DNA from: Candidatus Kaiserbacteria bacterium
GTDB taxonomy: Bacteria; Patescibacteriota; Minisyncoccia; Phycocordibacterales; UBA2100
Direction: 5' to 3'
NCBI GenBank assembly: GCA_016217965.1
Contig: JACRFI010000015.1
Span: forward strand, 16,366-80,365
Length of the DNA stretch: 64,000 nt
In this document: piece after piece, positions 1 to 64,000 of the stretch
Layout: the number at the start of each line of letters is the position of its first letter
How positions within the stretch are numbered: the stretch's first letter is position 1
Translations under genes and position numbers: made by a program
The notes under the pieces: model-generated
The model's database searches: none
What the model was told of the DNA's origin: nothing
The model's input: the letters and a program-made list of their open reading frames with translations, nothing else

Positions 1-33
1 TTCAGGCTATCGCGTTCGAAAATAGGATTATTT

Positions 34-744
34 TTGGACTGCCCTCGCTGTTTCTACATCGATAACAAGCTCGGCACTGCGCGCCCGCCTGGATTTCCCT
101 TTAACCTCAATAGCGCAGTTGATGCACTCCTCAAAAAGGAGTTCGACATCCATCGCAGTGGAAAGACAACGCACCCTTTGATGAAAGAATATGGCGTTGA
201 TGCGGTTCCGTTCGACGATCCGCGCATGGATGAGTGGCGTGATTCTTTGAAACGGGGAATTTGCCACAAGCATTCGACCGGATTTATGGTCTGTGGAGGC
301 GTGGACGATGTGTGGGAAAATCCGAAAGGCGAATTGATCATCGTGGACTACAAAGCGACGAGCAAAGACGAGACCATTACAGTATTAGACCAAGAGTGGC
401 ACGATGGCTACAAACGGCAGATGGAAATATACCAATGGCTGTTCCGCCAGAATGGGTTCAAGGTGTCGGATACTGGTTACTTTGTGTACGCGAATGCAGA
501 CAAAGATAAAAAAGCGTTTGACGGGCAACTTGAATTTGAAGTGACATTGGTGCCCTATACGGGGAATGATTCGTGGATTGAAGGCACACTGAAGGAGATC
601 AAGCGGTGTCTTGATAGCGGCGAGTTGCCTGGCGCTGCAGACGACTGTGACTATTGCCGGTATCGGGAAGCTGTCGGAAAGAAAATGCTTGCATTCGCAC
701 CGAAAAAAACGGGAGCAAAGGCGCAAGGATCTCTCGGCTTGTAG
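34..744 (+). CDS. PD-(D/E)XK nuclease with Cys cluster (Cas4/RecB-like); N-terminus may lie upstream of the window
   Basis: IVDYKAT core motif; N-terminal CPRC plus C-terminal C...CDYC, four Cys as in Cas4/AddB Fe-S nucleases; frame is open back to window start. Confidence 0.5.
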   Translation: MDCPRCFYIDNKLGTARPPGFPFNLNSAVDALLKKEFDIHRSGKTTHPLMKEYGVDAVPFDDPRMDEWRDSLKRGICHKHSTGFMVCGGVDDVWENPKGELIIVDYKATSKDETITVLDQEWHDGYKRQMEIYQWLFRQNGFKVSDTGYFVYANADKDKKAFDGQLEFEVTLVPYTGNDSWIEGTLKEIKRCLDSGELPGAADDCDYCRYREAVGKKMLAFAPKKTGAKAQGSLGL

Positions 745-877
745 CCGAATAACCAAATTCCAAGAGACAATAACCAAACAAGTTTCAATAACCAACTTTG
801 AAGTTTGTGATTTGAATATTGTCTGGAGCTTGTGTCTTGGTTATTGGTTATTATTACTGTCATTATGTTACACTCGA
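745..877. repeat. 'AATAACCAA x3 ... TTGGTTATT x2' hairpin element upstream of the MGMT gene
   Basis: Three direct AATAACCAA (747, 768, 786) and two inverted TTGGTTATT (837, 844); shares 15-mer ACAATAACCAAACAA with 29752..29836. Confidence 0.6.
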
Positions 878-1138
878 ATGATGAAATCATTTCGCGATAA
901 GGTTCTCGCTATTGTCAAACGCATCCCCAAAGGCGGTTCAATGACGTACAAACAGGTCGCGACGAAGGCGGGGAATCCTAGAGCGGCTAGAGCAGTAGGC
1001 GCAATCATGCGTACGAATTACGACCCGTCGATACCGTGCCACCGCGTTGTTCGAACCGATGGGCAGATTGGGAATTACAATCGCGGAGGAACCGCGCGAA
1101 AAATTGAACTTCTGCGTGACGAAGGTGCAATACGGTGA
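878..1138 (+). CDS. ogt: methylated-DNA--protein-cysteine methyltransferase, DNA-binding/active-site domain only (86 aa)
   Basis: PCHRVV active-site motif and surrounding MGMT C-domain; likely start is the ATG at 878 inside the longer ORF 611..1138. Confidence 0.7.
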   Translation: MMKSFRDKVLAIVKRIPKGGSMTYKQVATKAGNPRAARAVGAIMRTNYDPSIPCHRVVRTDGQIGNYNRGGTARKIELLRDEGAIR

Positions 1139-1268
1139 ACATGGCGAAACTCTTTCTCGACAGACATTTTGTCAACCACGAAAAATTTCTGCTAAAATTT
1201 TTTTCTGTCCGTCGCCGCCGCTCCTCCCAAGGGTTTCCTGAACGCCTGCCTTCGACGAGTTTCTTCCT

Positions 1269-2315
1269 ATGAGACGTACGACGCTTCCCGGAACGGACGT
1301 GAATATCTCTACACTTTGCCTAGGCACGATGAATTTTGGGCAGCAATGCACCGAGGCTGACGGACATGAGCAGTTGGATTTTGCTGTCGCAAACGGCATC
1401 AATTTTTTTGATACGGCGGAGATGTATCCAGTGCCGCCCGAAAAAGAAAAGCAAGGGCAGACGGAAACGTATATTGGGAACTGGTTAAAAAAGCGAGGCA
1501 AACGTGATGATCTCGTTATTGCAACTAAAGTGTCGAGCCGAAACCAAGCAACAACGATGGGTACGCGAGATGCGACCAAAGGACTCACTCGTGAATCAAT
1601 CTTTGAAGCCATCGAAGGAAGCCTGGGCCGGTTGCAAACTGAGTACGTAGATCTGTACCAGGTTCATACCCCAGAGAGGCACACGAATTTCTTTGGGCGG
1701 CGCGGTGTTGAATCGCTCGACAGTGATGATGGCGTACCCATTGAAGAAACACTTTCGGCTCTTGGAGAGTTGGTGAAAGCGGGCAAAGTTCGATATGTGG
1801 GGGTGTCGAACGAAACGCCCTGGGGCGTCATGGAATATCTACGCCTTTCTCGCGAGGAAGGCCTGCCCCGCATTGTGACGATACAGAACCAGTACGGTAT
1901 CTTGAGCCGCGGATTTGAAGTGGGGCTTTCTGAAATGTGCATGCGCGAGAACGTGGGATTGTTACCGTATTCAATACTGAACAGGGGAGTGATATCAGGG
2001 AAATATCTAGGAGGAGCGCAGCCGCCGGGTGCTCGGTTCACGCGCTGGGAGAGGGACCGAGAAAGATATAATCCTTCGCGTGTGCAAGAGCCGGTGCGCA
2101 GATACATTGAGCTCGCACAGAAATTTGGCATGGATCCCACACAAATGGCTATCGCGTTCGTTTCGTCACGCCCATTCGCTCCGTCCACAATCATTGCTGT
2201 GACAAATATGGAGCAACTAAAATCTAACATCGCCGCCGATGATATTCAACTCTCCGCTGAAATTCTCGCGGAGATACACAAACTCTACACAGAAATGCCT
2301 GATCCTACGTGTTAA
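1269..2315 (+). CDS. tas: aldo/keto reductase (Tas-like NADP-dependent oxidoreductase)
   Basis: N-terminal LGTMNFG...FFDTAEMY and overall AKR family pattern, 348 aa. Confidence 0.8.
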   Translation: MRRTTLPGTDVNISTLCLGTMNFGQQCTEADGHEQLDFAVANGINFFDTAEMYPVPPEKEKQGQTETYIGNWLKKRGKRDDLVIATKVSSRNQATTMGTRDATKGLTRESIFEAIEGSLGRLQTEYVDLYQVHTPERHTNFFGRRGVESLDSDDGVPIEETLSALGELVKAGKVRYVGVSNETPWGVMEYLRLSREEGLPRIVTIQNQYGILSRGFEVGLSEMCMRENVGLLPYSILNRGVISGKYLGGAQPPGARFTRWERDRERYNPSRVQEPVRRYIELAQKFGMDPTQMAIAFVSSRPFAPSTIIAVTNMEQLKSNIAADDIQLSAEILAEIHKLYTEMPDPTC

Positions 2316-2320
2316 CAATT

Positions 2321-2632
2321 ATGGTGAAAGAAGGATTTGAACAAGCGACCTTTGAAACAGCACAGCTCGCGTTTATGAAATCTTTTGAGTTGCTTGAGGA
2401 AATGCATTCGGAAAAAAGGCCATTTTCCGGGCCAGAAACGACGAAGCAAGGCGTAATTGAATTACACCTTCCAACATTGAAAGCGTGCTGGAATGCTCTT
2501 GTTCTAATGCGAATGCTGGCAAAAAACGACGCACAAAGAGGTGACGCTGAAAGGCATCACAAGATTTTTTGGCATTTTATGGATGAAAAGAAAATTTCCG
2601 GGCATTTGGTCGTCAATCCGCTGAAAGAGTAG
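2321..2632 (+). CDS. hypothetical protein
   Basis: ORF after the tas stop; no recognisable motif. Confidence 0.3.
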   Translation: MVKEGFEQATFETAQLAFMKSFELLEEMHSEKRPFSGPETTKQGVIELHLPTLKACWNALVLMRMLAKNDAQRGDAERHHKIFWHFMDEKKISGHLVVNPLKE

Positions 2633-2635
2633 CCT

Positions 2636-3226
2636 ATGTCGAAATACGACGAGATGAAAAAAATACGTGATGAGGTCATTGCGCTTGAGGAAGGCGAGCT
2701 GTCAAAATTCCGCAAAGAAAATAACTATCATGCAGTGTTAGGAGAGGGAAGCCACGACTCCAAAATAATGTTCATTGGAGAGGCCCCGGGGAAAAATGAA
2801 GCAATGACGGGCCGCCCTTTTTGTGGCGCAGCTGGGCGAATACTTGACGAGCTGTTAGCATCGGTGGAGATACCGCGGACCGAGGTGTATATAACAAACA
2901 TCGTGAAGGACCGACCTCCGGAAAATAGAGATCCGCTTCCAAGCGAGATAGAACTCTATGCACCATTTCTCGATCGGCAGATTGACGCGATTGAGCCGAA
3001 AGTCATTGCAACCCTCGGCCGTTTCTCGATGGAATACATCATGCGAAAAATGGGCCTTTCATTTGAGCTAGAACCGATTTCACGCGCGCATGGAAAAGTG
3101 TACGATGGAAAAGCAGGATTCGGCCCTGTCAAAGTTGTGCCGCTCTACCACCCAGCCGCAGCGATTTATAACCAATCGCTCAAAGATACACTCAAGAAAG
3201 ATTTTCAGACATTAAGAAACTTGTAA
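2636..3226 (+). CDS. uracil-DNA glycosylase, family 4
   Basis: GEAPGxxE...GRPFCGAAGRILDELL motifs typical of family-4 UDG. Confidence 0.8.
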   Translation: MSKYDEMKKIRDEVIALEEGELSKFRKENNYHAVLGEGSHDSKIMFIGEAPGKNEAMTGRPFCGAAGRILDELLASVEIPRTEVYITNIVKDRPPENRDPLPSEIELYAPFLDRQIDAIEPKVIATLGRFSMEYIMRKMGLSFELEPISRAHGKVYDGKAGFGPVKVVPLYHPAAAIYNQSLKDTLKKDFQTLRNL

Positions 3227-3233
3227 TCACACC

Positions 3234-3974
3234 ATGACCGAAAAGTTGAGACACGGCCCATTCCCGATACCCGATCAGGAGGAAGGATTTGCAGAGACTC
3301 CGGTGGGCAAAATGCAGTTTGAAGAGATTGTCGGAATGGACGAGCCTGCTGTAGATATGCGCTTGAGGCTCCACATGAAAGGAGAATCAATTTTCAAGGA
3401 CCGATCATTTATGAGCCACAATGACACTCGACGATTAGAGATAAAACGCATATTCTTGGCTGCCTTGGAAGGCTATGGCCCTGCCAATCCGGTTTTTTTA
3501 AATTGGTACGGGCGTATCAGGAAATCCAGGCATGCCGAATCCGGAGATGAACTTGAAAATGTTGCTAACTCACTCGCGGTCCTGGTAAGCCAACGAGCAT
3601 CAGATGCCTACAAGAAACGTGTCGTAGTGGTGAGGAAGGAAATCATTCCAGAAATGCAGCTTAGCCATCTCGACGGCGAAAGCAGTCGCACGTTGAATGA
3701 AATCAACGCGAAATTGCAGATGTTAAGAATGTCCCCATTGTCAGCTCGCGATATATTCAGAAGAACTCGCGTCAGAGGCCGATTCGATTCAGACGAATGG
3801 AACACCGCTCGAATGCTACACATGCTGCAATTATCTCTTACGCTATCTGTGGGTGAAGTCGCCGAACGCCTTCATACTACGAAAGGCATGGTTCATCTGG
3901 TGCGCAGGCGGTATTTTCGCCAGGAAATCGTAGACATGATTCATCGGCTTACCGGCCGCAAGGCATCTAAGTGA
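3234..3974 (+). CDS. hypothetical protein with C-terminal helix-turn-helix-like segment
   Basis: C-terminal LSVGEVAERLHTTKGMVHLVRRRY resembles sigma-70 region 4/LuxR-type HTH; otherwise unrecognised. Confidence 0.35.
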   Translation: MTEKLRHGPFPIPDQEEGFAETPVGKMQFEEIVGMDEPAVDMRLRLHMKGESIFKDRSFMSHNDTRRLEIKRIFLAALEGYGPANPVFLNWYGRIRKSRHAESGDELENVANSLAVLVSQRASDAYKKRVVVVRKEIIPEMQLSHLDGESSRTLNEINAKLQMLRMSPLSARDIFRRTRVRGRFDSDEWNTARMLHMLQLSLTLSVGEVAERLHTTKGMVHLVRRRYFRQEIVDMIHRLTGRKASK

Positions 3975-3984
3975 TCGTGGGAAT

Positions 3985-5259
3985 TTACCGGGATTTGAGT
4001 AGTCGCGACAATTTCTCGGAATCCTTTCGCGGGCCGATGATGGCGAGGTTTAGTGCATCGGTCCGGAATATATCTTTTGCGACACGCTGCACGTCAGCCG
4101 CTGATACGCTATCGATTCCTTTTATCATTTCATCGAGGGCTCGGATTCGGCCTAAGTTTATAAGAGATGTTGCCGCGTGTTCTGCCACAGCATCACTTGT
4201 TTCCAGGCGAAGTGCGGCAGTACCTTTCATATACTGCTTTGCTTTCTTTAATTCTGCATCGGATACCTTCACTCGCTTAATCTTCCGCAATTCGTTCAGA
4301 ATAGTCGTGATAGTCTTTTCCAATTTGGCGTGTTCAACGCCAGCTTGCACGGCAAAGTAACCGGTATCGGGGTAGCGCTCTGCCCATGCATGGACGGAAT
4401 AGGCGAGCCCTCGTTTCTCTCGCACTTCCATAAAAAGCCGGCTAGACATGCCTTCTCCCAGAATGGTAGTGAGGACCAGAAGTGCGTACTCATCCTGATG
4501 CAGGTAGGGATATGCAGGTACGCCGAGAATAAAATGCGTCTGGTCGGTCTTCTTTTCCTTGATTGCGACGCGTGGTGTGTCCTGCTCAGGTGTGAATGGG
4601 ATGAAATTTGGGGGATTGCCGTGTTTTAATTGTCCGAATTCTCGGGTTATCTTTGCGAGCACCTTTTCTTCCGAGAAATTACCCGCGACGCACACCACGG
4701 TGTTCACCGGAGTGTAATTTCTCTTGAAGTATGCAGCGAAATCTTTGCGGGAGAATGCCCGGATATTTTCTTTCGGCCCGAGGATAGTGCGCCCTAAGGG
4801 GTGACCAGTGCCGTATATGAGCGCATCAAAGACGTTATCAACGGTGCGCATCGGCATGTCTTCGTACATGTCGATCTCTTGGATGACCGCCCCGCGCTCT
4901 TTTGTAATTTCTTTTGTTGGCAGCGTTGAATTGAGAAATATGTCACTGATGACATCGAGTGCAGTGTCGAGGTATCGAGAAGAGACTTTCGCATAATATG
5001 CTGTGCGCTCCTTTGCCGTGAATGCGTTGTACACGCTACCCGTTGCATCCAATTCTTCACTGATGGCGCGAGCGCTGGGGCGCTTTTTTGTGCCCTTGAA
5101 GAACATATGCTCGAGGAAGTGGGCGAGACCGTTCTCCTTGTCATTTTCATACCGCGACCCTGTGCCGGTCATCGCGATTACGGTTGCAGTCTCGGTCCCA
5201 GGCATTGGTGCAAGCACAATCCGTAAGCCGTTCTTCAGGGTGCGGATGTTGTATTTCAT
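3985..5259 (-). CDS. M16 family zinc peptidase (pitrilysin/insulinase-like)
   Basis: HFLEH inverted zinc motif; ORF extends to 5325, internal start MKYNIRTLKNGLRIV preferred. Confidence 0.8.
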   Translation of the reverse strand: MKYNIRTLKNGLRIVLAPMPGTETATVIAMTGTGSRYENDKENGLAHFLEHMFFKGTKKRPSARAISEELDATGSVYNAFTAKERTAYYAKVSSRYLDTALDVISDIFLNSTLPTKEITKERGAVIQEIDMYEDMPMRTVDNVFDALIYGTGHPLGRTILGPKENIRAFSRKDFAAYFKRNYTPVNTVVCVAGNFSEEKVLAKITREFGQLKHGNPPNFIPFTPEQDTPRVAIKEKKTDQTHFILGVPAYPYLHQDEYALLVLTTILGEGMSSRLFMEVREKRGLAYSVHAWAERYPDTGYFAVQAGVEHAKLEKTITTILNELRKIKRVKVSDAELKKAKQYMKGTAALRLETSDAVAEHAATSLINLGRIRALDEMIKGIDSVSAADVQRVAKDIFRTDALNLAIIGPRKDSEKLSRLLKSR

Positions 5260-5318
5260 TGCGGCATAGTAGTCTCCTCTCGTTGCATAGTCAAAAAGGT
5301 GATAGCCTGGAGGTAGCA

Positions 5319-5474
5319 ATGACAAGTGCGGTCTTGTGGATCGCGGTCGAACCTTCCGCTATCTTTTGGACGGCTCTGTTCGTGCTTGGCACGGGCTCCG
5401 CTATCTGGAAGTGGTGGAAGGATCGGCAAAAACGGTCGCAAGACCGGACGGTCCACCATCCCTCGAGCCAATGA
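5319..5474 (+). CDS. possible small membrane protein (51 aa)
   Basis: ATG preceded by GGAGG at 6-nt spacing (rare in this window); one hydrophobic helix followed by a basic tail; no homology evidence. Confidence 0.25.
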   Translation: MTSAVLWIAVEPSAIFWTALFVLGTGSAIWKWWKDRQKRSQDRTVHHPSSQ

Positions 5475-5543
5475 GCGTTATGCTGTTGGGACGAGGGATG
5501 AGCTATTTGCAGACTGTACGGAGAGACGCTATTCTTCAAATCC

Positions 5544-7457
5544 ATGACCCTTAACGAGATCCGCTCGAAATATCTCGCTTTTTTTAAGGCCCAGGGCCAC
5601 ACAATTATTCCCTCAGCTCCTGTCGTTCCTGAGAACGATCCGACGACACTATTTACCGGCAGCGGCATGCAGCCATTGGTGCCGTATCTGCTAGGGAAAG
5701 ATCATCCGTCCGGAAAGCGGCTTGTGAATTCCCAAAAAAGTTTCCGCGCGATGGATATCGAAGAAGTGGGAGACAACAGGCATACGACATTTTTTGAAAT
5801 GCTCGGGAATTGGTCTTTGGGTGATTATTTCAAGAGAGAGCAATTACCGTGGTTCTTCGAATTTCTCACAAAGGTGGTAGGGCTCGATCCTGCAAGATTG
5901 TATGTGACCGTCTTTCTCGGTGATGAGAAAAATAACGTGCCGCGCGATACAGACTCTGCTGAAATATGGAAAAACATATTCTCCAGCGTCGGCATAGATG
6001 CAAAAGACGTATTAATTGGCTCAGAAGAGGAGGGATACAAGAAGGGAATGCAAGGCGGGCGCATCTTTTTCTACGATGCGAAGAAAAATTGGTGGAGCCG
6101 TGCCGGAGTTCCGGAAAATATGCCGGCAGGGGAGCCGGGTGGACCTGATTCTGAGGTGTTTTACGACTTCGGGACGCCTCACGATGAGAAGTTCGGAAAC
6201 AACTGCCACCCAAATTGCGATTGCGGCAGATTCCTCGAGATAGGAAATTCTGTCTTCATGCAGTACATAAAGAAGGATGACGGCTCCTTCGGGCTCTTAC
6301 CAAAACAAAATGTTGATTTTGGAGGCGGACTTGAGCGCATCTCGGCTGCATCAATAGGGAACTCGGACGTTTTCAGAACGGATGTATTCGAGGAGGCAAT
6401 ACTGCTTCTTGAAAAATTCTCAGAAAAAACGTATGGCGATGCGAAATTCACGCGTTCATTCAGGATAATTCTGGACCACATTCGGGCAGCAACGTTTATG
6501 ATCGCGGACGGAGTGCGGCCGTCGAACACCGAGAGAGGGTATGTACTTCGCCGGCTTATTCGGCGCGCCGTACAGCATGCGAACAAGCTGGGGGTGGCGG
6601 AAGATCCGACGGACGATACGATACTAGTACGGTGTGCGACGCTTTTTACGGAAGAATACGGAGATGCCTATCCGGAGTTGAACGACGAGGTGGTGTGGAG
6701 TGCCATCAAAGAAGAGATAGCAAAAGAAGAAAAACAATTCCAACAAACACTCCAGAAAGGCCTTCGTGAATTTGAGAAAATGATCTCCGGAGATATCACG
6801 GGAGAGCAGGCCTATCTTCTTTTTACATCGTATGGGTTTCCATTCGAAATGACGATGGAACTCGCGAAAGAAAGGAACGTCTCGATTGATGAAGCCGGTT
6901 TCAGGGAGTACATGAAAAGACATCAGGAGCTTTCTCGCGCAGGCGCCGAGCAGAAATTCAAAGGCGGGTTAGCGGATCATTCGGAAAAAACGACGCGGCT
7001 TCATACCGCGCACCACCTTCTTCTCAAAGCATTGCAACTTGTTCTAGGCGTCCATGTAAAGCAGCGTGGTTCGAACATAACACAAGAGCGATTGCGCATA
7101 GATTTCTCGCATGGAGAGAAGATGACCAAGGAGCAGATTGCAGAAGTGGAGAGGATAGTTAACAAGAAAATACACGAAGAGCTTCCAGTGACTCGCAGCA
7201 TACTCCCCAAAGAAAAAGCGGAAAGCTTGGGTGCGGAGCATGAGTTCGGCGCGAAATATCCTGACATGGTCTCGGTATATTCCGTCGGTCCCGCCGACGC
7301 TTCTGAATCGGATCCGCAATTTGATAAAGCGTTTTCGATAGAATTTTGTGGTGGACCACATGTTGAGAACACGAGCGAACTCGCGGGGACATTCAAGATA
7401 CAGAAGGAAGAAGCTGTCGCCTCCGGCATCCGCCGCATCAAAGCTATCCTTCAGTAG
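5544..7457 (+). CDS. alaS: alanine--tRNA ligase, short form lacking C-Ala domain
   Basis: N-terminal AlaRS catalytic motifs (FTGSGMQP, FFEMLGNWS), editing-domain HxxxH (HTAHHLL) and CGGPH; 637 aa only. Confidence 0.85.
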   Translation: MTLNEIRSKYLAFFKAQGHTIIPSAPVVPENDPTTLFTGSGMQPLVPYLLGKDHPSGKRLVNSQKSFRAMDIEEVGDNRHTTFFEMLGNWSLGDYFKREQLPWFFEFLTKVVGLDPARLYVTVFLGDEKNNVPRDTDSAEIWKNIFSSVGIDAKDVLIGSEEEGYKKGMQGGRIFFYDAKKNWWSRAGVPENMPAGEPGGPDSEVFYDFGTPHDEKFGNNCHPNCDCGRFLEIGNSVFMQYIKKDDGSFGLLPKQNVDFGGGLERISAASIGNSDVFRTDVFEEAILLLEKFSEKTYGDAKFTRSFRIILDHIRAATFMIADGVRPSNTERGYVLRRLIRRAVQHANKLGVAEDPTDDTILVRCATLFTEEYGDAYPELNDEVVWSAIKEEIAKEEKQFQQTLQKGLREFEKMISGDITGEQAYLLFTSYGFPFEMTMELAKERNVSIDEAGFREYMKRHQELSRAGAEQKFKGGLADHSEKTTRLHTAHHLLLKALQLVLGVHVKQRGSNITQERLRIDFSHGEKMTKEQIAEVERIVNKKIHEELPVTRSILPKEKAESLGAEHEFGAKYPDMVSVYSVGPADASESDPQFDKAFSIEFCGGPHVENTSELAGTFKIQKEEAVASGIRRIKAILQ

Positions 7458-7482
7458 CCACGAATTCGCGAGCCGCGAAGGC

Positions 7483-7569
7483 TTAAGTATTTTGCCGTCT
7501 TCGCAGGCCTGACGAGGCCGAGACCGAGCGCTGGCGCAGCAGCGCCAGATAGCGACGGCAAAATACTTA
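7483..7569. repeat. ~87-bp palindromic element with 16-bp perfect terminal inverted repeats (copy A)
   Basis: TAAGTATTTTGCCGTC...GACGGCAAAATACTTA termini plus internal palindrome CTGGCGCAGCAGCGCCAG; near-identical inverted copy at 37424..37508. Confidence 0.8.
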
Positions 7570-7612
7570 TGCCGAGAAAAGGCTTGCGAATTTATGCGCT
7601 ATACTACCCACA

Positions 7613-8785
7613 ATGCTGTCGTTCTTTGGGCGAAGCACAAAAGGGAAGCCAGTGGTTATAGCAGATGTCGAGGGCAGCTCGGCAGCTGTTGCTGTTGCGC
7701 TTCTACACGGCGACAAACAGGTGGAGATACTGGTGAGTGAACGGCAGGCAATTCCTAATTCTGGCTCCGACCCTTCTACGGTTTCGGCCTCTATCCCAAC
7801 AGTACTGAAAGAAGTATCCGAGCGGGTCCTTAAAAAATACACTGAGCAAGATGGGATAAAAAAATACGGCGCTCCCAAAGCGGTGCACGCAACACTTGGT
7901 TCTCCATGGGCGCACGCAAGGACGGCGCGGGCAGAAACGTCTTTTCCGGAGGCGCGAAGTATCAGCAAGCAGGCCATCCAAGCCTTGGCTCAAGAAGCGA
8001 TAAAACAGCCCTCCGACCTGCAACAACCGATCCTTGAAACGAACGTCATGCGCGTGCACATCAATGGCTACCCAACAGCAAAACCAGTGGGAAAAAAAGG
8101 AAAAGAACTTGCTGCCACTATTTTCCAAAGCGACGCGGCACAGCAGCCAAAGCAAGCAATTGAATCCGCACTGTCTGCGCAATTTCCGGGAAGGGCCATA
8201 GATGTCCGATCTGGGGTGCGCGCGCTCATGAGTGTCATCAACGAGCGTGCGCACGAGCATAATTATTTTGTTTTGCTCGTTGGGAGTGAATCGACTGAGT
8301 GCATTGCTATCCGGAAGGAGGCAATCGCAGAACATGCGACAGTGCCAGAAGGAATGAATACCATTATCAGGCGCATAGCAGGAGAGAAAGGCCTGCCGGA
8401 AGAAAAGACAACTCTTCTTCGCATGCTGGCCTCTGACACGTGCTCTGCAGAAGAGTGCGAAGTCTTAAAGCAAGGGTTGGCTAAAGCGGAGCCCGACCTC
8501 ACAAAACTCTTCGGGGACGTGTTCGGAAAACTTGCTGCGTTGCGCCGCTTGCCTAACACATGCATTCTTTTTGCACACGCAGACCTCTCGCCGTGGCTTG
8601 AACATTTTTTTAACCGCCTTGATTTTTCTCAATTCACAGTAACGACGCAGCCTTTTGTCGTGCAACCCGTTACCCAGGAACATATGCAAAGTTTCGTTTC
8701 GTGGCAGGCCGGCGTGCGGCAGGATACGGGAATAGGCATCGCTGCGGCATTCGCAAGCCTTGGTATGAAAGGTGATGATTCGTGA
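7613..8785 (+). CDS. hypothetical protein, possibly actin-like (ASKHA) ATPase
   Basis: Weak phosphate-1/2-like segments (VVIADVEGSS, VLLVGSESTECI); 390 aa. Confidence 0.35.
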   Translation: MLSFFGRSTKGKPVVIADVEGSSAAVAVALLHGDKQVEILVSERQAIPNSGSDPSTVSASIPTVLKEVSERVLKKYTEQDGIKKYGAPKAVHATLGSPWAHARTARAETSFPEARSISKQAIQALAQEAIKQPSDLQQPILETNVMRVHINGYPTAKPVGKKGKELAATIFQSDAAQQPKQAIESALSAQFPGRAIDVRSGVRALMSVINERAHEHNYFVLLVGSESTECIAIRKEAIAEHATVPEGMNTIIRRIAGEKGLPEEKTTLLRMLASDTCSAEECEVLKQGLAKAEPDLTKLFGDVFGKLAALRRLPNTCILFAHADLSPWLEHFFNRLDFSQFTVTTQPFVVQPVTQEHMQSFVSWQAGVRQDTGIGIAAAFASLGMKGDDS

Positions 8786-8805
8786 TATCAGGACCTGTGG
8801 AATAG

Positions 8806-10209
8806 TTGCCTGGTATTGCCGTTCATGGTGTATACTTGGCTGAAGTTCTCATGGCAAAAGATTTTTTTGAAGATATTGATGTGCATCCTGAAGCAGGGGG
8901 GGCGCAGAGCAAGCAGCCTTTTTCAGCTGCACCACCCGCCTCTGCCGCGCCTGAGCGCTCGATTCGCAATATCAGTGTCCCTTCTCGTCGCATTCCGGTG
9001 CGTGAGAAACCAATAGATATGAGGCAGGACATGGACATGCCACAACCGCCCCGCCCACGGCGGACACGTTTCGCAATTTGGGTGCTCGCGGCTCTCGCGG
9101 TCCTCCTACTTGGAGGAGCAATCGCATATTTCACATTCTTCAGCAAGACATCAGTCGACGTTACTCCTAGAACTCACCAGGTTACGTTCGATGAGTCAAC
9201 GCAATTTACGGCATATCCTGCAGCGGATGCAGCGAGTGGGACCATAACGTACACCTTGCAGACGACGACCATCGAAGATTCCACAAGCGTAAAAGCCACG
9301 GGCGTGGAGAAAACAGAGGATAGGGCAAGCGGTACCATCACGGTATATAACGAGTACTCGACTTCCCCCGTGCGGCTCATAAAGAACACGCGGTTCCAAA
9401 CGCAAAATGGCCTTGTGTATAGAATCCCAGCGTCCGCCGAAGTGCCTGGAATGAAAGGGGCGCAGCCTGGGCAAGTGACTGTGACAGTGATTGCCGACCA
9501 GCCGGGCACTGAATACAATGTCGGCCCCCAGGATAAATTTACGCTGCCCGGATTAAAGAGCACTCCGCCGATGTATGCGGGAGTGTATGGCCGATCGAGT
9601 GCGGCGATGTCCGGAGGATTCGTTGGCGATAAACCATCTGTCTCAGAGGGCGACCTCGAGAATGCACGCTCTCAGTTGCGCGCACAGCTTCTAGAAAAGG
9701 CGCGTGCAGCAGCGCTTGCATATGCGAGCGGCGGTGCGCTCGTATTTCCTGAACTTGTAAAGATCACGTACGAATCACTTCCTACCGCAGCTGATGGCGC
9801 GGGTGCAGCGAAGGTCACAGAGAGGGCGATTGTCGAAATACCGGTATTTTCTGAGGACAATTTCTCGCAATCCGTAGCGCAGGCGGTAAGTGCTGACGCA
9901 TCAGAAAGCAAAGTACAATTCGTGCCGAATGAGGGATTTGCGGTTTCTCCTGCCGGAGAAGCACAAGTCATAGGAACCGACCCTATCGCGTTCAAAATGA
10001 TTGGAAGCGCGCTCTTGGTGTGGGAGGTCGACGCCAGTGCCTTAAAACAGGCGCTTGTGGGTAGAGACCAGGGAGCGTTTGAGACGGTAATCAGCGGATT
10101 TTCGGGCGTTGAAAAAGCGGAAGCGCATATCGCCCCATTCTGGAAAAAACAATTTCCGCAGGATCCGGATGACATCATGCTTACAATCCTCGAGCCAGTT
10201 GCGCTCTAA
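8806..10209 (+). CDS. hypothetical bitopic membrane protein
   Basis: Pro-rich N-terminal region, single TM ([21 protein letters not shown]), long extracytoplasmic domain; start uncertain. Confidence 0.4.
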
Positions 10210-10268
10210 GAAGGGCGCAAATATTGACTCTTTTGTTAACAACTGTTACTGTACGCGGCGCAGAACAT

Positions 10269-10475
10269 ATGGCGGAACCGGAGATCGCGGAAGGAGTAGT
10301 CGACGAGGCTCTCCCTAATGCTCTCTTTCGCGTGAAGCTTAAGGACGGAGAGGTCGTGCTCGCATACCTCGCCGGCAAAATGCGTCTGCATCGCATAAAA
10401 GTGCTTGTTGGCGACAGGGTCAGTTTGCAGCTGGATCCGTACGGCGGCAGGGCGCGCATAGTGCGAAGGAGTTAG
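10269..10475 (+). CDS. infA: translation initiation factor IF-1
   Basis: S1-like IF-1 sequence ...[36 protein letters not shown]...; internal start chosen within ORF 10224..10475. Confidence 0.85.
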
Positions 10476-10482
10476 AGAAGCC

Positions 10483-10596
10483 ATGCGTGTCAAATCTTCC
10501 CTTAAGAAAATGTGCCTTCATTGCCGCCACGTGAGGCGGCGCGGTAAATTGTGGGTCATTTGCAAGAATCCACGGCATAAGCAGAGGCAGGGGTAG
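10483..10596 (+). CDS. rpmJ: 50S ribosomal protein L36 (37 aa, not in ORF track)
   Basis: Hand translation [37 protein letters not shown], classic L36 with C..C..C..H zinc ribbon; sits between infA and rpsM as expected. Confidence 0.85.
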
Positions 10597-10696
10597 CTTC
10601 TAGTGCTGAGCTTCTAGCTTCTAGGAAACTGGAAACTGGACGCTCCGCAGCAGGAGCATTAATGAATCAAAGCTAGAAGCTAGTACCTAGAAGCTA
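10594..10696 (+). promoter_or_regulatory. two-helix stem-loop bridging rpmJ stop codon and rpsM start codon
   Basis: 10594-10603 TAGCTTCTAG pairs with 10687-10696 CTAGAAGCTA; 10609-10618 AGCTTCTAGC pairs with 10672-10681 GCTAGAAGCT; ~53-nt loop contains GAAACTGGAAACTGGA. Confidence 0.5.
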
Positions 10697-11076
10697 TGAG
10701 AATTGCAGGAATCACAATCCCGGACACAAAGCGCCTTGAAATAGGCCTTACCGCCATTTATGGTGTTGGCCGCCCCCGCGCCCTCTCTACTTTAAAAGGC
10801 CTCGGCATTGATCCAGGTAAGACCGCAAAAGACCTTACACCGCAACTTGAGACTGCACTTCGCGAGCAAATTGAAAAATTTCGCGTCGAGGGAGAACTAC
10901 GGAGAAGCATCTCTGCAAATATTCGTCGCTTGAAGGACATAAAGTCCCATCGCGGCACCAGACACGCAAAGAAGTTGCCAGTGCGGGGCCAGTCAACAAA
11001 GACAAACTCCCGCACAGTGCGTGGCAACGTCCGAAAAACGATGACTTCTGGAAGACGCAAACTTGAAAAGACATAA
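10696..11076 (+). CDS. rpsM: 30S ribosomal protein S13
   Basis: MRIAGITIPDTKRLEIGLTAIYGVG... canonical S13. Confidence 0.9.
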   Translation: MRIAGITIPDTKRLEIGLTAIYGVGRPRALSTLKGLGIDPGKTAKDLTPQLETALREQIEKFRVEGELRRSISANIRRLKDIKSHRGTRHAKKLPVRGQSTKTNSRTVRGNVRKTMTSGRRKLEKT

Positions 11077-11079
11077 ACC

Positions 11080-11514
11080 ATGGGAAAAAAACGAATCATC
11101 CGAAAATCCGGCGGTACGGTCGACCAAGGGCTTAAGTCCCGCTCACTTTCTCGTACAGCAAAGCGCACCATCGCTGCAGGCACGCTTCATATCCATGCAA
11201 CGTACAACAACACGAAGGTGCTTCTTTCCGATAAAGAAGGCAATACGGTGGCGTGGTCTTCATCCGGCGCGCTTGGATTCTCTGGCGCTAAGAAAGGTAC
11301 GCCTTTTGCTGCGGCAAAGGTAGGAGAACTGGTGGGAGAAAAAGCAGCAATGATGGGCGTAAAAGAAGTCGATGTAGTTATCCGGGGGGTCGGTGCGGGC
11401 AGAGAGTCTGCTCTGCGCGCGTTCGCGGGAAAGGGAATCGAAGTTTCAAAGATAGCGGATGATACGCCTGTGCCGCATAATGGCCCTCGGCCGCCGAAGC
11501 CGCGACGAATATAA
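11080..11514 (+). CDS. rpsK: 30S ribosomal protein S11
   Basis: ...HIHATYNNTKVLLSDKEGNTVAWSSSGALGFSGAKKGTPFAAA... canonical S11. Confidence 0.9.
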   Translation: MGKKRIIRKSGGTVDQGLKSRSLSRTAKRTIAAGTLHIHATYNNTKVLLSDKEGNTVAWSSSGALGFSGAKKGTPFAAAKVGELVGEKAAMMGVKEVDVVIRGVGAGRESALRAFAGKGIEVSKIADDTPVPHNGPRPPKPRRI

Positions 11515-11515
11515 T

Positions 11516-12118
11516 ATGCTTCCAATTAAATCCAAATATAAAATAGGGAAGAGGCTCGGCCCTGCAGTCTTTGAGCAATGCCAGACTCAAAAATTTGCTC
11601 TCTCGGAAGCACGCAGCGTGAAAAAGCAGAGACGTGCTCCGTCAGATTATGGCCGGCAACTTCTTGAGAAACAGCGCGTGCGCTATACATATGGGCTCAC
11701 TGAAAAAAGCCTCGCAACGTATGCAAAAAAAGCATATGAAGAAGAGAATCCGTCTTTGTCACTACACATGGCGCTCGAGAGCAGATTGGACAGCGTCGTG
11801 TATCGCGCAGGGTTTGCGCTTACGCGCCGTGCTGCGAGGCAGATGGTTTCCCATGGTCATATAAAAGTGAACGATGCGAGGACTACGGTGCCATCACGCT
11901 CTCTCAAAAAAGGCGATGTATTTTCAGTTCGTGATGGTAGCCGCACGAGCCCCCTTTTCGGGCACTTAGGGAATCCTGAAGCGCCTGCGCGCGCTGTTCC
12001 AAACTGGCTTACTGTGGATGCTTCACTTATGCGAGGGGAAGTGAGTGGCGTGCCGCCATATTCTGCGACGGAAACATCACTCGACTACCCAGCTGTATTC
12101 GAATTTTATAGCAGGTAG
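11516..12118 (+). CDS. rpsD: 30S ribosomal protein S4
   Basis: S4 N-terminal and SDYGRQLLEKQRVRYTYG motifs; start moved to the ATG directly after the rpsK stop. Confidence 0.85.
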   Translation: MLPIKSKYKIGKRLGPAVFEQCQTQKFALSEARSVKKQRRAPSDYGRQLLEKQRVRYTYGLTEKSLATYAKKAYEEENPSLSLHMALESRLDSVVYRAGFALTRRAARQMVSHGHIKVNDARTTVPSRSLKKGDVFSVRDGSRTSPLFGHLGNPEAPARAVPNWLTVDASLMRGEVSGVPPYSATETSLDYPAVFEFYSR

Positions 12119-12286
12119 GGCATTTGGCTGTTTACGCGAGTAAGATGTAATAAAAATTCATGTAATTTCCTGTCCACAGATGATCCCTTGCCAAATTACT
12201 GGTAACGGGGTATATTGTTTCGCGTTTTTGACTATTCTTAATTATTCGCATTTTATTCAGTTTTTTAGCGCCTGTTCCCCCTATTT

Positions 12287-13255
12287 ATGCTTGATTACCA
12301 TATTGCCCTCCCATCCAAGCCTCGCATCGTCTCTGAAGATGAGCGAAGCGGAGTGTACGAGATAGACGGCTTGTATCCGGGCTATGGCTATACTCTCGGT
12401 AACTCGCTGAGACGGATCATCCTTTCTTCCCTTCCTGGGGCTGCTGTTACGCACGTGAAAGTTCCCGGTGTTGCCCATGAATTTTCCACTATTGAAGGTG
12501 TGCAAGAAGACATGGTAACCGTTCTTCTCAACATTCGTCGCGTTCGTTTGAAATTTTTGACCGACGAGGCGCAGACTCTTACTCTTTCAGTGAAAGGCCC
12601 AGCATCGGTGACCGCAGCGGATCTCAAACTGCCAGGGCAGGTGGAAGTATTAAATCCCGAACAGCACATAGCGGAAATAGTAGGAAAAACAAATTTGGAA
12701 ATGGAGGTTCACGCAGAGCGGGGGCTCGGATATGTGCCGAAAGAAGTGCACCAAAAGGAGCGCGTCGAAGTTGGCACCATTGCTCTCGATGCGATCTTTT
12801 CTCCTATTCGCCGCGTGAACTACGAAGTCGAGAACATGCGCGTGGGGGACAGGACTGATTTCAATAGGCTTCGCATAATCATCGAGACAGATGGCACTAT
12901 CTCGCCTCACGAAGCGCTCGAGTCTGCTATCGAAACGATGATCCATCAGTTGCGAGCGATCGTTGGATTTAAGGAAGAAAAAAACGCCGATCACGAGACG
13001 GTATCTCCCGAAGCGAGCGCACACCAAGGTGAGAGAGGAGGTGCTGACGCAGAAATGTTAAAAACCCGCATCACAGAACTCAAGCTGCCGTTGCGAGTGG
13101 AGGCCGCTCTTGATAATGCCTCCATTCGAACAGTCGGCGGGCTTGTAAGGAAGCGCGAAGACGACCTCTTGTCTATCGAGGGTCTTGGACAGAAGGGCCT
13201 TCAAGATATCAAGCGCTCACTCTCGAACCTTGGACTTACGCTCAGGACTCAGTAA
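12287..13255 (+). CDS. rpoA: DNA-directed RNA polymerase subunit alpha
   Basis: N-terminal domain motifs (GYGYTLGNSLRRIILSSLPG) and C-terminal domain; 322 aa. Confidence 0.9.
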   Translation: MLDYHIALPSKPRIVSEDERSGVYEIDGLYPGYGYTLGNSLRRIILSSLPGAAVTHVKVPGVAHEFSTIEGVQEDMVTVLLNIRRVRLKFLTDEAQTLTLSVKGPASVTAADLKLPGQVEVLNPEQHIAEIVGKTNLEMEVHAERGLGYVPKEVHQKERVEVGTIALDAIFSPIRRVNYEVENMRVGDRTDFNRLRIIIETDGTISPHEALESAIETMIHQLRAIVGFKEEKNADHETVSPEASAHQGERGGADAEMLKTRITELKLPLRVEAALDNASIRTVGGLVRKREDDLLSIEGLGQKGLQDIKRSLSNLGLTLRTQ

Positions 13256-13282
13256 TATAGCGAGCGCACGATTTACATTTAC

Positions 13283-13639
13283 ATGAGGCACCATAAATCG
13301 ACACGGACACTCGGAAGAACAAAGCGGCAACGCGTCGCGCTTCTTCGTGATCTTGCTCGTTCGCTCGTATTAGAGGAGGGAATAACGACGACTATCGCAA
13401 AGGCGAAAGAGCTTCGCCCGTTTGTTGAGAGGCTTGTGACCGCAAGCAAAGCAAATACGTTGCAGTCGAAACGCTTTGTCACTATGAAATTAGGGAATCG
13501 CAAAGATGCGGCACGCAAATTGCACGAAACACTGGCGCCGCGGTATATTTCGCGCGCTGGCGGATACACACGGATTGTTCGGCTGGGCAGAGTCGGAAAG
13601 CGTGTTGGAGAGGCGGCGCGTATCGAATTCGTGAAATAA
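13283..13639 (+). CDS. rplQ: 50S ribosomal protein L17
   Basis: MRHHKSTRTLGRTKRQRVALLRDLARSLV... canonical L17. Confidence 0.9.
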   Translation: MRHHKSTRTLGRTKRQRVALLRDLARSLVLEEGITTTIAKAKELRPFVERLVTASKANTLQSKRFVTMKLGNRKDAARKLHETLAPRYISRAGGYTRIVRLGRVGKRVGEAARIEFVK

Positions 13640-13640
13640 T

Positions 13641-13994
13641 ATGTCGCAAATTGAACACACAATTGATGCGAGCGGAGAGAGGCTTGGGCGCGTTGCATCG
13701 CGTGCGGCAAAAATTCTAATGGGAAAGTCTTCTGCAGGATACACGCCGCATATTCCCGCGGACCTTACGCTTACGATTTCGAATGCATCGAAAATGCACA
13801 TCGCGCAAAAGAAGCGGTTGCAGAAGACGTACACAGAATATTCTGGGCATCCCGGAGGGTTAAAGCGCGAGTCACTGTCTCATCTCGCAGCGCGAAAGGG
13901 CCACAAAGAGGTGCTACGCCAAGCGATTGAAAGGATGCTTCCGAGAAATGCGATGCGCGCGAAACGATTGAAAAGTTTGAAGATAAGCGATTAG
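13641..13994 (+). CDS. rplM: 50S ribosomal protein L13
   Basis: L13-like ...IDASGERLGRVASRAAKILMGK...; short 117-aa form. Confidence 0.8.
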   Translation: MSQIEHTIDASGERLGRVASRAAKILMGKSSAGYTPHIPADLTLTISNASKMHIAQKKRLQKTYTEYSGHPGGLKRESLSHLAARKGHKEVLRQAIERMLPRNAMRAKRLKSLKISD

Positions 13995-14011
13995 AAGCTA
14001 TAGTCTAGAAT

Positions 14012-14404
14012 ATGGCGGAAAAAAAATATACTGAAGCAGTGGGACGAAGGAAGACCGCATCAGCGCGAGTGAGGCTTGTCGGCGCAAAATCAACCACGCT
14101 CATGGTGAATGATAAAGATGCACACGCCTATTTTCCCATTCCTCTCATGGTTGATACGGCACAGTCGCCGCTGAAGGCTGTGGGTGTTGCGTACGCTGTT
14201 ACCGCGAAAGTGAAGGGCGGTGGCCACAAAGCTCAGGCGGAGGCTGTACGACACGGAATCGCACGAGCCCTCGTTGAGATTGAGCACTCGTATCGAAAGG
14301 ATCTGAAGCAGCGAGGATTTCTAAAGCGCGATCCGCGAGCAAAAGAACGCAAGAAATTCGGGCTCAAAGCTGCACGACGCGCACCGCAATGGAGCAAACG
14401 CTAG
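14012..14404 (+). CDS. rpsI: 30S ribosomal protein S9
   Basis: C-terminal ...KERKKFGLKAARRAPQWSKR canonical S9. Confidence 0.9.
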   Translation: MAEKKYTEAVGRRKTASARVRLVGAKSTTLMVNDKDAHAYFPIPLMVDTAQSPLKAVGVAYAVTAKVKGGGHKAQAEAVRHGIARALVEIEHSYRKDLKQRGFLKRDPRAKERKKFGLKAARRAPQWSKR

Positions 14405-14602
14405 TTTGGCGAACATTGAGGTTGTGAGGGGGTCGGGGAACGGGAGTTCCCCGTGGAGGAATGCAGCGAGTACGCCAATTTGGCGGACGAGCGTTGAGAA
14501 CCGAGGGTTCTTAAGGAGCGTAGCGACCCGTAGTGGTGCAAGTGCTAATTTTTGCTATTAAAAAAATCGGGGCGCGTGGTCTCTTTTTTTTGTTCGTGAA
14601 AT

Positions 14603-15187
14603 TTGCTATACTCTCGCTGTATGCATGGAACACGCGATGATGAAAAGCGAGTTCCTGAAGAAGGACTCGTGGATGTGGACTACTCCTCCGAAGAAGAATT
14701 CGGAGATGTTGCATCTGCAAAGTCGAAGTTAAAAAACCTCCGCGATGAGCTCGAAGCCGTAAAAAAGGAGAAGCAAGAGTACTTAGACGGCTGGCAGCGA
14801 TGCAAAGCGGACGCGGTGAACCAAAAAAGAGACCTAGAGGCATCGTACGGGCGCGCCGCGAGTGCAGCATCTGCAGATTTGATAGAATCACTTCTTCCTG
14901 CGCTTGATAGTTTCGAGATGGCAATGGGAGGAGTGGGATGGCAAACAGTTGATGCGGCATGGCGAAGGGGGGTAGAGAGCATTTGGAGCCAGCTCCTTGC
15001 TGCGCTTTCCGCGGTTGGTGCCGTTCGCTTTGGAACAACGGGAGAGGCGTATGACCCAATCTTGCATGAGATCCTTCAGGAAGAGGATAGTGATGGAGAG
15101 TCAGGTAGTATTTTGCGCGTTGTGAGGAGTGGGTGGAAGATACAAGGTAAAATTTTACGTCCAGCGCAAGTAATTGTTGCGAAATGA
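14603..15187 (+). CDS. grpE: nucleotide exchange factor GrpE
   Basis: Coiled-coil N-terminus, GrpE core (DLIESLLPALDSFEMA), directly upstream of dnaK. Confidence 0.8.
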   Translation: MLYSRCMHGTRDDEKRVPEEGLVDVDYSSEEEFGDVASAKSKLKNLRDELEAVKKEKQEYLDGWQRCKADAVNQKRDLEASYGRAASAASADLIESLLPALDSFEMAMGGVGWQTVDAAWRRGVESIWSQLLAALSAVGAVRFGTTGEAYDPILHEILQEEDSDGESGSILRVVRSGWKIQGKILRPAQVIVAK

Positions 15188-15268
15188 TCAGCGAAAGGCT
15201 TGACACACTGAATTATAATTGTATATAGTTTCGGCACTTTCATTACCAAAAATAGCTCTTTCATCACT

Positions 15269-17119
15269 ATGGGAAAAATTCTTGGAATAGACCTGGGTAC
15301 AACGAACTCGGCGATCGCGATAGTCAAAGGCGGTGAGCCAGAGATCATCGAGAACGCGGAGGGTGCTCGTACAACTCCATCGGTCGCCGCGGTTTCGAAA
15401 ACCGGGGAGCGGCTCGTCGGGCTTCTTGCAAAACGCCAAGCAGTCACCAATCCGAAAAATACGATCTACCAAATAAAGAGGTTCATTGGACACGCGTTTG
15501 ATGAGCCAGCGGTGGAAAAAGACCGAAAAGCGGTACCATTCGAGATGCGAAAAGCCGCAAACGGCGGCATTGAAGTGCAGATCGGCGACAAATGGCATCG
15601 CCCGGAGGAAATTTCCGCCATGATACTGCAGAAGTTGAAGCAGGATGCGGAAGCAAAACTTGGCGAGCCCATCACAGAAGCGGTCATAACCGTTCCTGCG
15701 TATTTCAACGACTCGCAGAGGCAGGCAACAAGGGACGCCGGGAAGATCGCTGGGCTTGATGTGAAGCGAATCATCAATGAGCCAACTGCTGCGGCTTTGG
15801 CCTATGGATTCAATAAGAAAAAAAACGAGAAGATTGTCGTGTTCGATTTTGGCGGAGGCACGTTCGACATATCAGTCTTGGAAGTTGGAGATGATGTGAT
15901 AGAAGTTCGCTCTACAGATGGCGATGCGCACCTCGGCGGAAAGGATCTGGACCAGAACATAATGAATTGGATCGCCGATGAGTTCAAAAAAGAGTCCGGT
16001 ATCGACGTGAGGAACGATCCGCTTTCGAGGCAACGCTTGGATGAGGCGGCCGAGAAAGCGAAGATAGAATTGTCGAGCGCAGTTGAGACTGAAATAAATA
16101 TTCCGTTCATCACATCGGATTCTTCCGGGCCTCGCCACCTTCTGATTAAGATGTCTCGCGCCAAACTTGAGGACCTCTCAAGCGAATTCGTAAAGCGGGC
16201 GATGGACATCACAAAGCGGGCGATGGACGCATCGCCGTTTAAAATTCCTGACATAAACGAAGTCATCCTCGTCGGCGGTCAAACGCGAATGCCGGCGATA
16301 CAAAAAGCGGTGCAGGATTTTTTCAACAAAAAGCCTCACATGGGCGTCAACCCGGACGAAGTAGTGGCGATGGGGGCCGCAATACAGGGAGGCATATTGC
16401 AGGGAGACGTAAAAGACGTGCTGCTCCTCGATGTGATACCGCTTTCATTCGGCATAGAGACGCTTGGCGGAGTTGCCACTAAATTGATAGAGCGAAATAC
16501 CACCATACCGACATCGAAGTCGCAGGTGTTCTCTACTGCGTCGGATAATCAGCCATCGGTTGAGATACATGTGGTGCAGGGAGAGAGGCCAATGGCAGCG
16601 GATAATAAATCGCTTGGCCGCTTTAATCTTGATGGTATTCCGCCATCTCAGAGGGGCATCCCGCAGGTGGAAGTGACATTCGATATAGATGCGAATGGGA
16701 TTCTTTCAGTGAAGGCAAAAGAGAAAACAACAGGCAAGGAGCAATCTATTCGCATCGAGGCGCGCAGTGGGCTTACTGATGCGGAAGTGGAGAAGATGCG
16801 AGCTGATGCTGACGCGAATGCCGAGGCTGATAAAAAGAAGAAGGAGCTTGTGGAAGCGCAGAACGGTGCGGACCAATTGACGTATGCTGCAGAAAAAGCG
16901 TTACAAGAACATGGGTCTAAAGTGAGTGAAGAAGTGAGAAAAAATGTCCAAGAAAAAATAGATGCACTTAAAGCTGCGCGGGGTGGCAATGACGTATCAG
17001 CCATACAAAGCGCTTCGACTGCGCTCTCGAGCGCCATGAGTGCAATAGGGGAGGCCATGTCTAAAGGCCAGGGACAGCAGCCGCCTCAAGATGCTCAACC
17101 AAATCCAGAGCAAAAGTGA
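15269..17119 (+). CDS. dnaK: molecular chaperone DnaK (Hsp70)
   Basis: [20 protein letters not shown] and all Hsp70 signatures; 616 aa. Confidence 0.95.
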
Positions 17120-17127
17120 AGAAAAGG

Positions 17128-17238
17128 AAACCCGAGCTTCTAGAGAACATCGCGCCGCGAAGAAAGAAACGTAAAGAAAGTTCGCAGTACCTCAGAGGAT
17201 AGAAGCGTGCAGAGGGTTCGCGTTCGGTGCGAAGCTCG
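17128..17238. repeat. long-range inverted repeat downstream of dnaK (10-bp arms, ~85-nt spacer)
   Basis: CCCGAGCTTC at 17131 and GAAGCTCGGG at 17225 are reverse complements; 5' arm includes the GAGCTTCTAGAG motif. Confidence 0.5.
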
Positions 17239-17367
17239 GGATTTCCTGCTGAAATTTCATGAAGAAAACTATCCACAATCCGGCGGCGCTTGTTAAGAGT
17301 TTATCTCACGGGGTATACTGAAGACCAGATGAATTCAGTTTTAACAATGTAAAACCTAGGCATCTCT

Positions 17368-18423
17368 ATGAAAGACTACTATCAAATATTAGGCATCCAA
17401 AAATCCGCCAGCGAGGATGAAATTAAGAAGGCGTTCCGATCATTAGCACACAAGTACCATCCCGATAAAAAAGGAGGTGATGAGGCGAAATTTAAAGAGG
17501 CAAGCGAAGCGTATGCCGTGCTTTCTGACAAAAAGAAGCGGGCAGAATATGATGCGTATGGCAAAACATTCTCAGGGGCGGGCGGGCAAGGATTCGGTGG
17601 CTTTGATTTCTCAAATTTTGCCGGATTTGAGAATGGCGTCGAGTTTGACATAGGCGATATTTTTGGGGAATTTTTCGGCGGGGGAGGCGCAAGGAAACAG
17701 AGAAGGGGCCGGGATATTTCGATTGACATTGAACTGCCGTTCAGGGATGCAATATTTGGTACCGAACGTCGCGTGATGATTTCTAAAGTAACGACATGCG
17801 ATGTGTGTTCCGGCACTGGTGCGAAGAAAGGCACCGCTATGCGTTCTTGCAAGACATGCAACGGGAAAGGCCAGATACACGAGGCGCGAAATTCGTTTTT
17901 TGGGTCCTTCACATCGGTGCGCGCATGTCCGGAATGCCATGGACGGCGTGAGGTGCCGGAGTCTCCTTGTGCGGAGTGCCAAGGGGAAGGGGTTGCGAAA
18001 AAACAAGAAGAGATACGAGTTAATGTGCCAGCGGGTGTCGAAAATGGCGAGATGATACGAATGCCCGGGAGAGGTGAAGCGGCTCCGGGGATCCCCGCGG
18101 GTGACTTGTACGTTAAATTGCATGTCAAAACGGACAAGGTATTCACACGTGACGGTACGAACCTTGTCATGTCGCTTCCTGTGAAGCTCACAGACGCACT
18201 TCTTGGCGCAGAATATCGCATCCATACCTTGGACGGAGAAACAACGGTCAGCGTCCCTCAAGGTGTCGCACACGGCGAATTTATACGAGTGCGTGGCAGG
18301 GGTGTGCCGTCAGGGCGTGGTCAGAGAGGAGACCTTCTCGTGCGCGTATCGATAGAGTTCCCCAAGAAACTTTCAAGAGGAGCAAAAAGTGCCATCGAGG
18401 AACTTCGAAAAGAAGGCCTCTAG
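17368..18423 (+). CDS. dnaJ: molecular chaperone DnaJ
   Basis: J domain (HPD: KYHPDKK), G/F region, four CxxCxGxG zinc-finger repeats. Confidence 0.9.
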   Translation: MKDYYQILGIQKSASEDEIKKAFRSLAHKYHPDKKGGDEAKFKEASEAYAVLSDKKKRAEYDAYGKTFSGAGGQGFGGFDFSNFAGFENGVEFDIGDIFGEFFGGGGARKQRRGRDISIDIELPFRDAIFGTERRVMISKVTTCDVCSGTGAKKGTAMRSCKTCNGKGQIHEARNSFFGSFTSVRACPECHGRREVPESPCAECQGEGVAKKQEEIRVNVPAGVENGEMIRMPGRGEAAPGIPAGDLYVKLHVKTDKVFTRDGTNLVMSLPVKLTDALLGAEYRIHTLDGETTVSVPQGVAHGEFIRVRGRGVPSGRGQRGDLLVRVSIEFPKKLSRGAKSAIEELRKEGL

Positions 18424-18512
18424 TGCATGCCAGGAGTCCTGCCACTTTTGCAATTCCACAGGTGGGGCATTCTTGCGCTTTTATCTAGCTCTACAATGCT
18501 AGACTGAACGTA

Positions 18513-19004
18513 ATGGAACTGGGCACAGTCACAAATTTTTTCTCCGGGGTTCCGGCGGACTGGATCATTATTGCGTGTATTGCTGCAGTGTTTCTCATTG
18601 ACGCGTTGCGAGTGGGGAGCGGCAGGATAGCAGCGTTCGGCATTTCAGCCACGCTGGCGGTGCAAGTCTCTGCAGCGCTCGGCGGCGCAGCATTTCTTGG
18701 CGCGCTTTCAACACAATTTTCAACGCCCGTCCTACAGGCTGCACTTTTTGTCGTTATCCTCATAGCAGTATTTCTTCTCATAAGGCGTATCGCTATGGAT
18801 TACGGGGAAACAGGAGGCCAGCCGATACAAGCGCTCTTTGCGGCAGTGGCAGCGTCCGCGCTTGTACTTCTCGCATGGGTGCAGGTGCCAGCGCTACACT
18901 CTGTGTGGGATTTCGGAGGGGGTGTTAAATCTATGTTCGGCGAGGCGTATCGATTCTGGTGGCTTATCGGCTCTCTTGCAGCGCTCGCGTTCTCTAAAGC
19001 ATGA
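18513..19004 (+). CDS. hypothetical polytopic membrane protein
   Basis: 4-5 predicted hydrophobic helices, no motif. Confidence 0.4.
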   Translation: MELGTVTNFFSGVPADWIIIACIAAVFLIDALRVGSGRIAAFGISATLAVQVSAALGGAAFLGALSTQFSTPVLQAALFVVILIAVFLLIRRIAMDYGETGGQPIQALFAAVAASALVLLAWVQVPALHSVWDFGGGVKSMFGEAYRFWWLIGSLAALAFSKA

Positions 19005-19008
19005 GCGC

Positions 19009-19599
19009 ATGGTGAGCATGCACTCGCGGGCACATGAATGGCTCCTGCGCCACAAGAAACGAATAGGGCTCGTGTTCATAGGGCACTCGGCAAAACGGAT
19101 AGAAGAATACTTGTTCGACTGGCTGCTATACGGTGTGGTTGTTGGGCTCTGCACTGCAACGTATGGCGCAGCGTGGGGATACTTCATAGCCTTTTTCATC
19201 ATGGCTCCGCTTTCAGCTTTGGCATGCTATGCGTACATTCGTTTCTATGATTGGGCAAAGAAGGATTGGCTTGGGTTTGAAACAATAGAGGAGTTACGCG
19301 AAAAAGAGGCATCGGCAAGCTGGCTGATGCGGTATATTCTCAGGGTCGCAAAAAAGGGTGACATCGCAATGTTCTTTGTACTATCATTTTACGGCGACCC
19401 CTTTATGACCACCGTATATTTTCGCCGCGGGTCGCATCAATATAACGGTCTATCGAAGCGGGATTGGAAGATTTTCTGGACCAGTGTTTTTGCATCGAAT
19501 GCATATTGGACATTGCGCTGGACGGTCATATTCTTGATTCTTGTTCCTCTGTGGCAACATTTTTTAAAGCCAACGTTTACTGCTGCAGGATTGTTGTAG
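19009..19599 (+). CDS. hypothetical membrane protein
   Basis: Start reassigned to ATG 19009 just after the upstream stop; several TM segments. Confidence 0.4.
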   Translation: MVSMHSRAHEWLLRHKKRIGLVFIGHSAKRIEEYLFDWLLYGVVVGLCTATYGAAWGYFIAFFIMAPLSALACYAYIRFYDWAKKDWLGFETIEELREKEASASWLMRYILRVAKKGDIAMFFVLSFYGDPFMTTVYFRRGSHQYNGLSKRDWKIFWTSVFASNAYWTLRWTVIFLILVPLWQHFLKPTFTAAGLL

Positions 19600-19690
19600 G
19601 AATCAACAGCAACGCCTGGCTCTGACGAGAGGGACCAGCTATACTTGCAGCGTGGGTTTGTTAACACCCTAGAGTACGCATCAAAGCGGT

Positions 19691-20065
19691 ATGTTCGATG
19701 CATATAAAAATCCACGAATGAAAAATGAACATGAGGCAAATGCGGTCACTTTTATACTCTTAGGAAGTGCCATTCTCGCTGTCGCTGCAAGTTTTTACCT
19801 GAATTTTTTCACGAAACAATTCGAGTATCTGGTAGAAGCCCCCTGTAACTCGACAAAAGAAGAGTGCTACGTGCGAGATTGCGACGCGGAAGAATGTCCG
19901 CCGAATGGGCTTAGCGAATATGCACTATATGCAGTACAGGCACGCCATTTTCAGGCATGCACAGATAACTCATGCACGAACGTATGCGAGGCCACAGGCC
20001 AATGCACCCCAATCCTCTGTAGTGAGCAATCTGAGGTTGAATGTAGCACCGGAGGAGTTCTTTGA
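19691..20065 (+). CDS. hypothetical Cys-rich membrane-anchored/secreted protein
   Basis: N-terminal TM then ~14 Cys in 90 aa (EECYVRDCDAEECP...CTDNSCTNVCEATGQCTPILC). Confidence 0.35.
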   Translation: MFDAYKNPRMKNEHEANAVTFILLGSAILAVAASFYLNFFTKQFEYLVEAPCNSTKEECYVRDCDAEECPPNGLSEYALYAVQARHFQACTDNSCTNVCEATGQCTPILCSEQSEVECSTGGVL

Positions 20066-20074
20066 GTTACGGAT

Positions 20075-20887
20075 ATGAGTCTGATCAAATCGCTAATTGC
20101 CTCTGCTATTGATGCCTTTACAGAGCATCAGTATGATCATTTATTCACCTCTGATGAAGCAGCAGTGCAAGAGCTTTTGCGGCGCAGGCAAAATCATGCG
20201 CTAGAAAGATCTGTGCATGAATCGTTGCACAACTCCGATGAACTTTTGAAGCGCCTGGAACGGCCTACTGCTATCCTATTTAGGCAGCTTGCGAGCCCCA
20301 CCCACGAGATACTGCATTTTCTTGAGACGGCTAAGCGCCTGTCACTGCAGCCGCTCATCCTAGAATACTACGATGACAAGTTCGTGGGCGCGGGAAATCC
20401 ATACAAGCGGACACTTGGCAAACTGCCATTATTCCAGCATGTCGGCTCTGATGGCCGCGACATGGTGCGCTATGTCCGGGTAATTGATTTTAATCTGTTC
20501 ATGGGCAAAAAAATCGGAGATGTGTGTTGCATTTCTGGAAAGACCCTTGTGGAGTTCCACCACGATTTATTACAGAAGACTGCAAATATTGAACCATCAG
20601 AACTCTGTTTCAACGCCTCGCCTTGGTTTCAGGCGCACGGAAGCTCGGCGGTCCACTATTACACGCCACTCATGTCTCTTTTTGTCCGCGACGCTATTTT
20701 GTTTGAGAATTTTGAAGAAACACCCGAGCTGCTGCCTTTCATGCGTGACATTGTTATCCCAGCATACGAACACACAGAAAAACAATTCCTTCACAACCCC
20801 ATTATTGTCAGACTTATTCCGAAGCGAGATGAACAGCGGTTATACTGGTATTCGTACCCCAAGCAAATAGAGAATTTGCTACCGTAG
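20075..20887 (+). CDS. hypothetical protein
   Basis: 270-aa ORF, no recognisable motif. Confidence 0.4.
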   Translation: MSLIKSLIASAIDAFTEHQYDHLFTSDEAAVQELLRRRQNHALERSVHESLHNSDELLKRLERPTAILFRQLASPTHEILHFLETAKRLSLQPLILEYYDDKFVGAGNPYKRTLGKLPLFQHVGSDGRDMVRYVRVIDFNLFMGKKIGDVCCISGKTLVEFHHDLLQKTANIEPSELCFNASPWFQAHGSSAVHYYTPLMSLFVRDAILFENFEETPELLPFMRDIVIPAYEHTEKQFLHNPIIVRLIPKRDEQRLYWYSYPKQIENLLP

Positions 20888-20891
20888 ATCC

Positions 20892-22505
20892 ATGGATGTA
20901 AATACGTGTCTGGCGACGACAGAAGCATATCGCGACCTCGCGCTCTATTCCCATCTCATCCCAGCACTCGCCACATTCATTTTGGGGCTGTTTGCATATA
21001 TTCGTGCTGAACACCGTGCGATGGCGCTTTATTTTCTGGCATTTTCCACCGCATTCACGGCGTGGCTCATTGCGGATCTCGTCGTATGGACAGCGAATGA
21101 CTACAACGTTGTTGCCGCGTTTTGGGAGCCACTCGATTATATTGAAATACTATTTTTCCTCCTTCTCTTTGGGTTTATTGCCACAGACTTATTTGCAAGA
21201 GCGGCTTCGTGGCTGCGTCCTATCCTCATTCTCTGCGCACTCGTTCCTTTTTATATAACATTCACCGGCCGCGCGGTTTTAGAAATGTATCAGCCGACAT
21301 GCGAAATGGTCGGGAATGATTTTCTCGCACATTACAAAGTATGGCTTGAGACGGCGATACTTGCTGCTACTTTGATTCTGGGAATCTATAGAGCCGGGAG
21401 ACGCGGTATTCCTTTGAATGAACGGATCCGCGTAGGGCTCATCACTACCGCCGTAGTCCTTTTTATGGGAATTTTCTCGTGGTCTGAATTCATTGCCACC
21501 ACGACAGACGTGTTCGAGATAAATCTGTACGCACTTTTTACCCTTCCGATATTTGTAGCGCTCCTAACTATCGCGATTACAAGCTATGGCACGTTCAAGT
21601 TAGGGGACGCAGCGGTCAAAGCGTTGTTTTATGTATTTCTTGTCCTCGCTGCTACACAGTTTTTCTTTGCTGGTGATGTCACAGAATTCATGCTTGCAGC
21701 GATGAGTTTTGCTGTTGTATTCACGCTCGGCATCATGCTGTTCTTCACGTCCGAGCGGGAAATAAAATTGCGGCACGTCGTGGAGAAGCAGGCAACGGAG
21801 CTCGAGGCAGCAAATAAGCAGCAAGAGAGCCTCCTTCACTTCATAAGCCACGAAGTGAAGGGGTATCTCACAAAGAGCGAAGCAGGGTTTGCAGGCATTG
21901 TTGAAGGAGATTTTGGAGCAGTGCCGGAAACTCTCAAGAATATGGCAGGGTCGGCACTTGCCGATACGCGTAAAGGTGTTGCGACAGTGATGGAGATCCT
22001 TTCAGCATCCAACATGCAAAAGGGCACAGTGCAATATAAAAAAGAAGATTTTGACCTGACGGCAGCCGTTAAGGAAGAATTGTCGATACTTGAAAAAAGC
22101 GCAAAGGAACGCGGCGTGTCGCTCGTTGCTTCAATACCAGATGAGTCATTCCGGATCATGGGAGATACGCACAAAATTGCCGATCATCTTATTCGGAATC
22201 TTATCGACAACGCGATTAAATATTCTCCAAAGGGTTCTGTGCGTGTTACGTTGTCCCGCACGGACGGGCATGTGCGTTTCTCTGTGAAAGATACAGGTGT
22301 GGGCCTCTCAGAGGACGATAAGAAGACACTTTTCACCGAGGGAGGGAAAGGAAAAGATTCGCTCAAAGTGAATGTCGATTCGACAGGATACGGGCTCTAT
22401 ATTGCAAAACAGGTGGTTGAAGCGCACGGTGGCAAGATATGGGCCGAATCGGAAGGGAGGGGGAGGGGCTCTCTGTTCGTGGTCGAGTTACCTGTCAAGG
22501 AATAA
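20892..22505 (+). CDS. sensor histidine kinase with multi-TM N-terminal sensor domain
   Basis: ~8 TM helices, H-box HFISHEVKGYL, N/G1/G2 boxes (NLIDNAIKYS, DTGVGLS, GYGLYIAKQVVEAHGG); no response regulator adjacent. Confidence 0.8.
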   Translation: MDVNTCLATTEAYRDLALYSHLIPALATFILGLFAYIRAEHRAMALYFLAFSTAFTAWLIADLVVWTANDYNVVAAFWEPLDYIEILFFLLLFGFIATDLFARAASWLRPILILCALVPFYITFTGRAVLEMYQPTCEMVGNDFLAHYKVWLETAILAATLILGIYRAGRRGIPLNERIRVGLITTAVVLFMGIFSWSEFIATTTDVFEINLYALFTLPIFVALLTIAITSYGTFKLGDAAVKALFYVFLVLAATQFFFAGDVTEFMLAAMSFAVVFTLGIMLFFTSEREIKLRHVVEKQATELEAANKQQESLLHFISHEVKGYLTKSEAGFAGIVEGDFGAVPETLKNMAGSALADTRKGVATVMEILSASNMQKGTVQYKKEDFDLTAAVKEELSILEKSAKERGVSLVASIPDESFRIMGDTHKIADHLIRNLIDNAIKYSPKGSVRVTLSRTDGHVRFSVKDTGVGLSEDDKKTLFTEGGKGKDSLKVNVDSTGYGLYIAKQVVEAHGGKIWAESEGRGRGSLFVVELPVKE

Positions 22506-22526
22506 TACAGACTACTTCTATTTTTT

Positions 22527-23507
22527 ATGGGCTCGCTGGACTCATCAAGAGGGAATGACTCAAAGAATGAGCGCGATAGACTGTTGATTAATGGTATTGA
22601 GTACTCGCATGTGAAAAATCGACTCACTGGAGGTGCAATATATACAAACCAAGACAAGAGCGTCTATGTTAAAACAGGTAGACGATCCGATGTTCTGAAA
22701 GAGATGGCGATTTCTAAAGATTTGTTGAAGAGAGGTTTTCAGGTTCCTCGAATAATTGATGAAGGTGGAACTCTCCCTAGCGGGGAATGGTTCTACATCG
22801 AGGAAAGCATCGGGGACCGGATATTTGGGGATATTTTCAAAGAAGAAACAATCGCGAATGGTCAGGTAGGTGAAGACTCTCTCAATGATTTTGTCACAGT
22901 GATTGAAAATTATTGTCGGGCGCAATTTGATCCTACAAATCATTTGCCGCCAGATAGAGCAGCTCTCGATAAAATGGCTGCTCTTGACAATGTCATGATC
23001 TACAATCCGCCCTCAGAGACGACAAGGGTGGCCTTCGCAACGGCCTATGGGCAGGCGGCAGAGAAAGTGCAGCGCATACCATGGGGCTACGTACAATCCG
23101 ATCTAAATGTTTTTAATATGTTACGCGGAGGAGTTATCGACTTTGAACTTGCGGATCACGGTCCGATAGGCTACGACACTATCTCCTGCTTGTATTTTGG
23201 AAGGATGTGGCCAGCAAAACAGGTAGCGTATCATATGACCGATGATCAAATTAAGCGCTGCGTTGCAGCAATCGATGCGGAGGCAGTCAAACACGGCCTG
23301 AGTCCGTTAAGCGATCTTTCGGAAGAATTCCTCGTAATCAAGTCGATTTGGGGCACTGCCAAAAAGAAAAAGTCATCACAGGAAGACCCAGAAAAGTACA
23401 AGGATTTCTGGACGTGGCGGGTAAAAGTTCGTGATTGGTGCATCGAGCGATATCTAAAAGGGAAAAAGATAGATTCAAACTTGTTCGATGACATAGGTTC
23501 GAGTTGA
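22527..23507 (+). CDS. protein-kinase-fold phosphotransferase (APH/choline-kinase-like)
   Basis: Catalytic-loop-like QSDLNVFNML and DFG-like VIDFELADHG. Confidence 0.4.
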   Translation: MGSLDSSRGNDSKNERDRLLINGIEYSHVKNRLTGGAIYTNQDKSVYVKTGRRSDVLKEMAISKDLLKRGFQVPRIIDEGGTLPSGEWFYIEESIGDRIFGDIFKEETIANGQVGEDSLNDFVTVIENYCRAQFDPTNHLPPDRAALDKMAALDNVMIYNPPSETTRVAFATAYGQAAEKVQRIPWGYVQSDLNVFNMLRGGVIDFELADHGPIGYDTISCLYFGRMWPAKQVAYHMTDDQIKRCVAAIDAEAVKHGLSPLSDLSEEFLVIKSIWGTAKKKKSSQEDPEKYKDFWTWRVKVRDWCIERYLKGKKIDSNLFDDIGSS

Positions 23508-23519
23508 TGATTTCCCTCC

Positions 23520-24785
23520 ATGGAACGAACTAGTATAGGTCTAGAAAATTTATTCGAAGCAGTACTTCGAACTGACACCTTACTTCCAGAAAATCTTGAG
23601 AGTAAAAGATTGCAAGTACCAGTGTACGATGCGCTGCACGTAAAAGGTAGGAATGATGCTAAAGACTTCAGGCACTTTTCTCGTAAAAGAGATGCACAGG
23701 ATGAGTATGAAGATTTTCTTGGGATGTCACGTCCGTTTTTATTGCAAGAGGTTGCAGCAAAGGATACTGAACCAGTGTTCCTTATGGACAAGTTAACGCC
23801 ACACTCTTTGTATGAAGTGATGATCATGTCTGCGTCAGTAGAACGCAAATCGAGCATTCTAGATCACGACGCAGCGACCCGGAGACTGATTTTTAATCTT
23901 ATGTCAAAATTCCCTGAGTACGCACATTCTCGCGGACTGTATCCCTATCTTGCGTTCAATTATGACCCCTTAACTCAGGACAGGGAAAGTGGACAAGCTG
24001 AAAAGCGATTCCACGCGCATCTTATAGGAAGAACATCGGACGAATTGGCTGAGATTACTGAGCATCAGCAACCATTGGGAAAGATTTCTCCGATGGTAAG
24101 GAGGCGATTAGTTGACGAAACAAGTATACTTGGATCTTTGATCGCGTTTGATTATTTTAAGGAAACTCCTTTTAGAACCATTGAGATTGCCCCTCCTTTG
24201 CAACAGAAGAATGGACCGCTTTTAGAGTTTGTGTTGAAAAAAGGCTGGGATGATTTAAGTACGCGTGAATTTGAAGCTGACTTCTGCCAAATTCACTCTG
24301 GGCTAGAGAAATTGTACGAGCTGCTTGTTAGCGGCGTGGCCGAAGGACAATCTGGCGAATGGAAGCGACCTCAGCTGCGACTGGCAACTGACTTACCATT
24401 GGAACAATCTCTTCGCGAAATGAAATGGCTGTCTCCTGAGTCGAGAAGCGCGTTTCTCCATTTCGTGAAGCACTTAAAATCTTCAATTCTTGAGAAGACA
24501 CACCTATTTCGTAATCCAAAATACAGAAACATTACGACGCACGTATATCCGCTAGCGGGGTTATGTTACTCAGTCGGTTTTTGTGAAGATAATAGTCATG
24601 TCAAGATGGTTATCAAACCCCAGATCTTTTCCGACTTTGGAGGCGCAGGTCTCGAAAAATTGAACGGCATTATTACCAGAATTCGCAGAGGGGTCGGCAC
24701 TTTTGATGACAAAGAAATGGCGGAGCGAAAGAAATTTCAGAGTGGTTTTGTTGAACGAATTGAGCAATCAATGGCAAATAAATAA
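23520..24785 (+). CDS. hypothetical protein
   Basis: 421-aa ORF; weak H-x-H (RFHAHLIG) segment only. Confidence 0.35.
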   Translation: MERTSIGLENLFEAVLRTDTLLPENLESKRLQVPVYDALHVKGRNDAKDFRHFSRKRDAQDEYEDFLGMSRPFLLQEVAAKDTEPVFLMDKLTPHSLYEVMIMSASVERKSSILDHDAATRRLIFNLMSKFPEYAHSRGLYPYLAFNYDPLTQDRESGQAEKRFHAHLIGRTSDELAEITEHQQPLGKISPMVRRRLVDETSILGSLIAFDYFKETPFRTIEIAPPLQQKNGPLLEFVLKKGWDDLSTREFEADFCQIHSGLEKLYELLVSGVAEGQSGEWKRPQLRLATDLPLEQSLREMKWLSPESRSAFLHFVKHLKSSILEKTHLFRNPKYRNITTHVYPLAGLCYSVGFCEDNSHVKMVIKPQIFSDFGGAGLEKLNGIITRIRRGVGTFDDKEMAERKKFQSGFVERIEQSMANK

Positions 24786-24789
24786 GCGT

Positions 24790-25356
24790 ATGACCATTCC
24801 CCCGGTGTGTATCTTCCTCGACCTGGAATACTGCTACCCAGGCATGGGAGAGGGCGCGGGTCGTCCGACAGCGGCGGATCAGCGGCAGATCGTGCAAATA
24901 GCCGCCATTAAATACGACACCATCGAATGCAAAGAGCTTGGCGCACTCGACCTGCTCGTAAAACCGCTCTTCACACCTCGGGTGCCAATTTTTTTCGAAA
25001 AGCTGACTGGTATCTCGCAAGTTGATATTGACGCTCGTGGAATTGACCTAGTGAATGCTCTGAAACACTTGGAGCAATTTTGCGAAGGTATTTCTATCGT
25101 AACATTCAATCAAGATTGGTACGTGATCGGTCAAAACTACGGCTATCTGGAACTACCAAATCCGTTTTCGGAATTCATTCGCGTCAAAGCACTTTTGCCC
25201 GGATGGGGTGTTGATCCAGACAAGTACTCCAGTGGAACGCTCCATCAAGCCGTTGGTATAACCATGGACGGCCATGTTCATAACGCTTTACACGATGTAC
25301 GCAGTATGTCGCTCGCGGTCAGCGTGCTCAGTCGCAACCATCAAAACGATCGCTGA
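24790..25356 (+). CDS. DEDDh-type 3'-5' exonuclease (DnaQ/RNase T-like)
   Basis: Exo I FLDLEYC (D-x-E) and Exo III HNALHDV motifs; start at the ATG directly after the upstream stop. Confidence 0.6.
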   Translation: MTIPPVCIFLDLEYCYPGMGEGAGRPTAADQRQIVQIAAIKYDTIECKELGALDLLVKPLFTPRVPIFFEKLTGISQVDIDARGIDLVNALKHLEQFCEGISIVTFNQDWYVIGQNYGYLELPNPFSEFIRVKALLPGWGVDPDKYSSGTLHQAVGITMDGHVHNALHDVRSMSLAVSVLSRNHQNDR

Positions 25357-26492
25357 TATCTGCCCGGTGGGAATATCATTCTGCGTGGGTAAGCGTTCAG
25401 GTAATGTGCGTGTTCATTAAACACGCGTTCGTCTTTGGCCCTCTGCTGCATATGGGATGAGAATTGACGCATTACTTGGGCAGTTGCCTCATCTTTGGCA
25501 TGCACGAGGAGTGGCTCCGGCAGAAGGAGACACTGATAGAGGCCTGGATAATACCGCCCATTTATGATGCGATACGAAGGCATCTGAGTAATGCAACCAT
25601 TCTCGACCCGCGTCTGAATTACATCATTTGAATTAATGTCGCCGCCGAAGCCGTAAAATGCGCATTTATCGCGCGCAAATGCCGAAGATCTGTAATCGGC
25701 GACATACGCGTCTATATCGGATGTTTTTCTCATGACTTCGTATAGGTCGTCGCCGTAAACCCTACCGAATGCTTCAGGTGTAAAGAAATGCGCGCTCATA
25801 TTGAAATGTTCCCTCGAATCCCAGAAACGTTGGCTCAATACTTCAGCCTGGCCCTTTTCGAGCAGAGAGCGGAAATCTTCCATGCGCGCCAAGAACTCAT
25901 GTTTGTCTGACGGTCTAAGCATGCGATCGTTCACAAGTGAGTTCCATGGTTCTCTATCCAGGAAGCTATCGTCAACTACCATGACCACATCGATGTCCGA
26001 GGCATCATCTCCAGATCTCACGTTAAAGAACGGGCCATAACTCATAGACCCGCCTACAACTATGCACTTCACCCTATTTCCAAACGCAACAGATAGATTT
26101 TCAATAAATTCATATCGTTCCAGGGTGGCGTTGATACTTTCCGCTAGTCCCGGCTGTCGTCCATGTGGCAGAGTTACAAGCTGATCTTGCGAGTCAATGG
26201 TTTCGGGAAGTCCAGTTCTTTCCAATATTTCAGTGATCATCTCCCTGTACTGTGCAGCATTTTTTCCAAAAACGTAATATCCCCGTTCCAAAACTGACGC
26301 TATTTCTGCCTTGGCACGTCGCTCGTGACCTGACTCCATCTCTTTTGCGCGTTGTATAGTTTTCGTTAATCGGGATTCAAAGTTTTCTGCAGTTAATTCA
26401 GTGTGCACGTCTGTACTCCGATCACTCGTGATGGTCTGTAACCTGAGAGTGCCACCTATAGGAGGAGTGGACTCTGACTCAGGCATAGACAA
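25341..26492 (-). CDS. nucleotidyltransferase-fold protein (Pol-beta superfamily), function unknown
   Basis: hG[GS]...DhDh signature VGGSMSYGPFFNVRSGDDASDIDVVMVVDD near residue 145 of 383. Confidence 0.45.
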   Translation of the reverse strand: MSMPESESTPPIGGTLRLQTITSDRSTDVHTELTAENFESRLTKTIQRAKEMESGHERRAKAEIASVLERGYYVFGKNAAQYREMITEILERTGLPETIDSQDQLVTLPHGRQPGLAESINATLERYEFIENLSVAFGNRVKCIVVGGSMSYGPFFNVRSGDDASDIDVVMVVDDSFLDREPWNSLVNDRMLRPSDKHEFLARMEDFRSLLEKGQAEVLSQRFWDSREHFNMSAHFFTPEAFGRVYGDDLYEVMRKTSDIDAYVADYRSSAFARDKCAFYGFGGDINSNDVIQTRVENGCITQMPSYRIINGRYYPGLYQCLLLPEPLLVHAKDEATAQVMRQFSSHMQQRAKDERVFNEHAHYLNAYPRRMIFPPGRYQRSF

Positions 26493-26574
26493 TCATTGTC
26501 TAGGATGACTATTGTTTGTCAATCAGTGAGCGGGACCATTTGAGAGACGCGTACTCTCTGATAGGATATCAAAG

Positions 26575-27510
26575 ATGCAGCGGCTTTTGACAGGACTCCA
26601 ACCTTCTGGTGTATTGCACATCGGGAATTATCTCGGTGCTTTGAAGCCTTTTTCTGAAATGTATTCACAGTACGAAAGTTTCCTGATGGTCGCTGATTAC
26701 CATGCCCTGACTTCGCTTCGGGATCCTGAGGCTCTGCGGGCAAATATTCGCGACATCGTGCGAAGCTATGTTGCGGCAGGCGTTGACCCAAAAAAGGCTG
26801 TGATATTTCAGCAGTCGAGAGTCCAGGAGCATACAGAGCTTGCTTGGATATTCGAATGCCTCGTTACGGTCCCATTCCTGGAACTCTCGCACGCGTACAA
26901 AGACAAAGTGGCAAAAGGACTAGAGGCGAACGCGGGACTCTTTAACTATCCGATGCTAATGGCAGCGGACATTCTTCTTTACGATACTGATGTCGTGCCA
27001 GTCGGTGCGGACCAGAGGCAGCATTTGGAGTATGCGCGTGAGGCGGCAGCAAAATTCAACAACTCGTACGGCGATGTTTTAAAAGAACCCCAGGCAAAGA
27101 TATTGGAATCAGTTGCAGTTGTGCCTGGCACCGATGGAAAGAAAATGAGCAAGAGTTATGGAAACACAATTCCTCTGTATGAGCCGAAAGATGTTCTTGT
27201 GAAAGCGGTCATGTCCATTGTCACAGATTCGTCCGGAGAATTGCCTCAGAATGTGTACGAGATACATAAGCATTTCAAGAGCAAAAAAGAGCTTGACGCA
27301 CTGTACGAATCAAACAAGGGAAAGTATAAAGTATTGAAAGAAGCCCTTATCGATGACATTGAGAAAATTGTCGCTCCGATGAGAGAGATATACGAGAGCA
27401 TTACGGACGCGGATGTGGAGCGCATCCTTAAAGAGGGGAGTGATAGGGCGCGTGAGTATGCGGCCGCAAAGATGAAAGCGGTGCGCAGCAGCATTGGCGT
27501 CACTATATGA
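26575..27510 (+). CDS. trpS: tryptophan--tRNA ligase
   Basis: TGLQPSGVLHIGNYLGA (HIGH) and KMSKS; 311 aa. Confidence 0.9.
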   Translation: MQRLLTGLQPSGVLHIGNYLGALKPFSEMYSQYESFLMVADYHALTSLRDPEALRANIRDIVRSYVAAGVDPKKAVIFQQSRVQEHTELAWIFECLVTVPFLELSHAYKDKVAKGLEANAGLFNYPMLMAADILLYDTDVVPVGADQRQHLEYAREAAAKFNNSYGDVLKEPQAKILESVAVVPGTDGKKMSKSYGNTIPLYEPKDVLVKAVMSIVTDSSGELPQNVYEIHKHFKSKKELDALYESNKGKYKVLKEALIDDIEKIVAPMREIYESITDADVERILKEGSDRAREYAAAKMKAVRSSIGVTI

Positions 27511-28904
27511 AAAACAGAGTCTATATCAATCAACTGCGGGAACATATTGGTAATACCGTGATCATTGCCGGTTGGGTATCCGTTCGTCGTGATCAGGGCA
27601 AGATGGTCTTTTTTGATATACGTGACATGACGGGAACGGTGCAAACAGTAGTTCTCACAAAGAGCCCAGCGCTGGAGAGTGCGAAACAAACAAGCAGGGA
27701 ATCCGCAGTAGCTATCACGGGTATTGTGAACAAACGGCCGGAAAAGAATGTGATGGCAGGTGTGCAAAACGGAGATATAGAAGTTTCTGTCGAAAAAATC
27801 GAGATACTGGGAGCCTCCGACGCACCGCCTTTTGAAATAATAGAAGACACGTCGATGATAAGCGAAGAAGTGCGCCTCACCTACAGATACTTGGACCTCA
27901 GGAGTGAGAGGATGCAGAGAAACATACGCTCGCGCAGCGAATTTGTGCGCCTCTGCCGCGAGTATCTTTTCAATGCTATGTTCACTGAAATAGAAACACC
28001 GCTTCTTACCGAATCAACGCCCGAAGGCTCCCGCGATTTCGTCGTTCCCTCGCGCTTGCATCCGGGTTCTTTTTACGCGCTCCCGCAATCTCCGCAACAG
28101 TACAAGCAACTTTTAATGGTGGCGGGGATGGAACGATATTTCCAAATTGCTCGGGCAGTGCGAGACGAAGACTTGCGAGCCGATAGGGGGTTCGAACATT
28201 CACAAATTGACATTGAGATGTCCTTTGTCGAGCAGGAAGATGTCATGGCGCTTGTTGAGACGATGATAATCGAGGTTGCCGAAAAGATGGGGAAAGTTTT
28301 AAAGCAAAAGCCATTCCCGCGCTTTACATACGCGGAAGCGATGGAAAAATTCGGCGCGGATAAATTCGACCTAAGAGATGATGAAGAAAAATCGAAGGGA
28401 ATTCTCGCATTCGCGTGGGTGCACAGATTTCCGTTCTTTGAAAAGACGGATGGCGGTGATTGGACGTTCACTCATAACCCATTCTCAATGCCGCTCTCCG
28501 AGCACATTGATGATGTGCTAGCGGGAAAGAATACAGAGAACATCCTCACTGCCCAATACGATCTCGTATGCAACGGACATGAGACAGGCGGAGGTTCCAT
28601 CCGTTCACATCGGCCGGACATTCTGAGAGCCGTATACAAGACCATGGGGTATGACGATGCTCGGATAGAACAGAGCGTCGGCCACATGCTGGAAGCCTTC
28701 AGGTATGGCGCCCCGCCGCATGGAGGGATAGCGATCGGAATAGAGAGGATGTTGATGACCGTCATGGGGGAGAATTATTTGCGTGAAGTACAAGCGTTCC
28801 CGATGACACGCGGAGGGCAAACTGCTGTCATGAAAGCACCGAAGCCGCTGAGTGACAAACAGCTGTCCGAACTTGGGCTCGAGATAAAGAAGAAAACAAA
28901 ATGA
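27507..28904 (+). CDS. aspS: aspartate--tRNA ligase, short (archaeal/non-discriminating type)
   Basis: Class IIb OB-fold N-terminus, LPQSPQQYKQLLMVAG (AspRS-type), motif 3 GAPPHGGIAIGIERMLM; ATGA overlap with trpS stop. Confidence 0.8.
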   Translation: MKNRVYINQLREHIGNTVIIAGWVSVRRDQGKMVFFDIRDMTGTVQTVVLTKSPALESAKQTSRESAVAITGIVNKRPEKNVMAGVQNGDIEVSVEKIEILGASDAPPFEIIEDTSMISEEVRLTYRYLDLRSERMQRNIRSRSEFVRLCREYLFNAMFTEIETPLLTESTPEGSRDFVVPSRLHPGSFYALPQSPQQYKQLLMVAGMERYFQIARAVRDEDLRADRGFEHSQIDIEMSFVEQEDVMALVETMIIEVAEKMGKVLKQKPFPRFTYAEAMEKFGADKFDLRDDEEKSKGILAFAWVHRFPFFEKTDGGDWTFTHNPFSMPLSEHIDDVLAGKNTENILTAQYDLVCNGHETGGGSIRSHRPDILRAVYKTMGYDDARIEQSVGHMLEAFRYGAPPHGGIAIGIERMLMTVMGENYLREVQAFPMTRGGQTAVMKAPKPLSDKQLSELGLEIKKKTK

Positions 28905-28905
28905 T

Positions 28906-29021
28906 CCCGTTAGAAGTCGTGAGCGCGTCTATCTATCCGCGAATTCTCTGATAGACTTTTATATATGAGCAGTAGCCGAATTTGGCGTAAACCAAGTGTC
29001 TGCGTCCGATTTCTAACGGGA
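28906..29021. repeat. long-range inverted repeat downstream of aspS (10-11-bp arms, ~95-nt spacer)
   Basis: CCCGTTAGAAG at 28907 and CTTCTAACGGG ending 29021 are reverse complements. Confidence 0.45.
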
Positions 29022-29755
29022 TGACGGCGTTCTCTTTAGAAACGAGCGGCTATACGGGCCCACTGGACGCGCTGTTGACGCTCATCGAAGACAGAAAGCT
29101 CTCGATATCGGAAGTCTCGCTTGCTGAAGTAACTGACGCGTACCTTTCGTATGTGGAAAGCCTTCCCCAGCTCCCTTTGGGCGAGACGGCTCAATTCATT
29201 CTCATTGCGTCCACGCTTCTACTCATAAAATCTCGCACCCTTCTTCCTAGCGTTGACCTAACGGAAGAGGAGACTCAAAGCATAGAAGAGCTCGAACGCC
29301 GCCTCGCACGGTATGCGCTTATAAGAAAGTGTGCAAAAGTGCTGCGCAACAAGTGGGGCAGTGCGCCGCTTCGATTTCCGAAGCGCCAACCGTCTCCCGA
29401 ATACGCGGCAGGCAGGGAGGCGTCATTCAATCCTGGGGAAACGACGCTTGCTCTACTGTTGCGTGCTGCACAATCACTCCTCAGCACTCTGCCAAAGCCG
29501 GAGAAGCTTGCAGAGGCGACAGTCGCACCGGTATTGAAACTTGAAGAAGTTATCAGCAATCTCCGCACCAGGCTTGCCTCATCGATACGCACCAAATGGA
29601 GCGAACTAACTAATACATCTGGTAAGTACGAGATGATAGTCCATTTTCTTGCAATATTGGAACTGGTTCGAAGTGGCTCTGTTAGTGCCACACAAGAGAA
29701 ACTTTTCAGTGATATCCTATTGGAAACAGAGGCCCTGGGGGCACCACGTTACTAA
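29021..29755 (+). CDS. scpA: segregation and condensation protein A (kleisin)
   Basis: N-terminal YTGPLDALLTLIEDRKL motif typical of ScpA; 244 aa. Confidence 0.7.
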   Translation: MTAFSLETSGYTGPLDALLTLIEDRKLSISEVSLAEVTDAYLSYVESLPQLPLGETAQFILIASTLLLIKSRTLLPSVDLTEEETQSIEELERRLARYALIRKCAKVLRNKWGSAPLRFPKRQPSPEYAAGREASFNPGETTLALLLRAAQSLLSTLPKPEKLAEATVAPVLKLEEVISNLRTRLASSIRTKWSELTNTSGKYEMIVHFLAILELVRSGSVSATQEKLFSDILLETEALGAPRY

Positions 29756-29836
29756 TTACCAAGATACAAGATACAATAACCAAACAAAATACAAAGAATT
29801 CCTCGTTTGTGTGCTGTTTCTTGGTGATTGGTTATT
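29752..29836. repeat. 'AATAACCAA...TTGGTTATT' hairpin element immediately 5' of scpB
   Basis: Shares ACAATAACCAAACAA and TTGTGT...CTTGGT(T/G)ATTGGTTATTA with element at 745..877; arms are reverse complements; ends at scpB ATG. Confidence 0.6.
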
Positions 29837-30415
29837 ATGAACCCACTTGATCTCGCGTCAAAAATACAAGCGCTTCTTTTTGCCGAAGGGGACTCCTTGG
29901 CTATTAAAAAAATTGCGCAGCTGCTCGAGTCCGAACTGCCGGCTGTAGAAGCCGCTTTGATGGAACTTTCGGAGCGCTTGAAAGGCGGACCTCTCGCGCT
30001 CATTCTGACGGATAAGGAAGCGGCGCTCGCAGTATCTTCGGATGCCAAGGATACCGTTTCTTCTGCGAGAGCAAAACTTGAGGAGCGCGAAATAGGCGAC
30101 GCTGGGCTCGAGGTTTTGACGATATTGCTATACGAAGGCCCCTCGACTCGCGCCGATATTGATTACATAAGGGGGGTAAATTCTTCTTCTACGCTGCGTA
30201 CGCTTCTCCTGCGCGGCCTTGTTGAACGCAGCGGCAACCCTGAGGACGGCAGAGAATACATCTACCGCCCGACAGTCGAGCTCCTCGCTCACCTTGGAAG
30301 CCCGTCTCAGAAAGATTTGCCAGAGTATGATACAATCGCGCGCGAACTCTCAGCATTCAAGGCATCGAACGATGTCTTTAAAGAGAACAACAATGGAACC
30401 GGAGAAGGAATTTGA
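29837..30415 (+). CDS. scpB: segregation and condensation protein B
   Basis: IQALLFAEGDSLAIKKIAQLL and winged-helix pair typical of ScpB. Confidence 0.75.
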   Translation: MNPLDLASKIQALLFAEGDSLAIKKIAQLLESELPAVEAALMELSERLKGGPLALILTDKEAALAVSSDAKDTVSSARAKLEEREIGDAGLEVLTILLYEGPSTRADIDYIRGVNSSSTLRTLLLRGLVERSGNPEDGREYIYRPTVELLAHLGSPSQKDLPEYDTIARELSAFKASNDVFKENNNGTGEGI

Positions 30416-31343
30416 ACAACGTAAGGTGAAAAGATGGCTTATTGTCGGCACTCTTTCCCTCGCTAGCCTACTGGCGATGGGTGCGTATTCGATGTACTCG
30501 TACGTTGGAGATGCGCGGGGTGTCGAATATGCCGCTGCGGCGAGTTACGACCCGTATGCTTCGCTCTCTCTCGAGGCGAAAAGCGCATATGTTCTCGACC
30601 TCTCAATGAACAGCGTTGCATACGAGAAAAACGCCGATATGCAGCTTCCACTCGCCTCATTGACGAAAGTGCCGCTCGTCCTTGCAGTCAGCGAAGTCCT
30701 GAGTGTTGATGAGTTGGTGCAGGTATCTCGAGGAGCAGTCGAGAGAGGGGAAGGAGGTGGGCTCGGGACAGGGGACACGTGGCGTGTTGGTGATTTGATA
30801 GATTTTACTTTGACAGCATCATCCAATGCCGGCGCAGAGGTTCTGGCTGAATCGGCCGACACGCGCCTCCGCGCGATATACCCGGATGCGCCGATAGGCG
30901 GAGCCGCGGTGTGGCGCATGAACAAACTTGCTGATGAGCTGGGGCTTACCGAGACATATTTTTTGAATCCGAGCGGACTTGATATGAGTGAGACACAACC
31001 CGGGGCTATGGGTTCGGCGCGAGAGTTTAGTGTATTTCTGGCAGGCGCGCTCAAAAAATTGGATCTGTTTGACGGAACTGCACGCACGGACCCATACCTT
31101 GGTCCTCTGAATGGCGATAAAAAAGGCACAGAGAACACGAACGACGCCATTCCGGCGATACCTGGCCTCTTGATCGGGAAAACGGGGTATACGGATCTTG
31201 CAGGAGGGAATCTGGCGATTGTCTTTGAACCTGAAATAGGCAAACGCTATGTTGCGGTAGTTATGGGCTCAAGTTATGAAGGCAGATTTCGTGATATGGA
31301 GGCGTTATTGGAGGCGGTACGGGTGGGTTCCAAGGCTCGCTAG
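30372..31343 (+). CDS. D-alanyl-D-alanine carboxypeptidase (S11/PBP5-like)
   Basis: SxxK (SLTK), SxN (SSN) and KTG motifs; signal anchor; start chosen at first ATG of the TTG-initiated ORF. Confidence 0.7.
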   Translation: MSLKRTTMEPEKEFEQRKVKRWLIVGTLSLASLLAMGAYSMYSYVGDARGVEYAAAASYDPYASLSLEAKSAYVLDLSMNSVAYEKNADMQLPLASLTKVPLVLAVSEVLSVDELVQVSRGAVERGEGGGLGTGDTWRVGDLIDFTLTASSNAGAEVLAESADTRLRAIYPDAPIGGAAVWRMNKLADELGLTETYFLNPSGLDMSETQPGAMGSAREFSVFLAGALKKLDLFDGTARTDPYLGPLNGDKKGTENTNDAIPAIPGLLIGKTGYTDLAGGNLAIVFEPEIGKRYVAVVMGSSYEGRFRDMEALLEAVRVGSKAR

Positions 31344-31355
31344 AGGCAGTGTACA

Positions 31356-32432
31356 ATGGCAATGATGCTCTCAGATACAGTGCGTATTTTAGTGCCAGCC
31401 GCTGTAACATTCGTTGTCGGGATGGCGCTGACGCCTATCCTCACTCACTACTTGTACGCGTATAAGGTTTGGAAGAAAACTCCGGGCAAAAATGGATTGG
31501 ATGGCAAAAAGGCTGAGGAATTCAACCGAATCCACGAATTGAATGAAGTCCGCGCGCCTCGAATGGGTGGCATCGTCGTGTGGGGAAGTGTACTTATCAC
31601 GATACTTGGGTTCGCCGCCGCCGCAGTTTTTTTTGACAACCCCATCATAGATAGTCTCGCGTACCTTTCACGCAGCCAAACATGGGTGCCACTTGCGGCG
31701 CTCATTATTGGAGCTGCTGCGGGATTTATTGATGATCTTCTCGTAGTAAAGCCGGGTGGAGAGGGGTTGCAGCTTTCAATCAGGCTTTCCGTCGTTGTCG
31801 CGCTTTCTCTTATTATTGGCACATGGTTCTTTACGAAGCTTGATGTCACGGCTATCAATGTGCCTTTTAGCTCTCCGATTGAACTTGGCTGGCTTATCGT
31901 TCCGTTCTTTGTCGCACTTTCACTGGGACTGTATGCATCCGGTGTCATTGATGGCATAGATGGGCTATCGGGAGGTGTATTCATGTCGGTATTCGCTGGC
32001 TACGCCGTCATTGCTTTCGCGCAGAACCAAATCGACATAGCAGCCTTTACTGCCTCCATTGTCGGCGGCCTTCTTGCCTTCTTGTGGTTCAATATTCCGC
32101 CGGCACGGTTCTATATGAGTGATACAGGCACGATGGCGCTAACATTGTGTCTTGCCGTTATCGTGTTTATGACCGACAGCCTTGGGGAAGGCGTCGGAGT
32201 ATTTGCGCTGCCGGTTATTGGAGCACTTCTTGTTGTGACTGTCGCGTCGAATGTCATTCAAGTTGTATCAAAACGCTTTTTTGGAAGGAAGGTATTCCGC
32301 GTTGCGCCGCTCCACCATCATTTTGAGGCCATAGGCTGGCCCGCGTACAAAGTTGCGATGAGGTATTGGATCCTTTCGATAGTGTTTGCTTTTTTAGGCG
32401 TTATCCTGGCATTGTCGGCGATTGTGCCATGA
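31356..32432 (+). CDS. mraY: phospho-N-acetylmuramoyl-pentapeptide transferase
   Basis: 10 TM helices, DDLLVV and VAPLHHHFE MraY motifs. Confidence 0.9.
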   Translation: MAMMLSDTVRILVPAAVTFVVGMALTPILTHYLYAYKVWKKTPGKNGLDGKKAEEFNRIHELNEVRAPRMGGIVVWGSVLITILGFAAAAVFFDNPIIDSLAYLSRSQTWVPLAALIIGAAAGFIDDLLVVKPGGEGLQLSIRLSVVVALSLIIGTWFFTKLDVTAINVPFSSPIELGWLIVPFFVALSLGLYASGVIDGIDGLSGGVFMSVFAGYAVIAFAQNQIDIAAFTASIVGGLLAFLWFNIPPARFYMSDTGTMALTLCLAVIVFMTDSLGEGVGVFALPVIGALLVVTVASNVIQVVSKRFFGRKVFRVAPLHHHFEAIGWPAYKVAMRYWILSIVFAFLGVILALSAIVP

Positions 32433-32517
32433 TTCGCTTCATCGCCGCAGGGTATTTTGACGGAGGAATGGCTCATACCGTCAAAATACCCTGCGGCGAC
32501 TCCGCTATTATTGGAAC

Positions 32518-33615
32518 ATGAAATCCGCAAAAATAGATAAACCGCTAGCAATCACGCTCGCCATATTGGTTGTGGGCGGCATGGGGATTTTTACGTCCGC
32601 TGCATTCGGTCTCCTTGCTCGGGGTGCTTCGCACATATCATCCGTAGTTTTCAATCATCTTGTGCTCGGTGTCGGCATGGGACTCGCCGCTTTTTCCGTC
32701 GCGTATTTCATTGAATATCGGACATGGAGATGGCTGGCACCGTACCTTTTTGGGCTTGCACTTATCGCGACCGCGCTCGTCTTTGTCCCGCACATCGGTT
32801 TTATGCACGCGGGTGGAAGGCGATGGATAGACATTTTCGGGTTCACGTTTCAGCCATCGGAGGCGTTAAAGATAGCGACCGTTCTTATGATGGCGTCATA
32901 CTTTTCTTCGCTAAAGGAAAAAGTCGGATCATGGCATGGGCTTGCAGCTTTTCTTGGCATCATCGCGCTTCCATCCCTTCTTCTCGTTGCGCAACCAGAT
33001 ATTGGCACGCTCGGCGTTATATGCATTTCCGCTCTCGCTGTATATGCGGCGGCTGGTGCACGTCTCCGGGATATTGCCATTATCGCGGTGGTTGGACTAA
33101 TGCTGCTCGCATCTCTCGCATATCTGCGCCCGTACATGCTTGATAGGGTAACGACATTCATTAATCCGGCGCAAAATCCGCATAGTGAAGGCTATCAGAT
33201 AAAGCAGTCACTTATCGCCGTAGGATCAGGCGGACTTTTGGGCCGCGGATTCGGGCAGGGCGTGCAAAAATTCACCTATCTGCCTGAGCCGATGGGGGAT
33301 TCGATATTCGCCGTAGCTGCAGAAGAGCTTGGTTTTTTTGGGGGACTCACGATAATAGGGCTTTTTCTGATTCTCGCGCTACGGGGCATGAATGTTGCAA
33401 CGCATTCACCGGACCTTTTTGGAGCGCTAGCTGCCGTAGGGATTTCAACTTATTTTGTCGGTGAGGCATTCATAAATATCGCCTCTATGCTTGGGATAGC
33501 GCCTCTCACGGGCATTCCGCTGACGTTCATAAGCCAGGGCGGAAGCGCGATGCTCATCTCACTTGGGACCGCCGGGATACTTCTCAATATTTCGAGAAAT
33601 AGGGCAAAAAAGTAG
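32518..33615 (+). CDS. ftsW: SEDS-family peptidoglycan glycosyltransferase FtsW/RodA
   Basis: SEDS consensus segments; position between mraY and murG favours FtsW. Confidence 0.8.
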   Translation: MKSAKIDKPLAITLAILVVGGMGIFTSAAFGLLARGASHISSVVFNHLVLGVGMGLAAFSVAYFIEYRTWRWLAPYLFGLALIATALVFVPHIGFMHAGGRRWIDIFGFTFQPSEALKIATVLMMASYFSSLKEKVGSWHGLAAFLGIIALPSLLLVAQPDIGTLGVICISALAVYAAAGARLRDIAIIAVVGLMLLASLAYLRPYMLDRVTTFINPAQNPHSEGYQIKQSLIAVGSGGLLGRGFGQGVQKFTYLPEPMGDSIFAVAAEELGFFGGLTIIGLFLILALRGMNVATHSPDLFGALAAVGISTYFVGEAFINIASMLGIAPLTGIPLTFISQGGSAMLISLGTAGILLNISRNRAKK

Positions 33616-33640
33616 CTCGCGCCATGGTAAAATCCAACCC

Positions 33641-34783
33641 ATGCGCATAGTGTTCACGGGAGGGGGAAGCGGCGGGCATTTTTACCCCCTTATCGCAGTT
33701 GCTGAACATATAGAGGATATCGTGCACGAGAAGAGGCTCATTTCTCCAGAATTATATTATATTGGCCCACCGCCATTCGATGAAAGTGCGCTATTGGAGC
33801 ACGATATTGAATACAGAGCGAGCCCAGCGGGCAAGATGCGCCAATACCGCAGCATCATGAATATTTTGGACATGTTCAAAACAGGGTGGGGGATAGTGCA
33901 GTCCATTTTCCAACTTTTTTCTATCTACCCAGACATCATTGTCTCTTCCGGCGGATACGCCGCCTTTCCTACGCTGTATGCTGCGCGCATTCTGAAGATC
34001 CCTGTTGTTGCATATGACGCCGATGCGAAACCTGGGCGCGTATCGTTGTGGTCAGCAAAATTTGCACGTTGGATAGCGCTTGCCCATCCGGACGCTGCCA
34101 AAAAATTCTCGCCGAAGCTTCAAGAGCGGACCGCGATCATTGGGCACCCAATTAGGAAAGAGATAGAAGAGCCGTCGGCCGAAGGTGGACATGAATTCTT
34201 GAAGCTCGACGCGGGCGTCCCGACACTTTTTTTTCTGGGCGGCTCGCAGGGTGCCCAGAAAATTAACGAAGTTCTTCTGGATTCACTGAAAGAGCTTGTG
34301 ACCCGGTATAATGTCGTGCATCAAGCGGGAAAGGCGAATCTTCAAGAGGTTCAGGGCATTGCAGGTGTCGTGTTGCGAGATTCGCCACATAAAGAGAGGT
34401 ACAGAGCGTTTGCCCTGCTCAATACGCTGGCGCTCAGAATGACTGCGGGCATTACATCGCTCTGTATAGCGCGCGCTGGAAGCGGCACGATATTCGAGCT
34501 CGCGTCGTGGAAACTACCGTGTATTTTGGTGCCACTCCCCATCGACGTTTCGCATGATCAGACTGAGAACGCATTTACATTCGCCCGTGCTGGAGCGGCA
34601 GTTGTCATTGAGCAGAAGAACCTCTCACCACATGTTCTGATTGCCGAAATAGACCGAATAATGGGCGATGCAGCCTTGCGCGGAAAACTTGGAGAAGCGG
34701 CAAGCAAATTTGCCAGGCGCGATGCGGGAAGAAAATTGGCGACGATTGTGTTAGAGACCGCGCTCGAACATGAGCCAAAGTAA
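33641..34783 (+). CDS. murG: UDP-GlcNAc:undecaprenyl-PP-MurNAc-pentapeptide GlcNAc transferase
   Basis: FTGGGSGGHFYP glycine-rich loop and GT-B fold pattern; internal ATG start 33641. Confidence 0.85.
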   Translation: MRIVFTGGGSGGHFYPLIAVAEHIEDIVHEKRLISPELYYIGPPPFDESALLEHDIEYRASPAGKMRQYRSIMNILDMFKTGWGIVQSIFQLFSIYPDIIVSSGGYAAFPTLYAARILKIPVVAYDADAKPGRVSLWSAKFARWIALAHPDAAKKFSPKLQERTAIIGHPIRKEIEEPSAEGGHEFLKLDAGVPTLFFLGGSQGAQKINEVLLDSLKELVTRYNVVHQAGKANLQEVQGIAGVVLRDSPHKERYRAFALLNTLALRMTAGITSLCIARAGSGTIFELASWKLPCILVPLPIDVSHDQTENAFTFARAGAAVVIEQKNLSPHVLIAEIDRIMGDAALRGKLGEAASKFARRDAGRKLATIVLETALEHEPK

Positions 34784-34800
34784 TATTCAGATTATTTCGT

Positions 34801-36138
34801 ATGTCCATACGTGTTCGTTTCCCCCCAAGTCCCACTGGCTACTGCCACGTTGGCACTGCACGAATGGCAATAGTGAACTATTTGTTCGCAAAGAAAAATG
34901 GCGGGCAGATAGTATTTCGCAGTGAAGATACGGATAAGGAGCGTAGCAAAAAAGAATTTGAAGCTGACATTATCGAGCAGCTTCACTGGCTGGGGCTCGG
35001 TTGGGATGAGTTTTATCGCCAATCGGAGCGCACGGAGATATATAGAAAGGCAATCCATGACCTGATAGGGGAGGGTAAGGCGTATGTTTCCGAAGAAGAG
35101 AGCAAGAAAGAGCCCGGCAAAATGGCGCAAGTCATTCGCCTAAAGAATCCGGGTCGGACCATCACTTTTACAGATGTCGTACGCGGCGACATTACGTTCG
35201 ACACGACGGAGCTTGGCGATTTCGCGATAGCGCGAGCAGAGGATGACCCGCTGTATCATCTCGCGGTTGTCGTGGACGACGCGGACATGGGCATCACACA
35301 TGTCATTCGCGGCGAAGACCATATTTCTAACACCCCGCGACAAATCCTCATCCAGGAAGCGCTGGGTGCATCGCGGCCCGTCTATGCGCACTACCCGTTG
35401 CATCTTTCAGCTGACCGCTCCAAGCTCTCAAAGCGAAAGGGCGATGTAGCAGTTCGAAGTTACCGCGAGAAAGGATTCCTTTCGCAAGCGCTGCTGAATT
35501 ATCTTGCGGCATTGGGATGGACCCCACCGTCTGGGAAAGAGATACTTTCGCTTACGGAAATGATTGCGGAATTCAAACTTGAAGATCTACACAAAAGCGG
35601 AGCTGTTTTCGATACTGAAAAACTCCGATGGTTCAACAGAGAGTACCTTGTTCAACTGAGCGACGATGAATTTACGCCTATCGCAATGGAATGGCTTAAA
35701 AAATCTCACACACACCTCTCTTGGAATGAATCGATCGCCGCGAAGATCATTCCCAGCCTGCGAGAACGCATATCCGTCTGGAGTGATATCGAGACGCTTG
35801 CCTCCGAGGGTGATCTTGATTATTTCTTTACCGCGCCAACATTGTACGGGAAGTCGATACCGATGAAGAAAATTGATATCGAGACAACTCAGCGGCACTT
35901 ACAGCATATCGTTTCGGTTCTCCAGAATATGCCGGCGCAATTTAGTGCGGAAGAGATAAAGAGCGCACTATGGGATTACGCCACTACAGAGGGCAGGGGA
36001 GCTGTCTTGTGGCCTCTCAGGTACGTACTCAGCGGCAAGGACAAATCGCCCGACCCGTTCTTTATCGCGTCAGTTATTGGTAAGGATGAGGCACTGGAGC
36101 GCGTCAACACTGGTATATCGGCGCTTCTTTCATCATGA
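34801..36138 (+). CDS. gltX: glutamate--tRNA ligase
   Basis: RFPPSPTGYCHVGTAR (HIGH variant) and KLSKR; 445 aa. Confidence 0.9.
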   Translation: MSIRVRFPPSPTGYCHVGTARMAIVNYLFAKKNGGQIVFRSEDTDKERSKKEFEADIIEQLHWLGLGWDEFYRQSERTEIYRKAIHDLIGEGKAYVSEEESKKEPGKMAQVIRLKNPGRTITFTDVVRGDITFDTTELGDFAIARAEDDPLYHLAVVVDDADMGITHVIRGEDHISNTPRQILIQEALGASRPVYAHYPLHLSADRSKLSKRKGDVAVRSYREKGFLSQALLNYLAALGWTPPSGKEILSLTEMIAEFKLEDLHKSGAVFDTEKLRWFNREYLVQLSDDEFTPIAMEWLKKSHTHLSWNESIAAKIIPSLRERISVWSDIETLASEGDLDYFFTAPTLYGKSIPMKKIDIETTQRHLQHIVSVLQNMPAQFSAEEIKSALWDYATTEGRGAVLWPLRYVLSGKDKSPDPFFIASVIGKDEALERVNTGISALLSS

Positions 36139-37397
36139 TGTTTCGGTACGCTGTATATTTTTTTGCGGTAGCTCTCGCCGTAACCCCATCATTGGTTGTG
36201 TCTCAAACGCCGCAGGAACTGCAAAACCAGATCTCTGTGCATAGCGCGCAAATAGAGGCATTGAACAAAGAGATAGCAGCCTTTGAAAAACAGCTTCAAG
36301 AAGTCGGGGCCAAAAAACAAACCCTCCAGAATACGGTCGCAACACTGGATCTGCAACGTAAGCAGCTTTCTGCAAAAATTAATGTCACGAAGAATAATAT
36401 CGCGACCACTGAACTCGAAATAAAACGCCTGGACGGCTCTATAGGCGACAAGGAAACTGCAATAGAGAAGGACGAGATGGGGCTTGCACAGGCGATACAA
36501 TCGCTTGATCAGGCGGAGACGGGCTCGCTTATCGAACATGTCCTCAATAACGATTCCGTTGCCGAATTTTGGGATGCTGTCGAATCGAACCAGGTATTTC
36601 AGAGTGCGGTCAATGAACACATAGGCTCTCTCCAATTAATAAAGCAAGAGCTTACGGTATCGCGCGACGAGTCTGATAAAAAGCGCGTAGAGTTAGAAAA
36701 ACAGCGTCAGACGCTCGCTTCACAGCAAGGCTCTCTCGATGTGACGAGAAGGGAACAGAACAGCCTGCTTGCACAGACGAAGTCGCAAGAGGCAAATTAT
36801 CAGACGCTCTTGGAAACGAAACGTGCCGCGAAGCAGGCATTCGAACAGGCACTGAATGAACTCGAATCCAAATTGCAGTACACACTGGACCCGTCCCATA
36901 TTCCTTCAGCGGGAAAAGGAATTCTACGCTGGCCACTCGACTCAGTGCATGTCACGCAGTATTTCGGCAACACCGAATTTGCGAGGAGCGGCGCGTACAG
37001 CGGCAAAGGGCATAATGGTGTCGATTTTCGCGCCGCTGTAGGCACTCCCGTTAAAGCGGCGCTTTCTGGAACAGTAATAGGTAGCGGCAACTCTGATTCT
37101 GTAAAGGGGTGCTATTCGTACGGGAGATGGCTCCTCATCAAGCATGGAAATGGTATTTCGACGCTGTATGCGCACCTATCACAAGCGAACGTGTCACAGG
37201 GCCAGCAAGTGACCACAGGGCAGGTCATAGGCTATTCGGGGAACACTGGCTACGCTACAGGCCCACACCTTCACTTCAGCGTCTATGCCTCGGACGCAGT
37301 GCAGGTACGGCAGCTTGGTACCAACACTCCGTGCGGCAAAGCGGTAATACCTGTTTCCGCCCTCGGAGGGTATTTAAATCCGATGGACTATTTGTAG
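36135..37397 (+). CDS. M23 family metallopeptidase with N-terminal coiled coil (EnvC-like)
   Basis: Signal peptide, long coiled coil, C-terminal GHNGVDFRAAVGTPVKAALSGTVI...HLHFSV LytM motifs. Confidence 0.8.
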   Translation: MMFRYAVYFFAVALAVTPSLVVSQTPQELQNQISVHSAQIEALNKEIAAFEKQLQEVGAKKQTLQNTVATLDLQRKQLSAKINVTKNNIATTELEIKRLDGSIGDKETAIEKDEMGLAQAIQSLDQAETGSLIEHVLNNDSVAEFWDAVESNQVFQSAVNEHIGSLQLIKQELTVSRDESDKKRVELEKQRQTLASQQGSLDVTRREQNSLLAQTKSQEANYQTLLETKRAAKQAFEQALNELESKLQYTLDPSHIPSAGKGILRWPLDSVHVTQYFGNTEFARSGAYSGKGHNGVDFRAAVGTPVKAALSGTVIGSGNSDSVKGCYSYGRWLLIKHGNGISTLYAHLSQANVSQGQQVTTGQVIGYSGNTGYATGPHLHFSVYASDAVQVRQLGTNTPCGKAVIPVSALGGYLNPMDYL

Positions 37398-37423
37398 ATC
37401 GCGCGAAACTCCCTCTCGGCATA

Positions 37424-37508
37424 AATTTTTTGCCGTCGCTATCTGGCGCTGCTGCGCCAGCGCTCGGTCTCGGCCCCGTCGGGCCTGCGAAGACGGCAAA
37501 AAACTTAC
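37424..37508. repeat. palindromic TIR element copy B (inverted relative to copy A)
   Basis: Reverse complement matches 7483..7569 with ~2 core mismatches over ~75 bp; immediately downstream of the M23 peptidase gene. Confidence 0.8.
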
Positions 37509-38206
37509 GCCTTCGAAGAGTTTCGTTTTGTCTGAGGCTGATTGAGCCATTCAGTAATTTTTATTGCTTTCAATTCCACAATAGACGCTTTTCGCAAATG
37601 TCTTATGGCCGCAGCTGGCGCGATGTCGTAATACTTTGTCTTCGACAATCTTTCCATAAGCCAATCGAGCGATTGCTCGGTCGTTATCCATTTTTCAGGA
37701 GGGAATCGAGAAAGATCGAATGGCGCTGAGTAGCCGCGGAGGGATTTTCTTCCGTCCCACATGTAATATTCGTGGAAATAGGACATCGCGAGTTCGCGAG
37801 GCGTTTTGTAAACCGCGTCACGATATCTGAGGACCGCGTGATTTGTTTTGCTGATTGCTCCCCATAGGCCGCTTTCTTTAAATAGCGCGACTGCGTGATC
37901 TTCGTCATCATACGCTGTCGCGAAATCCATAAGCAGCGGTTTTTTTCCGTGGTACGCCAGCGCTGCGGCAGCAAATACAGCGCCTTCAAAACAATGCGCC
38001 TTCCCTACTTTTAACACCAAAAGAGGGGAGTGGTTGGTTTCTCCGCCTACCTCAAAATTGATCGGTACAGTGTCCAGAAAATTCTGGATCTTTCGTGGGG
38101 AAGAGAGGCGCGAAAATATTTTATGCATGGCCGGAGGCAACGAGGCGCGTACAGAATCCGCGTACATAGGACAATTATAGCGATTAAAAAAGAGACCGAT
38201 CTGCAA
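37505..38206 (-). CDS. hypothetical protein
   Basis: 233-aa ORF, no confident motif. Confidence 0.4.
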   Translation of the reverse strand: MQIGLFFNRYNCPMYADSVRASLPPAMHKIFSRLSSPRKIQNFLDTVPINFEVGGETNHSPLLVLKVGKAHCFEGAVFAAAALAYHGKKPLLMDFATAYDDEDHAVALFKESGLWGAISKTNHAVLRYRDAVYKTPRELAMSYFHEYYMWDGRKSLRGYSAPFDLSRFPPEKWITTEQSLDWLMERLSKTKYYDIAPAAAIRHLRKASIVELKAIKITEWLNQPQTKRNSSKA

Positions 38207-38234
38207 AATGGGCTCTGTGCAGTTTGAGAGGTAT

Positions 38235-38268
38235 ATAACTGAGTATTAGAGATATTATACTCAGTTAT
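38235..38268. promoter_or_regulatory. perfect 12-bp inverted repeat (ATAACTGAGTAT-N10-ATACTCAGTTAT) in the divergent promoter region upstream of the recombinase gene
   Basis: Read directly; arms are exact reverse complements; overlaps a TATATA element. Confidence 0.6.
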
Positions 38269-38318
38269 CCACATTGCACTTCCCTCACCTCTGTCAAATT
38301 GTAGTAGGCTAGAAGCGT

Positions 38319-39281
38319 ATGGCAAATAAGGACAAAAGCACCAATTCCGTCCCTCATGCCGACGATTTCCTCTTACATATCCAAGCCAATAATTATTCTG
38401 AGGAGACTCTGTACAACTACGAGCGAGATCTTGAAGTATTCTCGAATTTTCTCAAGAACGAGTTGGGCTCCTTCCCTTTCGAGAAGGTTGATAAGCGTAC
38501 TGTTGAACACTTTAAGGCGTATCTGAATTCCAGCGATCGGCAGACGGCTAAGCAGCAGGTGGCTGAACATAAGCTATCGAGTGGCACGATAAACAGGAAT
38601 CTAACGTCATTGCGGCGATATCTTGCGTATTTAATCGATATGGATCTTCCGTGCCCACTCGAGCCGAGCGCCATCAAATTACTTAGACGCGAGAAAAAAC
38701 ATCCCCAAGTATCCGAATTGAACGAGCTCATTCGGCTTATCGAGTCTCCCATGAAATTCGAGAAAGATAAGTCTGTTGCGCTTCGCAATCGTGCGGCGCT
38801 CGAGACCTTATTTGCGAGCGGTATGCGTATTTCGGAGCTGATCAACCTCAAAAGGAATCAATTGGATAACACCGGTCGGATCTTTATTCAGGGGAAAGGA
38901 AAGAAACAGCGATTCATCTACCTGACTGAGCGAGCGAAGAAACACATCGCTGAATACTTAACGGAACGAACGGATGACTTCCCCTACCTCTTCATCGCGA
39001 AGAGCGGCTCCAATGCTGCTGACAAGACTAAGCATATTTCTGCGAATTATTTGCAGATGAAAATAAAGAAATATCGCGAGCTTCTTGGTATCAACGTTCC
39101 TACGAGTGCGCACTCTTTGAGACACGGCTTCGCCACGTATCTCGCCGAAGAAGGCGCTAACCCGGCAGCGATACAAGTACTTCTTGGCCACGAGTCATTG
39201 GATACGACCACGCGATATGTGCATGCCTCGGACAGATATGCAGAAGACTCGCACCGTAAATTTCATCCTTTAAAAGAATAA
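38319..39281 (+). CDS. tyrosine site-specific recombinase (XerC/XerD family)
   Basis: N-terminal core-binding domain; catalytic box I (ALRNRAALETLFASGMRISEL) and box II (HSLRHGFATYLAEEGANPAAIQVLLGHESLDTTTRYVH). Confidence 0.8.
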   Translation: MANKDKSTNSVPHADDFLLHIQANNYSEETLYNYERDLEVFSNFLKNELGSFPFEKVDKRTVEHFKAYLNSSDRQTAKQQVAEHKLSSGTINRNLTSLRRYLAYLIDMDLPCPLEPSAIKLLRREKKHPQVSELNELIRLIESPMKFEKDKSVALRNRAALETLFASGMRISELINLKRNQLDNTGRIFIQGKGKKQRFIYLTERAKKHIAEYLTERTDDFPYLFIAKSGSNAADKTKHISANYLQMKIKKYRELLGINVPTSAHSLRHGFATYLAEEGANPAAIQVLLGHESLDTTTRYVHASDRYAEDSHRKFHPLKE

Positions 39282-39285
39282 TGTT

Positions 39286-39918
39286 ATGCGAAAATCATGG
39301 ACAGTCGGAGAGATAAAGAGGGGCTTTGAGCGTTTTTTAAATACACATGGCCGACTCCCGAAGGCACTGGAGATCGATGAAATAGCGTACCTACCCACTT
39401 CCCGCTTTATCCAATACAGATTCGGTGGCCTGGAGAAATTACGTCACGCATTAGGTTATGGTGATACACATTTTGGCAAAGGCAGATTTAGGAGCGTAAT
39501 AGCGTCACGGGTAAACATCAGAGGTCGTGCGGAAGAATTGACGTTGCAGAACATTTTGCATGAACGTTTTGGTGAAATGTTCGTGCATTCTGAAAAGATA
39601 TTCGATAAGTCCAAAAACCGTGTTGATTTCTTCGTATATTCGCCAGACGGAGACTTCGGGGTCGATGTATTCTACACGGAATCTATGCATTTCCTTCAGT
39701 CCATCATCAATATCAAGCGCAAGAAATACCAGAATTTCACTGCAGATCTATTCTTAGCGGTCGCTAACAAAAGCTTCTCTCAGTCCGTGCTCGACAAGTA
39801 CGCTGCAAGTAAGGTCAAACCACTTCCGCATCGCGCCAAATTAGTAACTCTCGGTACATTCCTAGCGTATATCCAGCGCAAATTGGCCTACGATATACCT
39901 GGTGTAAGACAGGGTTAA
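39286..39918 (+). CDS. hypothetical protein
   Basis: 210-aa ORF immediately after recombinase; no motif. Confidence 0.4.
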   Translation: MRKSWTVGEIKRGFERFLNTHGRLPKALEIDEIAYLPTSRFIQYRFGGLEKLRHALGYGDTHFGKGRFRSVIASRVNIRGRAEELTLQNILHERFGEMFVHSEKIFDKSKNRVDFFVYSPDGDFGVDVFYTESMHFLQSIINIKRKKYQNFTADLFLAVANKSFSQSVLDKYAASKVKPLPHRAKLVTLGTFLAYIQRKLAYDIPGVRQG

Positions 39919-40664
39919 CTTTTTCCCAATTTGTCTAGTGCTCTCAACACTTCTAGAGGCACAGCGAACACGATGGTGTTCGATTGATCCGACGAAATAT
40001 CGTTGATGGACTGCAGCGTACGCAGGTGCAATGCTCCTGGGGCTGCAGCGAGCGTATGCGCCGCCTTAGCCATGTTTTCGGCCGATATCACTTCCCCTTC
40101 AGCGCGAATGATAACTGCGCGTTTTTCTCGTTCAGCCTCTGCTTGTTTTGCGATTGTGCGTTCCATATTCTCTGGAAGCGCGATGTCTTTCAATTCGACA
40201 GTAGAGACTTTAATTCCCCACGGATCGCTCGCTTCATCGACAACTTTACTTATGCGTGCAGAAATCTTGTCGCGCTCCGCGAGAAGGTCATCAAGCTCTA
40301 CTTCACCCACTGCATTTCGCATCGTTGTTTGTGCGAGCTGGCTCATGGCGTACACATAGTTCTCTACTTCGAGGACTGCTTTGGCGGCGTCAGATACTTT
40401 GTAGTAAATAACTGCATTCACTCCAACCGAAATGTTGTCTTTTGTGATGGCTTTTTGTTCTGGCACATCCACCGCCTTCACCCGCATGTCTACCTTTTTC
40501 ATTTGTTGGAATATCGGTATGACGATCCTCCATCCCGGCGCTTTGACGCCTACGAACCTTCCCATCGTGAACATGACTCCCCCTTCGTATTGATTAACCT
40601 GTCGAAGAATCAGGACAAGGATGACTATGACAACGGCTGCGCCAGCGAGTATTTCAAAAAACAT
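39915..40664 (-). CDS. SPFH/band-7 family protein (stomatin/prohibitin-like)
   Basis: N-terminal TM, SPFH core, C-terminal AKQAEAEREKRAVIIRAEGE coiled segment. Confidence 0.75.
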   Translation of the reverse strand: MFFEILAGAAVVIVILVLILRQVNQYEGGVMFTMGRFVGVKAPGWRIVIPIFQQMKKVDMRVKAVDVPEQKAITKDNISVGVNAVIYYKVSDAAKAVLEVENYVYAMSQLAQTTMRNAVGEVELDDLLAERDKISARISKVVDEASDPWGIKVSTVELKDIALPENMERTIAKQAEAEREKRAVIIRAEGEVISAENMAKAAHTLAAAPGALHLRTLQSINDISSDQSNTIVFAVPLEVLRALDKLGKS

Positions 40665-40696
40665 ACTTACAGTATGCCATAAGGCATTATTCTGCG

Positions 40697-41233
40697 CTAT
40701 TCTAGGCGATTTTTCGGAAAAGCGAATATCCGAAATGCCTCAGTGTATTGCGCTAAAAACATTTCCCATGCCGTTTCAATACTCGGAAAGTCTCGAGGAA
40801 CATGTTTTTTTTCGAAAAGTGTATCTTTTTTGGATATAAACCAGGTTAATATTTGATCTTTAATAATATCTTCAATTTTCTGAGAAGGCACATTAGGAAT
40901 CTTTTGCTTTGTCGATTTTGCTACCAACTCAGCAAGCCGTCGCACTTCTTTTAGATCTTTGAGTGATTCAGTTTGGGACAAAGGTGGTTTCATTGTGTAT
41001 TGAAAGCACATCAAAGCCATTTCGGTCGCCTGCGTGACTCGATCTTCAAGGGGTAGTGCCAATATGCGTTCATCCTCAATGCGTTGAGCCACCATTTGCT
41101 TGGCAATTTCAGCGAGAAGTGCATCTGCCTGCCTTTTTTTTGATCGTGCTGCTGCCTTCAATATCATTTGTTTTATATCATCGAGAGAAAATTTATCCGT
41201 ACGCCCAAACGCTCCATCTTCATCCATCGACAT
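40697..41233 (-). CDS. hypothetical protein
   Basis: ORF runs to 41296; internal start chosen to avoid overlap with the upstream gene. Confidence 0.35.
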   Translation of the reverse strand: MSMDEDGAFGRTDKFSLDDIKQMILKAAARSKKRQADALLAEIAKQMVAQRIEDERILALPLEDRVTQATEMALMCFQYTMKPPLSQTESLKDLKEVRRLAELVAKSTKQKIPNVPSQKIEDIIKDQILTWFISKKDTLFEKKHVPRDFPSIETAWEMFLAQYTEAFRIFAFPKNRLE

Positions 41234-41240
41234 AACAAAT

Positions 41241-41840
41241 TTATGCATTCCAAGGAATATGGAATTGATCAAATTCGGGAAGCAATTTGCGCCCATACAG
41301 CAGCCTGGAAATCACCTCTGCATGCGACAGTGCACCAGTAAGTGCATTGTGGGGCTCAGGCTCGTTCGGGATGCCACAGTAGTTGAGCACGGCATCAAGG
41401 TCGAGCGCTGAACGGCGATGCTTCGGGTCAACGGGTGGCTGCAATCCCCGATGTATCATATGCATCCAGCACATGGTATGCGTGTCGAGAGTGCGATATG
41501 CAAAAGGCCAATCCGTATGCCCCGCTCTTTGCGAGGCGTATTTCAAAAAATCACGATCGAAAGAAACATTCTGACCCGCGAGTGTTCTGTCTTTTAGATC
41601 TTCACTCCAGGCCAAAAATTTGTGGACAAGATCGGCTTCGGACAACTTGTTTGCATCGGTGATCTGTTCTCTCGTGAAGCCGTTGACTGCTAGAGCCTCA
41701 TCCATGATATGCGCGCCATCCCACACGCGGCATTCTTCATAAAAACGATTTGTAGGATTCGAAAGGTCCAGTGCCCCAAGTGAGACGATCGAATGTTTAT
41801 GTGCTTCTGTACCTGAAGCTTCGACATCAACGACGAGCAT
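41241..41840 (-). CDS. DEDDh-type 3'-5' exonuclease, second copy
   Basis: MLVVDVEASG (Exo I), ...FDRDFL (Exo II-like), HNALTGAL (Exo III-like); ORF extends to 41924. Confidence 0.55.
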   Translation of the reverse strand: MLVVDVEASGTEAHKHSIVSLGALDLSNPTNRFYEECRVWDGAHIMDEALAVNGFTREQITDANKLSEADLVHKFLAWSEDLKDRTLAGQNVSFDRDFLKYASQRAGHTDWPFAYRTLDTHTMCWMHMIHRGLQPPVDPKHRRSALDLDAVLNYCGIPNEPEPHNALTGALSHAEVISRLLYGRKLLPEFDQFHIPWNA

Positions 41841-41928
41841 AGAGAACAGTCTACAGTCACGAGTCACAAGTGTACAGAAAAAACTCAGGAAACTATATCG
41901 CTTATGACTTTTGACTTGCGACAATTAA

Positions 41929-42291
41929 CTACTTCAGTCCTTTGCAGTTCCCCGCTGGCTTATAACCCGCCGCGCGCGCCGCAGCTTCGTCCTTGAACCA
42001 GATCTTATTTGCCTCTTTCATTGTTGCAGCTCCGGGGCACCAGGGATAGTGATACGCGTTTCCCGATCGTGATGCCACGACTTGACCTCCGATCCTTATC
42101 ATCTGCGTGGCTTCGGTAACCATTGCGGCTTGCGTCACAGTAACTATCGGCTGCACTGCTTCTTCTGCGGAAAGCCTGCCGAGCCCAAACGACGCCAACC
42201 CGACGAACACAACGATAATTGGAATACCCCACTCCCCTACCCCCCTGTCAAGCACCCCCTTGATTCTGCCAATGCTCTCTTGTATACTCAT
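41929..42291 (-). CDS. hypothetical membrane-anchored protein with C-terminal H/C-containing domain
   Basis: TM near N-terminus; C-terminal YHYPWCPG...GNC segment. Confidence 0.4.
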   Translation of the reverse strand: MSIQESIGRIKGVLDRGVGEWGIPIIVVFVGLASFGLGRLSAEEAVQPIVTVTQAAMVTEATQMIRIGGQVVASRSGNAYHYPWCPGAATMKEANKIWFKDEAAARAAGYKPAGNCKGLK

Positions 42292-42319
42292 GCAGCTTCA
42301 ATAATAGCTCGGATTTTGG

Positions 42320-42365
42320 CTTTATCTAGAAGCTAAAACTAGTAGCTAGAAGCTATTCAAAAAAT
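42320..42365. promoter_or_regulatory. tandem CTAGAAGCTA motifs upstream of rpmA
   Basis: CTAGAAGCTA at 42326 and AGTAGCTAGAAGCTA at 42341, ending 10 nt before the rpmA ATG. Confidence 0.5.
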
Positions 42366-42638
42366 ATGGCATCAACAAAAGCCGGTGGAACAGCGAAAAA
42401 CCTGAATGACTCAAATCCGAAGTATCTCGGCGTTAAACGATCGGACGGCTCAAAAGTTAATATCGGTGAAATAATCGTCCGCCAGCGCGGCACGAAGATT
42501 CTCCCGGGCGCGAATATTGGGCTTGGCAAAGACCACACGCTCTTCGCGCGCATCCAAGGTGTAGTCAAATTTGCATCAACTCGAAAAAGGAATTTTGACG
42601 GAAAGACGTTCGTCCGCCGCATCGTTTCGGTCGTTTAG
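42366..42638 (+). CDS. rpmA: 50S ribosomal protein L27
   Basis: [28 protein letters not shown]... canonical L27. Confidence 0.85.
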
Positions 42639-43081
42639 GACTCCCTTTCTACGAATACTGTGAACGGCACTAGCTTGCCACCAAGCTCTAGTTCTATATC
42701 AGCACGGCCTAGTGATTTAATAGGTTTTATATCTCGTAGTGCGTCTTCGGCGATATGCACGCCCAGCTCTTTGCCGATGCGCTCCAGTATCGCCTTATGC
42801 GAGAGTTGCTGGTACAACTGGCCCTTCTGATTTGCGTCGGTACGTACTGTAACCGAGGCGTTAAGGAGTCGCGCCGCCTGCTCTTTCCACGCGGATAATT
42901 GCGAGACTTTTATTGCCTCAGCCTCGGCACGTTTTTTCTCTAGTTCTTCGATCTTTTGAGAAGTTGCCATTTCCGCTTGTTTATGCGGAATGAGAAAATT
43001 CATTGCATATCCGTCCGAGACGCTTTTTACACTGCCTTTTTGCCCTACCCCTGGAATATCCTTCAACAATATGACCTGCAT
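42635..43081 (-). CDS. rplI: 50S ribosomal protein L9
   Basis: [32 protein letters not shown] canonical L9 N-domain. Confidence 0.85.
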
Positions 43082-43082
43082 G

Positions 43083-44348
43083 TCATCTACTGTTTACCAT
43101 CTCTATCGCTTTGTCTAGCTGTGGGTCCTTCCCCGCCGTTATGTCATCCTCTGTCCGATCTATCTCCACATCGGGCACAATGCCGGAGTGGGGGATGTGC
43201 TCTCCATTTGGCCCTAGCCACCTTGCAACCGTGAGTTTTAGTCCGGTATCTGGTGTTATTTCTATCAACTCTTGCACCGAACCTTTGCCGAAGGTGGTTT
43301 TTCCTACCAGTGTCGCTTCCCCATGACTTTTAAGGGCCAAAGCAAGAATTTCTGATGCCGATGCCGAGCCTTTGTCGACAAGAATCACGAGGCGTAAATT
43401 GTCATTAAAAATGTCGTAGCCTCGGCTTCGGTGCGTGACGTTCTCATTATTTCCGGCATAGTCTTCTACAACAACCACTTTTCCCGTAGGAAGGAACCAG
43501 CTCGCCATATCCACCGCTGCATCCAGGTAGCCTCCAGGGTTTCCTCTGAGGTCAATAATAAGGCGCGTGAGCCCTGAATCTACAAATTCGCGGAGGGCAT
43601 CTCGGAAAAGCGCCGGCGAATTTGCCGTAAAGCTGGCAAGGGTGACGATAAAGACACCATCTTTTTTCTCGGTTGTAACGATAGGAACATTGATCACGTC
43701 TCGAACCACCGATATATCTTTCGGTTCGGTCCAGCCTTCCCTCACTATTGAGAATGTAACAGTGCTCCCCTTCGGGCCTCGTATTTTCTGTACCGCGGTT
43801 GAAATATCCATTCCCCTCGTATCTTCACCCGCTATCGAGAGCACTTTGTCACCAGCGCGAAGGCCGGCACGCTCGGCGGGAGTTCCTTTTAGTGGCGAAA
43901 TTATCGTCAAGATCTCATCGCGGACCGCTATTTCCATGCCAACGCCTTCAAACGCACCAGTCATGTCATCTTCAAATTGCTTCTGCTCAGCCGGAGGTAG
44001 AAAATATGTGTATGGGTCATCAACTGAGGCAGCAAGGCCTTCTATCATTCCCCAGACCCGCTTCTGCGTAGGGTCTGTTGTTGATGCAGCGGCAAGGCTA
44101 GTTGTGGAAACAGCAGCTGGGACGAACTTCTCATCCATCACCTGCCAAGCCTTCCAGACCGGAGAAAAGTCGACGCCTTCTGGCGCATCATTCCCGAACA
44201 ACGTGCCCGTGGCATACGTCTTGCTGCCAGCCAATAAACCTCCGCCAAATCCAAGCGCCCCGACGAGCACGGCAATTGCGATAACTGCACTTTTCTTTAC
44301 GCCATGTATTTCGCCTTGTTCAAACATGCTTTTCATTCGCCCATCCAT
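43083..44348 (-). CDS. ctpA: carboxyl-terminal processing protease (S41)
   Basis: PDZ domain plus S41 catalytic region (LVILVDKGSASASEILALALK...GKTTFGKGSVQ); internal start chosen to avoid divergent overlap. Confidence 0.8.
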   Translation of the reverse strand: MDGRMKSMFEQGEIHGVKKSAVIAIAVLVGALGFGGGLLAGSKTYATGTLFGNDAPEGVDFSPVWKAWQVMDEKFVPAAVSTTSLAAASTTDPTQKRVWGMIEGLAASVDDPYTYFLPPAEQKQFEDDMTGAFEGVGMEIAVRDEILTIISPLKGTPAERAGLRAGDKVLSIAGEDTRGMDISTAVQKIRGPKGSTVTFSIVREGWTEPKDISVVRDVINVPIVTTEKKDGVFIVTLASFTANSPALFRDALREFVDSGLTRLIIDLRGNPGGYLDAAVDMASWFLPTGKVVVVEDYAGNNENVTHRSRGYDIFNDNLRLVILVDKGSASASEILALALKSHGEATLVGKTTFGKGSVQELIEITPDTGLKLTVARWLGPNGEHIPHSGIVPDVEIDRTEDDITAGKDPQLDKAIEMVNSR

Positions 44349-44391
44349 CTGGGCGATTATCACATACTTTCCCCAATCCATCCATGAATAG

Positions 44392-46110
44392 ATGGTAGAA
44401 TTGCGAGAATCATTCATGGGCCTTTTTGCAGAATTAAGCACGATGATTGTGGTCGCTGCCCTGATGGCAACCATCATGCGGCTCCTCAAGCAGCCCTTAA
44501 TCATCGGGCACATTCTTACCGGTCTCATCGTGGGGCCGTTCGTTCTTGATGTTGTCCGCTCTACTGAAACACTTGCGCTTCTCGGGGAAGTTGGCGTAGC
44601 GATACTCCTCTTTACGGTTGGGCTTCATCTTTCGCCCGCTATTGTCCGCCAATTCGGCAGAGTCTCCATCATTACCGCAATTGGGCAGGTGTTTGTCGCA
44701 TCTGTCGCGGGCTATGCGATTGGCATTTGGTTCGGCTTTTCACCGCTTGCGGCGTTTTATATTTCCGTATCGCTCGCGTTCTCAAGCACCATCATAGTCC
44801 TTAAATTTATCTCCGACAAAGGAGACTTGGAGGTCCTGTATGCGAAGATCGCGATAGGATTTCTCCTGGTCCAAGACCTCATTGCGGTACTTCTTCTCAT
44901 CGCTATTCCTATCTTCTCTGCGACCGATACATCGATCTCGCGCGTACTGTACCTTCTTGCCGCAGCCGCGGGGCTGGTACTGTTCGTCTATCTTGCCTCG
45001 AGACTTTTGGTATCAAGGACTTCTTCATTCCTTTCGGAATCCCAGGAATTTCTCTTCCTTTTTTCTATCACGTGGGGTATTGGTGTTGCGGCACTATTTC
45101 AAAGATTCGGGTTCTCATTGGAAAGCGGAGCACTGATAGCAGGCATCGCCCTATCCACCCTTCCGTCTCGGCTTGAGATAAGCGCCCGTCTCACGCCGCT
45201 TCGCGATTTCTTTATCATCATCTTTTTTATATACCTCGGCTCCCAACTGCATCTTGCAGATATCGTCGATCTTTTGCCGCTCGCGTTCCTACTCTCTACC
45301 TTTGTTCTCATAAGCAACCCACTCATCGTGATGGCTCTCCTTGGGTACCTTGGCTACAAGAAGAAAACGGGCCTCCAGACGGGGCTCACCGTGGCTCAGA
45401 TAAGCGAATTTTCGTTGATACTCGTGGCACTTGGCGCTCAGCTTGGGCACGTAGACAACCGTGTCCTCTCGCTCGTAACGCTGGTCGGTATCATTACGAT
45501 ATTTGGCTCCACGTATCTTGTGCAATACTCCGGTGCCATTTATAGAATACTCTCTCCGTATTTGAATATATTTGAACGTGCGCACATCAGCGAACCGCGT
45601 CGGCTGAAGAACTCGGCGGAAATGATTCTTTTTGGGTGCAATCGCATTGGATATGATTTTCTGGACGCGCTGAAAAAGTTGGACCGCTCGCTCTTGGTCG
45701 TGGACTACGACCCTGATGCTGTTGCTGATATGGAGAAAAAAGGCATCGAGAGCGAGTTCGGCGATGCAGGTGATATTTCTTTTCTGGAGTCGCTCGATTT
45801 CTCGAAGGCGCAGTTGGTCGTGTCCACTATTCCCGATCCAGAGACAAACGCGCTCATTCATCGCGTGGTCGGTGCGCAGAACCCTGAGGCAGTGGTGATG
45901 GTTGTCGCCCACAAAATACACGAAGCCCTTTCTCACTATGGCGAGGGAGTTGATTACGTGATCCTCCCCCACTTCCTCGGAGCGAAGCACGCTGCGGAAT
46001 TAGTGCTCAAATTTAGAGACAACAAAAAGAAGTACGAGGAATTGCGCGAGGAGCATATAGAACATCTTCAATTGCGTGTTTCTATCGGGCATGAGCATCC
46101 GCATGCATAG
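44392..46110 (+). CDS. monovalent cation:proton antiporter-2 (Kef-type) with C-terminal RCK/TrkA-N domain
   Basis: 12-13 TM helices then Rossmann segment ILFGCNRIGYDFLDAL...VVDYD. Confidence 0.75.
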   Translation: MVELRESFMGLFAELSTMIVVAALMATIMRLLKQPLIIGHILTGLIVGPFVLDVVRSTETLALLGEVGVAILLFTVGLHLSPAIVRQFGRVSIITAIGQVFVASVAGYAIGIWFGFSPLAAFYISVSLAFSSTIIVLKFISDKGDLEVLYAKIAIGFLLVQDLIAVLLLIAIPIFSATDTSISRVLYLLAAAAGLVLFVYLASRLLVSRTSSFLSESQEFLFLFSITWGIGVAALFQRFGFSLESGALIAGIALSTLPSRLEISARLTPLRDFFIIIFFIYLGSQLHLADIVDLLPLAFLLSTFVLISNPLIVMALLGYLGYKKKTGLQTGLTVAQISEFSLILVALGAQLGHVDNRVLSLVTLVGIITIFGSTYLVQYSGAIYRILSPYLNIFERAHISEPRRLKNSAEMILFGCNRIGYDFLDALKKLDRSLLVVDYDPDAVADMEKKGIESEFGDAGDISFLESLDFSKAQLVVSTIPDPETNALIHRVVGAQNPEAVVMVVAHKIHEALSHYGEGVDYVILPHFLGAKHAAELVLKFRDNKKKYEELREEHIEHLQLRVSIGHEHPHA

Positions 46111-46148
46111 CTTGTAGGTTGTAGCTCGTAGCTGATAGGATATGGCGC

Positions 46149-47663
46149 ATGGGCGCCTTTCTCGAATTCCTTGCAAGCATGTATGCGCTTGCTATTGATC
46201 CTCTTGGCGCGTGGGGGCAGGCTCGCACAGAGTCCGAGTACCATGCAAGGAGACTGCGTTTTTTCAATACGCTTACTGGGAAAAAAGAAGCATTTTCTTC
46301 ACTCGAAAAAAATGTAGTAAAAATGTACAACTGTGGGCCTACGGTGTACGGCTTGCAACACATCGGCAATCTTTCAATGTTCGTATTCGTGGATATTCTC
46401 CGCCGCACGCTGGAATACAACAATCTCCATGTAAAACAAGTCATAAATTTTACGGACGTTGGGCACCTATCTTCTGACGCTGATGAAGGCGAAGACAAGA
46501 TGGTAAAAGGGCTCACGCGCGATGGGTTAGCGCTCACACTGGATAACATGCGCGCCTTGGGCAAGAAATATGCTGATCTTTTTCTAGCGGACCTCTCCAC
46601 TCTGAACATTAATACGAAAGGCACTGCATTTCCGCGGGCGTCTGACTACATTCCGCAACAAATTGAGATGGTTACGGCACTTGAGCAAAAAGGATTCGCA
46701 TATAAAGGTGAGAGCGGCGTGTACTTCGACACGTCGAAATTTTCTGAATATGGCGCACTCGGCAATATAGATCTGAGGGGCATACGCGAAGGTGCGCGCG
46801 TATCCGCAAGTTCAGAAAAACGTAGTCCTACAGATTTTTTACTTTGGAAGCTGAGCGGTAAGGACGGATTGGGATGGGAAAGCCCGTGGGGCAAGGGCTA
46901 TCCTGGTTGGCACATTGAATGTTCCGCGATGAGCCGCGATATTTTGGGCGATCAGATAGATATTCATACCGGTGGCATCGAGCACATCCCCATCCATCAC
47001 AACAATGAGATAGCGCAATCGGAATCTGCGACAGGCAAGAAACCTTTCTCGCGTTTCTGGCTGCATAGAGCCCACCTGCAGATCGAAGGAGGGAAAATAG
47101 CAAAATCGACCGGCAACACGGTGTTCCTTTCCGAAATTATCGACCGCGGCTTCCCTGCCCTCGCACTCCGGTACCTCCTCCTGGGTGCACATTACCGAAC
47201 TCCAGCGAGCTTTACGTGGGAAGGCATGAAAGCCGCACAAACCTCCCTGTATCGCCTCTATAACGCGTACGACACCTTTAAACATGCAGACACCTCTGGC
47301 GGCGAGAGTGCCAGCGGATACCGTGCGCGCTTCATAGAACGCATCAATGACGATTTGGATACGCCCGGCGCGCTGGCCGCGGTCTGGGAAATGGTGAGAG
47401 ACGAGAAAATTTCGGCAGCGGAAAAGAAAGATGCGCTAGAATCATTTGACTCGGTATTAGGGCTCGGCATTGCAGAGGGCGCTAACTCACAATCAGTCGC
47501 ACTGGAAAGCATGCCCGAGCAAGTCCGCGCCCTTATAACGGCGCGTGAGGACGCAAGAAAAACAAAAGATTGGTCGAGAGCAGATGAACTTCGCGTCAAA
47601 ATCGATGCTGCCGGATTCGCGGTGAAAGACAGCGAGAAGGGGCCTATTGTTACGAAGAAGTAA
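46149..47663 (+). CDS. cysS: cysteine--tRNA ligase
   Basis: CGPTVYGLQHIGN (HIGH), zinc-binding Cys/His pattern, KIAKSTGN (KMSKS-like). Confidence 0.85.
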   Translation: MGAFLEFLASMYALAIDPLGAWGQARTESEYHARRLRFFNTLTGKKEAFSSLEKNVVKMYNCGPTVYGLQHIGNLSMFVFVDILRRTLEYNNLHVKQVINFTDVGHLSSDADEGEDKMVKGLTRDGLALTLDNMRALGKKYADLFLADLSTLNINTKGTAFPRASDYIPQQIEMVTALEQKGFAYKGESGVYFDTSKFSEYGALGNIDLRGIREGARVSASSEKRSPTDFLLWKLSGKDGLGWESPWGKGYPGWHIECSAMSRDILGDQIDIHTGGIEHIPIHHNNEIAQSESATGKKPFSRFWLHRAHLQIEGGKIAKSTGNTVFLSEIIDRGFPALALRYLLLGAHYRTPASFTWEGMKAAQTSLYRLYNAYDTFKHADTSGGESASGYRARFIERINDDLDTPGALAAVWEMVRDEKISAAEKKDALESFDSVLGLGIAEGANSQSVALESMPEQVRALITAREDARKTKDWSRADELRVKIDAAGFAVKDSEKGPIVTKK

Positions 47664-47692
47664 GCCCGGGCACTTTCCTATAGTGCTTGGGC
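47664..47692. terminator. shared stem-loop between convergent cysS and leuS
   Basis: GCCCGGGCACT / AGTGCTTGGGC 11-bp stem (two G-U pairs) with 7-nt loop; no clear U-tract; 3' arm overlaps the leuS C-terminal codons. Confidence 0.35.
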
Positions 47693-50605
47693 AATGACGA
47701 GGTTTACGATTCGTCCCTTCACGTAAATCACTTTTAGTACCTGCCTACCCTCTAGCCATTTTGCCCCAGCTTCGATCGCTTTCGTTTTCGCACTCTCTTC
47801 ACTCTCTTCAGGAGAAATAGATATTTGAGTGCGAGTCTTGCCATTGATTTGAACAGCAACTGATACCGTGTCAGCCACTAGTTTCCCTGCTTTAAATGCT
47901 GGCCATTTTTCAAGATGAATTGATTTCTTGTGGCCGAGCTCGGCCCATAGTTCGTCCGCGATATGTGGCGCGAAAGGCGATAAAAGCCGAAGTACTATTT
48001 CGAATTGGGCCTTTGAAATTCCGGCGCGCTCGGCTTCGTTCAGGAACGACATCATCTGTGCTATTGCGGTATTGAATTTCAAAGCCGGAATGTCTTCTGA
48101 GACTTTCTTGATCGTCTTGTGAAGAGAGATTTCGATCTCTTCGCCTCCTTTTCCTATCTTTTCGCGTAGTCGCCACACGCGCTCTAAAAAGCGCCGGACT
48201 CCTACAACACCATCCGGGTTCCATGGATACGTCGAGACCTCGTTGTACGGACCCACGAACGCGAGGTACATGCGCACCGTATCAGCGCCAAGCTGTGCAA
48301 CTACAGAGTCCGGGTCGATGACATTTCCTCTCGATTTCGACATCTTCTGGCCATCAGGCCCCAGAATGAGCGAACGGTTCATGCGCCGCGTGTACGGTTC
48401 AGGATCCATTGCCAGCTTGAGGTCGAAAAGTGCTTTCTGCCAAAACCGCGAATACAGGACGTGCATTGTGGTGTGTTCGGCGCCGCCCGAGTATAGATTG
48501 ATAGGCATCCACGCTTTTTGCTTTTTTGGTTCTGAGAACAGTTTCTTATTTTTCGGATCAATGTAGCGGAGGAAATACCAAGAAGAATCGACGAAGGTGT
48601 CGAGTGTATCTGTCTCGCGTTCTGCATGCCCTTTGCATTTCGGACACTTCACATTCACCCACTTGCGTACCTTTGCAAGTGGCGAGCGGCCGCTTCCATC
48701 CGGCAGGTAGTCTTTGACCTCCGGCAACTTCACGGGAAGATCTTTATCTGGCACTGCAACTTGGCCGCAAGTTTTGCAGTGGATTATCGGAATGGGAACT
48801 CCCCAGTACCTCTGGCGGGAAACTATCCAGTCACGCAGTTTGTACGTCTTCTTCTGCGTGCCGAACTCTGTAGTCATTTTTGATCGCGCCTCTTTGCTGT
48901 CTATTCCGGAGAAGTTCGCCGAATTCACAAGCCTTCCCTCTCCTGTATATGTACCTGTCTCAATTTTTCCTGATGAAATAACGTCACGGATCGGCAAATT
49001 AAACTTCTTTGCAAATTCGAAATCACGTTCATCGTGAGCAGGTACCGCCATGATGGCGCCAGTGCCGTAGTGCGCCAGCACATAATCGGCGACGTATATT
49101 GGTATTTTCTCGCCCGTTGCAGGATTTATCGCCTCGACTCCTCCCAATCTGACCCCGGTCTTTTCTTTCTGTTCAGCCATCCTCTCTAATTCTGTCTTCT
49201 TCGCCGCCTGATCAACGTACGCTTGCACTTCTGCGTTGTTTTGCAGAACTGTTTTATGGCTGAGTGCGAGCGTTACCCATTGATGCTCGGGTGCAAGCAC
49301 AAGATACGTGGCACCATAGAGCGTATCAGCCCGCGTCGTAAATACACGAATTGTAGGACGAATCCACATAAGAAAATCAGGCTCTCTGTCGGCAGTAAAG
49401 TGCTCTTGGATCGCGTTCGTCTCAACTAGTTGCGCGTCTATAGTTTTAGCGAGCTCTTGTAAATAGGGAGCACGCGCTTTTTCCTGAAGATCGGAAAGAA
49501 CCAAACGGGAGTCTGTGTTCTGCTTGATTTTCTGCACATCGAGCTTCCAATTGAAATCTTTCCAAAACGGCCGTCGAATAGCCGTAGGAAAATTTGGGTC
49601 TACTGCTGGTGCTATGACAACAAGTCGTGCAATTTTGCGCTTCAATTTTTCCGCAACCTTCATCGCGACAAGTCCGCCAAGGCTATGCCCAACAACAATC
49701 GTATTTTCATCGTAGGTTGTAGCTGATAGCGCCGTTGCAACTTGTTCCGATTCTTTTGGGGTATCAGTGTTGGGCAACGCGGGAATGACCACTTCATGCC
49801 CCAATTCTTCTAACTTCTTTTTGACCCACTGCCAACGTGGTCGATTCGGATTACTTTTATAGCCGTGCAAAAGCACAAACTTGTATTTCTTTCCAAGATC
49901 AAGACCAAAATCAATCTCGGCGCCTTCGCTGCGACCTATCCAATTGCGTTGGGATTCTTTTATTTGCTCTGGCCAGTCCAGTTCTTTCAGGTCATCGACA
50001 AGCCGGTCAGCATATTTTGTGATCCTCAGATTCCACTGCAGCATCTGTTTCTGGATCACCTCCGTCTTACAGCGCTCGCAGCGCCCATCCACAACCTGCT
50101 CGTTCGCAAGCACAGTTTTGCACGACGGGCACCAGTTCACTGCCGTTTCCTTCCGATATGCCAGTCCATTCTTGAAGAATTGGAGAAACTGCCACTGAGT
50201 CCATTTGTAATATTCGGGATCACACGTGATGACTTCCCGAGACCAATCGAAGGATGCTCCCATGGACGCCATCTGTTTTTTCATGTAGGCGATATTGCCA
50301 TACGTCCACTTTCTGGGGTTCAGTTTGTTTTTTATCGCGGCATTCTCTGCCGGAAGCCCAAATGCATCGAAGCCGATCGGATACAACACATTTTTTCCTT
50401 GCATCCGCAAATGGCGCGTCAAAATGTCAGGCACCGAGAATGCGTACCAGTGGCCAACGTGGAGATTTCCCGAAGGGTATGGGAATTCTGTAAGAAGGTA
50501 GTAATTTTTCTTTCCTTTTACCGTATCTGCAGTCTTGTAGAGCTTCGCTTTCGCCCATTTTTGTTGCCATTTCTTTTCTATTTTGCGATGGTCATACTTT
50601 CGCAT
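47678..50605 (-). CDS. leuS: leucine--tRNA ligase with an inserted alpha/beta-hydrolase (RBBP9/YdeN-like serine hydrolase) domain
   Basis: HVGH and KMSKS class-I motifs, CP1 editing domain (TTRADTLYGATY...), anticodon-binding C-terminus; residues ~234-420 form an extra GHSLGG hydrolase domain; 975 aa. Confidence 0.85.
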   Translation of the reverse strand: MRKYDHRKIEKKWQQKWAKAKLYKTADTVKGKKNYYLLTEFPYPSGNLHVGHWYAFSVPDILTRHLRMQGKNVLYPIGFDAFGLPAENAAIKNKLNPRKWTYGNIAYMKKQMASMGASFDWSREVITCDPEYYKWTQWQFLQFFKNGLAYRKETAVNWCPSCKTVLANEQVVDGRCERCKTEVIQKQMLQWNLRITKYADRLVDDLKELDWPEQIKESQRNWIGRSEGAEIDFGLDLGKKYKFVLLHGYKSNPNRPRWQWVKKKLEELGHEVVIPALPNTDTPKESEQVATALSATTYDENTIVVGHSLGGLVAMKVAEKLKRKIARLVVIAPAVDPNFPTAIRRPFWKDFNWKLDVQKIKQNTDSRLVLSDLQEKARAPYLQELAKTIDAQLVETNAIQEHFTADREPDFLMWIRPTIRVFTTRADTLYGATYLVLAPEHQWVTLALSHKTVLQNNAEVQAYVDQAAKKTELERMAEQKEKTGVRLGGVEAINPATGEKIPIYVADYVLAHYGTGAIMAVPAHDERDFEFAKKFNLPIRDVISSGKIETGTYTGEGRLVNSANFSGIDSKEARSKMTTEFGTQKKTYKLRDWIVSRQRYWGVPIPIIHCKTCGQVAVPDKDLPVKLPEVKDYLPDGSGRSPLAKVRKWVNVKCPKCKGHAERETDTLDTFVDSSWYFLRYIDPKNKKLFSEPKKQKAWMPINLYSGGAEHTTMHVLYSRFWQKALFDLKLAMDPEPYTRRMNRSLILGPDGQKMSKSRGNVIDPDSVVAQLGADTVRMYLAFVGPYNEVSTYPWNPDGVVGVRRFLERVWRLREKIGKGGEEIEISLHKTIKKVSEDIPALKFNTAIAQMMSFLNEAERAGISKAQFEIVLRLLSPFAPHIADELWAELGHKKSIHLEKWPAFKAGKLVADTVSVAVQINGKTRTQISISPEESEESAKTKAIEAGAKWLEGRQVLKVIYVKGRIVNLVIAQAL

Positions 50606-50645
50606 TAAAAGACAGTATCACGAAGAAAACCTGTATACTAGCCGC

Positions 50646-50897
50646 ATGTGGCAGGATTGGATCATCAGTGTCGTGCAGTGGGGGTTCATCCTTGCGAACG
50701 TACCGACTATTCTGGACAAGCACCAGAAACCAGCGCTTCTCACATCAATCGCCTCCGCAGCCGGTCTTTATATCTTTACCGCCACATACATCACACTCGG
50801 TCTTTGGGCAGCCGCTGCGTCGTCTTTCATCCTAGCGACCGAGTGGGCGCTGCTCGCCTACCAGCGCTGGCAGTTAGACAAATCTAATTCGTCTTAG
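50646..50897 (+). CDS. hypothetical small membrane protein
   Basis: Two to three hydrophobic helices; start uncertain (ORF begins 50583, overlapping leuS start). Confidence 0.3.
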   Translation: MWQDWIISVVQWGFILANVPTILDKHQKPALLTSIASAAGLYIFTATYITLGLWAAAASSFILATEWALLAYQRWQLDKSNSS

Positions 50898-51842
50898 CTA
50901 TTCGCGTACGGGAATTCCCTTCGGATACACCGGGTATAAGTCGGGGTCGATAGTTCTGTCGAAACAGTGTTCGCCTTGCCCATGCAACCAGTTATCCGCG
51001 CTCGTTCCATATTCAGGATACGCAACTTGCATGCCCTTGGTTTCTTCTGTGACTTCGAAGTTAAATGTCGCACAGAGCTTGAACGACATATCCCCCGTCT
51101 TTTGATACGTATATGCTTGTTCATTCTGTGGATCTATGGGTGCCTTCCAACCAGAGATAGGATCTTCAAGTTGCCCGAGTGACGCTGGAAGAGATTCTTT
51201 CTGCTGCCAATAATTGACAACCTGCCACTGGATATTCTGAAGGTCGGAGATTTTTTGTGTGTCATACCGCATGAGGCGCACGTCGCCCGGCGTACCCATG
51301 ATAAAGAATCCTGCAATTATCGTGAGTAGAACAGCGGCGCCTGCTCCATAGCCGACCATCTGAGCGCTGCCTCGATTGGCAGTCCAGTATCCGCGCAGGT
51401 CAGCAAGAAAGTGAAGGAACGCTGCGCCCGCGACCAAAAGCAACACGACGACTTTGAGAAGGAATGGAGTAGTAAGATCTCCACCCAAGAATGAATTTAT
51501 AAGCGCGATTAGGTCGCCGATGACTGCAGCCCCAGCAATGAATACCGTGAGTACGAGCGCCCAGCGGCGTATCCACAAGTCATTTTTCTCAGGCGTTCGC
51601 GCGATGTCCGAGCGGATATAGCGCATTAAGAGAAGTGTCACAGGGACAAGCACAATGAGGGTTGCCATCGCAAAGCGCATGCTTCCTGAGAACGGATCGG
51701 AATAGTAGTACGTCAGAGGATCCGGGTATGCGTAGTTAATGTATTGGAATAGAAGCGTAATAAAAGAAATGACGCTGCCATAGAGCGCCACCATCGCACC
51801 TGCCCAGAGAAAGAAATCTTTCGGAGTTACCTTTGGTTGCAT
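50898..51842 (-). CDS. hypothetical polytopic membrane protein with C-terminal soluble domain
   Basis: ~6 TM helices then ~110-aa hydrophilic domain; no motif. Confidence 0.45.
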   Translation of the reverse strand: MQPKVTPKDFFLWAGAMVALYGSVISFITLLFQYINYAYPDPLTYYYSDPFSGSMRFAMATLIVLVPVTLLLMRYIRSDIARTPEKNDLWIRRWALVLTVFIAGAAVIGDLIALINSFLGGDLTTPFLLKVVVLLLVAGAAFLHFLADLRGYWTANRGSAQMVGYGAGAAVLLTIIAGFFIMGTPGDVRLMRYDTQKISDLQNIQWQVVNYWQQKESLPASLGQLEDPISGWKAPIDPQNEQAYTYQKTGDMSFKLCATFNFEVTEETKGMQVAYPEYGTSADNWLHGQGEHCFDRTIDPDLYPVYPKGIPVRE

Positions 51843-51918
51843 AATATTATTTATATTGTGTAATGCGTTAAGTATAACACAGCGCTACTGTGTATCCGAC
51901 GCAGGTCAACATCTTCGC

Positions 51919-53334
51919 TTACCAACCGAATTGTCTCCCTACCTCCTCCGGCGTTTCTCGTTTTCGTACCACTTTTATCTCGCCGTTTGATGCCATCAAT
52001 TTTAGAGGAGACGACAGCAAGCAGTGGTGCGACGAAAGAGAATCTTGGTACGCTCCCGTGTCAAAAAATGCGACGAATAGTTCCTCGACGTCCGTTAGAC
52101 GTGGCAACAGCACATATGAGCCGCCGTTCGTATATTTATCATCACTGTCGCACGAGCTGCCCGCAAGCCAAACTCTGTCGAGTTTTGAATAGTTCATGTT
52201 GTTGACCGGGACAACGTGCCACTTCTGCTTCAAGGCCCATGTGTCCGTGAGGTCGTTCATAAAACTGCCGTCCACGACGTACCATTTGTTACCGCCTTTA
52301 TTAAGCACCTTTTTTTCTGCAAGGACCTTGTAGATAGTAATCTGTGCAGGAGCCACGACATATCTTCCCCATTCTACGATAAGGTTCGGATGCCGAATTC
52401 CAAGAGAGTCGCATTGTGTCTTTGCGGTCTTTACCAGTTTTTGTATGAGATTCTTTCCAGAATAAAAACGTTTGTTTTTGTTGTAAGGCACGCCAGCACC
52501 GCCGCCGATATCTAACGTATCCAGCCCAGGATTCTTTTCTTTCACTTTTGCATAGAGCTGTAGTGCTCGTTTCAAAGGTTCTACGAGCCCATTCACGTTC
52601 TCTATTTGGCTAGAAATGTGGTAGTGGAGGACGGATAAGTTCCGTATCTTACCCAGATCCAATATTTCCTGCTCCGTAAAGCCAAATCTATTGAATTTTT
52701 TATCCCAATGGCTTTTTACTTTGACGTTTAAGTCCACGCGAATTCCGACTGGTCCTTTGAATTTTTGCATTCTCTCCAATTCCACGGGGTCCTCGATAAT
52801 TGGAACGACTGTCAGGCCCTTGCCACGAAGCTCCTCGATAAGATCCATGTATCGCTCGGTTTTCGGCCCGTTGCAGATGACCCGCATTTTGCTGTGGAAT
52901 TTTTCCTGCTCTAGCATTCTCTTGACGAGGAACAACTCGTTTGCACTTCCAACATCAAGGTTAGAGCCCTCAGCGACCGCCGGAAGGACGAATTCGCGGT
53001 TCTGATTCACCTTCATTGGATAGTGGTAGTAGAACTTTCCTTTATAGCCGAGAACTTTTATGTATGCGTTAAATGTTTCTATGAGGTCACGCACCCTGTT
53101 CTCAACGATGGTTGGGAAAAATAACTCTGTTCCTGTACCGTACTTTTTGACGATATCGAAAATATTGTATTGATAGTTACCTTCACGCACAGTAAGTTCG
53201 CCGTCCGCGCTAATGTCGAACGCACTCGTATTCTGGTCCTCCATTCCGAGGCGCCAGAATTTTTTGAACCCATTTTTCTTCTTTTTCCTTGTTACTTTTT
53301 TGCGCTTGGAATGTGATGACTCATCTGTACCCAT
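51919..53334 (-). CDS. speA: PLP-dependent decarboxylase, fold III (SpeA-like arginine decarboxylase)
   Basis: YHYPMKVNQ (PLP-Lys), DIGGGAG glycine loop, SCDSDD Cys motif; Lys-rich N-terminal extension; same locus as agmatinase. Confidence 0.6.
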   Translation of the reverse strand: MGTDESSHSKRKKVTRKKKKNGFKKFWRLGMEDQNTSAFDISADGELTVREGNYQYNIFDIVKKYGTGTELFFPTIVENRVRDLIETFNAYIKVLGYKGKFYYHYPMKVNQNREFVLPAVAEGSNLDVGSANELFLVKRMLEQEKFHSKMRVICNGPKTERYMDLIEELRGKGLTVVPIIEDPVELERMQKFKGPVGIRVDLNVKVKSHWDKKFNRFGFTEQEILDLGKIRNLSVLHYHISSQIENVNGLVEPLKRALQLYAKVKEKNPGLDTLDIGGGAGVPYNKNKRFYSGKNLIQKLVKTAKTQCDSLGIRHPNLIVEWGRYVVAPAQITIYKVLAEKKVLNKGGNKWYVVDGSFMNDLTDTWALKQKWHVVPVNNMNYSKLDRVWLAGSSCDSDDKYTNGGSYVLLPRLTDVEELFVAFFDTGAYQDSLSSHHCLLSSPLKLMASNGEIKVVRKRETPEEVGRQFGW

Positions 53335-53480
53335 TTCTGATGTACCTTACCGATGCCTCTCTTCCCCTGGCAGTATTCGGATAGACAAGTGTTATACCAC
53401 GTTTTCCAAAAAATGCACGTTTTTCGCATGAACCTGGGGACAAGCCGATCTAAAAAGCATTCATGGTTTACACTTTCCTC

Positions 53481-53909
53481 ATGCAGTCATGGAAGATATT
53501 CGCTGTCCTCTACACTCTCGGGATTACGGGATATGCACTTGCCGCTAAGTTTAGTGGCGGAAAGATCTCTCCTCTTTTCGGAGCAATGCTAATGACGGCA
53601 TGCTCCCTCTCAATAATTACGTGTTTCTTTCTCTGGTATAGGGTGCACGGAGGTGAATTCACATACACAAGGTATGGTGTTGCAGCAGCTGCGCTAGCTG
53701 GTATTTCAATCGCTCTTGCCGATATAGCACTTTTCTTCATGTATGCACGCGGTGCGCAATTAAGTGTCGCGGCACTTCTCACGGAAGTCATTTCTATCGC
53801 CGTTGTCACCCTGATTGGACTGCTCTTGTTGAAGGAACCGTTTTCGTGGACAAAGGGCCTTGGCATCCTGTTCTCAGCTATTGGCATACTTTTATTATTT
53901 GAGGGATGA
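53481..53909 (+). CDS. EamA-like (DMT superfamily) small membrane protein
   Basis: Four TM helices with EamA-like periodicity. Confidence 0.4.
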   Translation: MQSWKIFAVLYTLGITGYALAAKFSGGKISPLFGAMLMTACSLSIITCFFLWYRVHGGEFTYTRYGVAAAALAGISIALADIALFFMYARGAQLSVAALLTEVISIAVVTLIGLLLLKEPFSWTKGLGILFSAIGILLLFEG

Positions 53910-53918
53910 TCGTGGCAT

Positions 53919-54752
53919 ATGGCACTGCGTGAACAACCAGAAAAACCAGCGGCTGAATCTTTCTGGAAGCTGCATGGACTTAAGGGTGCATTTGTAAATG
54001 AGACCTCGGCGCAGGATGCCATTTTATCCGTATCAAATAAGGGCGAGTGGGATAAGAATCTGTCAAAGTTGCAAAGTTTATTCTGGCCACTTATTAAAGA
54101 GGTCTATTCTCGCTCAGACGAAGAAGTCGCGAGACAGTTGGAGATCACGTTCGAAAATGTTGATAAAGTTTTTATAAAAACCGACGGCTCAAAAATACTT
54201 GGGTTCCTTTGCATCGAGAAGGGCGCCCCTAAGGTCGCAATAATCCGAGACGTCATAGTTCGAAAGGAATTCCAAAATTCCGGCATTGGAAAAGAGCTAT
54301 ATGCGTCATTATTCGCAGAGCCAGAATTCGATGCAGTTATTAGTGCCACAACAACACTTGCCGCTGAAATTAATCGATTCAATGTTGGCAACGAAAACGG
54401 ATTCGATAGCTTTTACGGCACTATGGGTACAGGAAATCCCGAAGTAGAGCGTCTCCGAGCGCTCGATACGGATTATTTGGCAAAAACGGATGTGCTATCC
54501 GAAGATCAATCTTTGTTACCTTCTGATAGCAGCGGATTCGTCCTGACGAAAGGGGACTATATCCCGCGCCTTGAATCCGCGGAAGTTACAGAATTACGAG
54601 AAAGAGCAAGAAAGCAATCAATACCTAGACAAATAGTAGAACAAGCAGACAAGATTTTGGGACTACAACGTGACCTTGACGAAAAACTAGGCAAGAATAA
54701 AGCGCCTGTAGTTGCTGGTCATTTAATTAGCATTCGAAGGCAAAACGAATAG
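53919..54752 (+). CDS. GNAT-family N-acetyltransferase domain protein
   Basis: Motif A-like VRKEFQNSGIGKELY; C-terminal ~120 aa unassigned. Confidence 0.45.
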   Translation: MALREQPEKPAAESFWKLHGLKGAFVNETSAQDAILSVSNKGEWDKNLSKLQSLFWPLIKEVYSRSDEEVARQLEITFENVDKVFIKTDGSKILGFLCIEKGAPKVAIIRDVIVRKEFQNSGIGKELYASLFAEPEFDAVISATTTLAAEINRFNVGNENGFDSFYGTMGTGNPEVERLRALDTDYLAKTDVLSEDQSLLPSDSSGFVLTKGDYIPRLESAEVTELRERARKQSIPRQIVEQADKILGLQRDLDEKLGKNKAPVVAGHLISIRRQNE

Positions 54753-55008
54753 TCACAACACTAAACTACTAGCCAAAATCGAAAAGCAAGTTCAATTATC
54801 CCCTCCCTGTAGAACTTCCAACGCTTTAATCTTCTTAGGATCACTCGCTATTATTTTGGCGAGAGATTTTAATTCCTCGTGAGACAACTCTGCAATCTGG
54901 TGCAACATTCTTTCCGCTTCTGTCAGTTTATCATTCATATTTGCAATGATACCACAACCTTGCATGCGCAGCGGAAAGGCTATTGCACCTGAAGATATTT
55001 GATATACA

Positions 55009-56265
55009 GTGAACGCGATGAAAGGAACGGTTTTGATAATTGGAGCGGGAGGGGTGGGACACGTGACGGCGCATAAGTGTGCGAGAAATAAAAACGTGTT
55101 TAAGAAAATTCATCTCGCTAGCCGAACAATCGGTAAGCCGAACGCGATAAAAAAGGATGTAAAAAAGCGCTGGGGCGTGAATATATCGACCCACGTCGTT
55201 GATGCGGACAAAGCAAGAGATGTCGCAGCACTCATCCGCAAGACGCAGCCGGAGGTAGTTATCAACGTCGCACTTCCCTACCAAGACCTAGCCATCATGG
55301 ACGCGTGTCTTGCAACGAAAGTCCATTATATCGATACCGCGAACTATGAGCCAAAAGATGAGGCGCATTTCGAATACAGCTGGCAGTGGGCATACCAAAA
55401 ACGCTATAAGGATGCGGGTATCATGGCGGTCCTCGGCGCAGGCTTCGACCCGGGAGTTACGAACGCCTACATCGCGTATCTCGCAAAGAAATATTTCGAC
55501 AAGATAAAATACGTAGATATCCTTGATGCGAATGCAGGAAGCCACGGCAAGTCATTTGCGACGAATTTCAATCCTGAAATAAATATCCGCGAGGTCACGC
55601 AGGAAGTGAAGCACTGGAACAAGGGCAAGTGGGTCAAAACGCCGCCCATCATGGACCCTAAGAGCGTACATTTTAAATTCAACTATCCTATCGCAGGCCC
55701 TTGGGAAAGTTACATGCTATATCACGAGGAAATGGAATCGCTCGTCAAGCACTTCCCCTCTGTCGAGCGGATGCGCTTCTGGATGACGTTCGGTGAGAAT
55801 TACCTTACGCATCTTCGAGTAATGGAAAGTATCGGCATTTCTCGCATCGACCCAGTTATGCATGATGGAAAGAAAATAATCCCGATTCAATTCTTGAAAT
55901 CACTTCTTCCCGACCCTGCATCTCTCGCGACTGGCTACAGCGGAAAAGCGGTCATTGGATGCATCGTGACTGGCGTTCCAAAAGGCTCGAAGCTTGAAGC
56001 TAGAAGCCAGAAGCTAATTACGAAGTACATCTATAACGTCACCGACCATGCAAAATGCTTCAAAGAGCTGGGTTCACAAGGAATTTCGTATACAGCCGGC
56101 GTTCCGCCGGTGATTGCTGCCATGATGGTCATGAAAGGCATCTGGAAAGGCGCGGGTGTATTCAATGTCGAACAGCTCGATCCCGAACCATTCCTTAGTA
56201 CCCTCGCTAAGAACGGCTTGCCTTTCAAGGTCATCAACTACAAACCGCTTCCAGCAAAGATTTAA
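55009..56265 (+). CDS. carboxy(nor)spermidine dehydrogenase (saccharopine-dehydrogenase family)
   Basis: N-terminal IIGAGGVGHV NAD(P)-binding loop, ~415-aa SDH-like architecture, adjacency to NspC-like gene. Confidence 0.65.
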   Translation: MNAMKGTVLIIGAGGVGHVTAHKCARNKNVFKKIHLASRTIGKPNAIKKDVKKRWGVNISTHVVDADKARDVAALIRKTQPEVVINVALPYQDLAIMDACLATKVHYIDTANYEPKDEAHFEYSWQWAYQKRYKDAGIMAVLGAGFDPGVTNAYIAYLAKKYFDKIKYVDILDANAGSHGKSFATNFNPEINIREVTQEVKHWNKGKWVKTPPIMDPKSVHFKFNYPIAGPWESYMLYHEEMESLVKHFPSVERMRFWMTFGENYLTHLRVMESIGISRIDPVMHDGKKIIPIQFLKSLLPDPASLATGYSGKAVIGCIVTGVPKGSKLEARSQKLITKYIYNVTDHAKCFKELGSQGISYTAGVPPVIAAMMVMKGIWKGAGVFNVEQLDPEPFLSTLAKNGLPFKVINYKPLPAKI

Positions 56266-56269
56266 ATAA

Positions 56270-56857
56270 ATGGAGCTAAAAATTGCCCTCGGTGCCACTG
56301 CGGTACTGTGCGAAGTAATAAGCGCAGCTCTTTATTTGACTGACATTTTTCGTGGAAACACGAAACCACATTTGTATACCAATCTTGTGTGGTCGGTCGT
56401 CATGAGCATCGCATTTGCCGGCATGATAATCGGAGGCGGCGCTGCCGGGACGTGGGCGACCGGTGCATCACTCCTTCTTATACTCATAACTCTTGTACTT
56501 TCACTTAAATGGGGAACCACTGATATTACTCGTTCCGACAAAGCGTTTCTTGGTGCGGCGTTATTAGCAATTGTTCCATGGGCTATTACAAAAAACCCCC
56601 TCGGTTCGGTCATACTCGCCAGTGCCATAGATGCGTGTGGCATCGCTCCCACGATCCGTAAAACATGGCGAGCGCCCCTCTCTGAATCATTGGCAGCATG
56701 GATATTCGCGCTATTGCGAACAGGGTTCCAAATCGCAGCATTAGCCGTGTACACGCCATTAACAGTGTTATATTTGGCGGAAGTAATGGTTGCAGATGTG
56801 TTATTACTAACGGTCATTCTCTATCGGAGGTCGACTAGCGAGAGGAAAATTCCATAA
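56270..56857 (+). CDS. hypothetical polytopic membrane protein
   Basis: 6 predicted TM helices. Confidence 0.4.
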   Translation: MELKIALGATAVLCEVISAALYLTDIFRGNTKPHLYTNLVWSVVMSIAFAGMIIGGGAAGTWATGASLLLILITLVLSLKWGTTDITRSDKAFLGAALLAIVPWAITKNPLGSVILASAIDACGIAPTIRKTWRAPLSESLAAWIFALLRTGFQIAALAVYTPLTVLYLAEVMVADVLLLTVILYRRSTSERKIP

Positions 56858-56860
56858 CAT

Positions 56861-57772
56861 ATGTGGCAACTCTTTAGCCTCAGCGCGATATTTTGTAACA
56901 CGCTTGAGGAAACAATAGATAAGGCGGCGATGCTTGGTTCGAGCGCACTCGACACATTTGTCGCAGCATTGATTCGGAACATCATCGTGCTTGGTATTGC
57001 GATCGCAGTGGCATTTCTCATCTACCGATCAGTGCCAGAGATAATCTTCTCTCTTCCGATAATCTGGTGGGGCTTCGTATATGCGATACAGGCCATCTCC
57101 TATACGTGGATATTGAAGTACATAGAAATAACGGCAGCCAGCGTAACGTTCGCGCTTCTTCCTCTTGTATTCTTGCCCATAGATATCTTTTTCCGGCACG
57201 AGTCGCTTACTCTGATGCAGATAGGAGGAGTCGGGACATTGGTTATTGGCGGACTTGTTTTCTTTGCACGCAAGGATCTGTCAAAAAGACTCTCAAATGC
57301 CAAATACATATTGATGATGCTTGGCGTTTTGGTTTTTGATGCGATCGTCATTGGTTCAGAAGGATATATTTTCAAGAGTTATTACGAGCAGTATGAGATA
57401 GCGCCCGCTTCTTTCCTTGTAAGCGGAATGCTGTACATGTGCGCCTTTCTTGCAGTAATGCTTGCTATCCGTTTCGCATGGGCCGGCAAGGGTATACAGT
57501 TGCAGGGGGCGCTTTCCTACGCTCGCGGAGCGTCTCTTGCGAAACTAGCGGATTATGGGAATATCTTTTTCACATTGCATGCCCTTACTATTGTGACCGT
57601 TACACAAGTCGCTGCGATGAAAGTTGTCCATCCGTTGATATTGCTGATAATCACGATGTTCGCTCAACAGAAATTCAAAATTGATCTTGAAGAAGTATTC
57701 ACGAAGGAAACCGTCATTCAAAAATGCGCCGGAATCCTGCTTGTGGTCATGGGCTCTTTTCTCGTTGCTTAG
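56861..57772 (+). CDS. hypothetical polytopic membrane protein (transporter-like, ~9-10 TM)
   Basis: Hydropathy only. Confidence 0.4.
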   Translation: MWQLFSLSAIFCNTLEETIDKAAMLGSSALDTFVAALIRNIIVLGIAIAVAFLIYRSVPEIIFSLPIIWWGFVYAIQAISYTWILKYIEITAASVTFALLPLVFLPIDIFFRHESLTLMQIGGVGTLVIGGLVFFARKDLSKRLSNAKYILMMLGVLVFDAIVIGSEGYIFKSYYEQYEIAPASFLVSGMLYMCAFLAVMLAIRFAWAGKGIQLQGALSYARGASLAKLADYGNIFFTLHALTIVTVTQVAAMKVVHPLILLIITMFAQQKFKIDLEEVFTKETVIQKCAGILLVVMGSFLVA

Positions 57773-58281
57773 AGACGCTGCGATTCATGTTCTGCGGCGT
57801 ATTTCTCTGCCGCAGCGATGTCCATCGCTTGGTGCTCACCGTCTAGTTCTTTCTTATACGCCGCCAACGCGCGAGGATGCATAACCCAGACATCCATACC
57901 CTCAACTTTGAGTTTTAATTTTCTAGAAATCTCACTTAGATATGGAATCCACTCTGTCCTCGCTTGGTTGCTGATGCGAGGATCATTGTCTATGCCGCTT
58001 AAATCCATCTCCTGCCCCTGATAATTCAGTGTGATCATATCCATATCCCATTTCCCATCTTTAAAACGAGCGGGACCAAATGTTATATATTCTGATATTT
58101 CAGGTACTATCGTTGGAAATGACTTTACTGATAGGTCAATATCAATATCGTTAAGTGACCTAGGAGATCCGTATATTTTTGCGGCAAAACCACCAGTCAT
58201 TTGATATTCAACCTCATTCCTTTGTAAAAGTTCTAGAATCCAACGTAGCGCGCGCATCGTTTTTTCTTCCATAAGGACCAT
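57769..58281 (-). CDS. minimal nucleotidyltransferase family protein (Lnu/LinB-like)
   Basis: MTGGFAAKIYGSPRSLNDIDIDL matches GGx..GxxRxxxDIDI of Lnu-type NTases; ORF extends to 58416. Confidence 0.5.
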   Translation of the reverse strand: MVLMEEKTMRALRWILELLQRNEVEYQMTGGFAAKIYGSPRSLNDIDIDLSVKSFPTIVPEISEYITFGPARFKDGKWDMDMITLNYQGQEMDLSGIDNDPRISNQARTEWIPYLSEISRKLKLKVEGMDVWVMHPRALAAYKKELDGEHQAMDIAAAEKYAAEHESQRL

Positions 58282-58330
58282 TCTACACCGAGCATCTCGC
58301 GAATCGGATATAATGTAGTACATTGCTCGT

Positions 58331-59551
58331 ATGCGGAAGCGACCAGCATCGACTATCGACCCATCGAAGATCCAGACTGCCGCATTTGTGATCGAAGAAG
58401 AATTGCTACGGCACAATCTAGGTGTTCTTAAATACGTGATGGATAAGACGGGTGTAAAAATGTATCAGGCACTGAAGACGTGGGCAACATGGCCACTGTT
58501 CCCTATCACGCGAGAATATCTAGACGGAACCGAGGTGAGCTCGTTGAATGAGGCGCGGCTTGGATACGATGAGTTCAATCATGAGGTGCACATGTATGCT
58601 CCTGCATACAAAGACGAGGAATTCGCCGATATTCTTAAGTATTGCAGCACCATCATTTTCAATTCTTTCGAGCAGTGGAAGAAATTCAAGCCGCTTGTCG
58701 AGCAATTCGTCAAAGATACGGGAATGAAGCGAGAATGTGGTCTACGCATCAATCCTGAATACTTAGGCAAAGAAGAAAGTGGAGGTCTGTGGACGCCGTG
58801 CGCTCCAGGATCTCGGCTAGGTATTCGTATCAGTGAATTCAAGGCGACACTCAAAGAAAATCCAAAAGCACTTGATGGGATAAGCGGTTTTCATTTCCAT
58901 ATTTTCTGGGACAAAACGTTCGATGAACTGCAAGACGCTGTCGAGGTTGTTGAGAAGAATTTCGGCGACTATTTTGCGCAGGTACAATGGATCAATTTCG
59001 GAGGCGGGCAGAAGATATCCGACGATGACTACGATGTTGAAGGTCTTGTCAAACTGGTGAATAGTTTCCAGAAAAAGCACGATGTTATTGTGCACATGGA
59101 ACCAGGAGCCGCGATTGTCAAAAATGCCGGAGCGCTTGTCGCGAGTGTACTCGATGTCGTCTATCGAGATGACGTGGACTACAAGATCGCCATTCTCGAC
59201 ATGTCATTCAACGCGCATACGCCAGATTTTCTTCTCAGTGGTGAACTGGACATGCCAGTCACCGGGGCAAAAATAATCCATGACGAAAAAGAACTTAAGA
59301 ATTATAAAAATGTGTACCAGCTGGCGGGCGGTACATGTGTGACCGGAGACAAACTTGGGCATTTCCATTCATTCGCGAAACCATTAAAAGCTGGTGACAA
59401 AGTGATCATGGAGGACGGCATCCAATACAACCTGGTGCAATGCACCATGTTCAACGGCGTGCAGCACCCTAGCATCGTTCTGTGGAAGGGTGGCAAATCG
59501 GAGATGATCCGAGAATTCACCTACGAGGACTACAGATCCAGAATGGGCTAA
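58331..59551 (+). CDS. nspC: carboxy(nor)spermidine decarboxylase (NspC-like, PLP fold III)
   Basis: ~400-aa alanine-racemase-fold decarboxylase pattern (GLRINPEY..., GFHFH..., FGGGQ..., CVTGDKLG). Confidence 0.65.
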   Translation: MRKRPASTIDPSKIQTAAFVIEEELLRHNLGVLKYVMDKTGVKMYQALKTWATWPLFPITREYLDGTEVSSLNEARLGYDEFNHEVHMYAPAYKDEEFADILKYCSTIIFNSFEQWKKFKPLVEQFVKDTGMKRECGLRINPEYLGKEESGGLWTPCAPGSRLGIRISEFKATLKENPKALDGISGFHFHIFWDKTFDELQDAVEVVEKNFGDYFAQVQWINFGGGQKISDDDYDVEGLVKLVNSFQKKHDVIVHMEPGAAIVKNAGALVASVLDVVYRDDVDYKIAILDMSFNAHTPDFLLSGELDMPVTGAKIIHDEKELKNYKNVYQLAGGTCVTGDKLGHFHSFAKPLKAGDKVIMEDGIQYNLVQCTMFNGVQHPSIVLWKGGKSEMIREFTYEDYRSRMG

Positions 59552-59554
59552 CGT

Positions 59555-60190
59555 ATGGTCATGGACTTCGACTCGCTCACGAAAGCAAGTGCCTTGAGGA
59601 GCACACTTCGTGCGCTGGATGATGATAATAAGATTGGAGATCGTGTTCTCGACATTGGATCTGGCCCTTTGCCAGTCTCCACGTTTCTTCTGAGGAAAAA
59701 AACATCGCGCAAAATAGTAAATATGGACGTTGCGGACTTTGGCGACGATCCACGCGGCAACCTTAATCTTCGCTATAACGTCAACAATGCCGACGATCCG
59801 AACGCCTATTCTACGAAAAAAACTATCTTTACAGCCGCGCAACACTTTGGCGTCGATCTAAGCCTCTCGCAAGGTACAGAGCAGGTGGATACCATGATTT
59901 TTTCCGAGCTACTGAATTACGTTGATTTTAGAAGTGTTTTATCGAGTTATGCGCGCTATCTTAAGGCAGGCGGACGATTCATCATTCTCAATAAACCAGG
60001 CCATCATCCGCGTAACAAAGCCGATCTACTCCATCCCAAAGGTGTTCAAAACAACGCTGAATTGATAGATTTTTTGCAAAATGACTTTGTTATCGAGCAA
60101 AAAACATTCCCTTTTAGGCGCGAAGAAGGCCTCGATGATGCGCGGAGCGAGGGGGACGCAATGATGCTTCTCGTTGCGCGCAAGAAGTAA
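59555..60190 (+). CDS. class I SAM-dependent methyltransferase
   Basis: Motif I VLDIGSGP and downstream acidic motif. Confidence 0.5.
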   Translation: MVMDFDSLTKASALRSTLRALDDDNKIGDRVLDIGSGPLPVSTFLLRKKTSRKIVNMDVADFGDDPRGNLNLRYNVNNADDPNAYSTKKTIFTAAQHFGVDLSLSQGTEQVDTMIFSELLNYVDFRSVLSSYARYLKAGGRFIILNKPGHHPRNKADLLHPKGVQNNAELIDFLQNDFVIEQKTFPFRREEGLDDARSEGDAMMLLVARKK

Positions 60191-60208
60191 TGCGCTAGGA
60201 TTGCAATC

Positions 60209-61252
60209 ATGTCGATGCAAGATTTTGATCCTAATGGTGTGGGCCAAGAAGGTTCGGGCATTTTTGGACTTCCCTATGCACCAAACGATGCTCAAGTGGT
60301 GCTCATTCCGGCTCCATGGGGCGTTACGGTCTCGTACGGAGGCGGTACGCATGATGGGCCCAAGGCGATATACGAAGCGTCCCCGCAAATAGATTACGAC
60401 CATCCGAGCTATGGTGCAGACTCCTGGAAGATTGGAATTTCAATGCTCCCCCTTGGAGAGTGGGATAATGCATACAAAGAGGGTGTAGCGTTGCGCGAAA
60501 AAGCGAAAGCGCATATCGAGGAGCTAGAACACGGCAAAACAGAACCCGCACCTCAAGAAATCAATGATGCGTGCGAAAGATTCCATGCTCGCATTGAGAC
60601 AACTGCGACGGAACTCTTGAATAAGAATAAGCTGGTGGGACTTATAGGCGGCGACCATTCTACGCCCTTGGGGCTCATCCGAGCACTTGCCGCAAAGCAT
60701 GGCGACTTTGGCATCCTGCAGATAGACGCGCACCACGACCTCCGCGAGTCATACGAAGGCTTTACCTATTCCCATGCTTCAATCATGTGGAACTCCCTTA
60801 AATTGCCAGCCGTTAAAAAACTCGTTCAAGTTGGAATTCGAGATTATTCCGCTGGCGAGACAGAGTTTGTTAAAAACTCGAATGGCCGAGTCGCGGTATT
60901 CTACGACGAGGAAATGAAATCACGGCAGTACAATGGGGAAACATTTGCACAAATCGTTAAAAATATTGTAGACGTTCTACCCAAGAAGGTATACATAAGT
61001 TTCGATATCGACGGTCTCGATCCTGCACTTTGCCCGAATACAGGTACTCCGGTTCCTGGGGGCCTCCAATTTCAGGAAGCTGTGTACCTTATCCGCGCCG
61101 TTGCGGAATCGGGCAAGACAATCATCGGTTTCGATGTGAACGAAGTCAGTCCTTCAAAAGATTCAGAATGGAACCAGAATGTCGGAATGCGAGTTCTCTG
61201 GAACCTCGCGATGTGGGCAGCGAAGTCAAATGGTCTACAGCCAAAAGCTTAG
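60209..61252 (+). CDS. speB: agmatinase (arginase/ureohydrolase family)
   Basis: GGDHS, DAHHDL and SFDIDGLDP manganese-binding motifs. Confidence 0.75.
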   Translation: MSMQDFDPNGVGQEGSGIFGLPYAPNDAQVVLIPAPWGVTVSYGGGTHDGPKAIYEASPQIDYDHPSYGADSWKIGISMLPLGEWDNAYKEGVALREKAKAHIEELEHGKTEPAPQEINDACERFHARIETTATELLNKNKLVGLIGGDHSTPLGLIRALAAKHGDFGILQIDAHHDLRESYEGFTYSHASIMWNSLKLPAVKKLVQVGIRDYSAGETEFVKNSNGRVAVFYDEEMKSRQYNGETFAQIVKNIVDVLPKKVYISFDIDGLDPALCPNTGTPVPGGLQFQEAVYLIRAVAESGKTIIGFDVNEVSPSKDSEWNQNVGMRVLWNLAMWAAKSNGLQPKA

Positions 61253-61776
61253 TGCAGATTGCCTACAGAATCATCGAAAAGCGGAGGTTTGTTCAACATC
61301 GCAGCAGCTTGATTTAACTCAAGCGCATACGAGGCGAGAGCACGGGAATTTTGACGGTAGGCATCAGTAATCTCCTTCCAGTCAAATCCTGCTTCTTCAA
61401 GAAAAGATAGTTGATGATAACCCCATTGAACATAAAATTTCTTTTGCTCCGACAAAGGCAAATCTTTCGAATAACTGCGTATCAAAGTTTGTAGTTTCAA
61501 CAGGTGTCTTTGTAATGGATTTTTGTTTTCGACGATTTTCAATCTTCCTTCAGTAATGCTGTGCAAAAGCTCTCCGAAGACCAGAATCACGCCCTGAAGC
61601 CCCACTTTTTGTGAAAGTGTGAACGTATCATTTTCATTAATTGCGACCACGACCTTATCGATCAAATTAATATCTTCATGGCCAAGAGGCCTGCGAGTTG
61701 CCGGTGTGTAAAACTGGTCGCCACCGGGAAATATGCCCGATTCTTCTCTACGATCAGCATTGTATTCAAGTACCAT
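61249..61776 (-). CDS. hypothetical protein
   Basis: 175-aa ORF, no motif. Confidence 0.35.
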   Translation of the reverse strand: MVLEYNADRREESGIFPGGDQFYTPATRRPLGHEDINLIDKVVVAINENDTFTLSQKVGLQGVILVFGELLHSITEGRLKIVENKNPLQRHLLKLQTLIRSYSKDLPLSEQKKFYVQWGYHQLSFLEEAGFDWKEITDAYRQNSRALASYALELNQAAAMLNKPPLFDDSVGNLH

Positions 61777-61790
61777 ATCGGTGTCAGATT

Positions 61791-62891
61791 TCAGCTGTGC
61801 CTAAACTCCAGAACATCCCCATCCTGAACAATATATTCCTTCCCCTCGGTACGCAGTATACCTTTGTCACGAGCCGCACTCCATGAGCCCACTTCCAAAA
61901 GCTTGTCCCATTGGATAACGTCGGCACGAATAAATTTGTCGCGGAAATCAGAGTGTATTGCGGCGCCAGCGTGTGGTGCAGTGGAGCCGCGTTTAATCGT
62001 CCAAGCGCGTGATTCTTTTTCTCCTGTCGTAAAGAATGAGATCAGGTCGAGGAGTTCATATCCGCCCTTGATGAGGTCGTCAATTCCGTCGCTCGACACG
62101 CCCAATTCGCGACGAAAATCCATGCGTTCTGCATCCCCCACGTCATTAAGTTCGTTTTCGACGCCGGCATCTACGAACACGTACTTGGATCCGGATGAGT
62201 CGAGAAAATTCTTCAACTCCCTCCATCTATTACCATTCTCGGCATCCATATTTACTGCCCCACTCTTGCGGTTCAAAATGTAAAGTATGGGCTTCATAGT
62301 GAGGAGATGGAATCCTTTCACCACCTCCTTTTCTTTTTCCGTCAGCTCGACTTCGCGAGCCGCTTTTCCGGCATTCAGAACGGGTACGATCTTCCGAAGC
62401 GCATCCCTCTCCACGATAATGTCCTTGTCTCCTCCTTTCGCATCACGCTCAACTCTATCGAGTCGTTTCCCTGCAGTTTCTTGATCTGCAAGCACAAGCT
62501 CCAGGTTAATAACCTCGATATCGCGAAGGGGGTCCACTTCTCCGTGCACGTGGTGAATATCTTCGTCGTCAAAAAGTCGCACAACCTCAGCAATGGCATC
62601 GGTCTCTCGAATATTCGTGAGGAACTGATTTCCCAGTCCCTCTCCTTCCGAAGCGCCTTTCACGAGCCCTGCAATATCCACAAATTCCACAATGGCGGGC
62701 ACTGTTTTTTCCGAGTGCGACATTTCAGAGAGACGTGTAAGCCGGTTATCTGGTACCGCGACGACTCCCACGGATGGATCAATGGTCGCAAAGGGATAAT
62801 TCGCGATGAGAACGTCCTTTTTTGTGAGCGCCTTAAATAGAGTGGACTTGCCGACGTTCGGAAGTCCTACGATACCGATTGATAGTCCCAT
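61791..62891 (-). CDS. ychF: ribosome-binding ATPase YchF (Obg-family)
   Basis: GIVGLPNVGKSTLF P-loop, NxxE instead of NKxD, C-terminal TGS domain. Confidence 0.9.
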   Translation of the reverse strand: MGLSIGIVGLPNVGKSTLFKALTKKDVLIANYPFATIDPSVGVVAVPDNRLTRLSEMSHSEKTVPAIVEFVDIAGLVKGASEGEGLGNQFLTNIRETDAIAEVVRLFDDEDIHHVHGEVDPLRDIEVINLELVLADQETAGKRLDRVERDAKGGDKDIIVERDALRKIVPVLNAGKAAREVELTEKEKEVVKGFHLLTMKPILYILNRKSGAVNMDAENGNRWRELKNFLDSSGSKYVFVDAGVENELNDVGDAERMDFRRELGVSSDGIDDLIKGGYELLDLISFFTTGEKESRAWTIKRGSTAPHAGAAIHSDFRDKFIRADVIQWDKLLEVGSWSAARDKGILRTEGKEYIVQDGDVLEFRHS

Positions 62892-62980
62892 GACGGGACA
62901 CTATACCCTATGCGCTTGATTCGAGCGACATCACGAGTGACTTTGCAGACTTATATTGAGATACTGCTATATCTTATAAT

Positions 62981-63391
62981 TTGTCTGATAACTCTATGAG
63001 CGAATCGTTTGAGAAAGAATTACATCCGGAAAAGAAAACGCTGATTCTGATGCCTCTACAAGAGTGGGTACAGGGCATCAAATTGAAATATCCGTCACAA
63101 AATCAGAAAAGGTTGGCTCACACGATCTTAAGCTTTCGGCGGACAAAGCCGACAACGGTAGCTCAGGCCAGACTGTTTGAGAGAGGAAAATTATACCCGT
63201 GGCTTCGCGACACATGCGGAATAATTGAAGTCCAAACGGTCGGAGATTTATTGAAGGTATTTCAAAACGCCCCCACGCGCAACGCAGTCGACGCGCCGTG
63301 GGTGTGGTTTACTCGCTTCAGCCACAGTCCATCATATCAACGAAGGATTGATATGACAGAGGCAGCGCTAAAGGACGAGGGGCTACTTTGA
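62981..63391 (+). CDS. hypothetical protein
   Basis: 136-aa ORF. Confidence 0.35.
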   Translation: MSDNSMSESFEKELHPEKKTLILMPLQEWVQGIKLKYPSQNQKRLAHTILSFRRTKPTTVAQARLFERGKLYPWLRDTCGIIEVQTVGDLLKVFQNAPTRNAVDAPWVWFTRFSHSPSYQRRIDMTEAALKDEGLL

Positions 63392-63405
63392 TTCGAATTT
63401 GTTCA

Positions 63406-63840
63406 CTAGAACATCCAGATGGCGATCGTCGCCGCGGCAAACCAGCTGAAGACAGATACTGCTCCGCTCACCATGAGCGACAGCTTTTCGTGCCCCGTAA
63501 GTGCCGCAAACGGTTTCGTGAGTGCCAAGTTCATCAAGCGGCCGATGAGTATCGCATTCACCACCAATATCCCGACGAACAGCAGCTTCACGTCGAACCA
63601 CAGGTTCGTGAGCAGGAAAAGCCGCATCGGGTAGAACAAGTAGGCTCCGCTTACGATGAGCGCAAGAAGGCCAAGCCAGATGAGCGCAAGAAGGCCAAGC
63701 CAGATGAGCGCGTGGTACGTGAGAAGCGTCTTTTTTTCGAGTGTCGTTTTCTTCCCTCGAAGCCAAGCGAACGCATCTTTATCAGCGATCGCAGTCACAC
63801 CCAGAACAAACCCAAATGACAGAATATGAAGTACTAGCAT
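63406..63840 (-). CDS. hypothetical membrane protein containing an in-frame 24-nt tandem duplication
   Basis: 4 TM helices; duplicated LIWLGLLA segment encoded by the repeat at 63657..63712. Confidence 0.4.
   Translation of the reverse strand: MLVLHILSFGFVLGVTAIADKDAFAWLRGKKTTLEKKTLLTYHALIWLGLLALIWLGLLALIVSGAYLFYPMRLFLLTNLWFDVKLLFVGILVVNAILIGRLMNLALTKPFAALTGHEKLSLMVSGAVSVFSWFAAATIAIWMF
63657..63712. repeat. 24-nt perfect tandem repeat (2 full copies plus partial) inside a CDS
   Basis: TGAGCGCAAGAAGGCCAAGCCAGA x2 then TGAGCGCG. Confidence 0.8.
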
Positions 63841-63846
63841 GCGCGA

Positions 63847-64000
63847 TTATTTTGCTACCACCCCGATCTTGTATTGCGCGAGAACCGATGCCGGAGTCCC
63901 CTGCCCGCCATGCTGCCCATTGAACGCCGCAGTCCCATCAACACCACACATCGATTTAATTGCTGTTTGTCCGCCTGGGTGTAGTGCTGCGAAGGATGTC
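63847..64000 (-). CDS. 3' end of a minus-strand gene continuing beyond the window
   Basis: Open frame ending ...ALHPGGQTAIKSMCGVDGTAAFNGQHGGQGTPASVLAQYKIGVVAK then TAA. Confidence 0.3.
   Translation of the reverse strand, partial: TSFAALHPGGQTAIKSMCGVDGTAAFNGQHGGQGTPASVLAQYKIGVVAK

What the first reader, a model, noticed from the sequence alone, without database searches (positions are those of the whole stretch)
13990..14011. Recurrent TAGAAGCTA/TAGCTTCTAG motif family sitting on stop codons and just upstream of start codons
Beyond the rpmJ-rpsM hairpin, the motif is seen at several other sites.
- At 13991-14000, TTAGAAGCTA contains the rplM TAG stop and lies 12 nt before the rpsI ATG.
- At 42326 and 42346 there are two copies just before rpmA.
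- At 38304, CTAGAAGC lies 7 nt before the recombinase ATG.
- At 46108, the kef stop sits inside TAGCTTGTAGgttgTAGCTCGTAGCTGATAGG, just before cysS.
- At 17134, GAGCTTCTAGAG lies after dnaK.
- At 55997-56016 there is one coding copy inside the carboxyspermidine dehydrogenase gene.
That is at least 8 intergenic occurrences in 64 kb, often with the TAG serving as a stop codon. Shine-Dalgarno sequences are essentially absent before these genes. The motif could be a genome-specific translation, re-initiation or transcription signal, or a miniature repeat family.
Basis: seen in the sequence. Interest (0 to 1): 0.5.

Follow-up and report, generated by a model that had tools for sequence, protein, structure and literature searches.

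The report
Heptamer-repeat hairpin elements between genes
The recurring TAGAAGCTA motif is the 7-base unit of a small repeated DNA element that sits in the tiny gaps between genes of an ultra-small (CPR, Kaiserbacteria-like) bacterium, often as a self-folding hairpin running exactly from one gene's stop codon to the next gene's start codon; it is a repeat family, not a new ribosome-binding signal.

Summary
The motif is real and non-random: 7 exact TAGAAGCTA copies against 0.35 expected. It is the unit of period-7 tandem arrays (CTAGAAG / CTTCTAG).

In the rpmJ-rpsM spacer, two inverted arrays form a 103-nt hairpin (-51 kcal/mol, z -5.1). It begins on the rpmJ UAG and ends on the A of the rpsM AUG. 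The other sites are single arms or degenerate arrays before rpsI, rpmA and cysS. One further array lies just outside the window, and there is one in-frame 8-codon insertion in a coding gene.

Eighty related Kaiserbacteria loci show the same architecture with different units in the same spacers. Copies are pasted between spacers of one genome, close relatives differ by presence or absence, and there is no sense-strand RNA signature.

The unpaired bases left outside the hairpins (median 10.5 nt) match the full length of empty spacers (8 nt).

The same 16-mer arrays and hairpins also abound in unrelated high-GC contigs; the one tested is a diderm.

Best reading: a foldback, slippage-prone, probably mobile repeat family. 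It is tolerated because folding keeps stop and start close. An alternative Shine-Dalgarno reading is disfavoured. This is a new variant of a known kind, of moderate interest.

The parts
10594..10624 (+). 5' arm of the foldback element. It is 4.4 units of TAGCTTC, and its first TAG (10594-10596) is the stop codon of rpmJ.
10625..10669 (+). Centre of the foldback. It contains a second heptamer, GGAAACT x2.4 (10624-10640), and a small internal stem, GCTCC...GGAGC (10642-10657).
   Evidence: The centre is homologous in L002 and L035.
10670..10696 (+). 3' arm, 3.9 units of AAGCTAG. Its last base is the A of the rpsM ATG (10696).
   Evidence: The whole hairpin folds at -51 kcal/mol with z = -5.1.
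13991..14011 (+). Solo degenerate array TTAGAAGC-TATAGTC-TAGAAT with no partner arm. It contains the rplM (L13) stop TAG and ends directly at the rpsI (S9) ATG. This is the site of the finding.
   Evidence: It does not fold (z = -0.74).
42292..42355 (+). 5' region of rpmA (L27). AGCTTC at 42294-42299 is followed by an array of 4.4 CTAGAAG units at 42326-42355, 10 nt before the ATG at 42366. The region folds only weakly.
   Evidence: (z = -2.2).
46108..46139 (+). Variant array TAGCTTG-TAGGTTG-TAGCTCG-TAGCTGA-TAGG. Its first TAG is the stop of the Kef-like gene, and it ends 9 nt before the cysS ATG. It has no partner arm.
   Evidence: (z = +1.0).
55985..56016 (+). In-frame coding copy, 4.6 units of GCTAGAA, inside the carboxyspermidine dehydrogenase gene. 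It encodes an 8-residue insertion (KLEARSQK) that is absent from solved homologues.
38309..38316 (+). Single unit CTAGAAGC, 2 nt before the ATG of a tyrosine recombinase gene. Its membership in the family is uncertain because a single unit is at chance level.
17126..17246 (+). Hairpin after dnaK with arms GGAAACCCGAGCTTC and GAAGCTCGGGATTTCC. It contains a single GCTTCTAG unit, so its membership is uncertain.
   Evidence: (z = -2.2).
49713..49729 (+). TAGGTTGTAGCTGATAG, which resembles the 46115 array, lying inside a minus-strand 975-aa gene. It is a possible coding copy and was not followed up.

Best explanation
**What it is**
TAGAAGCTA / TAGCTTCTAG is the repeating unit (CTAGAAG on one strand, CTTCTAG on the other) of a dispersed family of short tandem heptanucleotide arrays.

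- In its complete form, two inverted arrays of about 4 units flank a centre of about 45 nt. The whole element folds on itself.
- In the rpmJ-rpsM spacer this hairpin fills the entire gap, from the UAG stop to the AUG start.
- The other sites are half-elements, decayed arrays, or in-frame insertions.

**How it arises**
The elements arise and spread at the DNA level. Replication slippage makes and resizes the heptamer arrays, and whole or half elements are copied between intergenic spacers.

Such foldback cassettes have proliferated and turn over quickly in Kaiserbacteria. They are built from different units in different genomes.

**Why they sit on stop and start codons**
In these compact genomes the ordinary gap between cistrons is only about 8 nt. 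Any insertion into such a gap therefore touches both codons.

**Why they are tolerated (inferred)**
- Because the insert base-pairs with itself, the unpaired distance from stop to start stays the same as in an empty spacer. Termination-coupled initiation of the downstream gene can therefore survive in a genome that hardly uses Shine-Dalgarno sequences.
- A ribosome terminating at the 5' base of the stem would also melt the part of the 3' arm that lies just before the AUG.

**Shown versus inferred**
- Shown: the repeat anatomy, the fold, the multi-copy and patchy distribution, and the geometry.
- Inferred: the copying mechanism and the effect on translation.
For: **Anatomy**
- Enrichment and period-7 arrays.
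- The hairpin runs from stop to start at -51 kcal/mol, z = -5.1, with 0 of 200 shuffles folding as well.

**Spread within the source genome**
- A further array lies 7 kb outside the window in the same genome (L235 5248-5278). Its first 24 nt are identical to the 3' arm at 10673-10696.
- The coding copy is an 8-residue insertion relative to the solved structures 8deb and 4ina.

**Relatives, general pattern**
- Period 7 is the commonest short tandem period: 214 of 853 arrays in 1.44 Mb.
- 45 of the 85 arrays with at least 2.9 copies lie in 31 kb of r-protein-cluster spacers.
- The rpmJ-rpsM spacer is 2-30 nt in most of 75 loci. In about 15 loci it is an 80-190 nt hairpin built from other units: ATTTTCA, CGAAATC, GTATCTC, TAGCCAC, or ATGTT with period 9.

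**Relatives, copying and turnover**
- The same family occupies several spacers of one genome. L040 has it in 6 of 9 spacers, and two of those copies are near-identical including the loop. L025, L035 and L006 also have repeated copies. L014 has two near-identical 200-nt copies.
- The close relatives L043 and L049 differ at 4 of 8 spacers, either by presence/absence or by holding a different element.
- The three genomes sharing the TAGCTTC hairpin fall in three separate clades.
- 57 of 485 ingroup spacers have strong hairpins, against 1 of 134 outgroup spacers.

**Geometry and strand**
- Bases outside the outermost helix have a median of 10.5 nt (IQR 4-20.5). Empty spacers are 8 nt long in full (IQR 4-17). 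Mann-Whitney p = 0.24.
- There is no sense-strand stability bias: 27 hairpins favour sense and 33 antisense, with 207 versus 250 G-U pairs. This fits a DNA-level palindrome.
- SD-like tetramers lie before only 10 of 67 genes.
Against: - No target-site duplication or transposase partner was identified. Mobility is therefore inferred from the distribution only.
- In the source genome only arms, not whole hairpins, are seen duplicated, and only 71 kb of that genome was available.
- In several families the 3' end abuts the ATG with 0 nt in every copy: CACTATCCCT-ATG in L040, CTAAC-ATG, CTAACGGG-ATG. The 5' end often supplies the stop codon, and TAG stops make up 36% of hairpin spacers against 21% of empty ones (p = 0.019). 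This is tidier than random insertion predicts and may point to a targeted mechanism or to functional constraint.
- Solo arrays lie mostly in the GAAGCTA orientation before starts. Three of five array-preceded genes are r-protein genes. Both hint at function.
- No expression data are available.
Confidence: 0.6

Rival explanations
1. The element is a functional cis-acting RNA. The stop-to-start hairpin would be selected to control intercistronic expression. It could make translation of rpsM strictly dependent on translation of rpmJ, let ribosomes re-initiate across the stem (shunt-like), or act as an RNase III or stability site. Under this reading, the repeat nature is secondary.
For: - Helix ends coincide with the stop and start codons in many independent families.
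- The unpaired distance is preserved.
- The genome is SD-poor.
- Arrays are 2-3 times denser per nt in co-directional spacers than in convergent or divergent ones.
Against: - There is no sense-strand bias in stability or in G-U pairs.
- Most relatives, including the closest one (L001), do without the element at the same spacers.
- Element identity turns over between close relatives.
- The solo arrays in this window do not fold.
- No Rfam family matches, even at E <= 1.
- The geometry is equally predicted by simple insertion into 8-nt spacers.
Confidence: 0.2
2. The (CUAGAAG)n arrays are binding sites for a sequence-specific single-strand RNA- or DNA-binding protein. The model would be HutP- or TRAP-like recognition of UAG triplets every 7 nt, or a cold-shock or S1-type protein. 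Binding would regulate translation initiation of r-protein and other genes.
For: - UAG-N4-UAG-N4-UAG occurs 8 times against 0.12 expected. From my own knowledge, this is the spacing recognised by HutP.
- Arrays end 0-14 nt before the starts of rpsM, rpsI, rpmA, cysS and one more ORF.
- MacGregor 2015 proposed the same idea for TAACTGA repeats (PMC4679880).
Against: - The same architecture is built from units without UAG in sister genomes.
- Stop or UAG content of units is not enriched: 21 of 45 against 22 expected for stops, and 9 against 5.5 for TAG.
- Array-bearing genes are not conserved between genomes that share the unit. L002 and L035 have it only at rpsM.
- Arrays occur in both orientations and inside a coding gene.
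- No candidate protein was examined.
Confidence: 0.1
3. The motif is an alternative ribosome-binding site that pairs with an unusual 3' tail of this organism's 16S rRNA.
For: - SD sequences are rare here.
- The motif lies upstream of some starts.
- From my own knowledge, UAGAAG would pair with a Firmicute-type ...CUUUCUA-3' tail. The tail of this organism is unknown.
Against: - Only about 5 of 68 genes carry the motif.
- Spacing to the ATG is 2, 3, 13, 13 and 14 nt.
- Relatives with about 80-88% identical RpoA lack it at orthologous sites or have unrelated units.
- Outside the arrays, CTAG near starts is at random density.
- The motif also occurs as the reverse complement on stop codons, and in an unrelated diderm bacterium.
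Confidence: 0.03
4. The motif is a transcription signal: a promoter element, an operator for a DNA-binding regulator, or a terminator.
For: - The rpmA array lies in a divergent promoter region. A sigma-70-like site (TTGATT-17-TATACT, 42260-42288) would place the array in the 5' UTR.
- A 9-of-12 promoter-like match overlaps the rplM-rpsI array.
Against: - Promoter-like matches in the r-protein region are at the chance rate: 3 found against 2.8 expected.
- No U-tract terminator lies at the hairpin.
- A 7-bp period does not keep sites on one face of the DNA helix.
- Most copies are internal to operons.
Confidence: 0.05

Closest known systems
TAACTGA heptamer direct repeats of marine Beggiatoaceae, cyanobacteria and Bacteroidetes (MacGregor 2015, PMC4679880)
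   Same: - Tandem 7-nt units with 2-6 copies.
- Mostly intergenic, within a few nt upstream of start codons.
- Shine-Dalgarno sequences are rare in those spacers.
- Some copies lie inside r-protein operons.
- The same unit is found in phylogenetically distant lineages.
   Different: - The unit sequence differs.
- There, 169 direct sets were found against 1 indirect set. Here the arrays commonly come as inverted pairs that form stop-to-start hairpins.
- Here many different units share the same architecture within one bacterial family.
Cyanobacterial STRR heptanucleotide repeats and long simple sequence repeats (Mazel 1990, own knowledge; Mrazek 2007 as summarised in PMC4679880)
   Same: - Heptanucleotide tandem repeats are the dominant class of short repeats.
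- They are intergenic.
- They are thought to arise by polymerase slippage.
   Different: - The host lineage and unit sequences differ.
- Arrays here are short (3-5 units).
- They are organised as foldback pairs that fill intercistronic spacers.
REP / BIME / REPIN elements (Bertels and Rainey 2011, PMC3116915; found, content from own knowledge)
   Same: - Genome-specific short extragenic repeats.
- They occur as inverted doublets that fold into long hairpins.
- They are multi-copy and lie inside operons.
- They evolve within genomes.
   Different: - A REP unit is itself a 20-40 nt imperfect palindrome with a conserved 5' tetranucleotide, and it is linked to a RAYT transposase.
- Here the arms are tandem heptamers.
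- No RAYT was looked for.
Bacterial MITEs such as Neisseria Correia elements (own knowledge)
   Same: - About 100-150 nt long, with terminal inverted repeats.
- Inserted close to genes and co-transcribed.
- Presence/absence polymorphism between relatives.
   Different: - No target-site duplication or parent insertion sequence was found here.
- The arms are built of tandem sub-repeats, more like eukaryotic foldback elements.
- The units differ between genomes.
Geobacter metallireducens multicopy elements of four or five tandem heptanucleotides (PMC2700814)
   Same: - Dispersed arrays of 4-5 tandem heptamers.
- Found both between and within genes.
- Function unknown.
   Different: - The units are GC-rich.
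- From the passages read, they are not described as stop-to-start hairpins.
HutP-binding antiterminator RNA, (UAG-N4) x3 (own knowledge)
   Same: UAG triplets spaced exactly 7 nt apart on the mRNA.
   Different: - No hut operon, terminator or HutP protein is in evidence.
- Sister families use units that lack UAG.

Membership tests
TAACTGA-type heptamer direct repeats (MacGregor 2015) | Tandem direct repeats of one 7-nt unit, 2-6 copies per set | tested here: met
   TRF reports period 7 with 3.7-4.6 copies at five window loci.
TAACTGA-type heptamer direct repeats (MacGregor 2015) | The unit is TAACTGA | tested here: not met
   The unit here is CTAGAAG / CTTCTAG.
TAACTGA-type heptamer direct repeats (MacGregor 2015) | Most sets lie within a few nt upstream of a start codon, in spacers without SD | tested here: met
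   Arrays end 0-14 nt before the ATGs of rpsM, rpsI, rpmA, cysS and an ORF in L235. SD-like tetramers lie before only 10 of 67 genes.
TAACTGA-type heptamer direct repeats (MacGregor 2015) | Almost exclusively direct, not inverted, sets | tested here: not met
   Inverted pairs that form hairpins are common here and in relatives.
REP / REPIN | Inverted doublet that folds into a long hairpin, extragenic and multi-copy | tested here: met
REP / REPIN | Each unit is a 20-40 nt imperfect palindrome with a conserved 5' tetranucleotide | tested here: not met
   The arms are tandem 7-nt units. The only internal palindrome is CTAG.
REP / REPIN | Cognate RAYT (Y1 transposase) gene in the genome | not tested
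   Only 71 kb of the genome was available, and only 10 window proteins were scanned.
MITE | Terminal inverted repeats on a 50-300 nt non-coding element | tested here: met
   Arms of 27 nt are 81% complementary, and the element is 103 nt long.
MITE | Presence/absence polymorphism at orthologous sites, and near-identical copies at different sites | tested here: met
   In the source genome there is a 24-nt identical arm at a second locus.
MITE | Target-site duplication | tested here: inconclusive
   Flanks are TA-rich, but no consistent duplication was seen across copies.
MITE | Related autonomous insertion sequence or transposase | not tested
   No search was made.
Shine-Dalgarno-type ribosome-binding site | Complementarity to the 3' tail of the organism's 16S rRNA | not testable with these tools
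   No rRNA is present in the window or in any locus held at that point, L001-L232.
Shine-Dalgarno-type ribosome-binding site | Present before many genes, at a fixed 5-10 nt spacing, and conserved among close relatives | tested here: not met
   About 5 of 68 genes carry it. Spacing is 2-14 nt. Orthologous spacers lack it.
Intrinsic terminator | GC-rich stem followed by a U-tract | tested here: not met
   No terminator-like site overlaps the arrays.
HutP/TRAP-type NAG-repeat RNA | At least three UAG triplets with fixed short spacers | tested here: met
   8 matches against 0.12 expected.
HutP/TRAP-type NAG-repeat RNA | Cognate binding protein and regulated terminator or start site | not tested
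   No protein search was made. Sister families lack UAG.
Curated RNA families (Rfam 15, including r-protein leaders) | Covariance-model match | tested here: not met
   0 hits at gathering thresholds and 0 at E <= 1 over the whole window.

The most novel reading that the evidence does not exclude
Kaiserbacteria, and perhaps other Shine-Dalgarno-poor bacteria, may use interchangeable self-folding cassettes as functional stop-to-start bridges.

- A terminating ribosome would re-initiate across a stem of about 100 nt. It could do so by shunting, or by unmasking the start when it melts the base of the stem.
- The heptamer arrays would be read by a trans-acting factor.
- Swapping cassettes would then re-tune coupling inside the ribosomal-protein operons.

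The same TAGC-type heptamer hairpins in an unrelated diderm soil bacterium would then point to a widespread, undescribed intercistronic control element.
Probability: 0.12. Interest if true: 0.75.

Novelty: new variant of a known kind. Interest (0 to 1): 0.45.

Why it matters
CPR bacteria are regarded as extremely streamlined, yet their most conserved operon turns out to be a playground for fast-turning-over foldback repeats.

- In the secY-infA-rpmJ-rpsM...rpsI cluster, 12% of spacers in 25 of 63 genomes carry strong hairpins.
- This matters for annotation. These spacers are not leaders, small RNAs or ribosome-binding sites.
- It matters for assembly and binning, because repeats break contigs.
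- It offers a natural experiment on how translation of internal cistrons works without Shine-Dalgarno sequences. Insertions appear to be allowed when they fold away and leave the stop-to-start distance unchanged.

Finding the same heptamer hairpins in an unrelated diderm soil bacterium and in viral contigs echoes the unexplained cross-phylum distribution of TAACTGA repeats. It may help explain why 7-nt units dominate bacterial simple repeats.

Tried and rejected
1. **Three-frame stop insulator.** TAG every 7 nt closes all frames, but stop-containing units are not enriched among 45 sense-oriented arrays: 21 observed against 22.1 expected.
2. **RNA-level selection.** Sense and antisense folding energies and G-U counts show no sense bias.
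3. **General CTAG(A) signal before starts.** CTAGA is in 9 of 67 upstream regions against 0.68 expected from the whole-window background. That background is coding-dominated. Outside the arrays, CTAG density near starts is about random, at 1 per 211 nt.
4. **Known RNA families, tRNAs, terminators and promoters.** Nothing was found at the arrays.
5. **Strain-level variation in unit number.** The only other assemblies holding these genes (Logan SRR12113407; L233-L236) are 100% identical where aligned to the window (L233, L234). They gave 7.2 kb of extra sequence but no variants.
6. **16S rRNA tail.** No rRNA is present in the window or in loci L001-L232.
7. **Target-site duplications.** None was consistent across copies.
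8. **Literature.** No paper in the library holds the sequence, and none links MITEs with Patescibacteria.
9. **Integron attC-like reading** of the CCCGTTAGAAG...CTTCTAACGGG family. I considered this from memory and dropped it. The flanking genes are core genes, and the core-site consensus is not matched.
Full report

Yes.
- The exact 9-mer TAGAAGCTA occurs 7 times on the two strands of the 64-kb window. Dinucleotide-preserving shuffles expect 0.35.
- The looser period-7 pattern TAG-N4-TAG-N4-TAG occurs 8 times against 0.12 expected.
- Tandem Repeats Finder shows that the motif is not a free-standing word. It is the unit of short period-7 arrays at 10594-10624, 10670-10696, 42326-42355, 46108-46133 (variant TAGCTTG) and 55985-56016.
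- CTAG is otherwise depleted in the window: 90 copies, where about 250 would be expected for equal base frequencies.
- Two listed sites are weaker than stated. The unit before the recombinase is at 38309-38316, 2 nt from the ATG, and is a single unit. The site at 17134 is a single unit inside one arm of a different hairpin.
- Shine-Dalgarno-like tetramers precede only 10 of 67 starts.

**2. Anatomy in the window**

The rpmJ-rpsM spacer (10594-10696) is a single foldback.
- A 5' arm of 4.4 TAGCTTC units has as its first TAG the rpmJ stop codon.
- A 45-nt centre contains another heptamer (GGAAACT x2.4) and a small stem.
- A 3' arm of 3.9 AAGCTAG units has as its last base the A of the rpsM ATG.
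- As RNA it folds at -51 kcal/mol (z = -5.1), and none of 200 shuffles does as well.

The site of the finding, 13991-14011, is a solo degenerate array (TTAGAAGC-TATAGTC-TAGAAT). It carries the rplM stop, runs up to the rpsI ATG, has no partner arm and does not fold (z = -0.74).

The rpmA array (42326-42355) and the Kef/cysS array (46108-46139) are likewise single arms or weakly paired (z = -2.2 and +1.0).

The copy inside the carboxyspermidine dehydrogenase gene is in frame. It corresponds to an 8-residue insertion (KLEARSQK) that is absent from solved homologues 8deb and 4ina.

**3. Source and extra sequence**

- RpoA places the window in Candidatus Kaiserbacteria (Parcubacteria/Paceibacterota, CPR). 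The best public genome is 88% identical at the protein level.
- Logan contigs of run SRR12113407 carry window genes; the two aligned to the window (L233, L234) are 100% identical.
- One of them extends 7.2 kb beyond the window start. It holds one more array (L235 5248-5278) 10 nt before the ATG of a 144-aa ORF.
- The first 24 nt of that array are identical to the 3' arm at 10673-10696. Arms are therefore copied within this genome.

**4. Relatives**

I fetched 80 loci around rpoA.

*Orthologous spacers*
- The orthologous rpmJ-rpsM spacer is 2-30 nt in most of 75 loci.
- L002 and L035 carry the same TAGCTTC hairpin with a homologous centre.
- About a dozen others carry 80-190 nt hairpins of the same architecture built from other units: ATTTTCA, CGAAATC, GTATCTC/AATACAA, TAGCCAC, TCCGAAT, or ATGTT with period 9.
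- The rplM-rpsI spacer behaves the same way. L052 has TAGCTTCGAGCTGCAAGCTTCTAG there.

*How common they are*
- Over 1.44 Mb, period 7 is the commonest short tandem period, with 214 of 853 arrays.
- 45 of the 85 arrays with at least 2.9 copies lie within 31 kb of r-protein-cluster spacers.
- Of 166 long spacers (60-260 nt) in that cluster, 61 fold with z < -3.
- Excluding the rpsD-rpoA spacer, such hairpins occupy 57 of 485 spacers in the ingroup (25 of 63 loci), but only 1 of 134 in more distant Paceibacterota.

*Copying and turnover*
- Families are multi-copy. L040 has one element of about 130 nt in 6 of 9 spacers, and two of those copies are nearly identical including the loop.
- L025, L035 and L006 hold two copies each. 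L014 holds two near-identical 200-nt copies.
- Turnover is fast. The close relatives L043 and L049 differ at 4 of 8 spacers, either by presence/absence or by holding a different element.
- The three genomes with the TAGCTTC hairpin fall in three separate clades of a concatenated-protein tree. The window's sister, L001, lacks it.

**5. Outside the CPR**

- Most are soil or peat contigs of 56-64% GC. There the unit (TAGCTNC)n is again intergenic, often paired with an inverted (GNAGCTA)n array, and flanked directly by stop codons or by the start of a gene.
- One such contig encodes BamA, so that organism is a diderm bacterium and not a CPR member.
- No paper in the library contains the sequence.

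**6. Tests of functional readings**

*(a) Alternative Shine-Dalgarno: disfavoured.*
- Only about 5 of 68 genes carry the motif, and spacing to the ATG is 2-14 nt.
- The motif is not conserved at orthologous sites.
- CTAG density near starts is random outside the arrays.
- The 16S tail itself could not be examined.

*(b) Three-frame stop barrier: not general*.

*(c) Selected sense-strand RNA structure: no signature.* Sense is more stable in 27 hairpins and antisense in 33, with 207 versus 250 G-U pairs.

*(d) Promoter, terminator or known RNA: nothing*.

*(e) Geometry.*
- In 58 hairpin spacers, the bases left outside the outermost helix have a median of 10.5 nt (IQR 4-20.5).
- That is indistinguishable from the full length of 470 hairpin-free spacers, median 8 nt (IQR 4-17), p = 0.24.
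- This is what simple insertion of a self-folding element into an ordinary spacer predicts. It also means that folding restores the ordinary stop-to-start distance.
- Two observations are tidier than random insertion predicts. TAG stops are commoner with hairpins (36% against 21%, p = 0.019). Several families abut the ATG with 0 nt in every copy.

**7. Best explanation**

The motif is the unit of a foldback, slippage-prone and probably mobile repeat family.
- It is one of many such families that have spread through the intercistronic spacers of Kaiserbacteria.
- Its position on stop and start codons follows from the tiny size of those spacers.
- I infer that the elements are tolerated because pairing of the arms keeps stop and start effectively adjacent, so termination-coupled initiation survives in an SD-poor genome. 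A ribosome halted at the stop would also melt the stretch of 3' arm that lies before the AUG.
- The anatomy, fold, distribution, turnover and geometry are shown.
- The copying mechanism and any effect on translation are inferred. No target-site duplication or transposase was found.

**8. Comparison with known systems**

The closest described phenomenon is the TAACTGA heptamer repeats of Beggiatoaceae, cyanobacteria and Bacteroidetes.
- Those also lie just upstream of starts, in SD-less spacers, partly within r-protein operons, and across unrelated phyla.
- However, they are almost always direct rather than inverted.

Also close are:
- cyanobacterial STRR repeats and long simple sequence repeats;
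- REP/REPIN doublets;
- MITEs such as Correia elements;
- the heptamer elements of Geobacter metallireducens.

The present case fails at least one defining feature of each family. The unit sequence differs, REP units have an internal palindrome that is absent here, and no target-site duplication or transposase was shown. I therefore file it as a new variant of the known kind 'small intergenic repeat element', not as a member of any named family.

**9. Verdict**

- The 'miniature repeat family' reading is supported, and the 'genome-specific signal' reading is not.
- Interest is moderate. The class is familiar, but three things were not expected and are testable: its proliferation inside the core ribosomal-protein operon of streamlined CPR genomes, arms built of heptamers, and the same heptamer hairpins in an unrelated diderm bacterium and in other high-GC contigs.

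Noticed in passing
window 745-852 and 29751-29832: A second foldback family occurs in the same genome, built from AATAACC / GGTTATT-type units. Both copies fold with z = -5.4. One lies between a PD-(D/E)XK nuclease gene and an MGMT-like ORF. The other fills the scpA-scpB spacer and ends at GGTTATT-ATG.
   Followed up: partly
window 28905-29020: A 116-nt hairpin, CCCGTTAGAAG...TTTCTAACGGG, fills the spacer up to the scpA ATG. The same family (CCCGTTAGA...TCTAACGGG-ATG/TTG) sits in the secY-infA and infA-rpmJ spacers of L003, L006, L012, L027 and L073.
   Followed up: partly
window 7480-7573 and 37404-37525: Two GC-rich hairpins (GCCGTC...GACGGC), flanked by A- and T-tracts, lie at gene ends. 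By eye they look like reverse-complement copies of one element; this was not aligned. They look like a repeated bidirectional terminator.
   Followed up: no
L040 7751-12050 (also L025, L047): One element of about 130 nt, with TAGCCAC / GTGGCTA arms, occupies 6 of 9 spacers of the r-protein cluster. Five of the six copies end CACTATCC(C/T)(T)-ATG with 0 nt before the start; the rpsM-rpsK copy ends CACTATTCAAAACC-ATG. The infA-rpmJ and rpmJ-rpsM copies are nearly identical.
   Followed up: yes
L014, L016, L018, L022, L035, L043, L049, L052, L062 (r-protein spacers): A larger composite family of 120-230 nt has the form ...GAGCGAAGCGAATTACA..TTAACCCAGC[stem]GCTGGGTGTAAG..CTCGTTAAG..CTAAC-ATG. L046 has a 29-nt version that seems to lack the inner stem.
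   Followed up: no
L081-L232 (metagenome and IMG/VR hits): (TAGCTNC)n / (GNAGCTA)n hairpins are abundant in contigs of 56-64% GC from soil and peat and in viral contigs, with several per 10 kb in some. L088 encodes BamA, so that host is a diderm and not CPR. Variant units CCAG/CTGG alternate with CTAG. The taxon was not identified.
   Followed up: partly
window 12119-12286 and the rpsD-rpoA spacer of all loci: The rpsD-rpoA spacer is long in nearly all relatives (median 70 nt). It carries a promoter-like site, TTGCCA-17-TATATT at 12188-12216, with TGTTATAAT / GGTATAAT in relatives. This suggests an internal promoter before rpoA.
   Followed up: no
window 42260-42366: rpmA (L27) stands alone without rplU. 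It is divergent from an Ada-like zinc-binding ORF, and a sigma-70-like site (TTGATT-17-TATACT) overlaps the start of that ORF.
   Followed up: no
window 63655-63711: A perfect 24-nt tandem repeat (GATGAGCGCAAGAAGGCCAAGCCA x2.4) lies near the window end, probably in coding sequence.
   Followed up: no
window 32423-32518: A 41-nt-arm inverted repeat (CGCCGCAGGGTATTTTGACGG / CCGTCAAAATACCCTGCGGCG) lies between two co-directional genes. It is terminator-like but has no clear U-tract.
   Followed up: no
whole window: No tRNA gene and no Rfam match (even at E <= 1) was found in 64 kb. Gene junctions are typically TAATATG- or TAAnnATG-type with no Shine-Dalgarno sequence.
   Followed up: partly

What the first reader, a model, noticed from the sequence alone, without database searches (positions are those of the whole stretch)
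49346..49906. Leucyl-tRNA synthetase carries an inserted RBBP9/YdeN-type serine-hydrolase domain just before its CP1 editing domain
The minus-strand leuS ORF is one continuous 975-aa frame. The insertion spans residues ~234-420. It begins after the conserved ...NWIGRSEGAEIDF segment and ends right before VFTTRADTLYGATY, the start of the CP1 editing domain. E. coli-type LeuRS has only about a dozen residues at this position. The insert reads as an alpha/beta-hydrolase: KFVLLHGYKSNPNRPRWQWVKKKLEELG...IVVGHSLGGLVAMKVAEKL...LVVIAPAVDPN. It has a GxSxG nucleophile elbow (GHSLGG), and its order and spacing resemble the RBBP9/YdeN serine-hydrolase family (PF06821). No intein hallmarks flank it: the N-terminal junction residue is not Cys/Ser/Thr, and there is no terminal HN followed by Cys/Ser/Thr. 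The editing domain itself looks intact, so this is an additional putative hydrolytic module fused into an aaRS. It could serve as an extra deacylation or proofreading activity, or for moonlighting ester hydrolysis. I do not recognise this architecture as described.
Basis: partly seen in the sequence, partly recalled or inferred. Interest (0 to 1): 0.85.

Follow-up and report, generated by a model that had tools for sequence, protein, structure and literature searches.

The report
Serine hydrolase nested inside leucyl-tRNA synthetase
The leucyl-tRNA synthetase of this Kaiserbacteria (candidate phyla radiation) genome carries a complete RBBP9/YdeN-type serine hydrolase with its catalytic residues intact, nested in the editing domain; related tiny bacteria lodge the same enzyme inside many essential proteins, a pattern I found described in no paper.

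The parts
47678..50605 (-). leuS, 975-aa bacterial-type leucyl-tRNA synthetase (identical to MBI5456605.1, Candidatus Kaiserbacteria bacterium)
   Evidence: ORF; TIGR00396 965 bits; exact database match; AlphaFold model pLDDT 89.7, best PDB matches all LeuRS
49898..50605 (-). Host N-terminal part (residues 1-236): first half of the Rossmann fold, the Zn module and the first strand of the CP1 hairpin, ending ...NWIGRSEGAEIDFGLD
   Evidence: Aligns to Tt LeuRS 1-237; translation checked
50450..50461 (-). HIGH motif (HVGH, residues 49-52)
   Evidence: H49 kept in 120/120 and H52 in 119/120 relatives
49352..49897 (-). Guest domain: complete RBBP9/YdeN-family alpha/beta serine hydrolase, residues 237-418
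49862..49867 (-). HG dipeptide (H247-G248) directly after strand beta1, the usual oxyanion-hole position
   Evidence: Kept in 120/120 relatives; position from DSSP
49676..49690 (-). Nucleophile elbow G306-H-S308-L-G310; the Ser308 codon is 49682-49684
   Evidence: G306 and G310 kept in 120/120, S308 in 119/120; lies between a strand and a helix; aligns to Ser75 of RBBP9
49481..49492 (-). Catalytic-acid region D372-L-Q-E375. E375 aligns to RBBP9 Asp138; D372 ends the preceding strand
   Evidence: Position 375 is D in 87 and E in 33 of 120; D372 is kept in 118/120. Which of the two completes the triad could not be decided without coordinates
49400..49402 (-). Catalytic His402 (HF motif)
   Evidence: Kept in 120/120; aligns to His165 of RBBP9
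48851..49351 (-). Remainder of the CP1 editing domain (residues 419-~585)
   Evidence: PF13603 residues 418-579, profile positions 22-182; aligns to Tt LeuRS from residue 243
49322..49342 (-). Thr-rich editing motif FTTRADT (residues 422-428), starting four residues after the guest ends
   Evidence: kept in 119-120 of 120
49031..49033 (-). Editing-site Asp525 in GTGAIMAVPAHD
48953..48976 (-). Unoccupied second guest site (SSGKIETG, residues 544-551); 80 of 120 relatives carry a NUDIX domain here
48755..48781 (-). Unoccupied guest site B (Zn-knuckle hairpin HCKTCGQVA, residues 609-617), where other Patescibacteria LeuRS carry the same hydrolase
48116..48172 (-). Unoccupied guest site D (helix-helix loop at the start of the anticodon-binding domain, residues 812-830), occupied by the hydrolase in P0267
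48332..48346 (-). KMSKS motif (residues 754-758)
   Evidence: kept in 120/120

Best explanation
This is a functional bacterial-type LeuRS that carries a complete YdeN/RBBP9-type serine hydrolase as a nested guest domain at the tip of the first beta-hairpin of CP1. The guest is tethered by linkers of only 2-5 residues.

Shown:
- The guest has the same extent as free-standing ~180-aa proteins of the same subfamily.
- Its oxyanion HG, Ser308, His402 and the acid at 372/375 are under purifying selection.
- The LeuRS synthetic and editing motifs are untouched.
- The same module is nested in hairpin or loop tips of many essential proteins of Patescibacteria: LeuRS at four or more sites, IleRS, ValRS, AlaRS, Fmt, TsaD, Der, SecA and UvrA.
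- It often sits beside other small enzymes nested in the same way.
- Module lineages have been swapped between LeuRS lineages at the same site.

Inferred:
- The hydrolase works as an autonomous enzyme, and LeuRS serves mainly as a permissive, constitutively expressed, deletion-proof carrier.
- By analogy with RBBP9, the only characterised family member, which forms acyl-enzymes with single Leu/Ile, Met, Phe, Tyr or Trp residues and needs a free alpha-amine, the likely chemistry is hydrolysis of an aminoacyl or peptidyl amide or ester.
- It adds to CP1 editing and does not replace it. It is probably not mechanistically coupled to tRNA-Leu charging.
For: Real and conserved: the identical protein sits on a 138-kb contig, and all 120 closest homologues (60-76% identity; NCBI, JGI, ENA and Logan assemblies) carry the insert at the same site.

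Family.

Catalytic residues: H247/G248, G306, G310 and H402 are kept in 120/120, S308 in 119/120 and D372 in 118/120, and position 375 is acidic in 120/120.

Host intact: HIGH, KMSKS, the Thr-rich motif and D525 are conserved, and the full model has pLDDT 89.7, with 93-98 across the insert and its junctions.

Autonomy: free-standing 178-189-aa proteins align end to end with the insert. A motif scan of metagenome contigs found about 35-40 free-standing copies and 18 embedded ones among 60 true modules.

Many hosts and sites. Several non-LeuRS hosts are seen on multiple independent contigs.

Exchange: host and insert identities are uncorrelated (r=0.13). The closest hosts (77-82% identity) have inserts only 28-49% identical, while a 70%-identical host has a 67%-identical insert. 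Identity drops sharply at the module boundaries. The conflicting splits are each supported 100/100. Embedded and free-standing modules interleave in an NJ tree. GC3 is 0.44 in the insert against 0.54 in the rest of the gene.

RBBP9 chemistry: PMC8866121.
Against: - No biochemical data exist for any member of this CPR subfamily.
- The RBBP9 residue that binds the substrate alpha-amine (Glu108) is not conserved in the alignment, so substrate specificity cannot be transferred.
- Hosts are strongly skewed towards class Ia editing synthetases. 48 of about 57 long hits were LeuRS in the library search. 17 of 18 embedded modules in the motif scan were LeuRS or IleRS.
- In IleRS the module sits at the site homologous to LeuRS site A, just before the Thr-rich editing motif.
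- That skew could reflect a functional link rather than mere permissiveness. Counts of sequences are not counts of events, and the first search was biased by its LeuRS-derived query.
- I could not obtain model coordinates, so the position of Ser308 relative to the editing and synthetic pockets is unknown.
Confidence: 0.5

Rival explanations
1. One reading: the hydrolase is an additional cis-acting proofreading or deacylation module of LeuRS. It would hydrolyse mischarged aminoacyl-tRNA-Leu or non-cognate aminoacyl-adenylates beside the CP1 site.
For: The guest ends four residues before the Thr-rich editing motif. IleRS of Saccharibacteria carries the module at the homologous position before WTTTPWT. 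RBBP9 traps single Leu/Ile/Met acyl groups and needs a free alpha-amine, chemistry compatible with aminoacyl esters. Most embedded copies are in LeuRS, IleRS or ValRS, with others in AlaRS and Fmt, which also handle aminoacyl-tRNA.
Against: CP1 editing residues are fully conserved, so nothing needs replacing. The same module sits at LeuRS sites far from CP1 (site D in the anticodon-binding domain) and in SecA, UvrA, Der and TsaD. Unrelated enzymes (NUDIX, GNAT, an IS200-like domain) occupy the same site A. The module is common as a free-standing gene; the two related copies whose neighbourhoods were examined lie beside rmuC, with no adjacent tRNA or synthetase gene. Module types are swapped irrespective of the host lineage.
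Confidence: 0.15
2. The guest is coupled to synthetase chemistry in another way. Either it is an aminopeptidase or esterase that supplies hydrophobic amino acids to class Ia synthetases in an organism that scavenges peptides, or it detoxifies aminoacyl-adenylate-mimicking antibiotics at their target, together with the NUDIX and GNAT guests.
For: RBBP9 is an aminopeptidase for hydrophobic N-terminal residues. Hosts are enriched for LeuRS, IleRS and ValRS. Known immunity enzymes against aminoacyl-nucleotide antibiotics are a GNAT (MccE), a serine peptidase that cuts the aminoacyl-AMP amide (MccF) and HIT hydrolases. GNAT and NUDIX domains co-occur with the hydrolase in these synthetases.
Against: This is purely an analogy. 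Non-synthetase hosts exist. There were no PADLOC hits. The alpha-amine-binding Glu of RBBP9 is not conserved. MccF belongs to a different peptidase family from this module.
Confidence: 0.15
3. The insert is a catalytically dead structural appendage, a pseudoenzyme kept only because it cannot be deleted cleanly.
For: The insert evolves faster than the host (about 49% against 70% mean identity). A few relatives have lost the Ser or the Asp (P0122, P0044 and P0095; P0163 and P0189).
Against: Ser, His, the HG dipeptide and the acid are kept in 118-120 of 120 sequences even though the rest of the domain has diverged to about 30% identity.
Confidence: 0.06
4. The hydrolase is a self-processing element that cuts LeuRS at or near the junctions, giving a two-piece synthetase.
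For: Family members cleave peptide bonds. From my own knowledge, not tested here, split LeuRS enzymes exist in nature (Aquifex).
Against: There are no conserved junction residues across hosts beyond the domain itself. RBBP9 is an exopeptidase that needs a free alpha-amine. The model shows short, well-ordered linkers.
Confidence: 0.03
5. Assembly chimera, frameshift fusion, or a separate ORF mis-joined to leuS.
For: None found.
Against: The frame is continuous. There are 120 independent homologues from four data sources with the same junctions. The model is confident across both junctions.
Confidence: 0.01

Closest known systems
RBBP9 / YdeN serine hydrolases (Pfam PF06821; PDB 1uxo, 2qs9, 7oex)
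   Different: Here the domain is nested inside another protein. Identity to the solved structures is only 21-23%. The RBBP9 alpha-amine-binding Glu108 is not conserved, and a subfamily-specific W-x-F-D motif and an H-F-x4-E-P motif are present. Substrate unknown.
CP1 editing domain of class Ia synthetases, itself an insertion in the Rossmann fold
   Same: It is a hydrolytic domain inserted in a synthetase through two antiparallel strands. The guest here uses a hairpin of CP1 in the same way.
   Different: CP1 has a different fold and a known substrate (mischarged tRNA). A recent survey of 2.7 million classified domains found LeuRS editing domains exclusively as inserts and never as hosts (PMC13114784). 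Here CP1 is a host.
IleRS with an inserted GNAT domain (NCBIfam NF040702, ileS_w_GNAT)
   Same: It is a curated precedent for a class Ia synthetase carrying an unrelated small enzyme domain (the model is listed).
   Different: The guest and the host differ. No corresponding curated LeuRS-hydrolase model appeared among the NCBIfam hits.
Inteins
   Same: They are in-frame insertions in conserved loops of essential proteins. They recur at homologous sites of paralogues, are exchanged horizontally independently of the host, and also exist as free or degenerate forms.
   Different: The module has no Hint fold, no Cys/Ser/Thr or HN junction residues and no endonuclease. It is evidently retained in the mature protein and has its own enzymatic triad.
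MccF / MccE immunity enzymes against aminoacyl-adenylate antibiotics
   Same: They are a serine hydrolase and a GNAT that act on aminoacyl-nucleotide compounds which target synthetases. The same enzyme classes are nested in these synthetases.
   Different: MccF is an S66 peptidase, not a YdeN-type hydrolase. No link has been tested here.

Membership tests
RBBP9/YdeN serine hydrolase family (PF06821) | Sequence match to the family model above the curated threshold | tested here: met
   PF06821 scores 35.8 bits against a gathering score of 22 on the insert. The profile of inserts finds YdeN at 2.9e-23 and RBBP9 at 1.3e-21 over the full length, with the next family at 1e-5.
RBBP9/YdeN serine hydrolase family (PF06821) | Compact lid-less alpha/beta hydrolase fold of about 180 residues | tested here: met
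RBBP9/YdeN serine hydrolase family (PF06821) | Ser nucleophile in a GxSxG elbow between a strand and a helix | tested here: met
   G306-H-S308-L-G310. Ser is kept in 119/120 relatives and aligns to RBBP9 Ser75.
RBBP9/YdeN serine hydrolase family (PF06821) | Catalytic His and acid completing the triad | tested here: met
   H402 is kept in 120/120 and aligns to RBBP9 His165. Position 375 is acidic in 120/120 and aligns to Asp138. D372 is kept in 118/120. Which acid is used is unresolved.
RBBP9/YdeN serine hydrolase family (PF06821) | Hydrolytic activity, for RBBP9 an aminopeptidase that needs a free alpha-amine | not testable with these tools
   Only the literature on human RBBP9 is available. 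Glu108 of RBBP9 is not conserved in the alignment.
Bacterial leucyl-tRNA synthetase (TIGR00396) | Equivalog model score above the cut-off | tested here: met
   964.8 bits against a cut-off of 548.4. The best PDB sequence and fold matches are all LeuRS.
Bacterial leucyl-tRNA synthetase (TIGR00396) | HIGH and KMSKS class I signature motifs | tested here: met
   HVGH at residues 49-52 and KMSKS at 754-758, conserved in relatives.
Bacterial leucyl-tRNA synthetase (TIGR00396) | CP1 editing site: Thr-rich motif and the conserved Asp | tested here: met
   FTTRADT at residues 422-428 and D525, kept in 119-120 of 120.
Bacterial leucyl-tRNA synthetase (TIGR00396) | Aminoacylation and editing activity with the guest present | not testable with these tools
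   Inferred only, from motif conservation and from leuS being the only LeuRS gene seen in the window.
Inteins (Hint domain) | Hint fold blocks, an N-terminal Cys/Ser/Thr, and a C-terminal His-Asn followed by Cys/Ser/Thr | tested here: not met
   No Hint, intein or LAGLIDADG Pfam hit at E<=1. The junctions read ...DFGLD|LGKKY... and ...IRPT|IRVF.... No junction residues are conserved across hosts.
Known aminoacyl-tRNA trans/cis-editing families (YbaK/ProX, AlaX, DTD) | Sequence membership in one of these families | tested here: not met
   No such Pfam or NCBIfam hit on the insert or on the whole protein.
Anti-phage defence proteins (PADLOC) | Match to a defence-system model | tested here: not met
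   No hit at E<=0.01.

The most novel reading that the evidence does not exclude
The YdeN-like hydrolase, together with the NUDIX, GNAT, LMW-phosphatase and IS200-like domains found in the same loops, represents a previously unrecognised class of in-frame guest cassettes in Patescibacteria. These would be enzyme domains that colonise hairpin tips of essential proteins and are retained in the mature protein. They would spread between lineages and hosts by recombination, ecologically like inteins but without splicing. Class Ia aminoacyl-tRNA synthetases would be their main refuge, possibly because the guest's aminoacyl-hydrolase chemistry is useful there.
Probability: 0.25. Interest if true: 0.85.

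Novelty: new variant of a known kind. Interest (0 to 1): 0.72.

Why it matters
Aminoacyl-tRNA synthetases are among the best-studied enzymes, and CP1 is regarded as a dedicated insert that never acts as a host. Here CP1 hosts a second hydrolase that looks active, in a whole radiation of uncultivated bacteria. The same module hops among sites and among essential proteins.

If the guest acts on aminoacyl substrates, it is a new layer of translational quality control, amino-acid supply or antibiotic self-protection. If it is an autonomous passenger, it documents a mode of genome organisation in ultra-small bacteria: small enzymes sheltered inside essential genes and exchanged horizontally.

This also bears on practical work. 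It affects how proteins of these lineages should be annotated, since public records name many of them only 'alpha/beta fold hydrolase', 'NUDIX domain-containing protein' or 'hypothetical protein'. It also affects how marker genes such as leuS are aligned for phylogeny. The protein is a single polypeptide that can be expressed and tested directly.

Tried and rejected
1. A search of the 5.8-billion-protein index with the insert alone found only weak free-standing hits, because of its word-index sensitivity. The full-length search and the exhaustive HMMER search were needed to find the embedded copies.

2. Alignments A2 and A4 were too diverse for the search for related loci. The narrower A3 worked, but its GHSLG pattern pulled in mostly generic hydrolases: only L001-L013 of the 80 genome loci were relevant.

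3. A profile search with the non-LeuRS modules returned only 19 proteins and added little beyond confirming the SecA-embedded copies.

4. The viral contig scan found no close relatives, so there is no sign of phage carriage.

5. There are no significant direct or inverted DNA repeats flanking the insert. There are no tRNA or Rfam features in the window, and no defence-system match.

6. The gene neighbourhood of two related free-standing copies (translationally coupled to rmuC) gave no functional clue.

7. The full-length fold search only recovered LeuRS structures. Model coordinates are not exposed, so I could not measure where Ser308 lies relative to the editing pocket. The afdb50 library was unavailable.

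8. Seven literature searches found no paper that describes this architecture; the one on RBBP9 supplied the biochemistry read.

9. The intein, assembly-chimera and pseudoenzyme readings were considered and rejected, for the reasons given under the rival explanations.
Full report
**1. What is in the sequence**

The minus strand carries one uninterrupted ORF, 47678-50605, of 975 aa. It is a bacterial-type leucyl-tRNA synthetase. TIGR00396 scores 965 bits against a cut-off of 548, but in two stretches, residues up to ~233 and residues 418-971. phmmer against PDB chains aligns residues 1-236 with Thermus thermophilus LeuRS 1-237 and residues 419-749 with 243-579. About 182 residues (237-418; nt 49352-49897, checked by translation) therefore take the place of a five-residue turn. 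The Pfam CP1 model PF13603 covers 418-579 as profile positions 22-182, and its first ~21 positions lie before the insert. The insert thus lies inside the first beta-hairpin of CP1, four residues upstream of the Thr-rich motif FTTRADT. HIGH (HVGH 49-52), KMSKS (754-758), the Thr-rich motif and the editing Asp525 are all present. GC content shows no break, but third-position GC is 0.44 in the insert against 0.54 in the rest of the gene. No repeats flank the insert.

**2. What the insert is**

**3. It is real and conserved**

The identical protein is in NCBI as MBI5456605.1, 'leucine--tRNA ligase [Candidatus Kaiserbacteria bacterium]', on a 138-kb contig. Kaiserbacteria belong to the Parcubacteria/Patescibacteria group.

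All 120 best LeuRS hits (60-76% identity; NCBI, JGI, ENA and Logan assemblies) carry alpha/beta-hydrolase Pfam hits and an insert of about 200 residues at the same site. Conservation across these 120 is as follows:

| Residue(s) | Kept in |
|---|---|
| H247, G248, G306, G310, H402 | 120/120 |
| S308 | 119/120 |
| D372 | 118/120 |
| position 375 | acidic in 120/120 (87 D, 33 E) |

This holds even though the insert is on average only 49% identical to the window's, against 70% for the host part. The editing and synthetic motifs are equally conserved.

The full-length AlphaFold model has pLDDT 89.7 and pTM 0.78, with 93-98 through the insert and both junctions. The host strands 224-236 and 418-423 flank the guest with linkers of only 5 and 2 residues. 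An assembly artefact is excluded.

Eighty of the 120 relatives carry a second insertion, a NUDIX domain, after residue ~544-551 in a CP1 loop. The window protein lacks it.

**4. The wider picture changes the interpretation**

An exhaustive HMMER search of 1.84 billion cluster representatives with the insert gave 1071 hits at E<=1e-3, of which 133 were at E<=1e-10. Mapping LeuRS segments and Pfam domains onto the long hits shows the same module in several places:

- **Site A**, the window's site, in many LeuRS. In some it is in tandem with NUDIX (P0139, P0140).
- **Site B**, in the Zn-knuckle hairpin HCxxCG|xVPVP just after CP1 (P0152, P0174, P0188, P0201, P0253, L012, L013). In these proteins site A is empty or holds something else.
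- **Site C**, the CP1 loop that elsewhere holds NUDIX (P0223, P0257, P0281).
- **Site D**, a helix-helix loop at the start of the anticodon-binding domain (P0267).
- **Other hosts**: ValRS (P0194), AlaRS (P0190), methionyl-tRNA formyltransferase (P0207), TsaD (P0189), the GTPase Der/EngA (P0226), SecA (P0187, with P0297 and P0299) and UvrA (P0180).
- **IleRS of Saccharibacteria** (L008-L010), at the position homologous to site A, just before WTTTPWT.

L008 is an extreme case. One IleRS carries an LMW-phosphatase domain, a NUDIX domain and two YdeN-like modules.

Site A can also hold a GNAT domain (P0253) or an IS200-like Y1 transposase domain (P0176).

Several of the non-LeuRS hosts are seen on more than one contig or data source.

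In every host the module has the same limits, from ...K-x-[YF]-x-[FVI]-x-L-H-G to H-F-x4-E-P-x-[VIL]-L. These limits coincide with the whole length of free-standing proteins of 178-189 aa (P0146, P0148, P0155, P0156).

A motif-based scan of metagenome contigs, which did not depend on a LeuRS query, recovered 60 true modules. About 35-40 were free-standing ORFs. Fifteen were in LeuRS site A, two in IleRS, and one was fused to a nucleotidyltransferase-like domain.

**5. Guest and host have different histories**

Among the 120 LeuRS, host identity and insert identity are essentially uncorrelated (Pearson r 0.13).

| Relative | Host identity to window | Insert identity to window |
|---|---|---|
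| P0017 | 82% | 49% |
| P0018 | 80% | 49% |
| P0022 | 78% | 32% |
| P0044 | 77% | 28% |
| P0027 | 70% | 67% |

(Values.)

Identity to the close hosts is 0.93-1.0 in the 15-residue windows on either side of the insert and collapses exactly at the module boundaries.

Three module types occupy the same site. Hosts of one type are no closer to each other (72% identity) than to hosts of another type (71%).

In 100 bootstrap NJ replicates, host columns group P0022 with the window protein, apart from the other hosts of its module type, in 100/100. Insert columns group P0022 with that module type, apart from the window protein, in 100/100. That second split occurs in 0/100 replicates of host columns.

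In an NJ tree of modules from all contexts, embedded and free-standing modules interleave. The cluster-1 LeuRS modules sit with a free-standing protein, the SecA module with another free-standing protein, and P0153 (LeuRS site A) with P0155 (no support values, deep branches star-like).

The C-terminal half of the module comes in two variants, LHDPxDYA... and LSDLQE..R.PYL..., which are distributed mosaically.

I conclude that modules have been replaced or recombined at the same site. The most economical route is homologous recombination through the highly conserved flanks, but that mechanism is an inference.

**6. How it most likely works**

*Shown.* An intact LeuRS carries a complete hydrolase with its catalytic residues conserved. 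The hydrolase is the same unit as a free-standing enzyme, occurs in many hosts and sites, and is exchanged horizontally.

*Inferred.* It functions as an autonomous enzyme. LeuRS, a large, essential protein with several permissive hairpins, is chiefly a carrier.

In lineages under strong reductive, deletion-biased evolution, a gene nested in-frame in an essential gene is protected from loss. That would explain why several unrelated small house-keeping enzymes accumulate in the same loops. This is my interpretation and was not tested.

For chemistry, the only characterised relative, human RBBP9, forms acyl-enzyme intermediates with single Leu/Ile, Met, Phe, Tyr or Trp residues. It requires a free alpha-amine and acts as an aminopeptidase (PMC8866121). 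An aminoacyl or peptidyl amide or ester hydrolase is therefore the best guess. However, the RBBP9 residue that binds the amine is not conserved here.

I give this composite explanation 0.5.

**7. Rivals**

The module ends four residues before the Thr-rich motif, it recurs at the homologous site of IleRS, and class Ia synthetases dominate the hosts. It is weakened by the distant sites, by the non-tRNA hosts, by unrelated guests in the same loop, by the fully intact CP1 and by the free-standing copies (0.15).

A different coupling is conceivable but rests on analogy (0.15). One version is amino-acid supply from peptides. Another is detoxification of aminoacyl-adenylate mimics, for which GNAT and serine-hydrolase immunity enzymes are known.

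A pseudoenzyme (0.06), a self-cleaving element (0.03) and an artefact (0.01) are unlikely, for the reasons listed under the rival explanations.

**8. Comparison with what is known, and novelty**

The guest passes every testable criterion for the RBBP9/YdeN family, and the host passes every testable criterion for bacterial LeuRS.

I found no paper that describes a hydrolase nested in LeuRS, or the broader pattern.

A 2026 survey of domain insertions reports LeuRS editing domains as inserts only, never as hosts.

The databases already contain these proteins. They appear under names such as 'leucyl-tRNA synthetase/predicted alpha/beta hydrolase family esterase', 'alpha/beta fold hydrolase', 'NUDIX domain-containing protein' and 'hypothetical protein'. 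NCBIfam has a curated model for IleRS with a GNAT domain.

I therefore rate the finding as a new variant of a known kind, a synthetase with an extra inserted domain. There is a real chance (about 0.25) that the general phenomenon, exchangeable in-frame enzyme cassettes in essential genes, is a new kind of genetic element.

**9. Limits**

- No model coordinates were available, so the geometry between Ser308 and the LeuRS active sites is unknown.
- The trees are distance-based.
- Host counts are counts of sequences, not of events, and they depend on the queries used.
- No biochemical evidence exists for this subfamily.

Noticed in passing
window 48953-48976 (-), residues 544-551 of LeuRS: 80 of the 120 closest LeuRS carry a NUDIX domain (PF00293, about 150 aa) inserted in this CP1 loop. 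The window protein has only SSGKIETG here, so there are two length classes, about 975 aa and about 1125 aa.
   Followed up: partly
L008:2372-7477 (+); also L009, L010, L102, L150: IleRS of Saccharibacteria carries up to four nested enzyme domains (an LMW phosphotyrosine phosphatase/ArsC-like domain, NUDIX and two YdeN-like hydrolases), at and shortly after the site preceding the WTTTPWT editing motif.
   Followed up: partly
P0176 residues 269-374; P0253 residues 324-420: One LeuRS has an in-frame IS200-like Y1 transposase domain at site A. Another has a GNAT acetyltransferase there. Each also carries the hydrolase at site B.
   Followed up: no
L003 (LeuRS ORF, Patescibacteria MAG): This LeuRS carries three guests. 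A NUDIX-like segment lies between ...DYADRLLRDLD and LDWPESIKEAQRNW (a fifth insertion site, near window residues ~207-209). The hydrolase is at site A and a second NUDIX-like segment is at site C. The NUDIX identity was read from the sequence only.
   Followed up: no
P0180 (UvrA host) and P0207 (Fmt host): These modules have Trp where Gly is otherwise invariant (WHSLWW for GHSLGG). This is as expected if UGA means Gly in the source organism (Gracilibacteria/Absconditabacteria-type code) and the gene caller read it as Trp. The guest module would then extend to those lineages as well.
   Followed up: no
L081-L085, gene at 6001-6567 in L081 and L082: A free-standing YdeN-like gene overlaps the end of an upstream rmuC gene by 4 nt in a conserved neighbourhood (Zip, RmuC, hydrolase, BacA, trehalase-like, YajQ, RadC). 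One of these contigs is 1.07 Mb long.
   Followed up: partly
L114 (377-aa ORF): Here the YdeN-like module is fused at its C-terminus to a domain with a DGGWGVDALL...HGDID motif that looks like a nucleotidyltransferase. Identified by eye only.
   Followed up: no
window 5544-7457, 26575-27510, 27507-28904, 34801-36138, 46149-47663, 47678-50605: There are six aminoacyl-tRNA synthetase genes in 64 kb: AlaRS (only 637 aa), TrpRS, an Asp/Asn-type class II enzyme, GluRS, CysRS (convergent with leuS, 14 nt apart) and LeuRS. Only LeuRS carries the hydrolase module. No tRNA gene or Rfam family was found in the whole window.
   Followed up: partly
window 49352-49897 against the rest of leuS: Third-codon-position GC is 0.44 in the insert and 0.54 in the rest of the gene. 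This fits a separate history for the guest, but the sample is small (182 codons).
   Followed up: partly

What the first reader, a model, noticed from the sequence alone, without database searches (positions are those of the whole stretch)
51919..61252. Complete alternative spermidine pathway (ADC, agmatinase, carboxyspermidine dehydrogenase and decarboxylase) interleaved with NTase, GNAT, methyltransferase and membrane genes
A SpeA-like arginine decarboxylase lies on the minus strand at 51919-53334. Carboxy(nor)spermidine dehydrogenase (55009-56265), NspC-like decarboxylase (58331-59551) and agmatinase (60209-61252) lie on the plus strand. Together these would make spermidine from arginine without SpeD/SpeE. 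Interspersed are an EamA-like protein, a GNAT, two polytopic membrane proteins, an Lnu-like minimal NTase on the opposite strand, and a SAM methyltransferase. The GNAT and MTase could modify polyamines by acetylation or methylation, and the membrane proteins could export them. An antibiotic-type NTase inside a polyamine locus is unexpected.
Basis: partly seen in the sequence, partly recalled or inferred. Interest (0 to 1): 0.5.

Follow-up and report, generated by a model that had tools for sequence, protein, structure and literature searches.

The report
Spermidine-making gene cluster in a Kaiserbacterium
A tiny-genome candidate-phyla-radiation (CPR) bacterium carries the four genes needed to turn arginine into spermidine, most likely by the recently described route through carboxyaminopropylagmatine rather than through putrescine; this is a known kind of pathway with mostly lineage-specific genes inserted between its parts.

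Summary
All ten ORFs exist at the stated coordinates. The four enzyme genes have strong family matches and are 70-90% identical in more than 100 Patescibacteria relatives. The window is from Candidatus Kaiserbacteria.

The product is spermidine made without SpeD/SpeE, but the route is probably different.
- The dehydrogenase carries the published signature of carboxyaminopropylagmatine dehydrogenase (CAPADH): N112, F121, E240. Tested carboxyspermidine dehydrogenases have I/(W or E)/D at these sites.
- The "agmatinase" misses both curated agmatinase cut-offs. It has the DxR motif that Xi et al. reported for N1-aminopropylagmatine ureohydrolase (APAUH).
- The likely path is arginine, agmatine, CAPA, aminopropylagmatine, spermidine.

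The arginine decarboxylase is a short SpeA-like form. It lacks SpeA's helical insert and C-terminal tail, and NCBI labels it "hypothetical protein".

The cluster does not supply its own aspartate semialdehyde. Relatives L098 and L012 have aspartate kinase beside the dehydrogenase (L098 also the semialdehyde dehydrogenase); the window has neither gene.

Close relatives (L013, L002) have the four genes contiguous, so the interleaved genes are insertions. One exception is the 303-aa DMT-type membrane protein, which sits between the dehydrogenase and the decarboxylase in four diverged loci. The "Lnu-like NTase" and the "methyltransferase" are only weak superfamily matches.

Verdict: new member of a known kind.

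The parts
51919..53334 (-). Short SpeA-like PLP decarboxylase (471 aa); inferred arginine decarboxylase that makes agmatine
   Evidence: Pfam Orn_Arg_deC_N E 3e-25. NCBIfam SpeA 208.9 and 187.7 bits, above LysA at 160.8, all below cut-offs. SpeA-type motifs are present: YPMKVNQ (105), HYHISSQ (237), SCDSDD (394), GAYQDS (427). It lacks SpeA's ~91-aa insert and C-terminal tail. It has D-x-W where DAPDC has R-P-A-M-Y. It lies next to the dehydrogenase in 8 different locus layouts.
53463..53909 (+). Small EamA/DMT-like membrane protein (148 aa); accessory, function unknown
   Evidence: Pfam EamA 27.0 bits, below the 28.2 cut-off. At least 4 hydrophobic segments. The only homologue among related loci is in L001, at 62% identity.
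53919..54752 (+). GNAT-family acetyltransferase (277 aa); accessory, substrate unknown
   Evidence: Pfam Acetyltransf_1 30.3 bits against a cut-off of 20.7. No informative match to solved structures. The homologue in L001 (54% identity) is the N-terminal part of a 611-aa protein. L098 has two unrelated GNATs in its cluster.
55009..56265 (+). Carboxyaminopropylagmatine dehydrogenase-type enzyme (CAPADH clade of the saccharopine dehydrogenase family); likely start at 55018
   Evidence: Pfam Sacchrp_dh_NADP plus Sacchrp_dh_C. Signature residues N112/F121/E240 match CAPADH N104/F113/E228. Best solved structures are 8deb, 4ina, 8h4z and 4rl6, E 1e-150 to 1e-138. Identity is 57% to Bacteroides finegoldii and 43-45% to Paracoccus and Sinorhizobium CASDH.
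56270..56857 (+). Polytopic membrane protein (195 aa); accessory, unknown family
   Evidence: No Pfam or NCBIfam hit. About 6-7 hydrophobic segments. Absent from L001, L013 and L098. A 30%-identical homologue lies 1 kb from a homologue of the 303-aa protein in L100.
56861..57772 (+). DMT/EamA-like 9-10-TM transporter (303 aa) that recurs inside this operon; candidate carrier of a pathway metabolite
   Evidence: Weak EamA hit of 19.3 bits. JGI labels some homologues as DMT permeases, and only 20 homologues exist in 5.8 billion proteins. It lies between the dehydrogenase and the decarboxylase in the window, L001 (93%), L098 (57%) and L099 (54%).
57769..58281 (-). Minimal nucleotidyltransferase-fold protein (~162-170 aa); accessory, function unknown
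   Evidence: Aminoglyc_resit E 0.005. LnuA 17.9 bits against a cut-off of 300. TM1012 E 0.03. Among the loci compared, the only homologue is in L001 (81% identity, called there as 164 aa). The ORF's 5' extension to 58416 is the antisense of the decarboxylase start.
58331..59551 (+). Carboxy(amino-propyl-amine) decarboxylase of the CANSDC/CASDC/CAPADC family
   Evidence: NCBIfam nspC E 1.6e-116, 388.9 bits against a cut-off of 409; LysA only 65.6 bits. Solved CANSDC structures 9eaf E 1.3e-85 and 3n29 E 1.7e-74; DAPDC only E 8e-5.
59555..60190 (+). Possible class I SAM methyltransferase (211 aa); accessory, seen only in this window among the loci compared
   Evidence: Methyltransf_23 19.2 bits, below the cut-off of 27. 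A VLDIGSGP motif can be read in the sequence. No structural sequence match. No homologue in any fetched locus. It starts 3 bp after the decarboxylase and ends 18 bp before the ureohydrolase.
60209..61252 (+). Arginase-fold ureohydrolase (347 aa) with an insertion of roughly 30-45 residues; inferred N1-aminopropylagmatine ureohydrolase
   Evidence: Pfam Arginase E 4e-58. Agmatinase models are below their cut-offs: 164.8 vs 174.3 and 144.9 vs 302. The metal-site motifs GGDH(147-150), DAHHD(173-177) and DIDGLD(266-271) are present. DAHHDLR (R179) matches the APAUH D149-x-R151 and 3pzl's DAHSDFR, whereas E. coli SpeB has DAHTDTY.

Best explanation
The locus is a Patescibacteria version of the carboxyaminopropylagmatine (CAPA) route to spermidine.

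Proposed steps (chemistry inferred, not measured):
1. The short SpeA-like decarboxylase converts arginine to agmatine.
2. The CAPADH-type dehydrogenase condenses agmatine with L-aspartate beta-semialdehyde, using NADPH, to give carboxyaminopropylagmatine.
3. The NspC-family decarboxylase removes CO2 to give N1-aminopropylagmatine.
4. The arginase-fold ureohydrolase removes urea to give spermidine.

Putrescine and carboxyspermidine are not intermediates. The semialdehyde must come from genes outside the window, or from outside the cell.

Shown here: gene identities at family level, the CAPADH signature, the DxR motif and the synteny. Inferred: every substrate.

The ancestral layout is four contiguous genes. 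In this lineage the three junctions between them have taken up extra genes. Most of these are lineage-specific and of unknown function. One, the 303-aa DMT-type transporter, is kept between the dehydrogenase and the decarboxylase across diverged relatives. It probably moves a pathway substrate or product.
For: Organism:
- The dehydrogenase is 100% identical to a Candidatus Kaiserbacteria protein.

Dehydrogenase:
- Xi et al. 2023 (PMC10599626) define CAPADH by N104/F113/E228, against I/W/D in CASDH and V/E/D in CANSDH.
- The window protein has N112/F121/E240. These are kept in 120/120, 119/120 and 120/120 relatives.
- Paracoccus denitrificans CASDH (tested in PMC11999265) and the Sinorhizobium enzyme have I and D at the first and third sites.
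- Nine of the ten residues Xi et al. named are conserved.
- The nearest solved structures include the H. pylori (8h4z) and S. pneumoniae (4rl6) enzymes, which Xi et al. assayed as CAPADH.

Ureohydrolase:
- It is below both agmatinase cut-offs.
- It has DAHHDLR, like the assayed APAUH 3pzl, and unlike E. coli SpeB.

Decarboxylase:
- It is firmly in the NspC family.

Context:
- The four genes are a tight operon in L002/L003, L006-L008 and L013.
- The same order with a full-length SpeA occurs in Desulfoprunum (L026).
- In L014/L015 the ureohydrolase is replaced by an agmatine-deiminase-family gene plus a CN-hydrolase gene. Two unrelated ways of removing a guanidino group imply that the pathway carries one, which points to an arginine-derived substrate.
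- Aspartate kinase and aspartate-semialdehyde dehydrogenase sit inside the cluster in L098. Aspartate kinase sits beside the dehydrogenase in L012. This confirms dependence on the semialdehyde.
- Li et al. note that the presence of an arginine decarboxylase correlates with the aminopropylagmatine route.

Transporter.
Against: - No enzyme of this CPR clade has been assayed. The signature residues come from one study's docking and mutagenesis.
- The T343 equivalent is Ala in the window and in 88/120 relatives.
- CAPADH-clade enzymes keep weak putrescine activity. The close B. fragilis structure 8deb is deposited as 'carboxyspermidine dehydrogenase'.
- The second APAUH signature residue (E60) could not be mapped. 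The likely position holds Asp (D62 or D64), and the protein has an extra insertion there.
- Agmatine ureohydrolases can be promiscuous.
- The decarboxylase fold cannot separate SpeA from DAPDC. Foldseek E-values are equal, and the model's mean pLDDT is only 75.7.
- No source of aspartate semialdehyde is present in the 64 kb window.
Confidence: 0.7

Rival explanations
1. The decarboxylase makes agmatine, the ureohydrolase is a true agmatinase that makes putrescine, the dehydrogenase makes carboxyspermidine from putrescine, and the decarboxylase then gives spermidine.
For: - The same four families would serve this route.
- The agmatinase model TIGR01230 is missed by only 10 bits.
- CAPADH-clade enzymes show measurable putrescine activity.
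- 8deb is named carboxyspermidine dehydrogenase.
- The T343 equivalent is Ala, as in the alphaproteobacterial CASDHs.
- CASDC and CAPADC are interchangeable.
Against: - All three CAPADH-specific residues are present and are nearly invariant in the clade. Tested CASDHs differ at them.
- Identity to tested CASDHs is only 43-45%, against 57% to a Bacteroides homologue of the CAPADH clade (B. finegoldii, itself not assayed); of the tested CAPADH orthologues, H. pylori (8h4z) and S. pneumoniae (4rl6) are among the nearest solved structures.
- The ureohydrolase has the APAUH DxR motif, which E. coli SpeB lacks.
- Synechocystis CAPADH is 3-4 orders of magnitude less efficient on putrescine.
Confidence: 0.2
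2. The cluster does not make spermidine. The AR-fold enzymes are lysine-pathway or other amino-acid decarboxylases (DAPDC, ODC), and the dehydrogenase is a saccharopine or lysine dehydrogenase or a homospermidine synthase.
For: - Public annotations call the dehydrogenase 'saccharopine dehydrogenase'. One JGI record calls a decarboxylase relative 'diaminopimelate decarboxylase'.
- LysA scores 160.8 bits on the 471-aa protein.
- DAPDC structures match the model as well as SpeA structures do.
Against: - LysA is below its cut-off of 297.9 on both decarboxylases.
- The 406-aa protein matches solved carboxynorspermidine decarboxylases at E 1e-85, against E 8e-5 for DAPDC.
- The 471-aa protein has SpeA motifs, and has D-x-W in place of the DAPDC R-P-A-M-Y.
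- The dehydrogenase is 57% identical to a Bacteroides homologue and carries the residues Xi et al. found variable in saccharopine reductase, lysine dehydrogenase and homospermidine synthase.
- There is no lysine-pathway context. Instead the genes co-occur with ureohydrolase or deiminase genes.
Confidence: 0.03
3. The interleaved GNAT, methyltransferase-like, NTase and membrane genes form, with the core enzymes, one extended pathway that makes and exports a modified (acetylated or methylated) polyamine.
For: - Gene spacing is tight, at 3-18 bp: dehydrogenase, 195-aa and 303-aa genes; and decarboxylase, methyltransferase-like gene, ureohydrolase. This suggests co-transcription.
- GNAT genes occur in three extended clusters: the window, L001 and L098.
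- The 303-aa transporter is operon-specific.
Against: - L013, with the same flanking genes, has none of these genes. Neither do L002, L006 or any of 80 non-CPR loci.
- The methyltransferase-like gene and the 195-aa gene are absent even from L001.
- The GNATs in L098 are not homologous to the window's GNAT at E below 1e-3.
- The NTase and methyltransferase assignments are below all curated thresholds.
Confidence: 0.07

Closest known systems
CAPA pathway of Synechocystis sp. PCC 6803 (ADC, Slr0049 CAPADH, Sll0873 CAPADC, Sll0228 APAUH; Xi et al. 2023, PMC10599626)
   Same: - The same four enzyme families are present.
- The dehydrogenase carries the same signature residues (N/F/E) and 9 of the 10 named active-site residues.
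- The ureohydrolase has the D-x-R motif.
- The dehydrogenase and decarboxylase genes are neighbours, as in most species Xi et al. surveyed.
   Different: - The host phylum, Patescibacteria, is not among the 15 phyla Xi et al. listed.
- The arginine decarboxylase is a 471-aa two-domain form rather than a ~640-aa SpeA.
- The ureohydrolase has an extra insertion, and the residue at the putative E60 position is uncertain or Asp.
- The T343 equivalent is Ala.
- Accessory genes are interleaved.
- None of these enzymes has been assayed.
Carboxyspermidine / carboxynorspermidine pathway (CASDH/CASDC of Agrobacterium and Paracoccus; CANSDH/CANSDC of Vibrio cholerae)
   Same: - The dehydrogenase and decarboxylase are homologous.
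- The aminopropyl group also comes from aspartate semialdehyde.
- The decarboxylases are functionally interchangeable.
   Different: - The signature residues differ: I/(W or E)/D in Paracoccus and Sinorhizobium.
- Identity is only 43-45%.
- The NCBIfam carboxynorspermidine synthase score is 373 against a cut-off of 800.
- Those pathways pair with ornithine decarboxylase or diaminobutyrate enzymes, not with an arginine decarboxylase plus ureohydrolase.
SpeA-CAPADH-CAPADC-ureohydrolase operon of ordinary bacteria, e.g. Desulfoprunum benzoelyticum (L026)
   Same: The gene order (decarboxylase, dehydrogenase, decarboxylase, ureohydrolase) is the same as in the compact Kaiserbacteria operons L002/L003, and L013 has the same three downstream genes with a divergently transcribed decarboxylase.
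   Different: - L026 has a 641-aa SpeA. The window protein aligns to it at 28% identity in two blocks and skips residues 361-451 and 582-641.
- L026 has no accessory genes.
E. coli SpeA/SpeB (arginine decarboxylase and agmatinase)
   Same: - The protein folds are the same.
- The PLP-lysine and Cys-Asp-Ser-Asp motifs of SpeA are present.
- The arginase-family metal-binding motifs are present.
   Different: - The scores are below the SpeA cut-offs (209 vs 369; 188 vs 624) and the SpeB cut-offs (145 vs 302).
- The SpeA insert and tail are missing.
- SpeB has DAHTDTY where the window protein has DAHHDLR.
Hybrid dcAdoMet plus aspartate-semialdehyde pathways (Clostridium leptum, Desulfovibrio desulfuricans; Li et al. 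2025, PMC11999265)
   Same: They use the same CAPADH/CAPADC module acting on agmatine. Relatives L004 (Aenigmarchaeota) and L014/L015 place a spermidine-synthase-family gene next to the module, with an AdoMet decarboxylase as well in L004.
   Different: The window itself has no AdoMet decarboxylase or aminopropyltransferase in the cluster.

Membership tests
CAPADH (carboxyaminopropylagmatine dehydrogenase; Xi et al. 2023) | Signature residues N104, F113 and E228 (Synechocystis numbering), found only in CAPADH orthologues | tested here: met
   The window protein has N112, F121 and E240 with the same spacing (N, +2 E, +9 F; H-E pair). These are kept in 120/120, 119/120 and 120/120 relatives. Paracoccus and Sinorhizobium CASDH have I and D at the first and third sites.
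CAPADH | Catalytic and binding residues E106, D139, D165, E187, H227, T342 and T343 | tested here: inconclusive
   E114, D147, D173, E195, H239 and T362 are conserved. The T343 equivalent is A363 in the window and in 88/120 relatives. Xi et al. found that the T343A variant had significantly lower activity.
CAPADH | Closer to assayed CAPADHs than to assayed CASDH or CANSDH | tested here: met
   The nearest solved structures include 8h4z (H. pylori) and 4rl6 (S. pneumoniae), both assayed as CAPADH, at E of about 1e-139. Identity is 57% to B. finegoldii and 43% to the assayed P. denitrificans CASDH.
CAPADH | NADPH-dependent condensation of agmatine with aspartate semialdehyde, with far lower efficiency on putrescine | not testable with these tools
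   This needs an enzyme assay.
Carboxynorspermidine synthase (NCBIfam NF043000, equivalog) | Whole-protein score of at least 800 bits | tested here: not met
   The score is 373.5 bits.
Carboxy(nor)spermidine / CAPA decarboxylase (NspC, TIGR01047) | Whole-protein score of at least 409.05 bits, and clear separation from LysA | tested here: inconclusive
   The score is 388.9 bits, 20 bits under the cut-off. It covers the full length (14-404 against 1-379 of 380). LysA scores only 65.6 bits. Solved CANSDCs match at E 1e-85 to 1e-59, against E 8e-5 for DAPDC. The protein is functionally in the family, but substrate preference cannot be read from this enzyme.
Agmatinase SpeB (TIGR01230; PRK02190) | Scores of at least 174.3 and 302 bits | tested here: not met
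   The scores are 164.8 and 144.9 bits.
Ureohydrolase (arginase) superfamily | Binuclear-metal ligands in the GGDH, DAHxD and DxDxxDP motifs | tested here: met
   H150, D173, H175, D177, D266 and D268 are invariant in the alignment with E. coli SpeB. Pfam Arginase E 4e-58.
N1-aminopropylagmatine ureohydrolase (APAUH; Xi et al. 2023) | R151 two residues after the metal ligand D149 | tested here: met
   DAHHD177-L-R179. The same D-x-R is present in all four long-type CPR ureohydrolases, in the short type of L006, and in 3pzl (assayed APAUH) and 3lhl. It is absent from E. coli SpeB, 1gq6, 3nio and 1wog.
APAUH | E60, which contacts the aminopropyl end of the substrate from the neighbouring subunit | tested here: inconclusive
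A Glu in an 'LE-x-Y' motif is shared by 3pzl, 3lhl and the L006 enzyme. The window protein has 'QIDYD' (D62, D64) there.
Biosynthetic arginine decarboxylase SpeA (PRK05354; TIGR01273) | Scores of at least 369 and 624 bits, and an architecture of about 630 aa with a helical insert and a C-terminal domain | tested here: not met
   The scores are 208.9 and 187.7 bits. The regions matching E. coli and Desulfoprunum SpeA residues ~361-451 and the last ~60 residues are absent. The protein resembles SpeA and probably works like it, but it is not a canonical member.
SpeA-like active site | The motifs P-(I/M)-K-V-N-Q (PLP lysine), H-x-H-x-(G/S)-S-Q, C-D-S-D and G-A-Y-Q-(E/D) | tested here: met
   All are present at residues 105, 237, 394 and 427, and are invariant in 36 relatives.
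Diaminopimelate decarboxylase LysA (TIGR01048) | Score of at least 297.9 bits, and the Arg/Tyr pair of the N-D-x-M-R-P-A-M-Y motif. Its role in binding the distal carboxylate is recalled from DAPDC structures and was not re-checked here. | tested here: not met
   The 471-aa protein scores 160.8 bits and the 406-aa protein 65.6 bits. The window has N-D-L-T-D-T-W-A-L, with Asp where LysA has Arg, as SpeA does.
Lincosamide / aminoglycoside nucleotidyltransferase (LnuA NF000236; PF10706) | Scores of at least 300 and 21 bits | tested here: not met
   The scores are 17.9 and 17.4 bits. Solved Lnu structures match only at E 0.44. Only the generic NTase motif (GGF...NDIDID) is seen.
Class I SAM-dependent methyltransferase | Pfam gathering score (Methyltransf_23, 27 bits) or a clear Rossmann SAM-binding motif | tested here: inconclusive
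   The score is 19.2 bits. A motif I-like VLDIGSGP is present. There is no match to solved structures.
DMT / EamA transporter superfamily (303-aa protein) | Two EamA repeats with about 10 transmembrane segments, and a Pfam score of at least 28.2 bits | tested here: inconclusive
   The score is 19.3 bits for one repeat. There are 9-10 hydrophobic segments. Several homologues carry precomputed PF00892, and JGI calls two of them DMT-like permeases.

The most novel reading that the evidence does not exclude
Patescibacteria run a streamlined CAPA-type spermidine module built from two enzyme forms that have never been characterised. One is a two-domain 'mini-SpeA' arginine decarboxylase, part of a wide family with no curated model. 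The other is a long-insert aminopropylagmatine ureohydrolase. The module also includes an operon-specific DMT transporter with only about 20 known homologues. This transporter would exchange a pathway metabolite with the host cell: arginine, agmatine, spermidine, or the aspartate-semialdehyde precursor that this genome may not be able to make.
Probability: 0.2. Interest if true: 0.55.

Novelty: new member of a known kind. Interest (0 to 1): 0.35.

Why it matters
- CPR bacteria have very small genomes and lack most biosynthesis. Even so, many Kaiserbacteria keep a dedicated polyamine pathway of four to six genes. In some lineages this includes their own aspartate kinase and aspartate-semialdehyde dehydrogenase. 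This suggests spermidine is something they cannot simply take from a host.
- Public annotations of these genes are misleading: 'saccharopine dehydrogenase', 'hypothetical protein', 'agmatinase'. Correcting them changes metabolic reconstructions of these organisms.
- The short SpeA-like decarboxylase and the operon-linked DMT transporter are concrete, cheap targets for the E. coli complementation assays already used in this field.
- None of this overturns current knowledge. It extends the CAPA pathway to a phylum that the original survey did not list.

Tried and rejected
It returned only relatives at about 55-62% identity from other phyla, with no Patescibacteria. It was useless for CPR synteny but served as a non-CPR control set.
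2. The promoter and terminator scan of 51.5-62 kb found no more sites than shuffled sequence. Transcription units were not inferred from it.
3. An AlphaFold model of the decarboxylase (pLDDT 75.7, active-site loops below 50) was searched with Foldseek. DAPDC and SpeA matched equally well. SpeA had a slightly higher query-normalised TM-score (0.76-0.80 against 0.70-0.73). The fold cannot decide the substrate.
4. Searches of solved structures with the GNAT, methyltransferase-like and NTase proteins found nothing below E 0.01.
5. The APAUH E60 residue could not be mapped. The supplement of Xi et al. is not held and no accessible collection has Sll0228. The residue offset from 3pzl numbering is unreliable.
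6. tRNA and Rfam scans of the window found nothing.
7. I first considered that all the interleaved genes were random insertions. That is rejected for the 303-aa transporter.
8. I considered that the NTase overlaps the decarboxylase gene. This is rejected as an ORF-calling artefact.
9. Literature searches for this pathway in CPR or Kaiserbacteria found only Li et al. 2023, which covers a SpeD-derived ODC plus homospermidine synthase.

Full report
**What is there**

The four enzyme genes have strong family matches:
- 51919-53334(-): an alanine-racemase-fold PLP decarboxylase. Orn_Arg_deC_N E 3e-25. The best curated model is SpeA at 208.9 bits, ahead of LysA at 160.8.
- 55009-56265(+): a two-domain saccharopine-dehydrogenase-family protein. 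Carboxynorspermidine synthase model E 1.5e-111, but 373 bits against a cut-off of 800.
- 58331-59551(+): an NspC-family decarboxylase. E 1.6e-116, 388.9 bits against a cut-off of 409. LysA scores only 65.6.
- 60209-61252(+): an arginase-fold ureohydrolase. E 4e-58. The agmatinase models score 164.8 against 174.3, and 144.9 against 302.

The dehydrogenase is 100% identical to a protein of a Candidatus Kaiserbacteria MAG (a 138-kb contig). It has 120 listed relatives at 66-91% identity, mostly Patescibacteria, with a few labelled Aenigmarchaeota or Peribacteria. The rest of the window is typical CPR content: aminoacyl-tRNA synthetases, cell-wall genes and chaperones. It has no tRNA or Rfam hits.

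**Which route**

Xi et al. 2023 (PMC10599626) showed that many enzymes annotated as carboxyspermidine dehydrogenase actually condense agmatine with aspartate semialdehyde to form carboxyaminopropylagmatine. This compound is then decarboxylated to N1-aminopropylagmatine and hydrolysed to spermidine.

They give a signature for these CAPADH enzymes: N104, F113 and E228. CASDH has I/W/D and CANSDH has V/E/D at the same sites. The window protein reads TAN112-Y-E114-PKDEAH-F121 and LYH239-E240, with the same spacing.

I aligned it with its 120 relatives, Bacteroides finegoldii, Paracoccus denitrificans CASDH (assayed as carboxyspermidine-forming in PMC11999265) and the Sinorhizobium meliloti enzyme:
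- N is present in 120/120 relatives, F in 119/120 and E in 120/120.
- The two alphaproteobacterial enzymes have I and D at the first and third sites.
- Identity is 57% to the Bacteroides protein and 43-45% to the CASDHs.

Nine of the ten residues named by Xi et al. are conserved. The T343 equivalent is Ala in the window and in 88/120 relatives. The nearest solved structures are 8deb, 4ina, 8h4z and 4rl6. The H. pylori (8h4z) and S. pneumoniae (4rl6) enzymes were assayed as CAPADH.

**The ureohydrolase**

For the aminopropylagmatine ureohydrolase, Xi et al. name E60 and R151 as specific residues. The window protein has DAHHD177-L-R179.

The same D-x-R is found in:
- all CPR ureohydrolases I aligned;
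- 3pzl, which Xi et al. assayed as APAUH;
- 3lhl.

E. coli SpeB has DAHTDTY at this position. Proclavaminate amidinohydrolase, guanidinobutyrase and the Deinococcus agmatinase also lack the Arg.

E60 could not be placed, because I could not obtain the Synechocystis sequence. A Glu in an LE-x-Y motif is shared by 3pzl, 3lhl and the short CPR enzyme of L006. It aligns with Asp (QID62-Y-D64) in the window protein, which also carries an insertion of roughly 30-45 residues just after this point.

Because a CAPADH uses agmatine directly, a true agmatinase would compete with it for substrate. The pathway logic therefore also favours an aminopropylagmatine ureohydrolase.

**The arginine decarboxylase**

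The 471-aa protein keeps the SpeA-type motifs: YPMKVNQ, HYHISSQ, GGGAGVPY, SCDSDD and GAYQDSL. It aligns to E. coli SpeA and to the 641-aa SpeA of Desulfoprunum in two blocks. The alignment skips the ~91-residue helical insert and the C-terminal ~60 residues.

Where diaminopimelate decarboxylases have N-D-x-M-R-P-A-M-Y, both SpeA and the window protein have D-x-W, with Asp in place of the Arg. The role of that Arg/Tyr pair in binding the distal carboxylate is my recollection of the DAPDC structures. I did not re-check it here.

An AlphaFold model (pLDDT 75.7) matched DAPDC and SpeA structures equally well, so the fold does not decide the substrate.

The protein belongs to a wider set of 440-500-aa SpeA-like proteins. 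These hit the SpeA models best but fall below their cut-offs, and no curated family covers them. NCBI calls the CPR members 'hypothetical protein'.

The best argument for arginine is context. The gene sits with the dehydrogenase and the NspC-family decarboxylase in eight different layouts. The fourth function is supplied either by one of two ureohydrolase types (347 aa or 281 aa, 30% identical to each other) or by an agmatine-deiminase-family gene plus a CN-hydrolase gene. These are unrelated ways of removing a guanidino group.

**Not self-sufficient**

The dehydrogenase needs aspartate semialdehyde.
- In L098 the flanking genes match the window's, with LeuRS and DUF5671 on one side and YchF on the other. 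There, aspartate kinase and aspartate-semialdehyde dehydrogenase lie between the arginine decarboxylase and the dehydrogenase.
- In L012, whose dehydrogenase is 91% identical to the window's, aspartate kinase lies directly upstream of it.
- A Micrarchaeota locus (L043) and L032 also have both genes alongside.
- The window has no homologue of either gene: tblastn E above 0.1, and no Pfam hit among 40 other ORFs.

The remaining ~74 kb of the contig and the rest of the genome could not be examined.

**The interleaved genes**

L013 has the same flanking genes as the window (DUF5671 at 81% identity, YchF at 90%). Its layout is decarboxylase(-) then dehydrogenase, decarboxylase and ureohydrolase, with nothing in between. 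The complete Kaiserbacteria genome CP066682.1 (L002) and L006-L008 also have compact four-gene operons. So does Desulfoprunum. The compact form is therefore ancestral, and the window has gained genes at all three junctions.

| Locus | Genes gained between the core genes |
|---|---|
| Window | EamA-like, GNAT, 195-aa, 303-aa, NTase, methyltransferase-like |
| L001 | EamA-like (62%), GNAT region (54%, part of a 611-aa protein), 303-aa (93%), NTase (81%) |
| L098 | aspartate kinase, semialdehyde dehydrogenase, a 97-aa ORF, two unrelated GNATs, 303-aa (57%) |
| L099 | 303-aa (54%), two small unrelated ORFs |
| L012 | aspartate kinase (upstream of the dehydrogenase), CorA |

L001 lacks the 195-aa and methyltransferase-like genes. 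None of the accessory genes occurs in 80 non-CPR loci.

The 303-aa protein stands out:
- It has only 20 homologues in 5.8 billion proteins.
- In the three relatives whose loci I read (L001, L098, L099) it lies between the dehydrogenase and the decarboxylase.
- Three more homologues share their contig lengths with dehydrogenase hits (6024, 6474 and 4892 bp). They are probably on the same contigs, but I did not read those contigs.
- It has 9-10 hydrophobic segments and weak EamA similarity.

I read it as a DMT-type carrier tied to the pathway. Its substrate is unknown.

The NTase is only a minimal nucleotidyltransferase fold, at 17.9 bits against an LnuA cut-off of 300. Its ORF is over-extended by about 45 codons, which are the antisense of the decarboxylase start. 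The methyltransferase assignment rests on a sub-threshold hit and one motif.

**Comparison and novelty**

This is the CAPA pathway in a phylum that Xi et al. did not list. They surveyed RefSeq reference genomes. Polyamine genes in CPR, including Kaiserbacteria, are already known from Li et al. 2023: a SpeD-derived ornithine decarboxylase with homospermidine synthase. I found no paper in the held library that describes this pathway in CPR. That library is incomplete.

I classify the finding as a new member of a known kind. It has two enzyme forms worth testing (the short SpeA-like decarboxylase and the long-insert ureohydrolase) and one operon-linked transporter.

**Confidence**
- CAPA route: 0.7.
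- Classical carboxyspermidine route: 0.2.
- Extended modified-polyamine pathway: 0.07.
- Not a polyamine pathway: 0.03.

Noticed in passing
window 47678-50605 (-): The leucyl-tRNA synthetase (975 aa) has an alpha/beta-hydrolase domain (residues ~243-418, GHSLGG motif) inserted before the editing domain. L001's LeuRS has the same insertion. L098's LeuRS (1138 aa) has a NUDIX domain instead.
   Followed up: partly
L098 3496-5901; L012 2-1000; L043 and L032: Aspartate kinase and aspartate-semialdehyde dehydrogenase lie inside or next to the polyamine cluster in a CPR relative, in a Micrarchaeota MAG and in one further MAG (L032). L012 has the kinase only. In these small genomes the genes look dedicated to supplying the aminopropyl donor.
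   Followed up: partly
L004 6647-10464: An Aenigmarchaeota (DPANN) contig has AdoMet decarboxylase, a spermidine-synthase-family gene, a dehydrogenase 71% identical to the window's, and the NspC-type decarboxylase in a row. This is the 'hybrid' layout known from bacteria. The high identity suggests transfer between CPR and DPANN.
   Followed up: no
L014/L015 10001-15765: In another Patescibacteria lineage the ureohydrolase is replaced by a CN-hydrolase gene and an agmatine-deiminase-family (PAD_porph) gene. This matches the alternative last steps that Xi et al. speculated about. A 496-aa spermidine-synthase-family gene lies nearby.
   Followed up: no
window 51919-53334 and proteins P0261-P0410: There is a wide family of 440-500-aa SpeA-like decarboxylases: 88 clusters (at 50% identity) with E of 1e-30 or better. 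They hit the SpeA models best but fall below the cut-offs, and no curated family covers them. Canonical ~630-aa SpeA proteins rank below them.
   Followed up: partly
L100 765-3332: A 30%-identical homologue of the 195-aa membrane protein lies 1 kb from a 39%-identical homologue of the 303-aa transporter, on a short contig with no polyamine genes visible. The two membrane proteins may work as a pair.
   Followed up: no
L098 6275-7627: This relative's dehydrogenase has a ~40-residue Lys/Ala-rich N-terminal tail that resembles histone H1. The arginine decarboxylase family also has a conserved basic N-terminus (KKKNGFKKFWRLG).
   Followed up: no
window 54792-54965 (-): A 57-aa ORF with a helical-looking sequence lies in the 256-bp gap between the GNAT and dehydrogenase genes. 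A terminator-like hairpin at 54844-54863 (+) lies inside it. Neither was tested for conservation.
   Followed up: no
window 50898-51842 (-): A DUF5671 membrane protein flanks the cluster in the window, L001, L013 and L098, at 55-85% identity. It is the conserved left neighbour of the arginine decarboxylase in this lineage.
   Followed up: no
window 38319-39281 (+): A tyrosine recombinase or phage-integrase-family gene lies between ORFs with no family match. I did not check whether it marks a mobile element.
   Followed up: no
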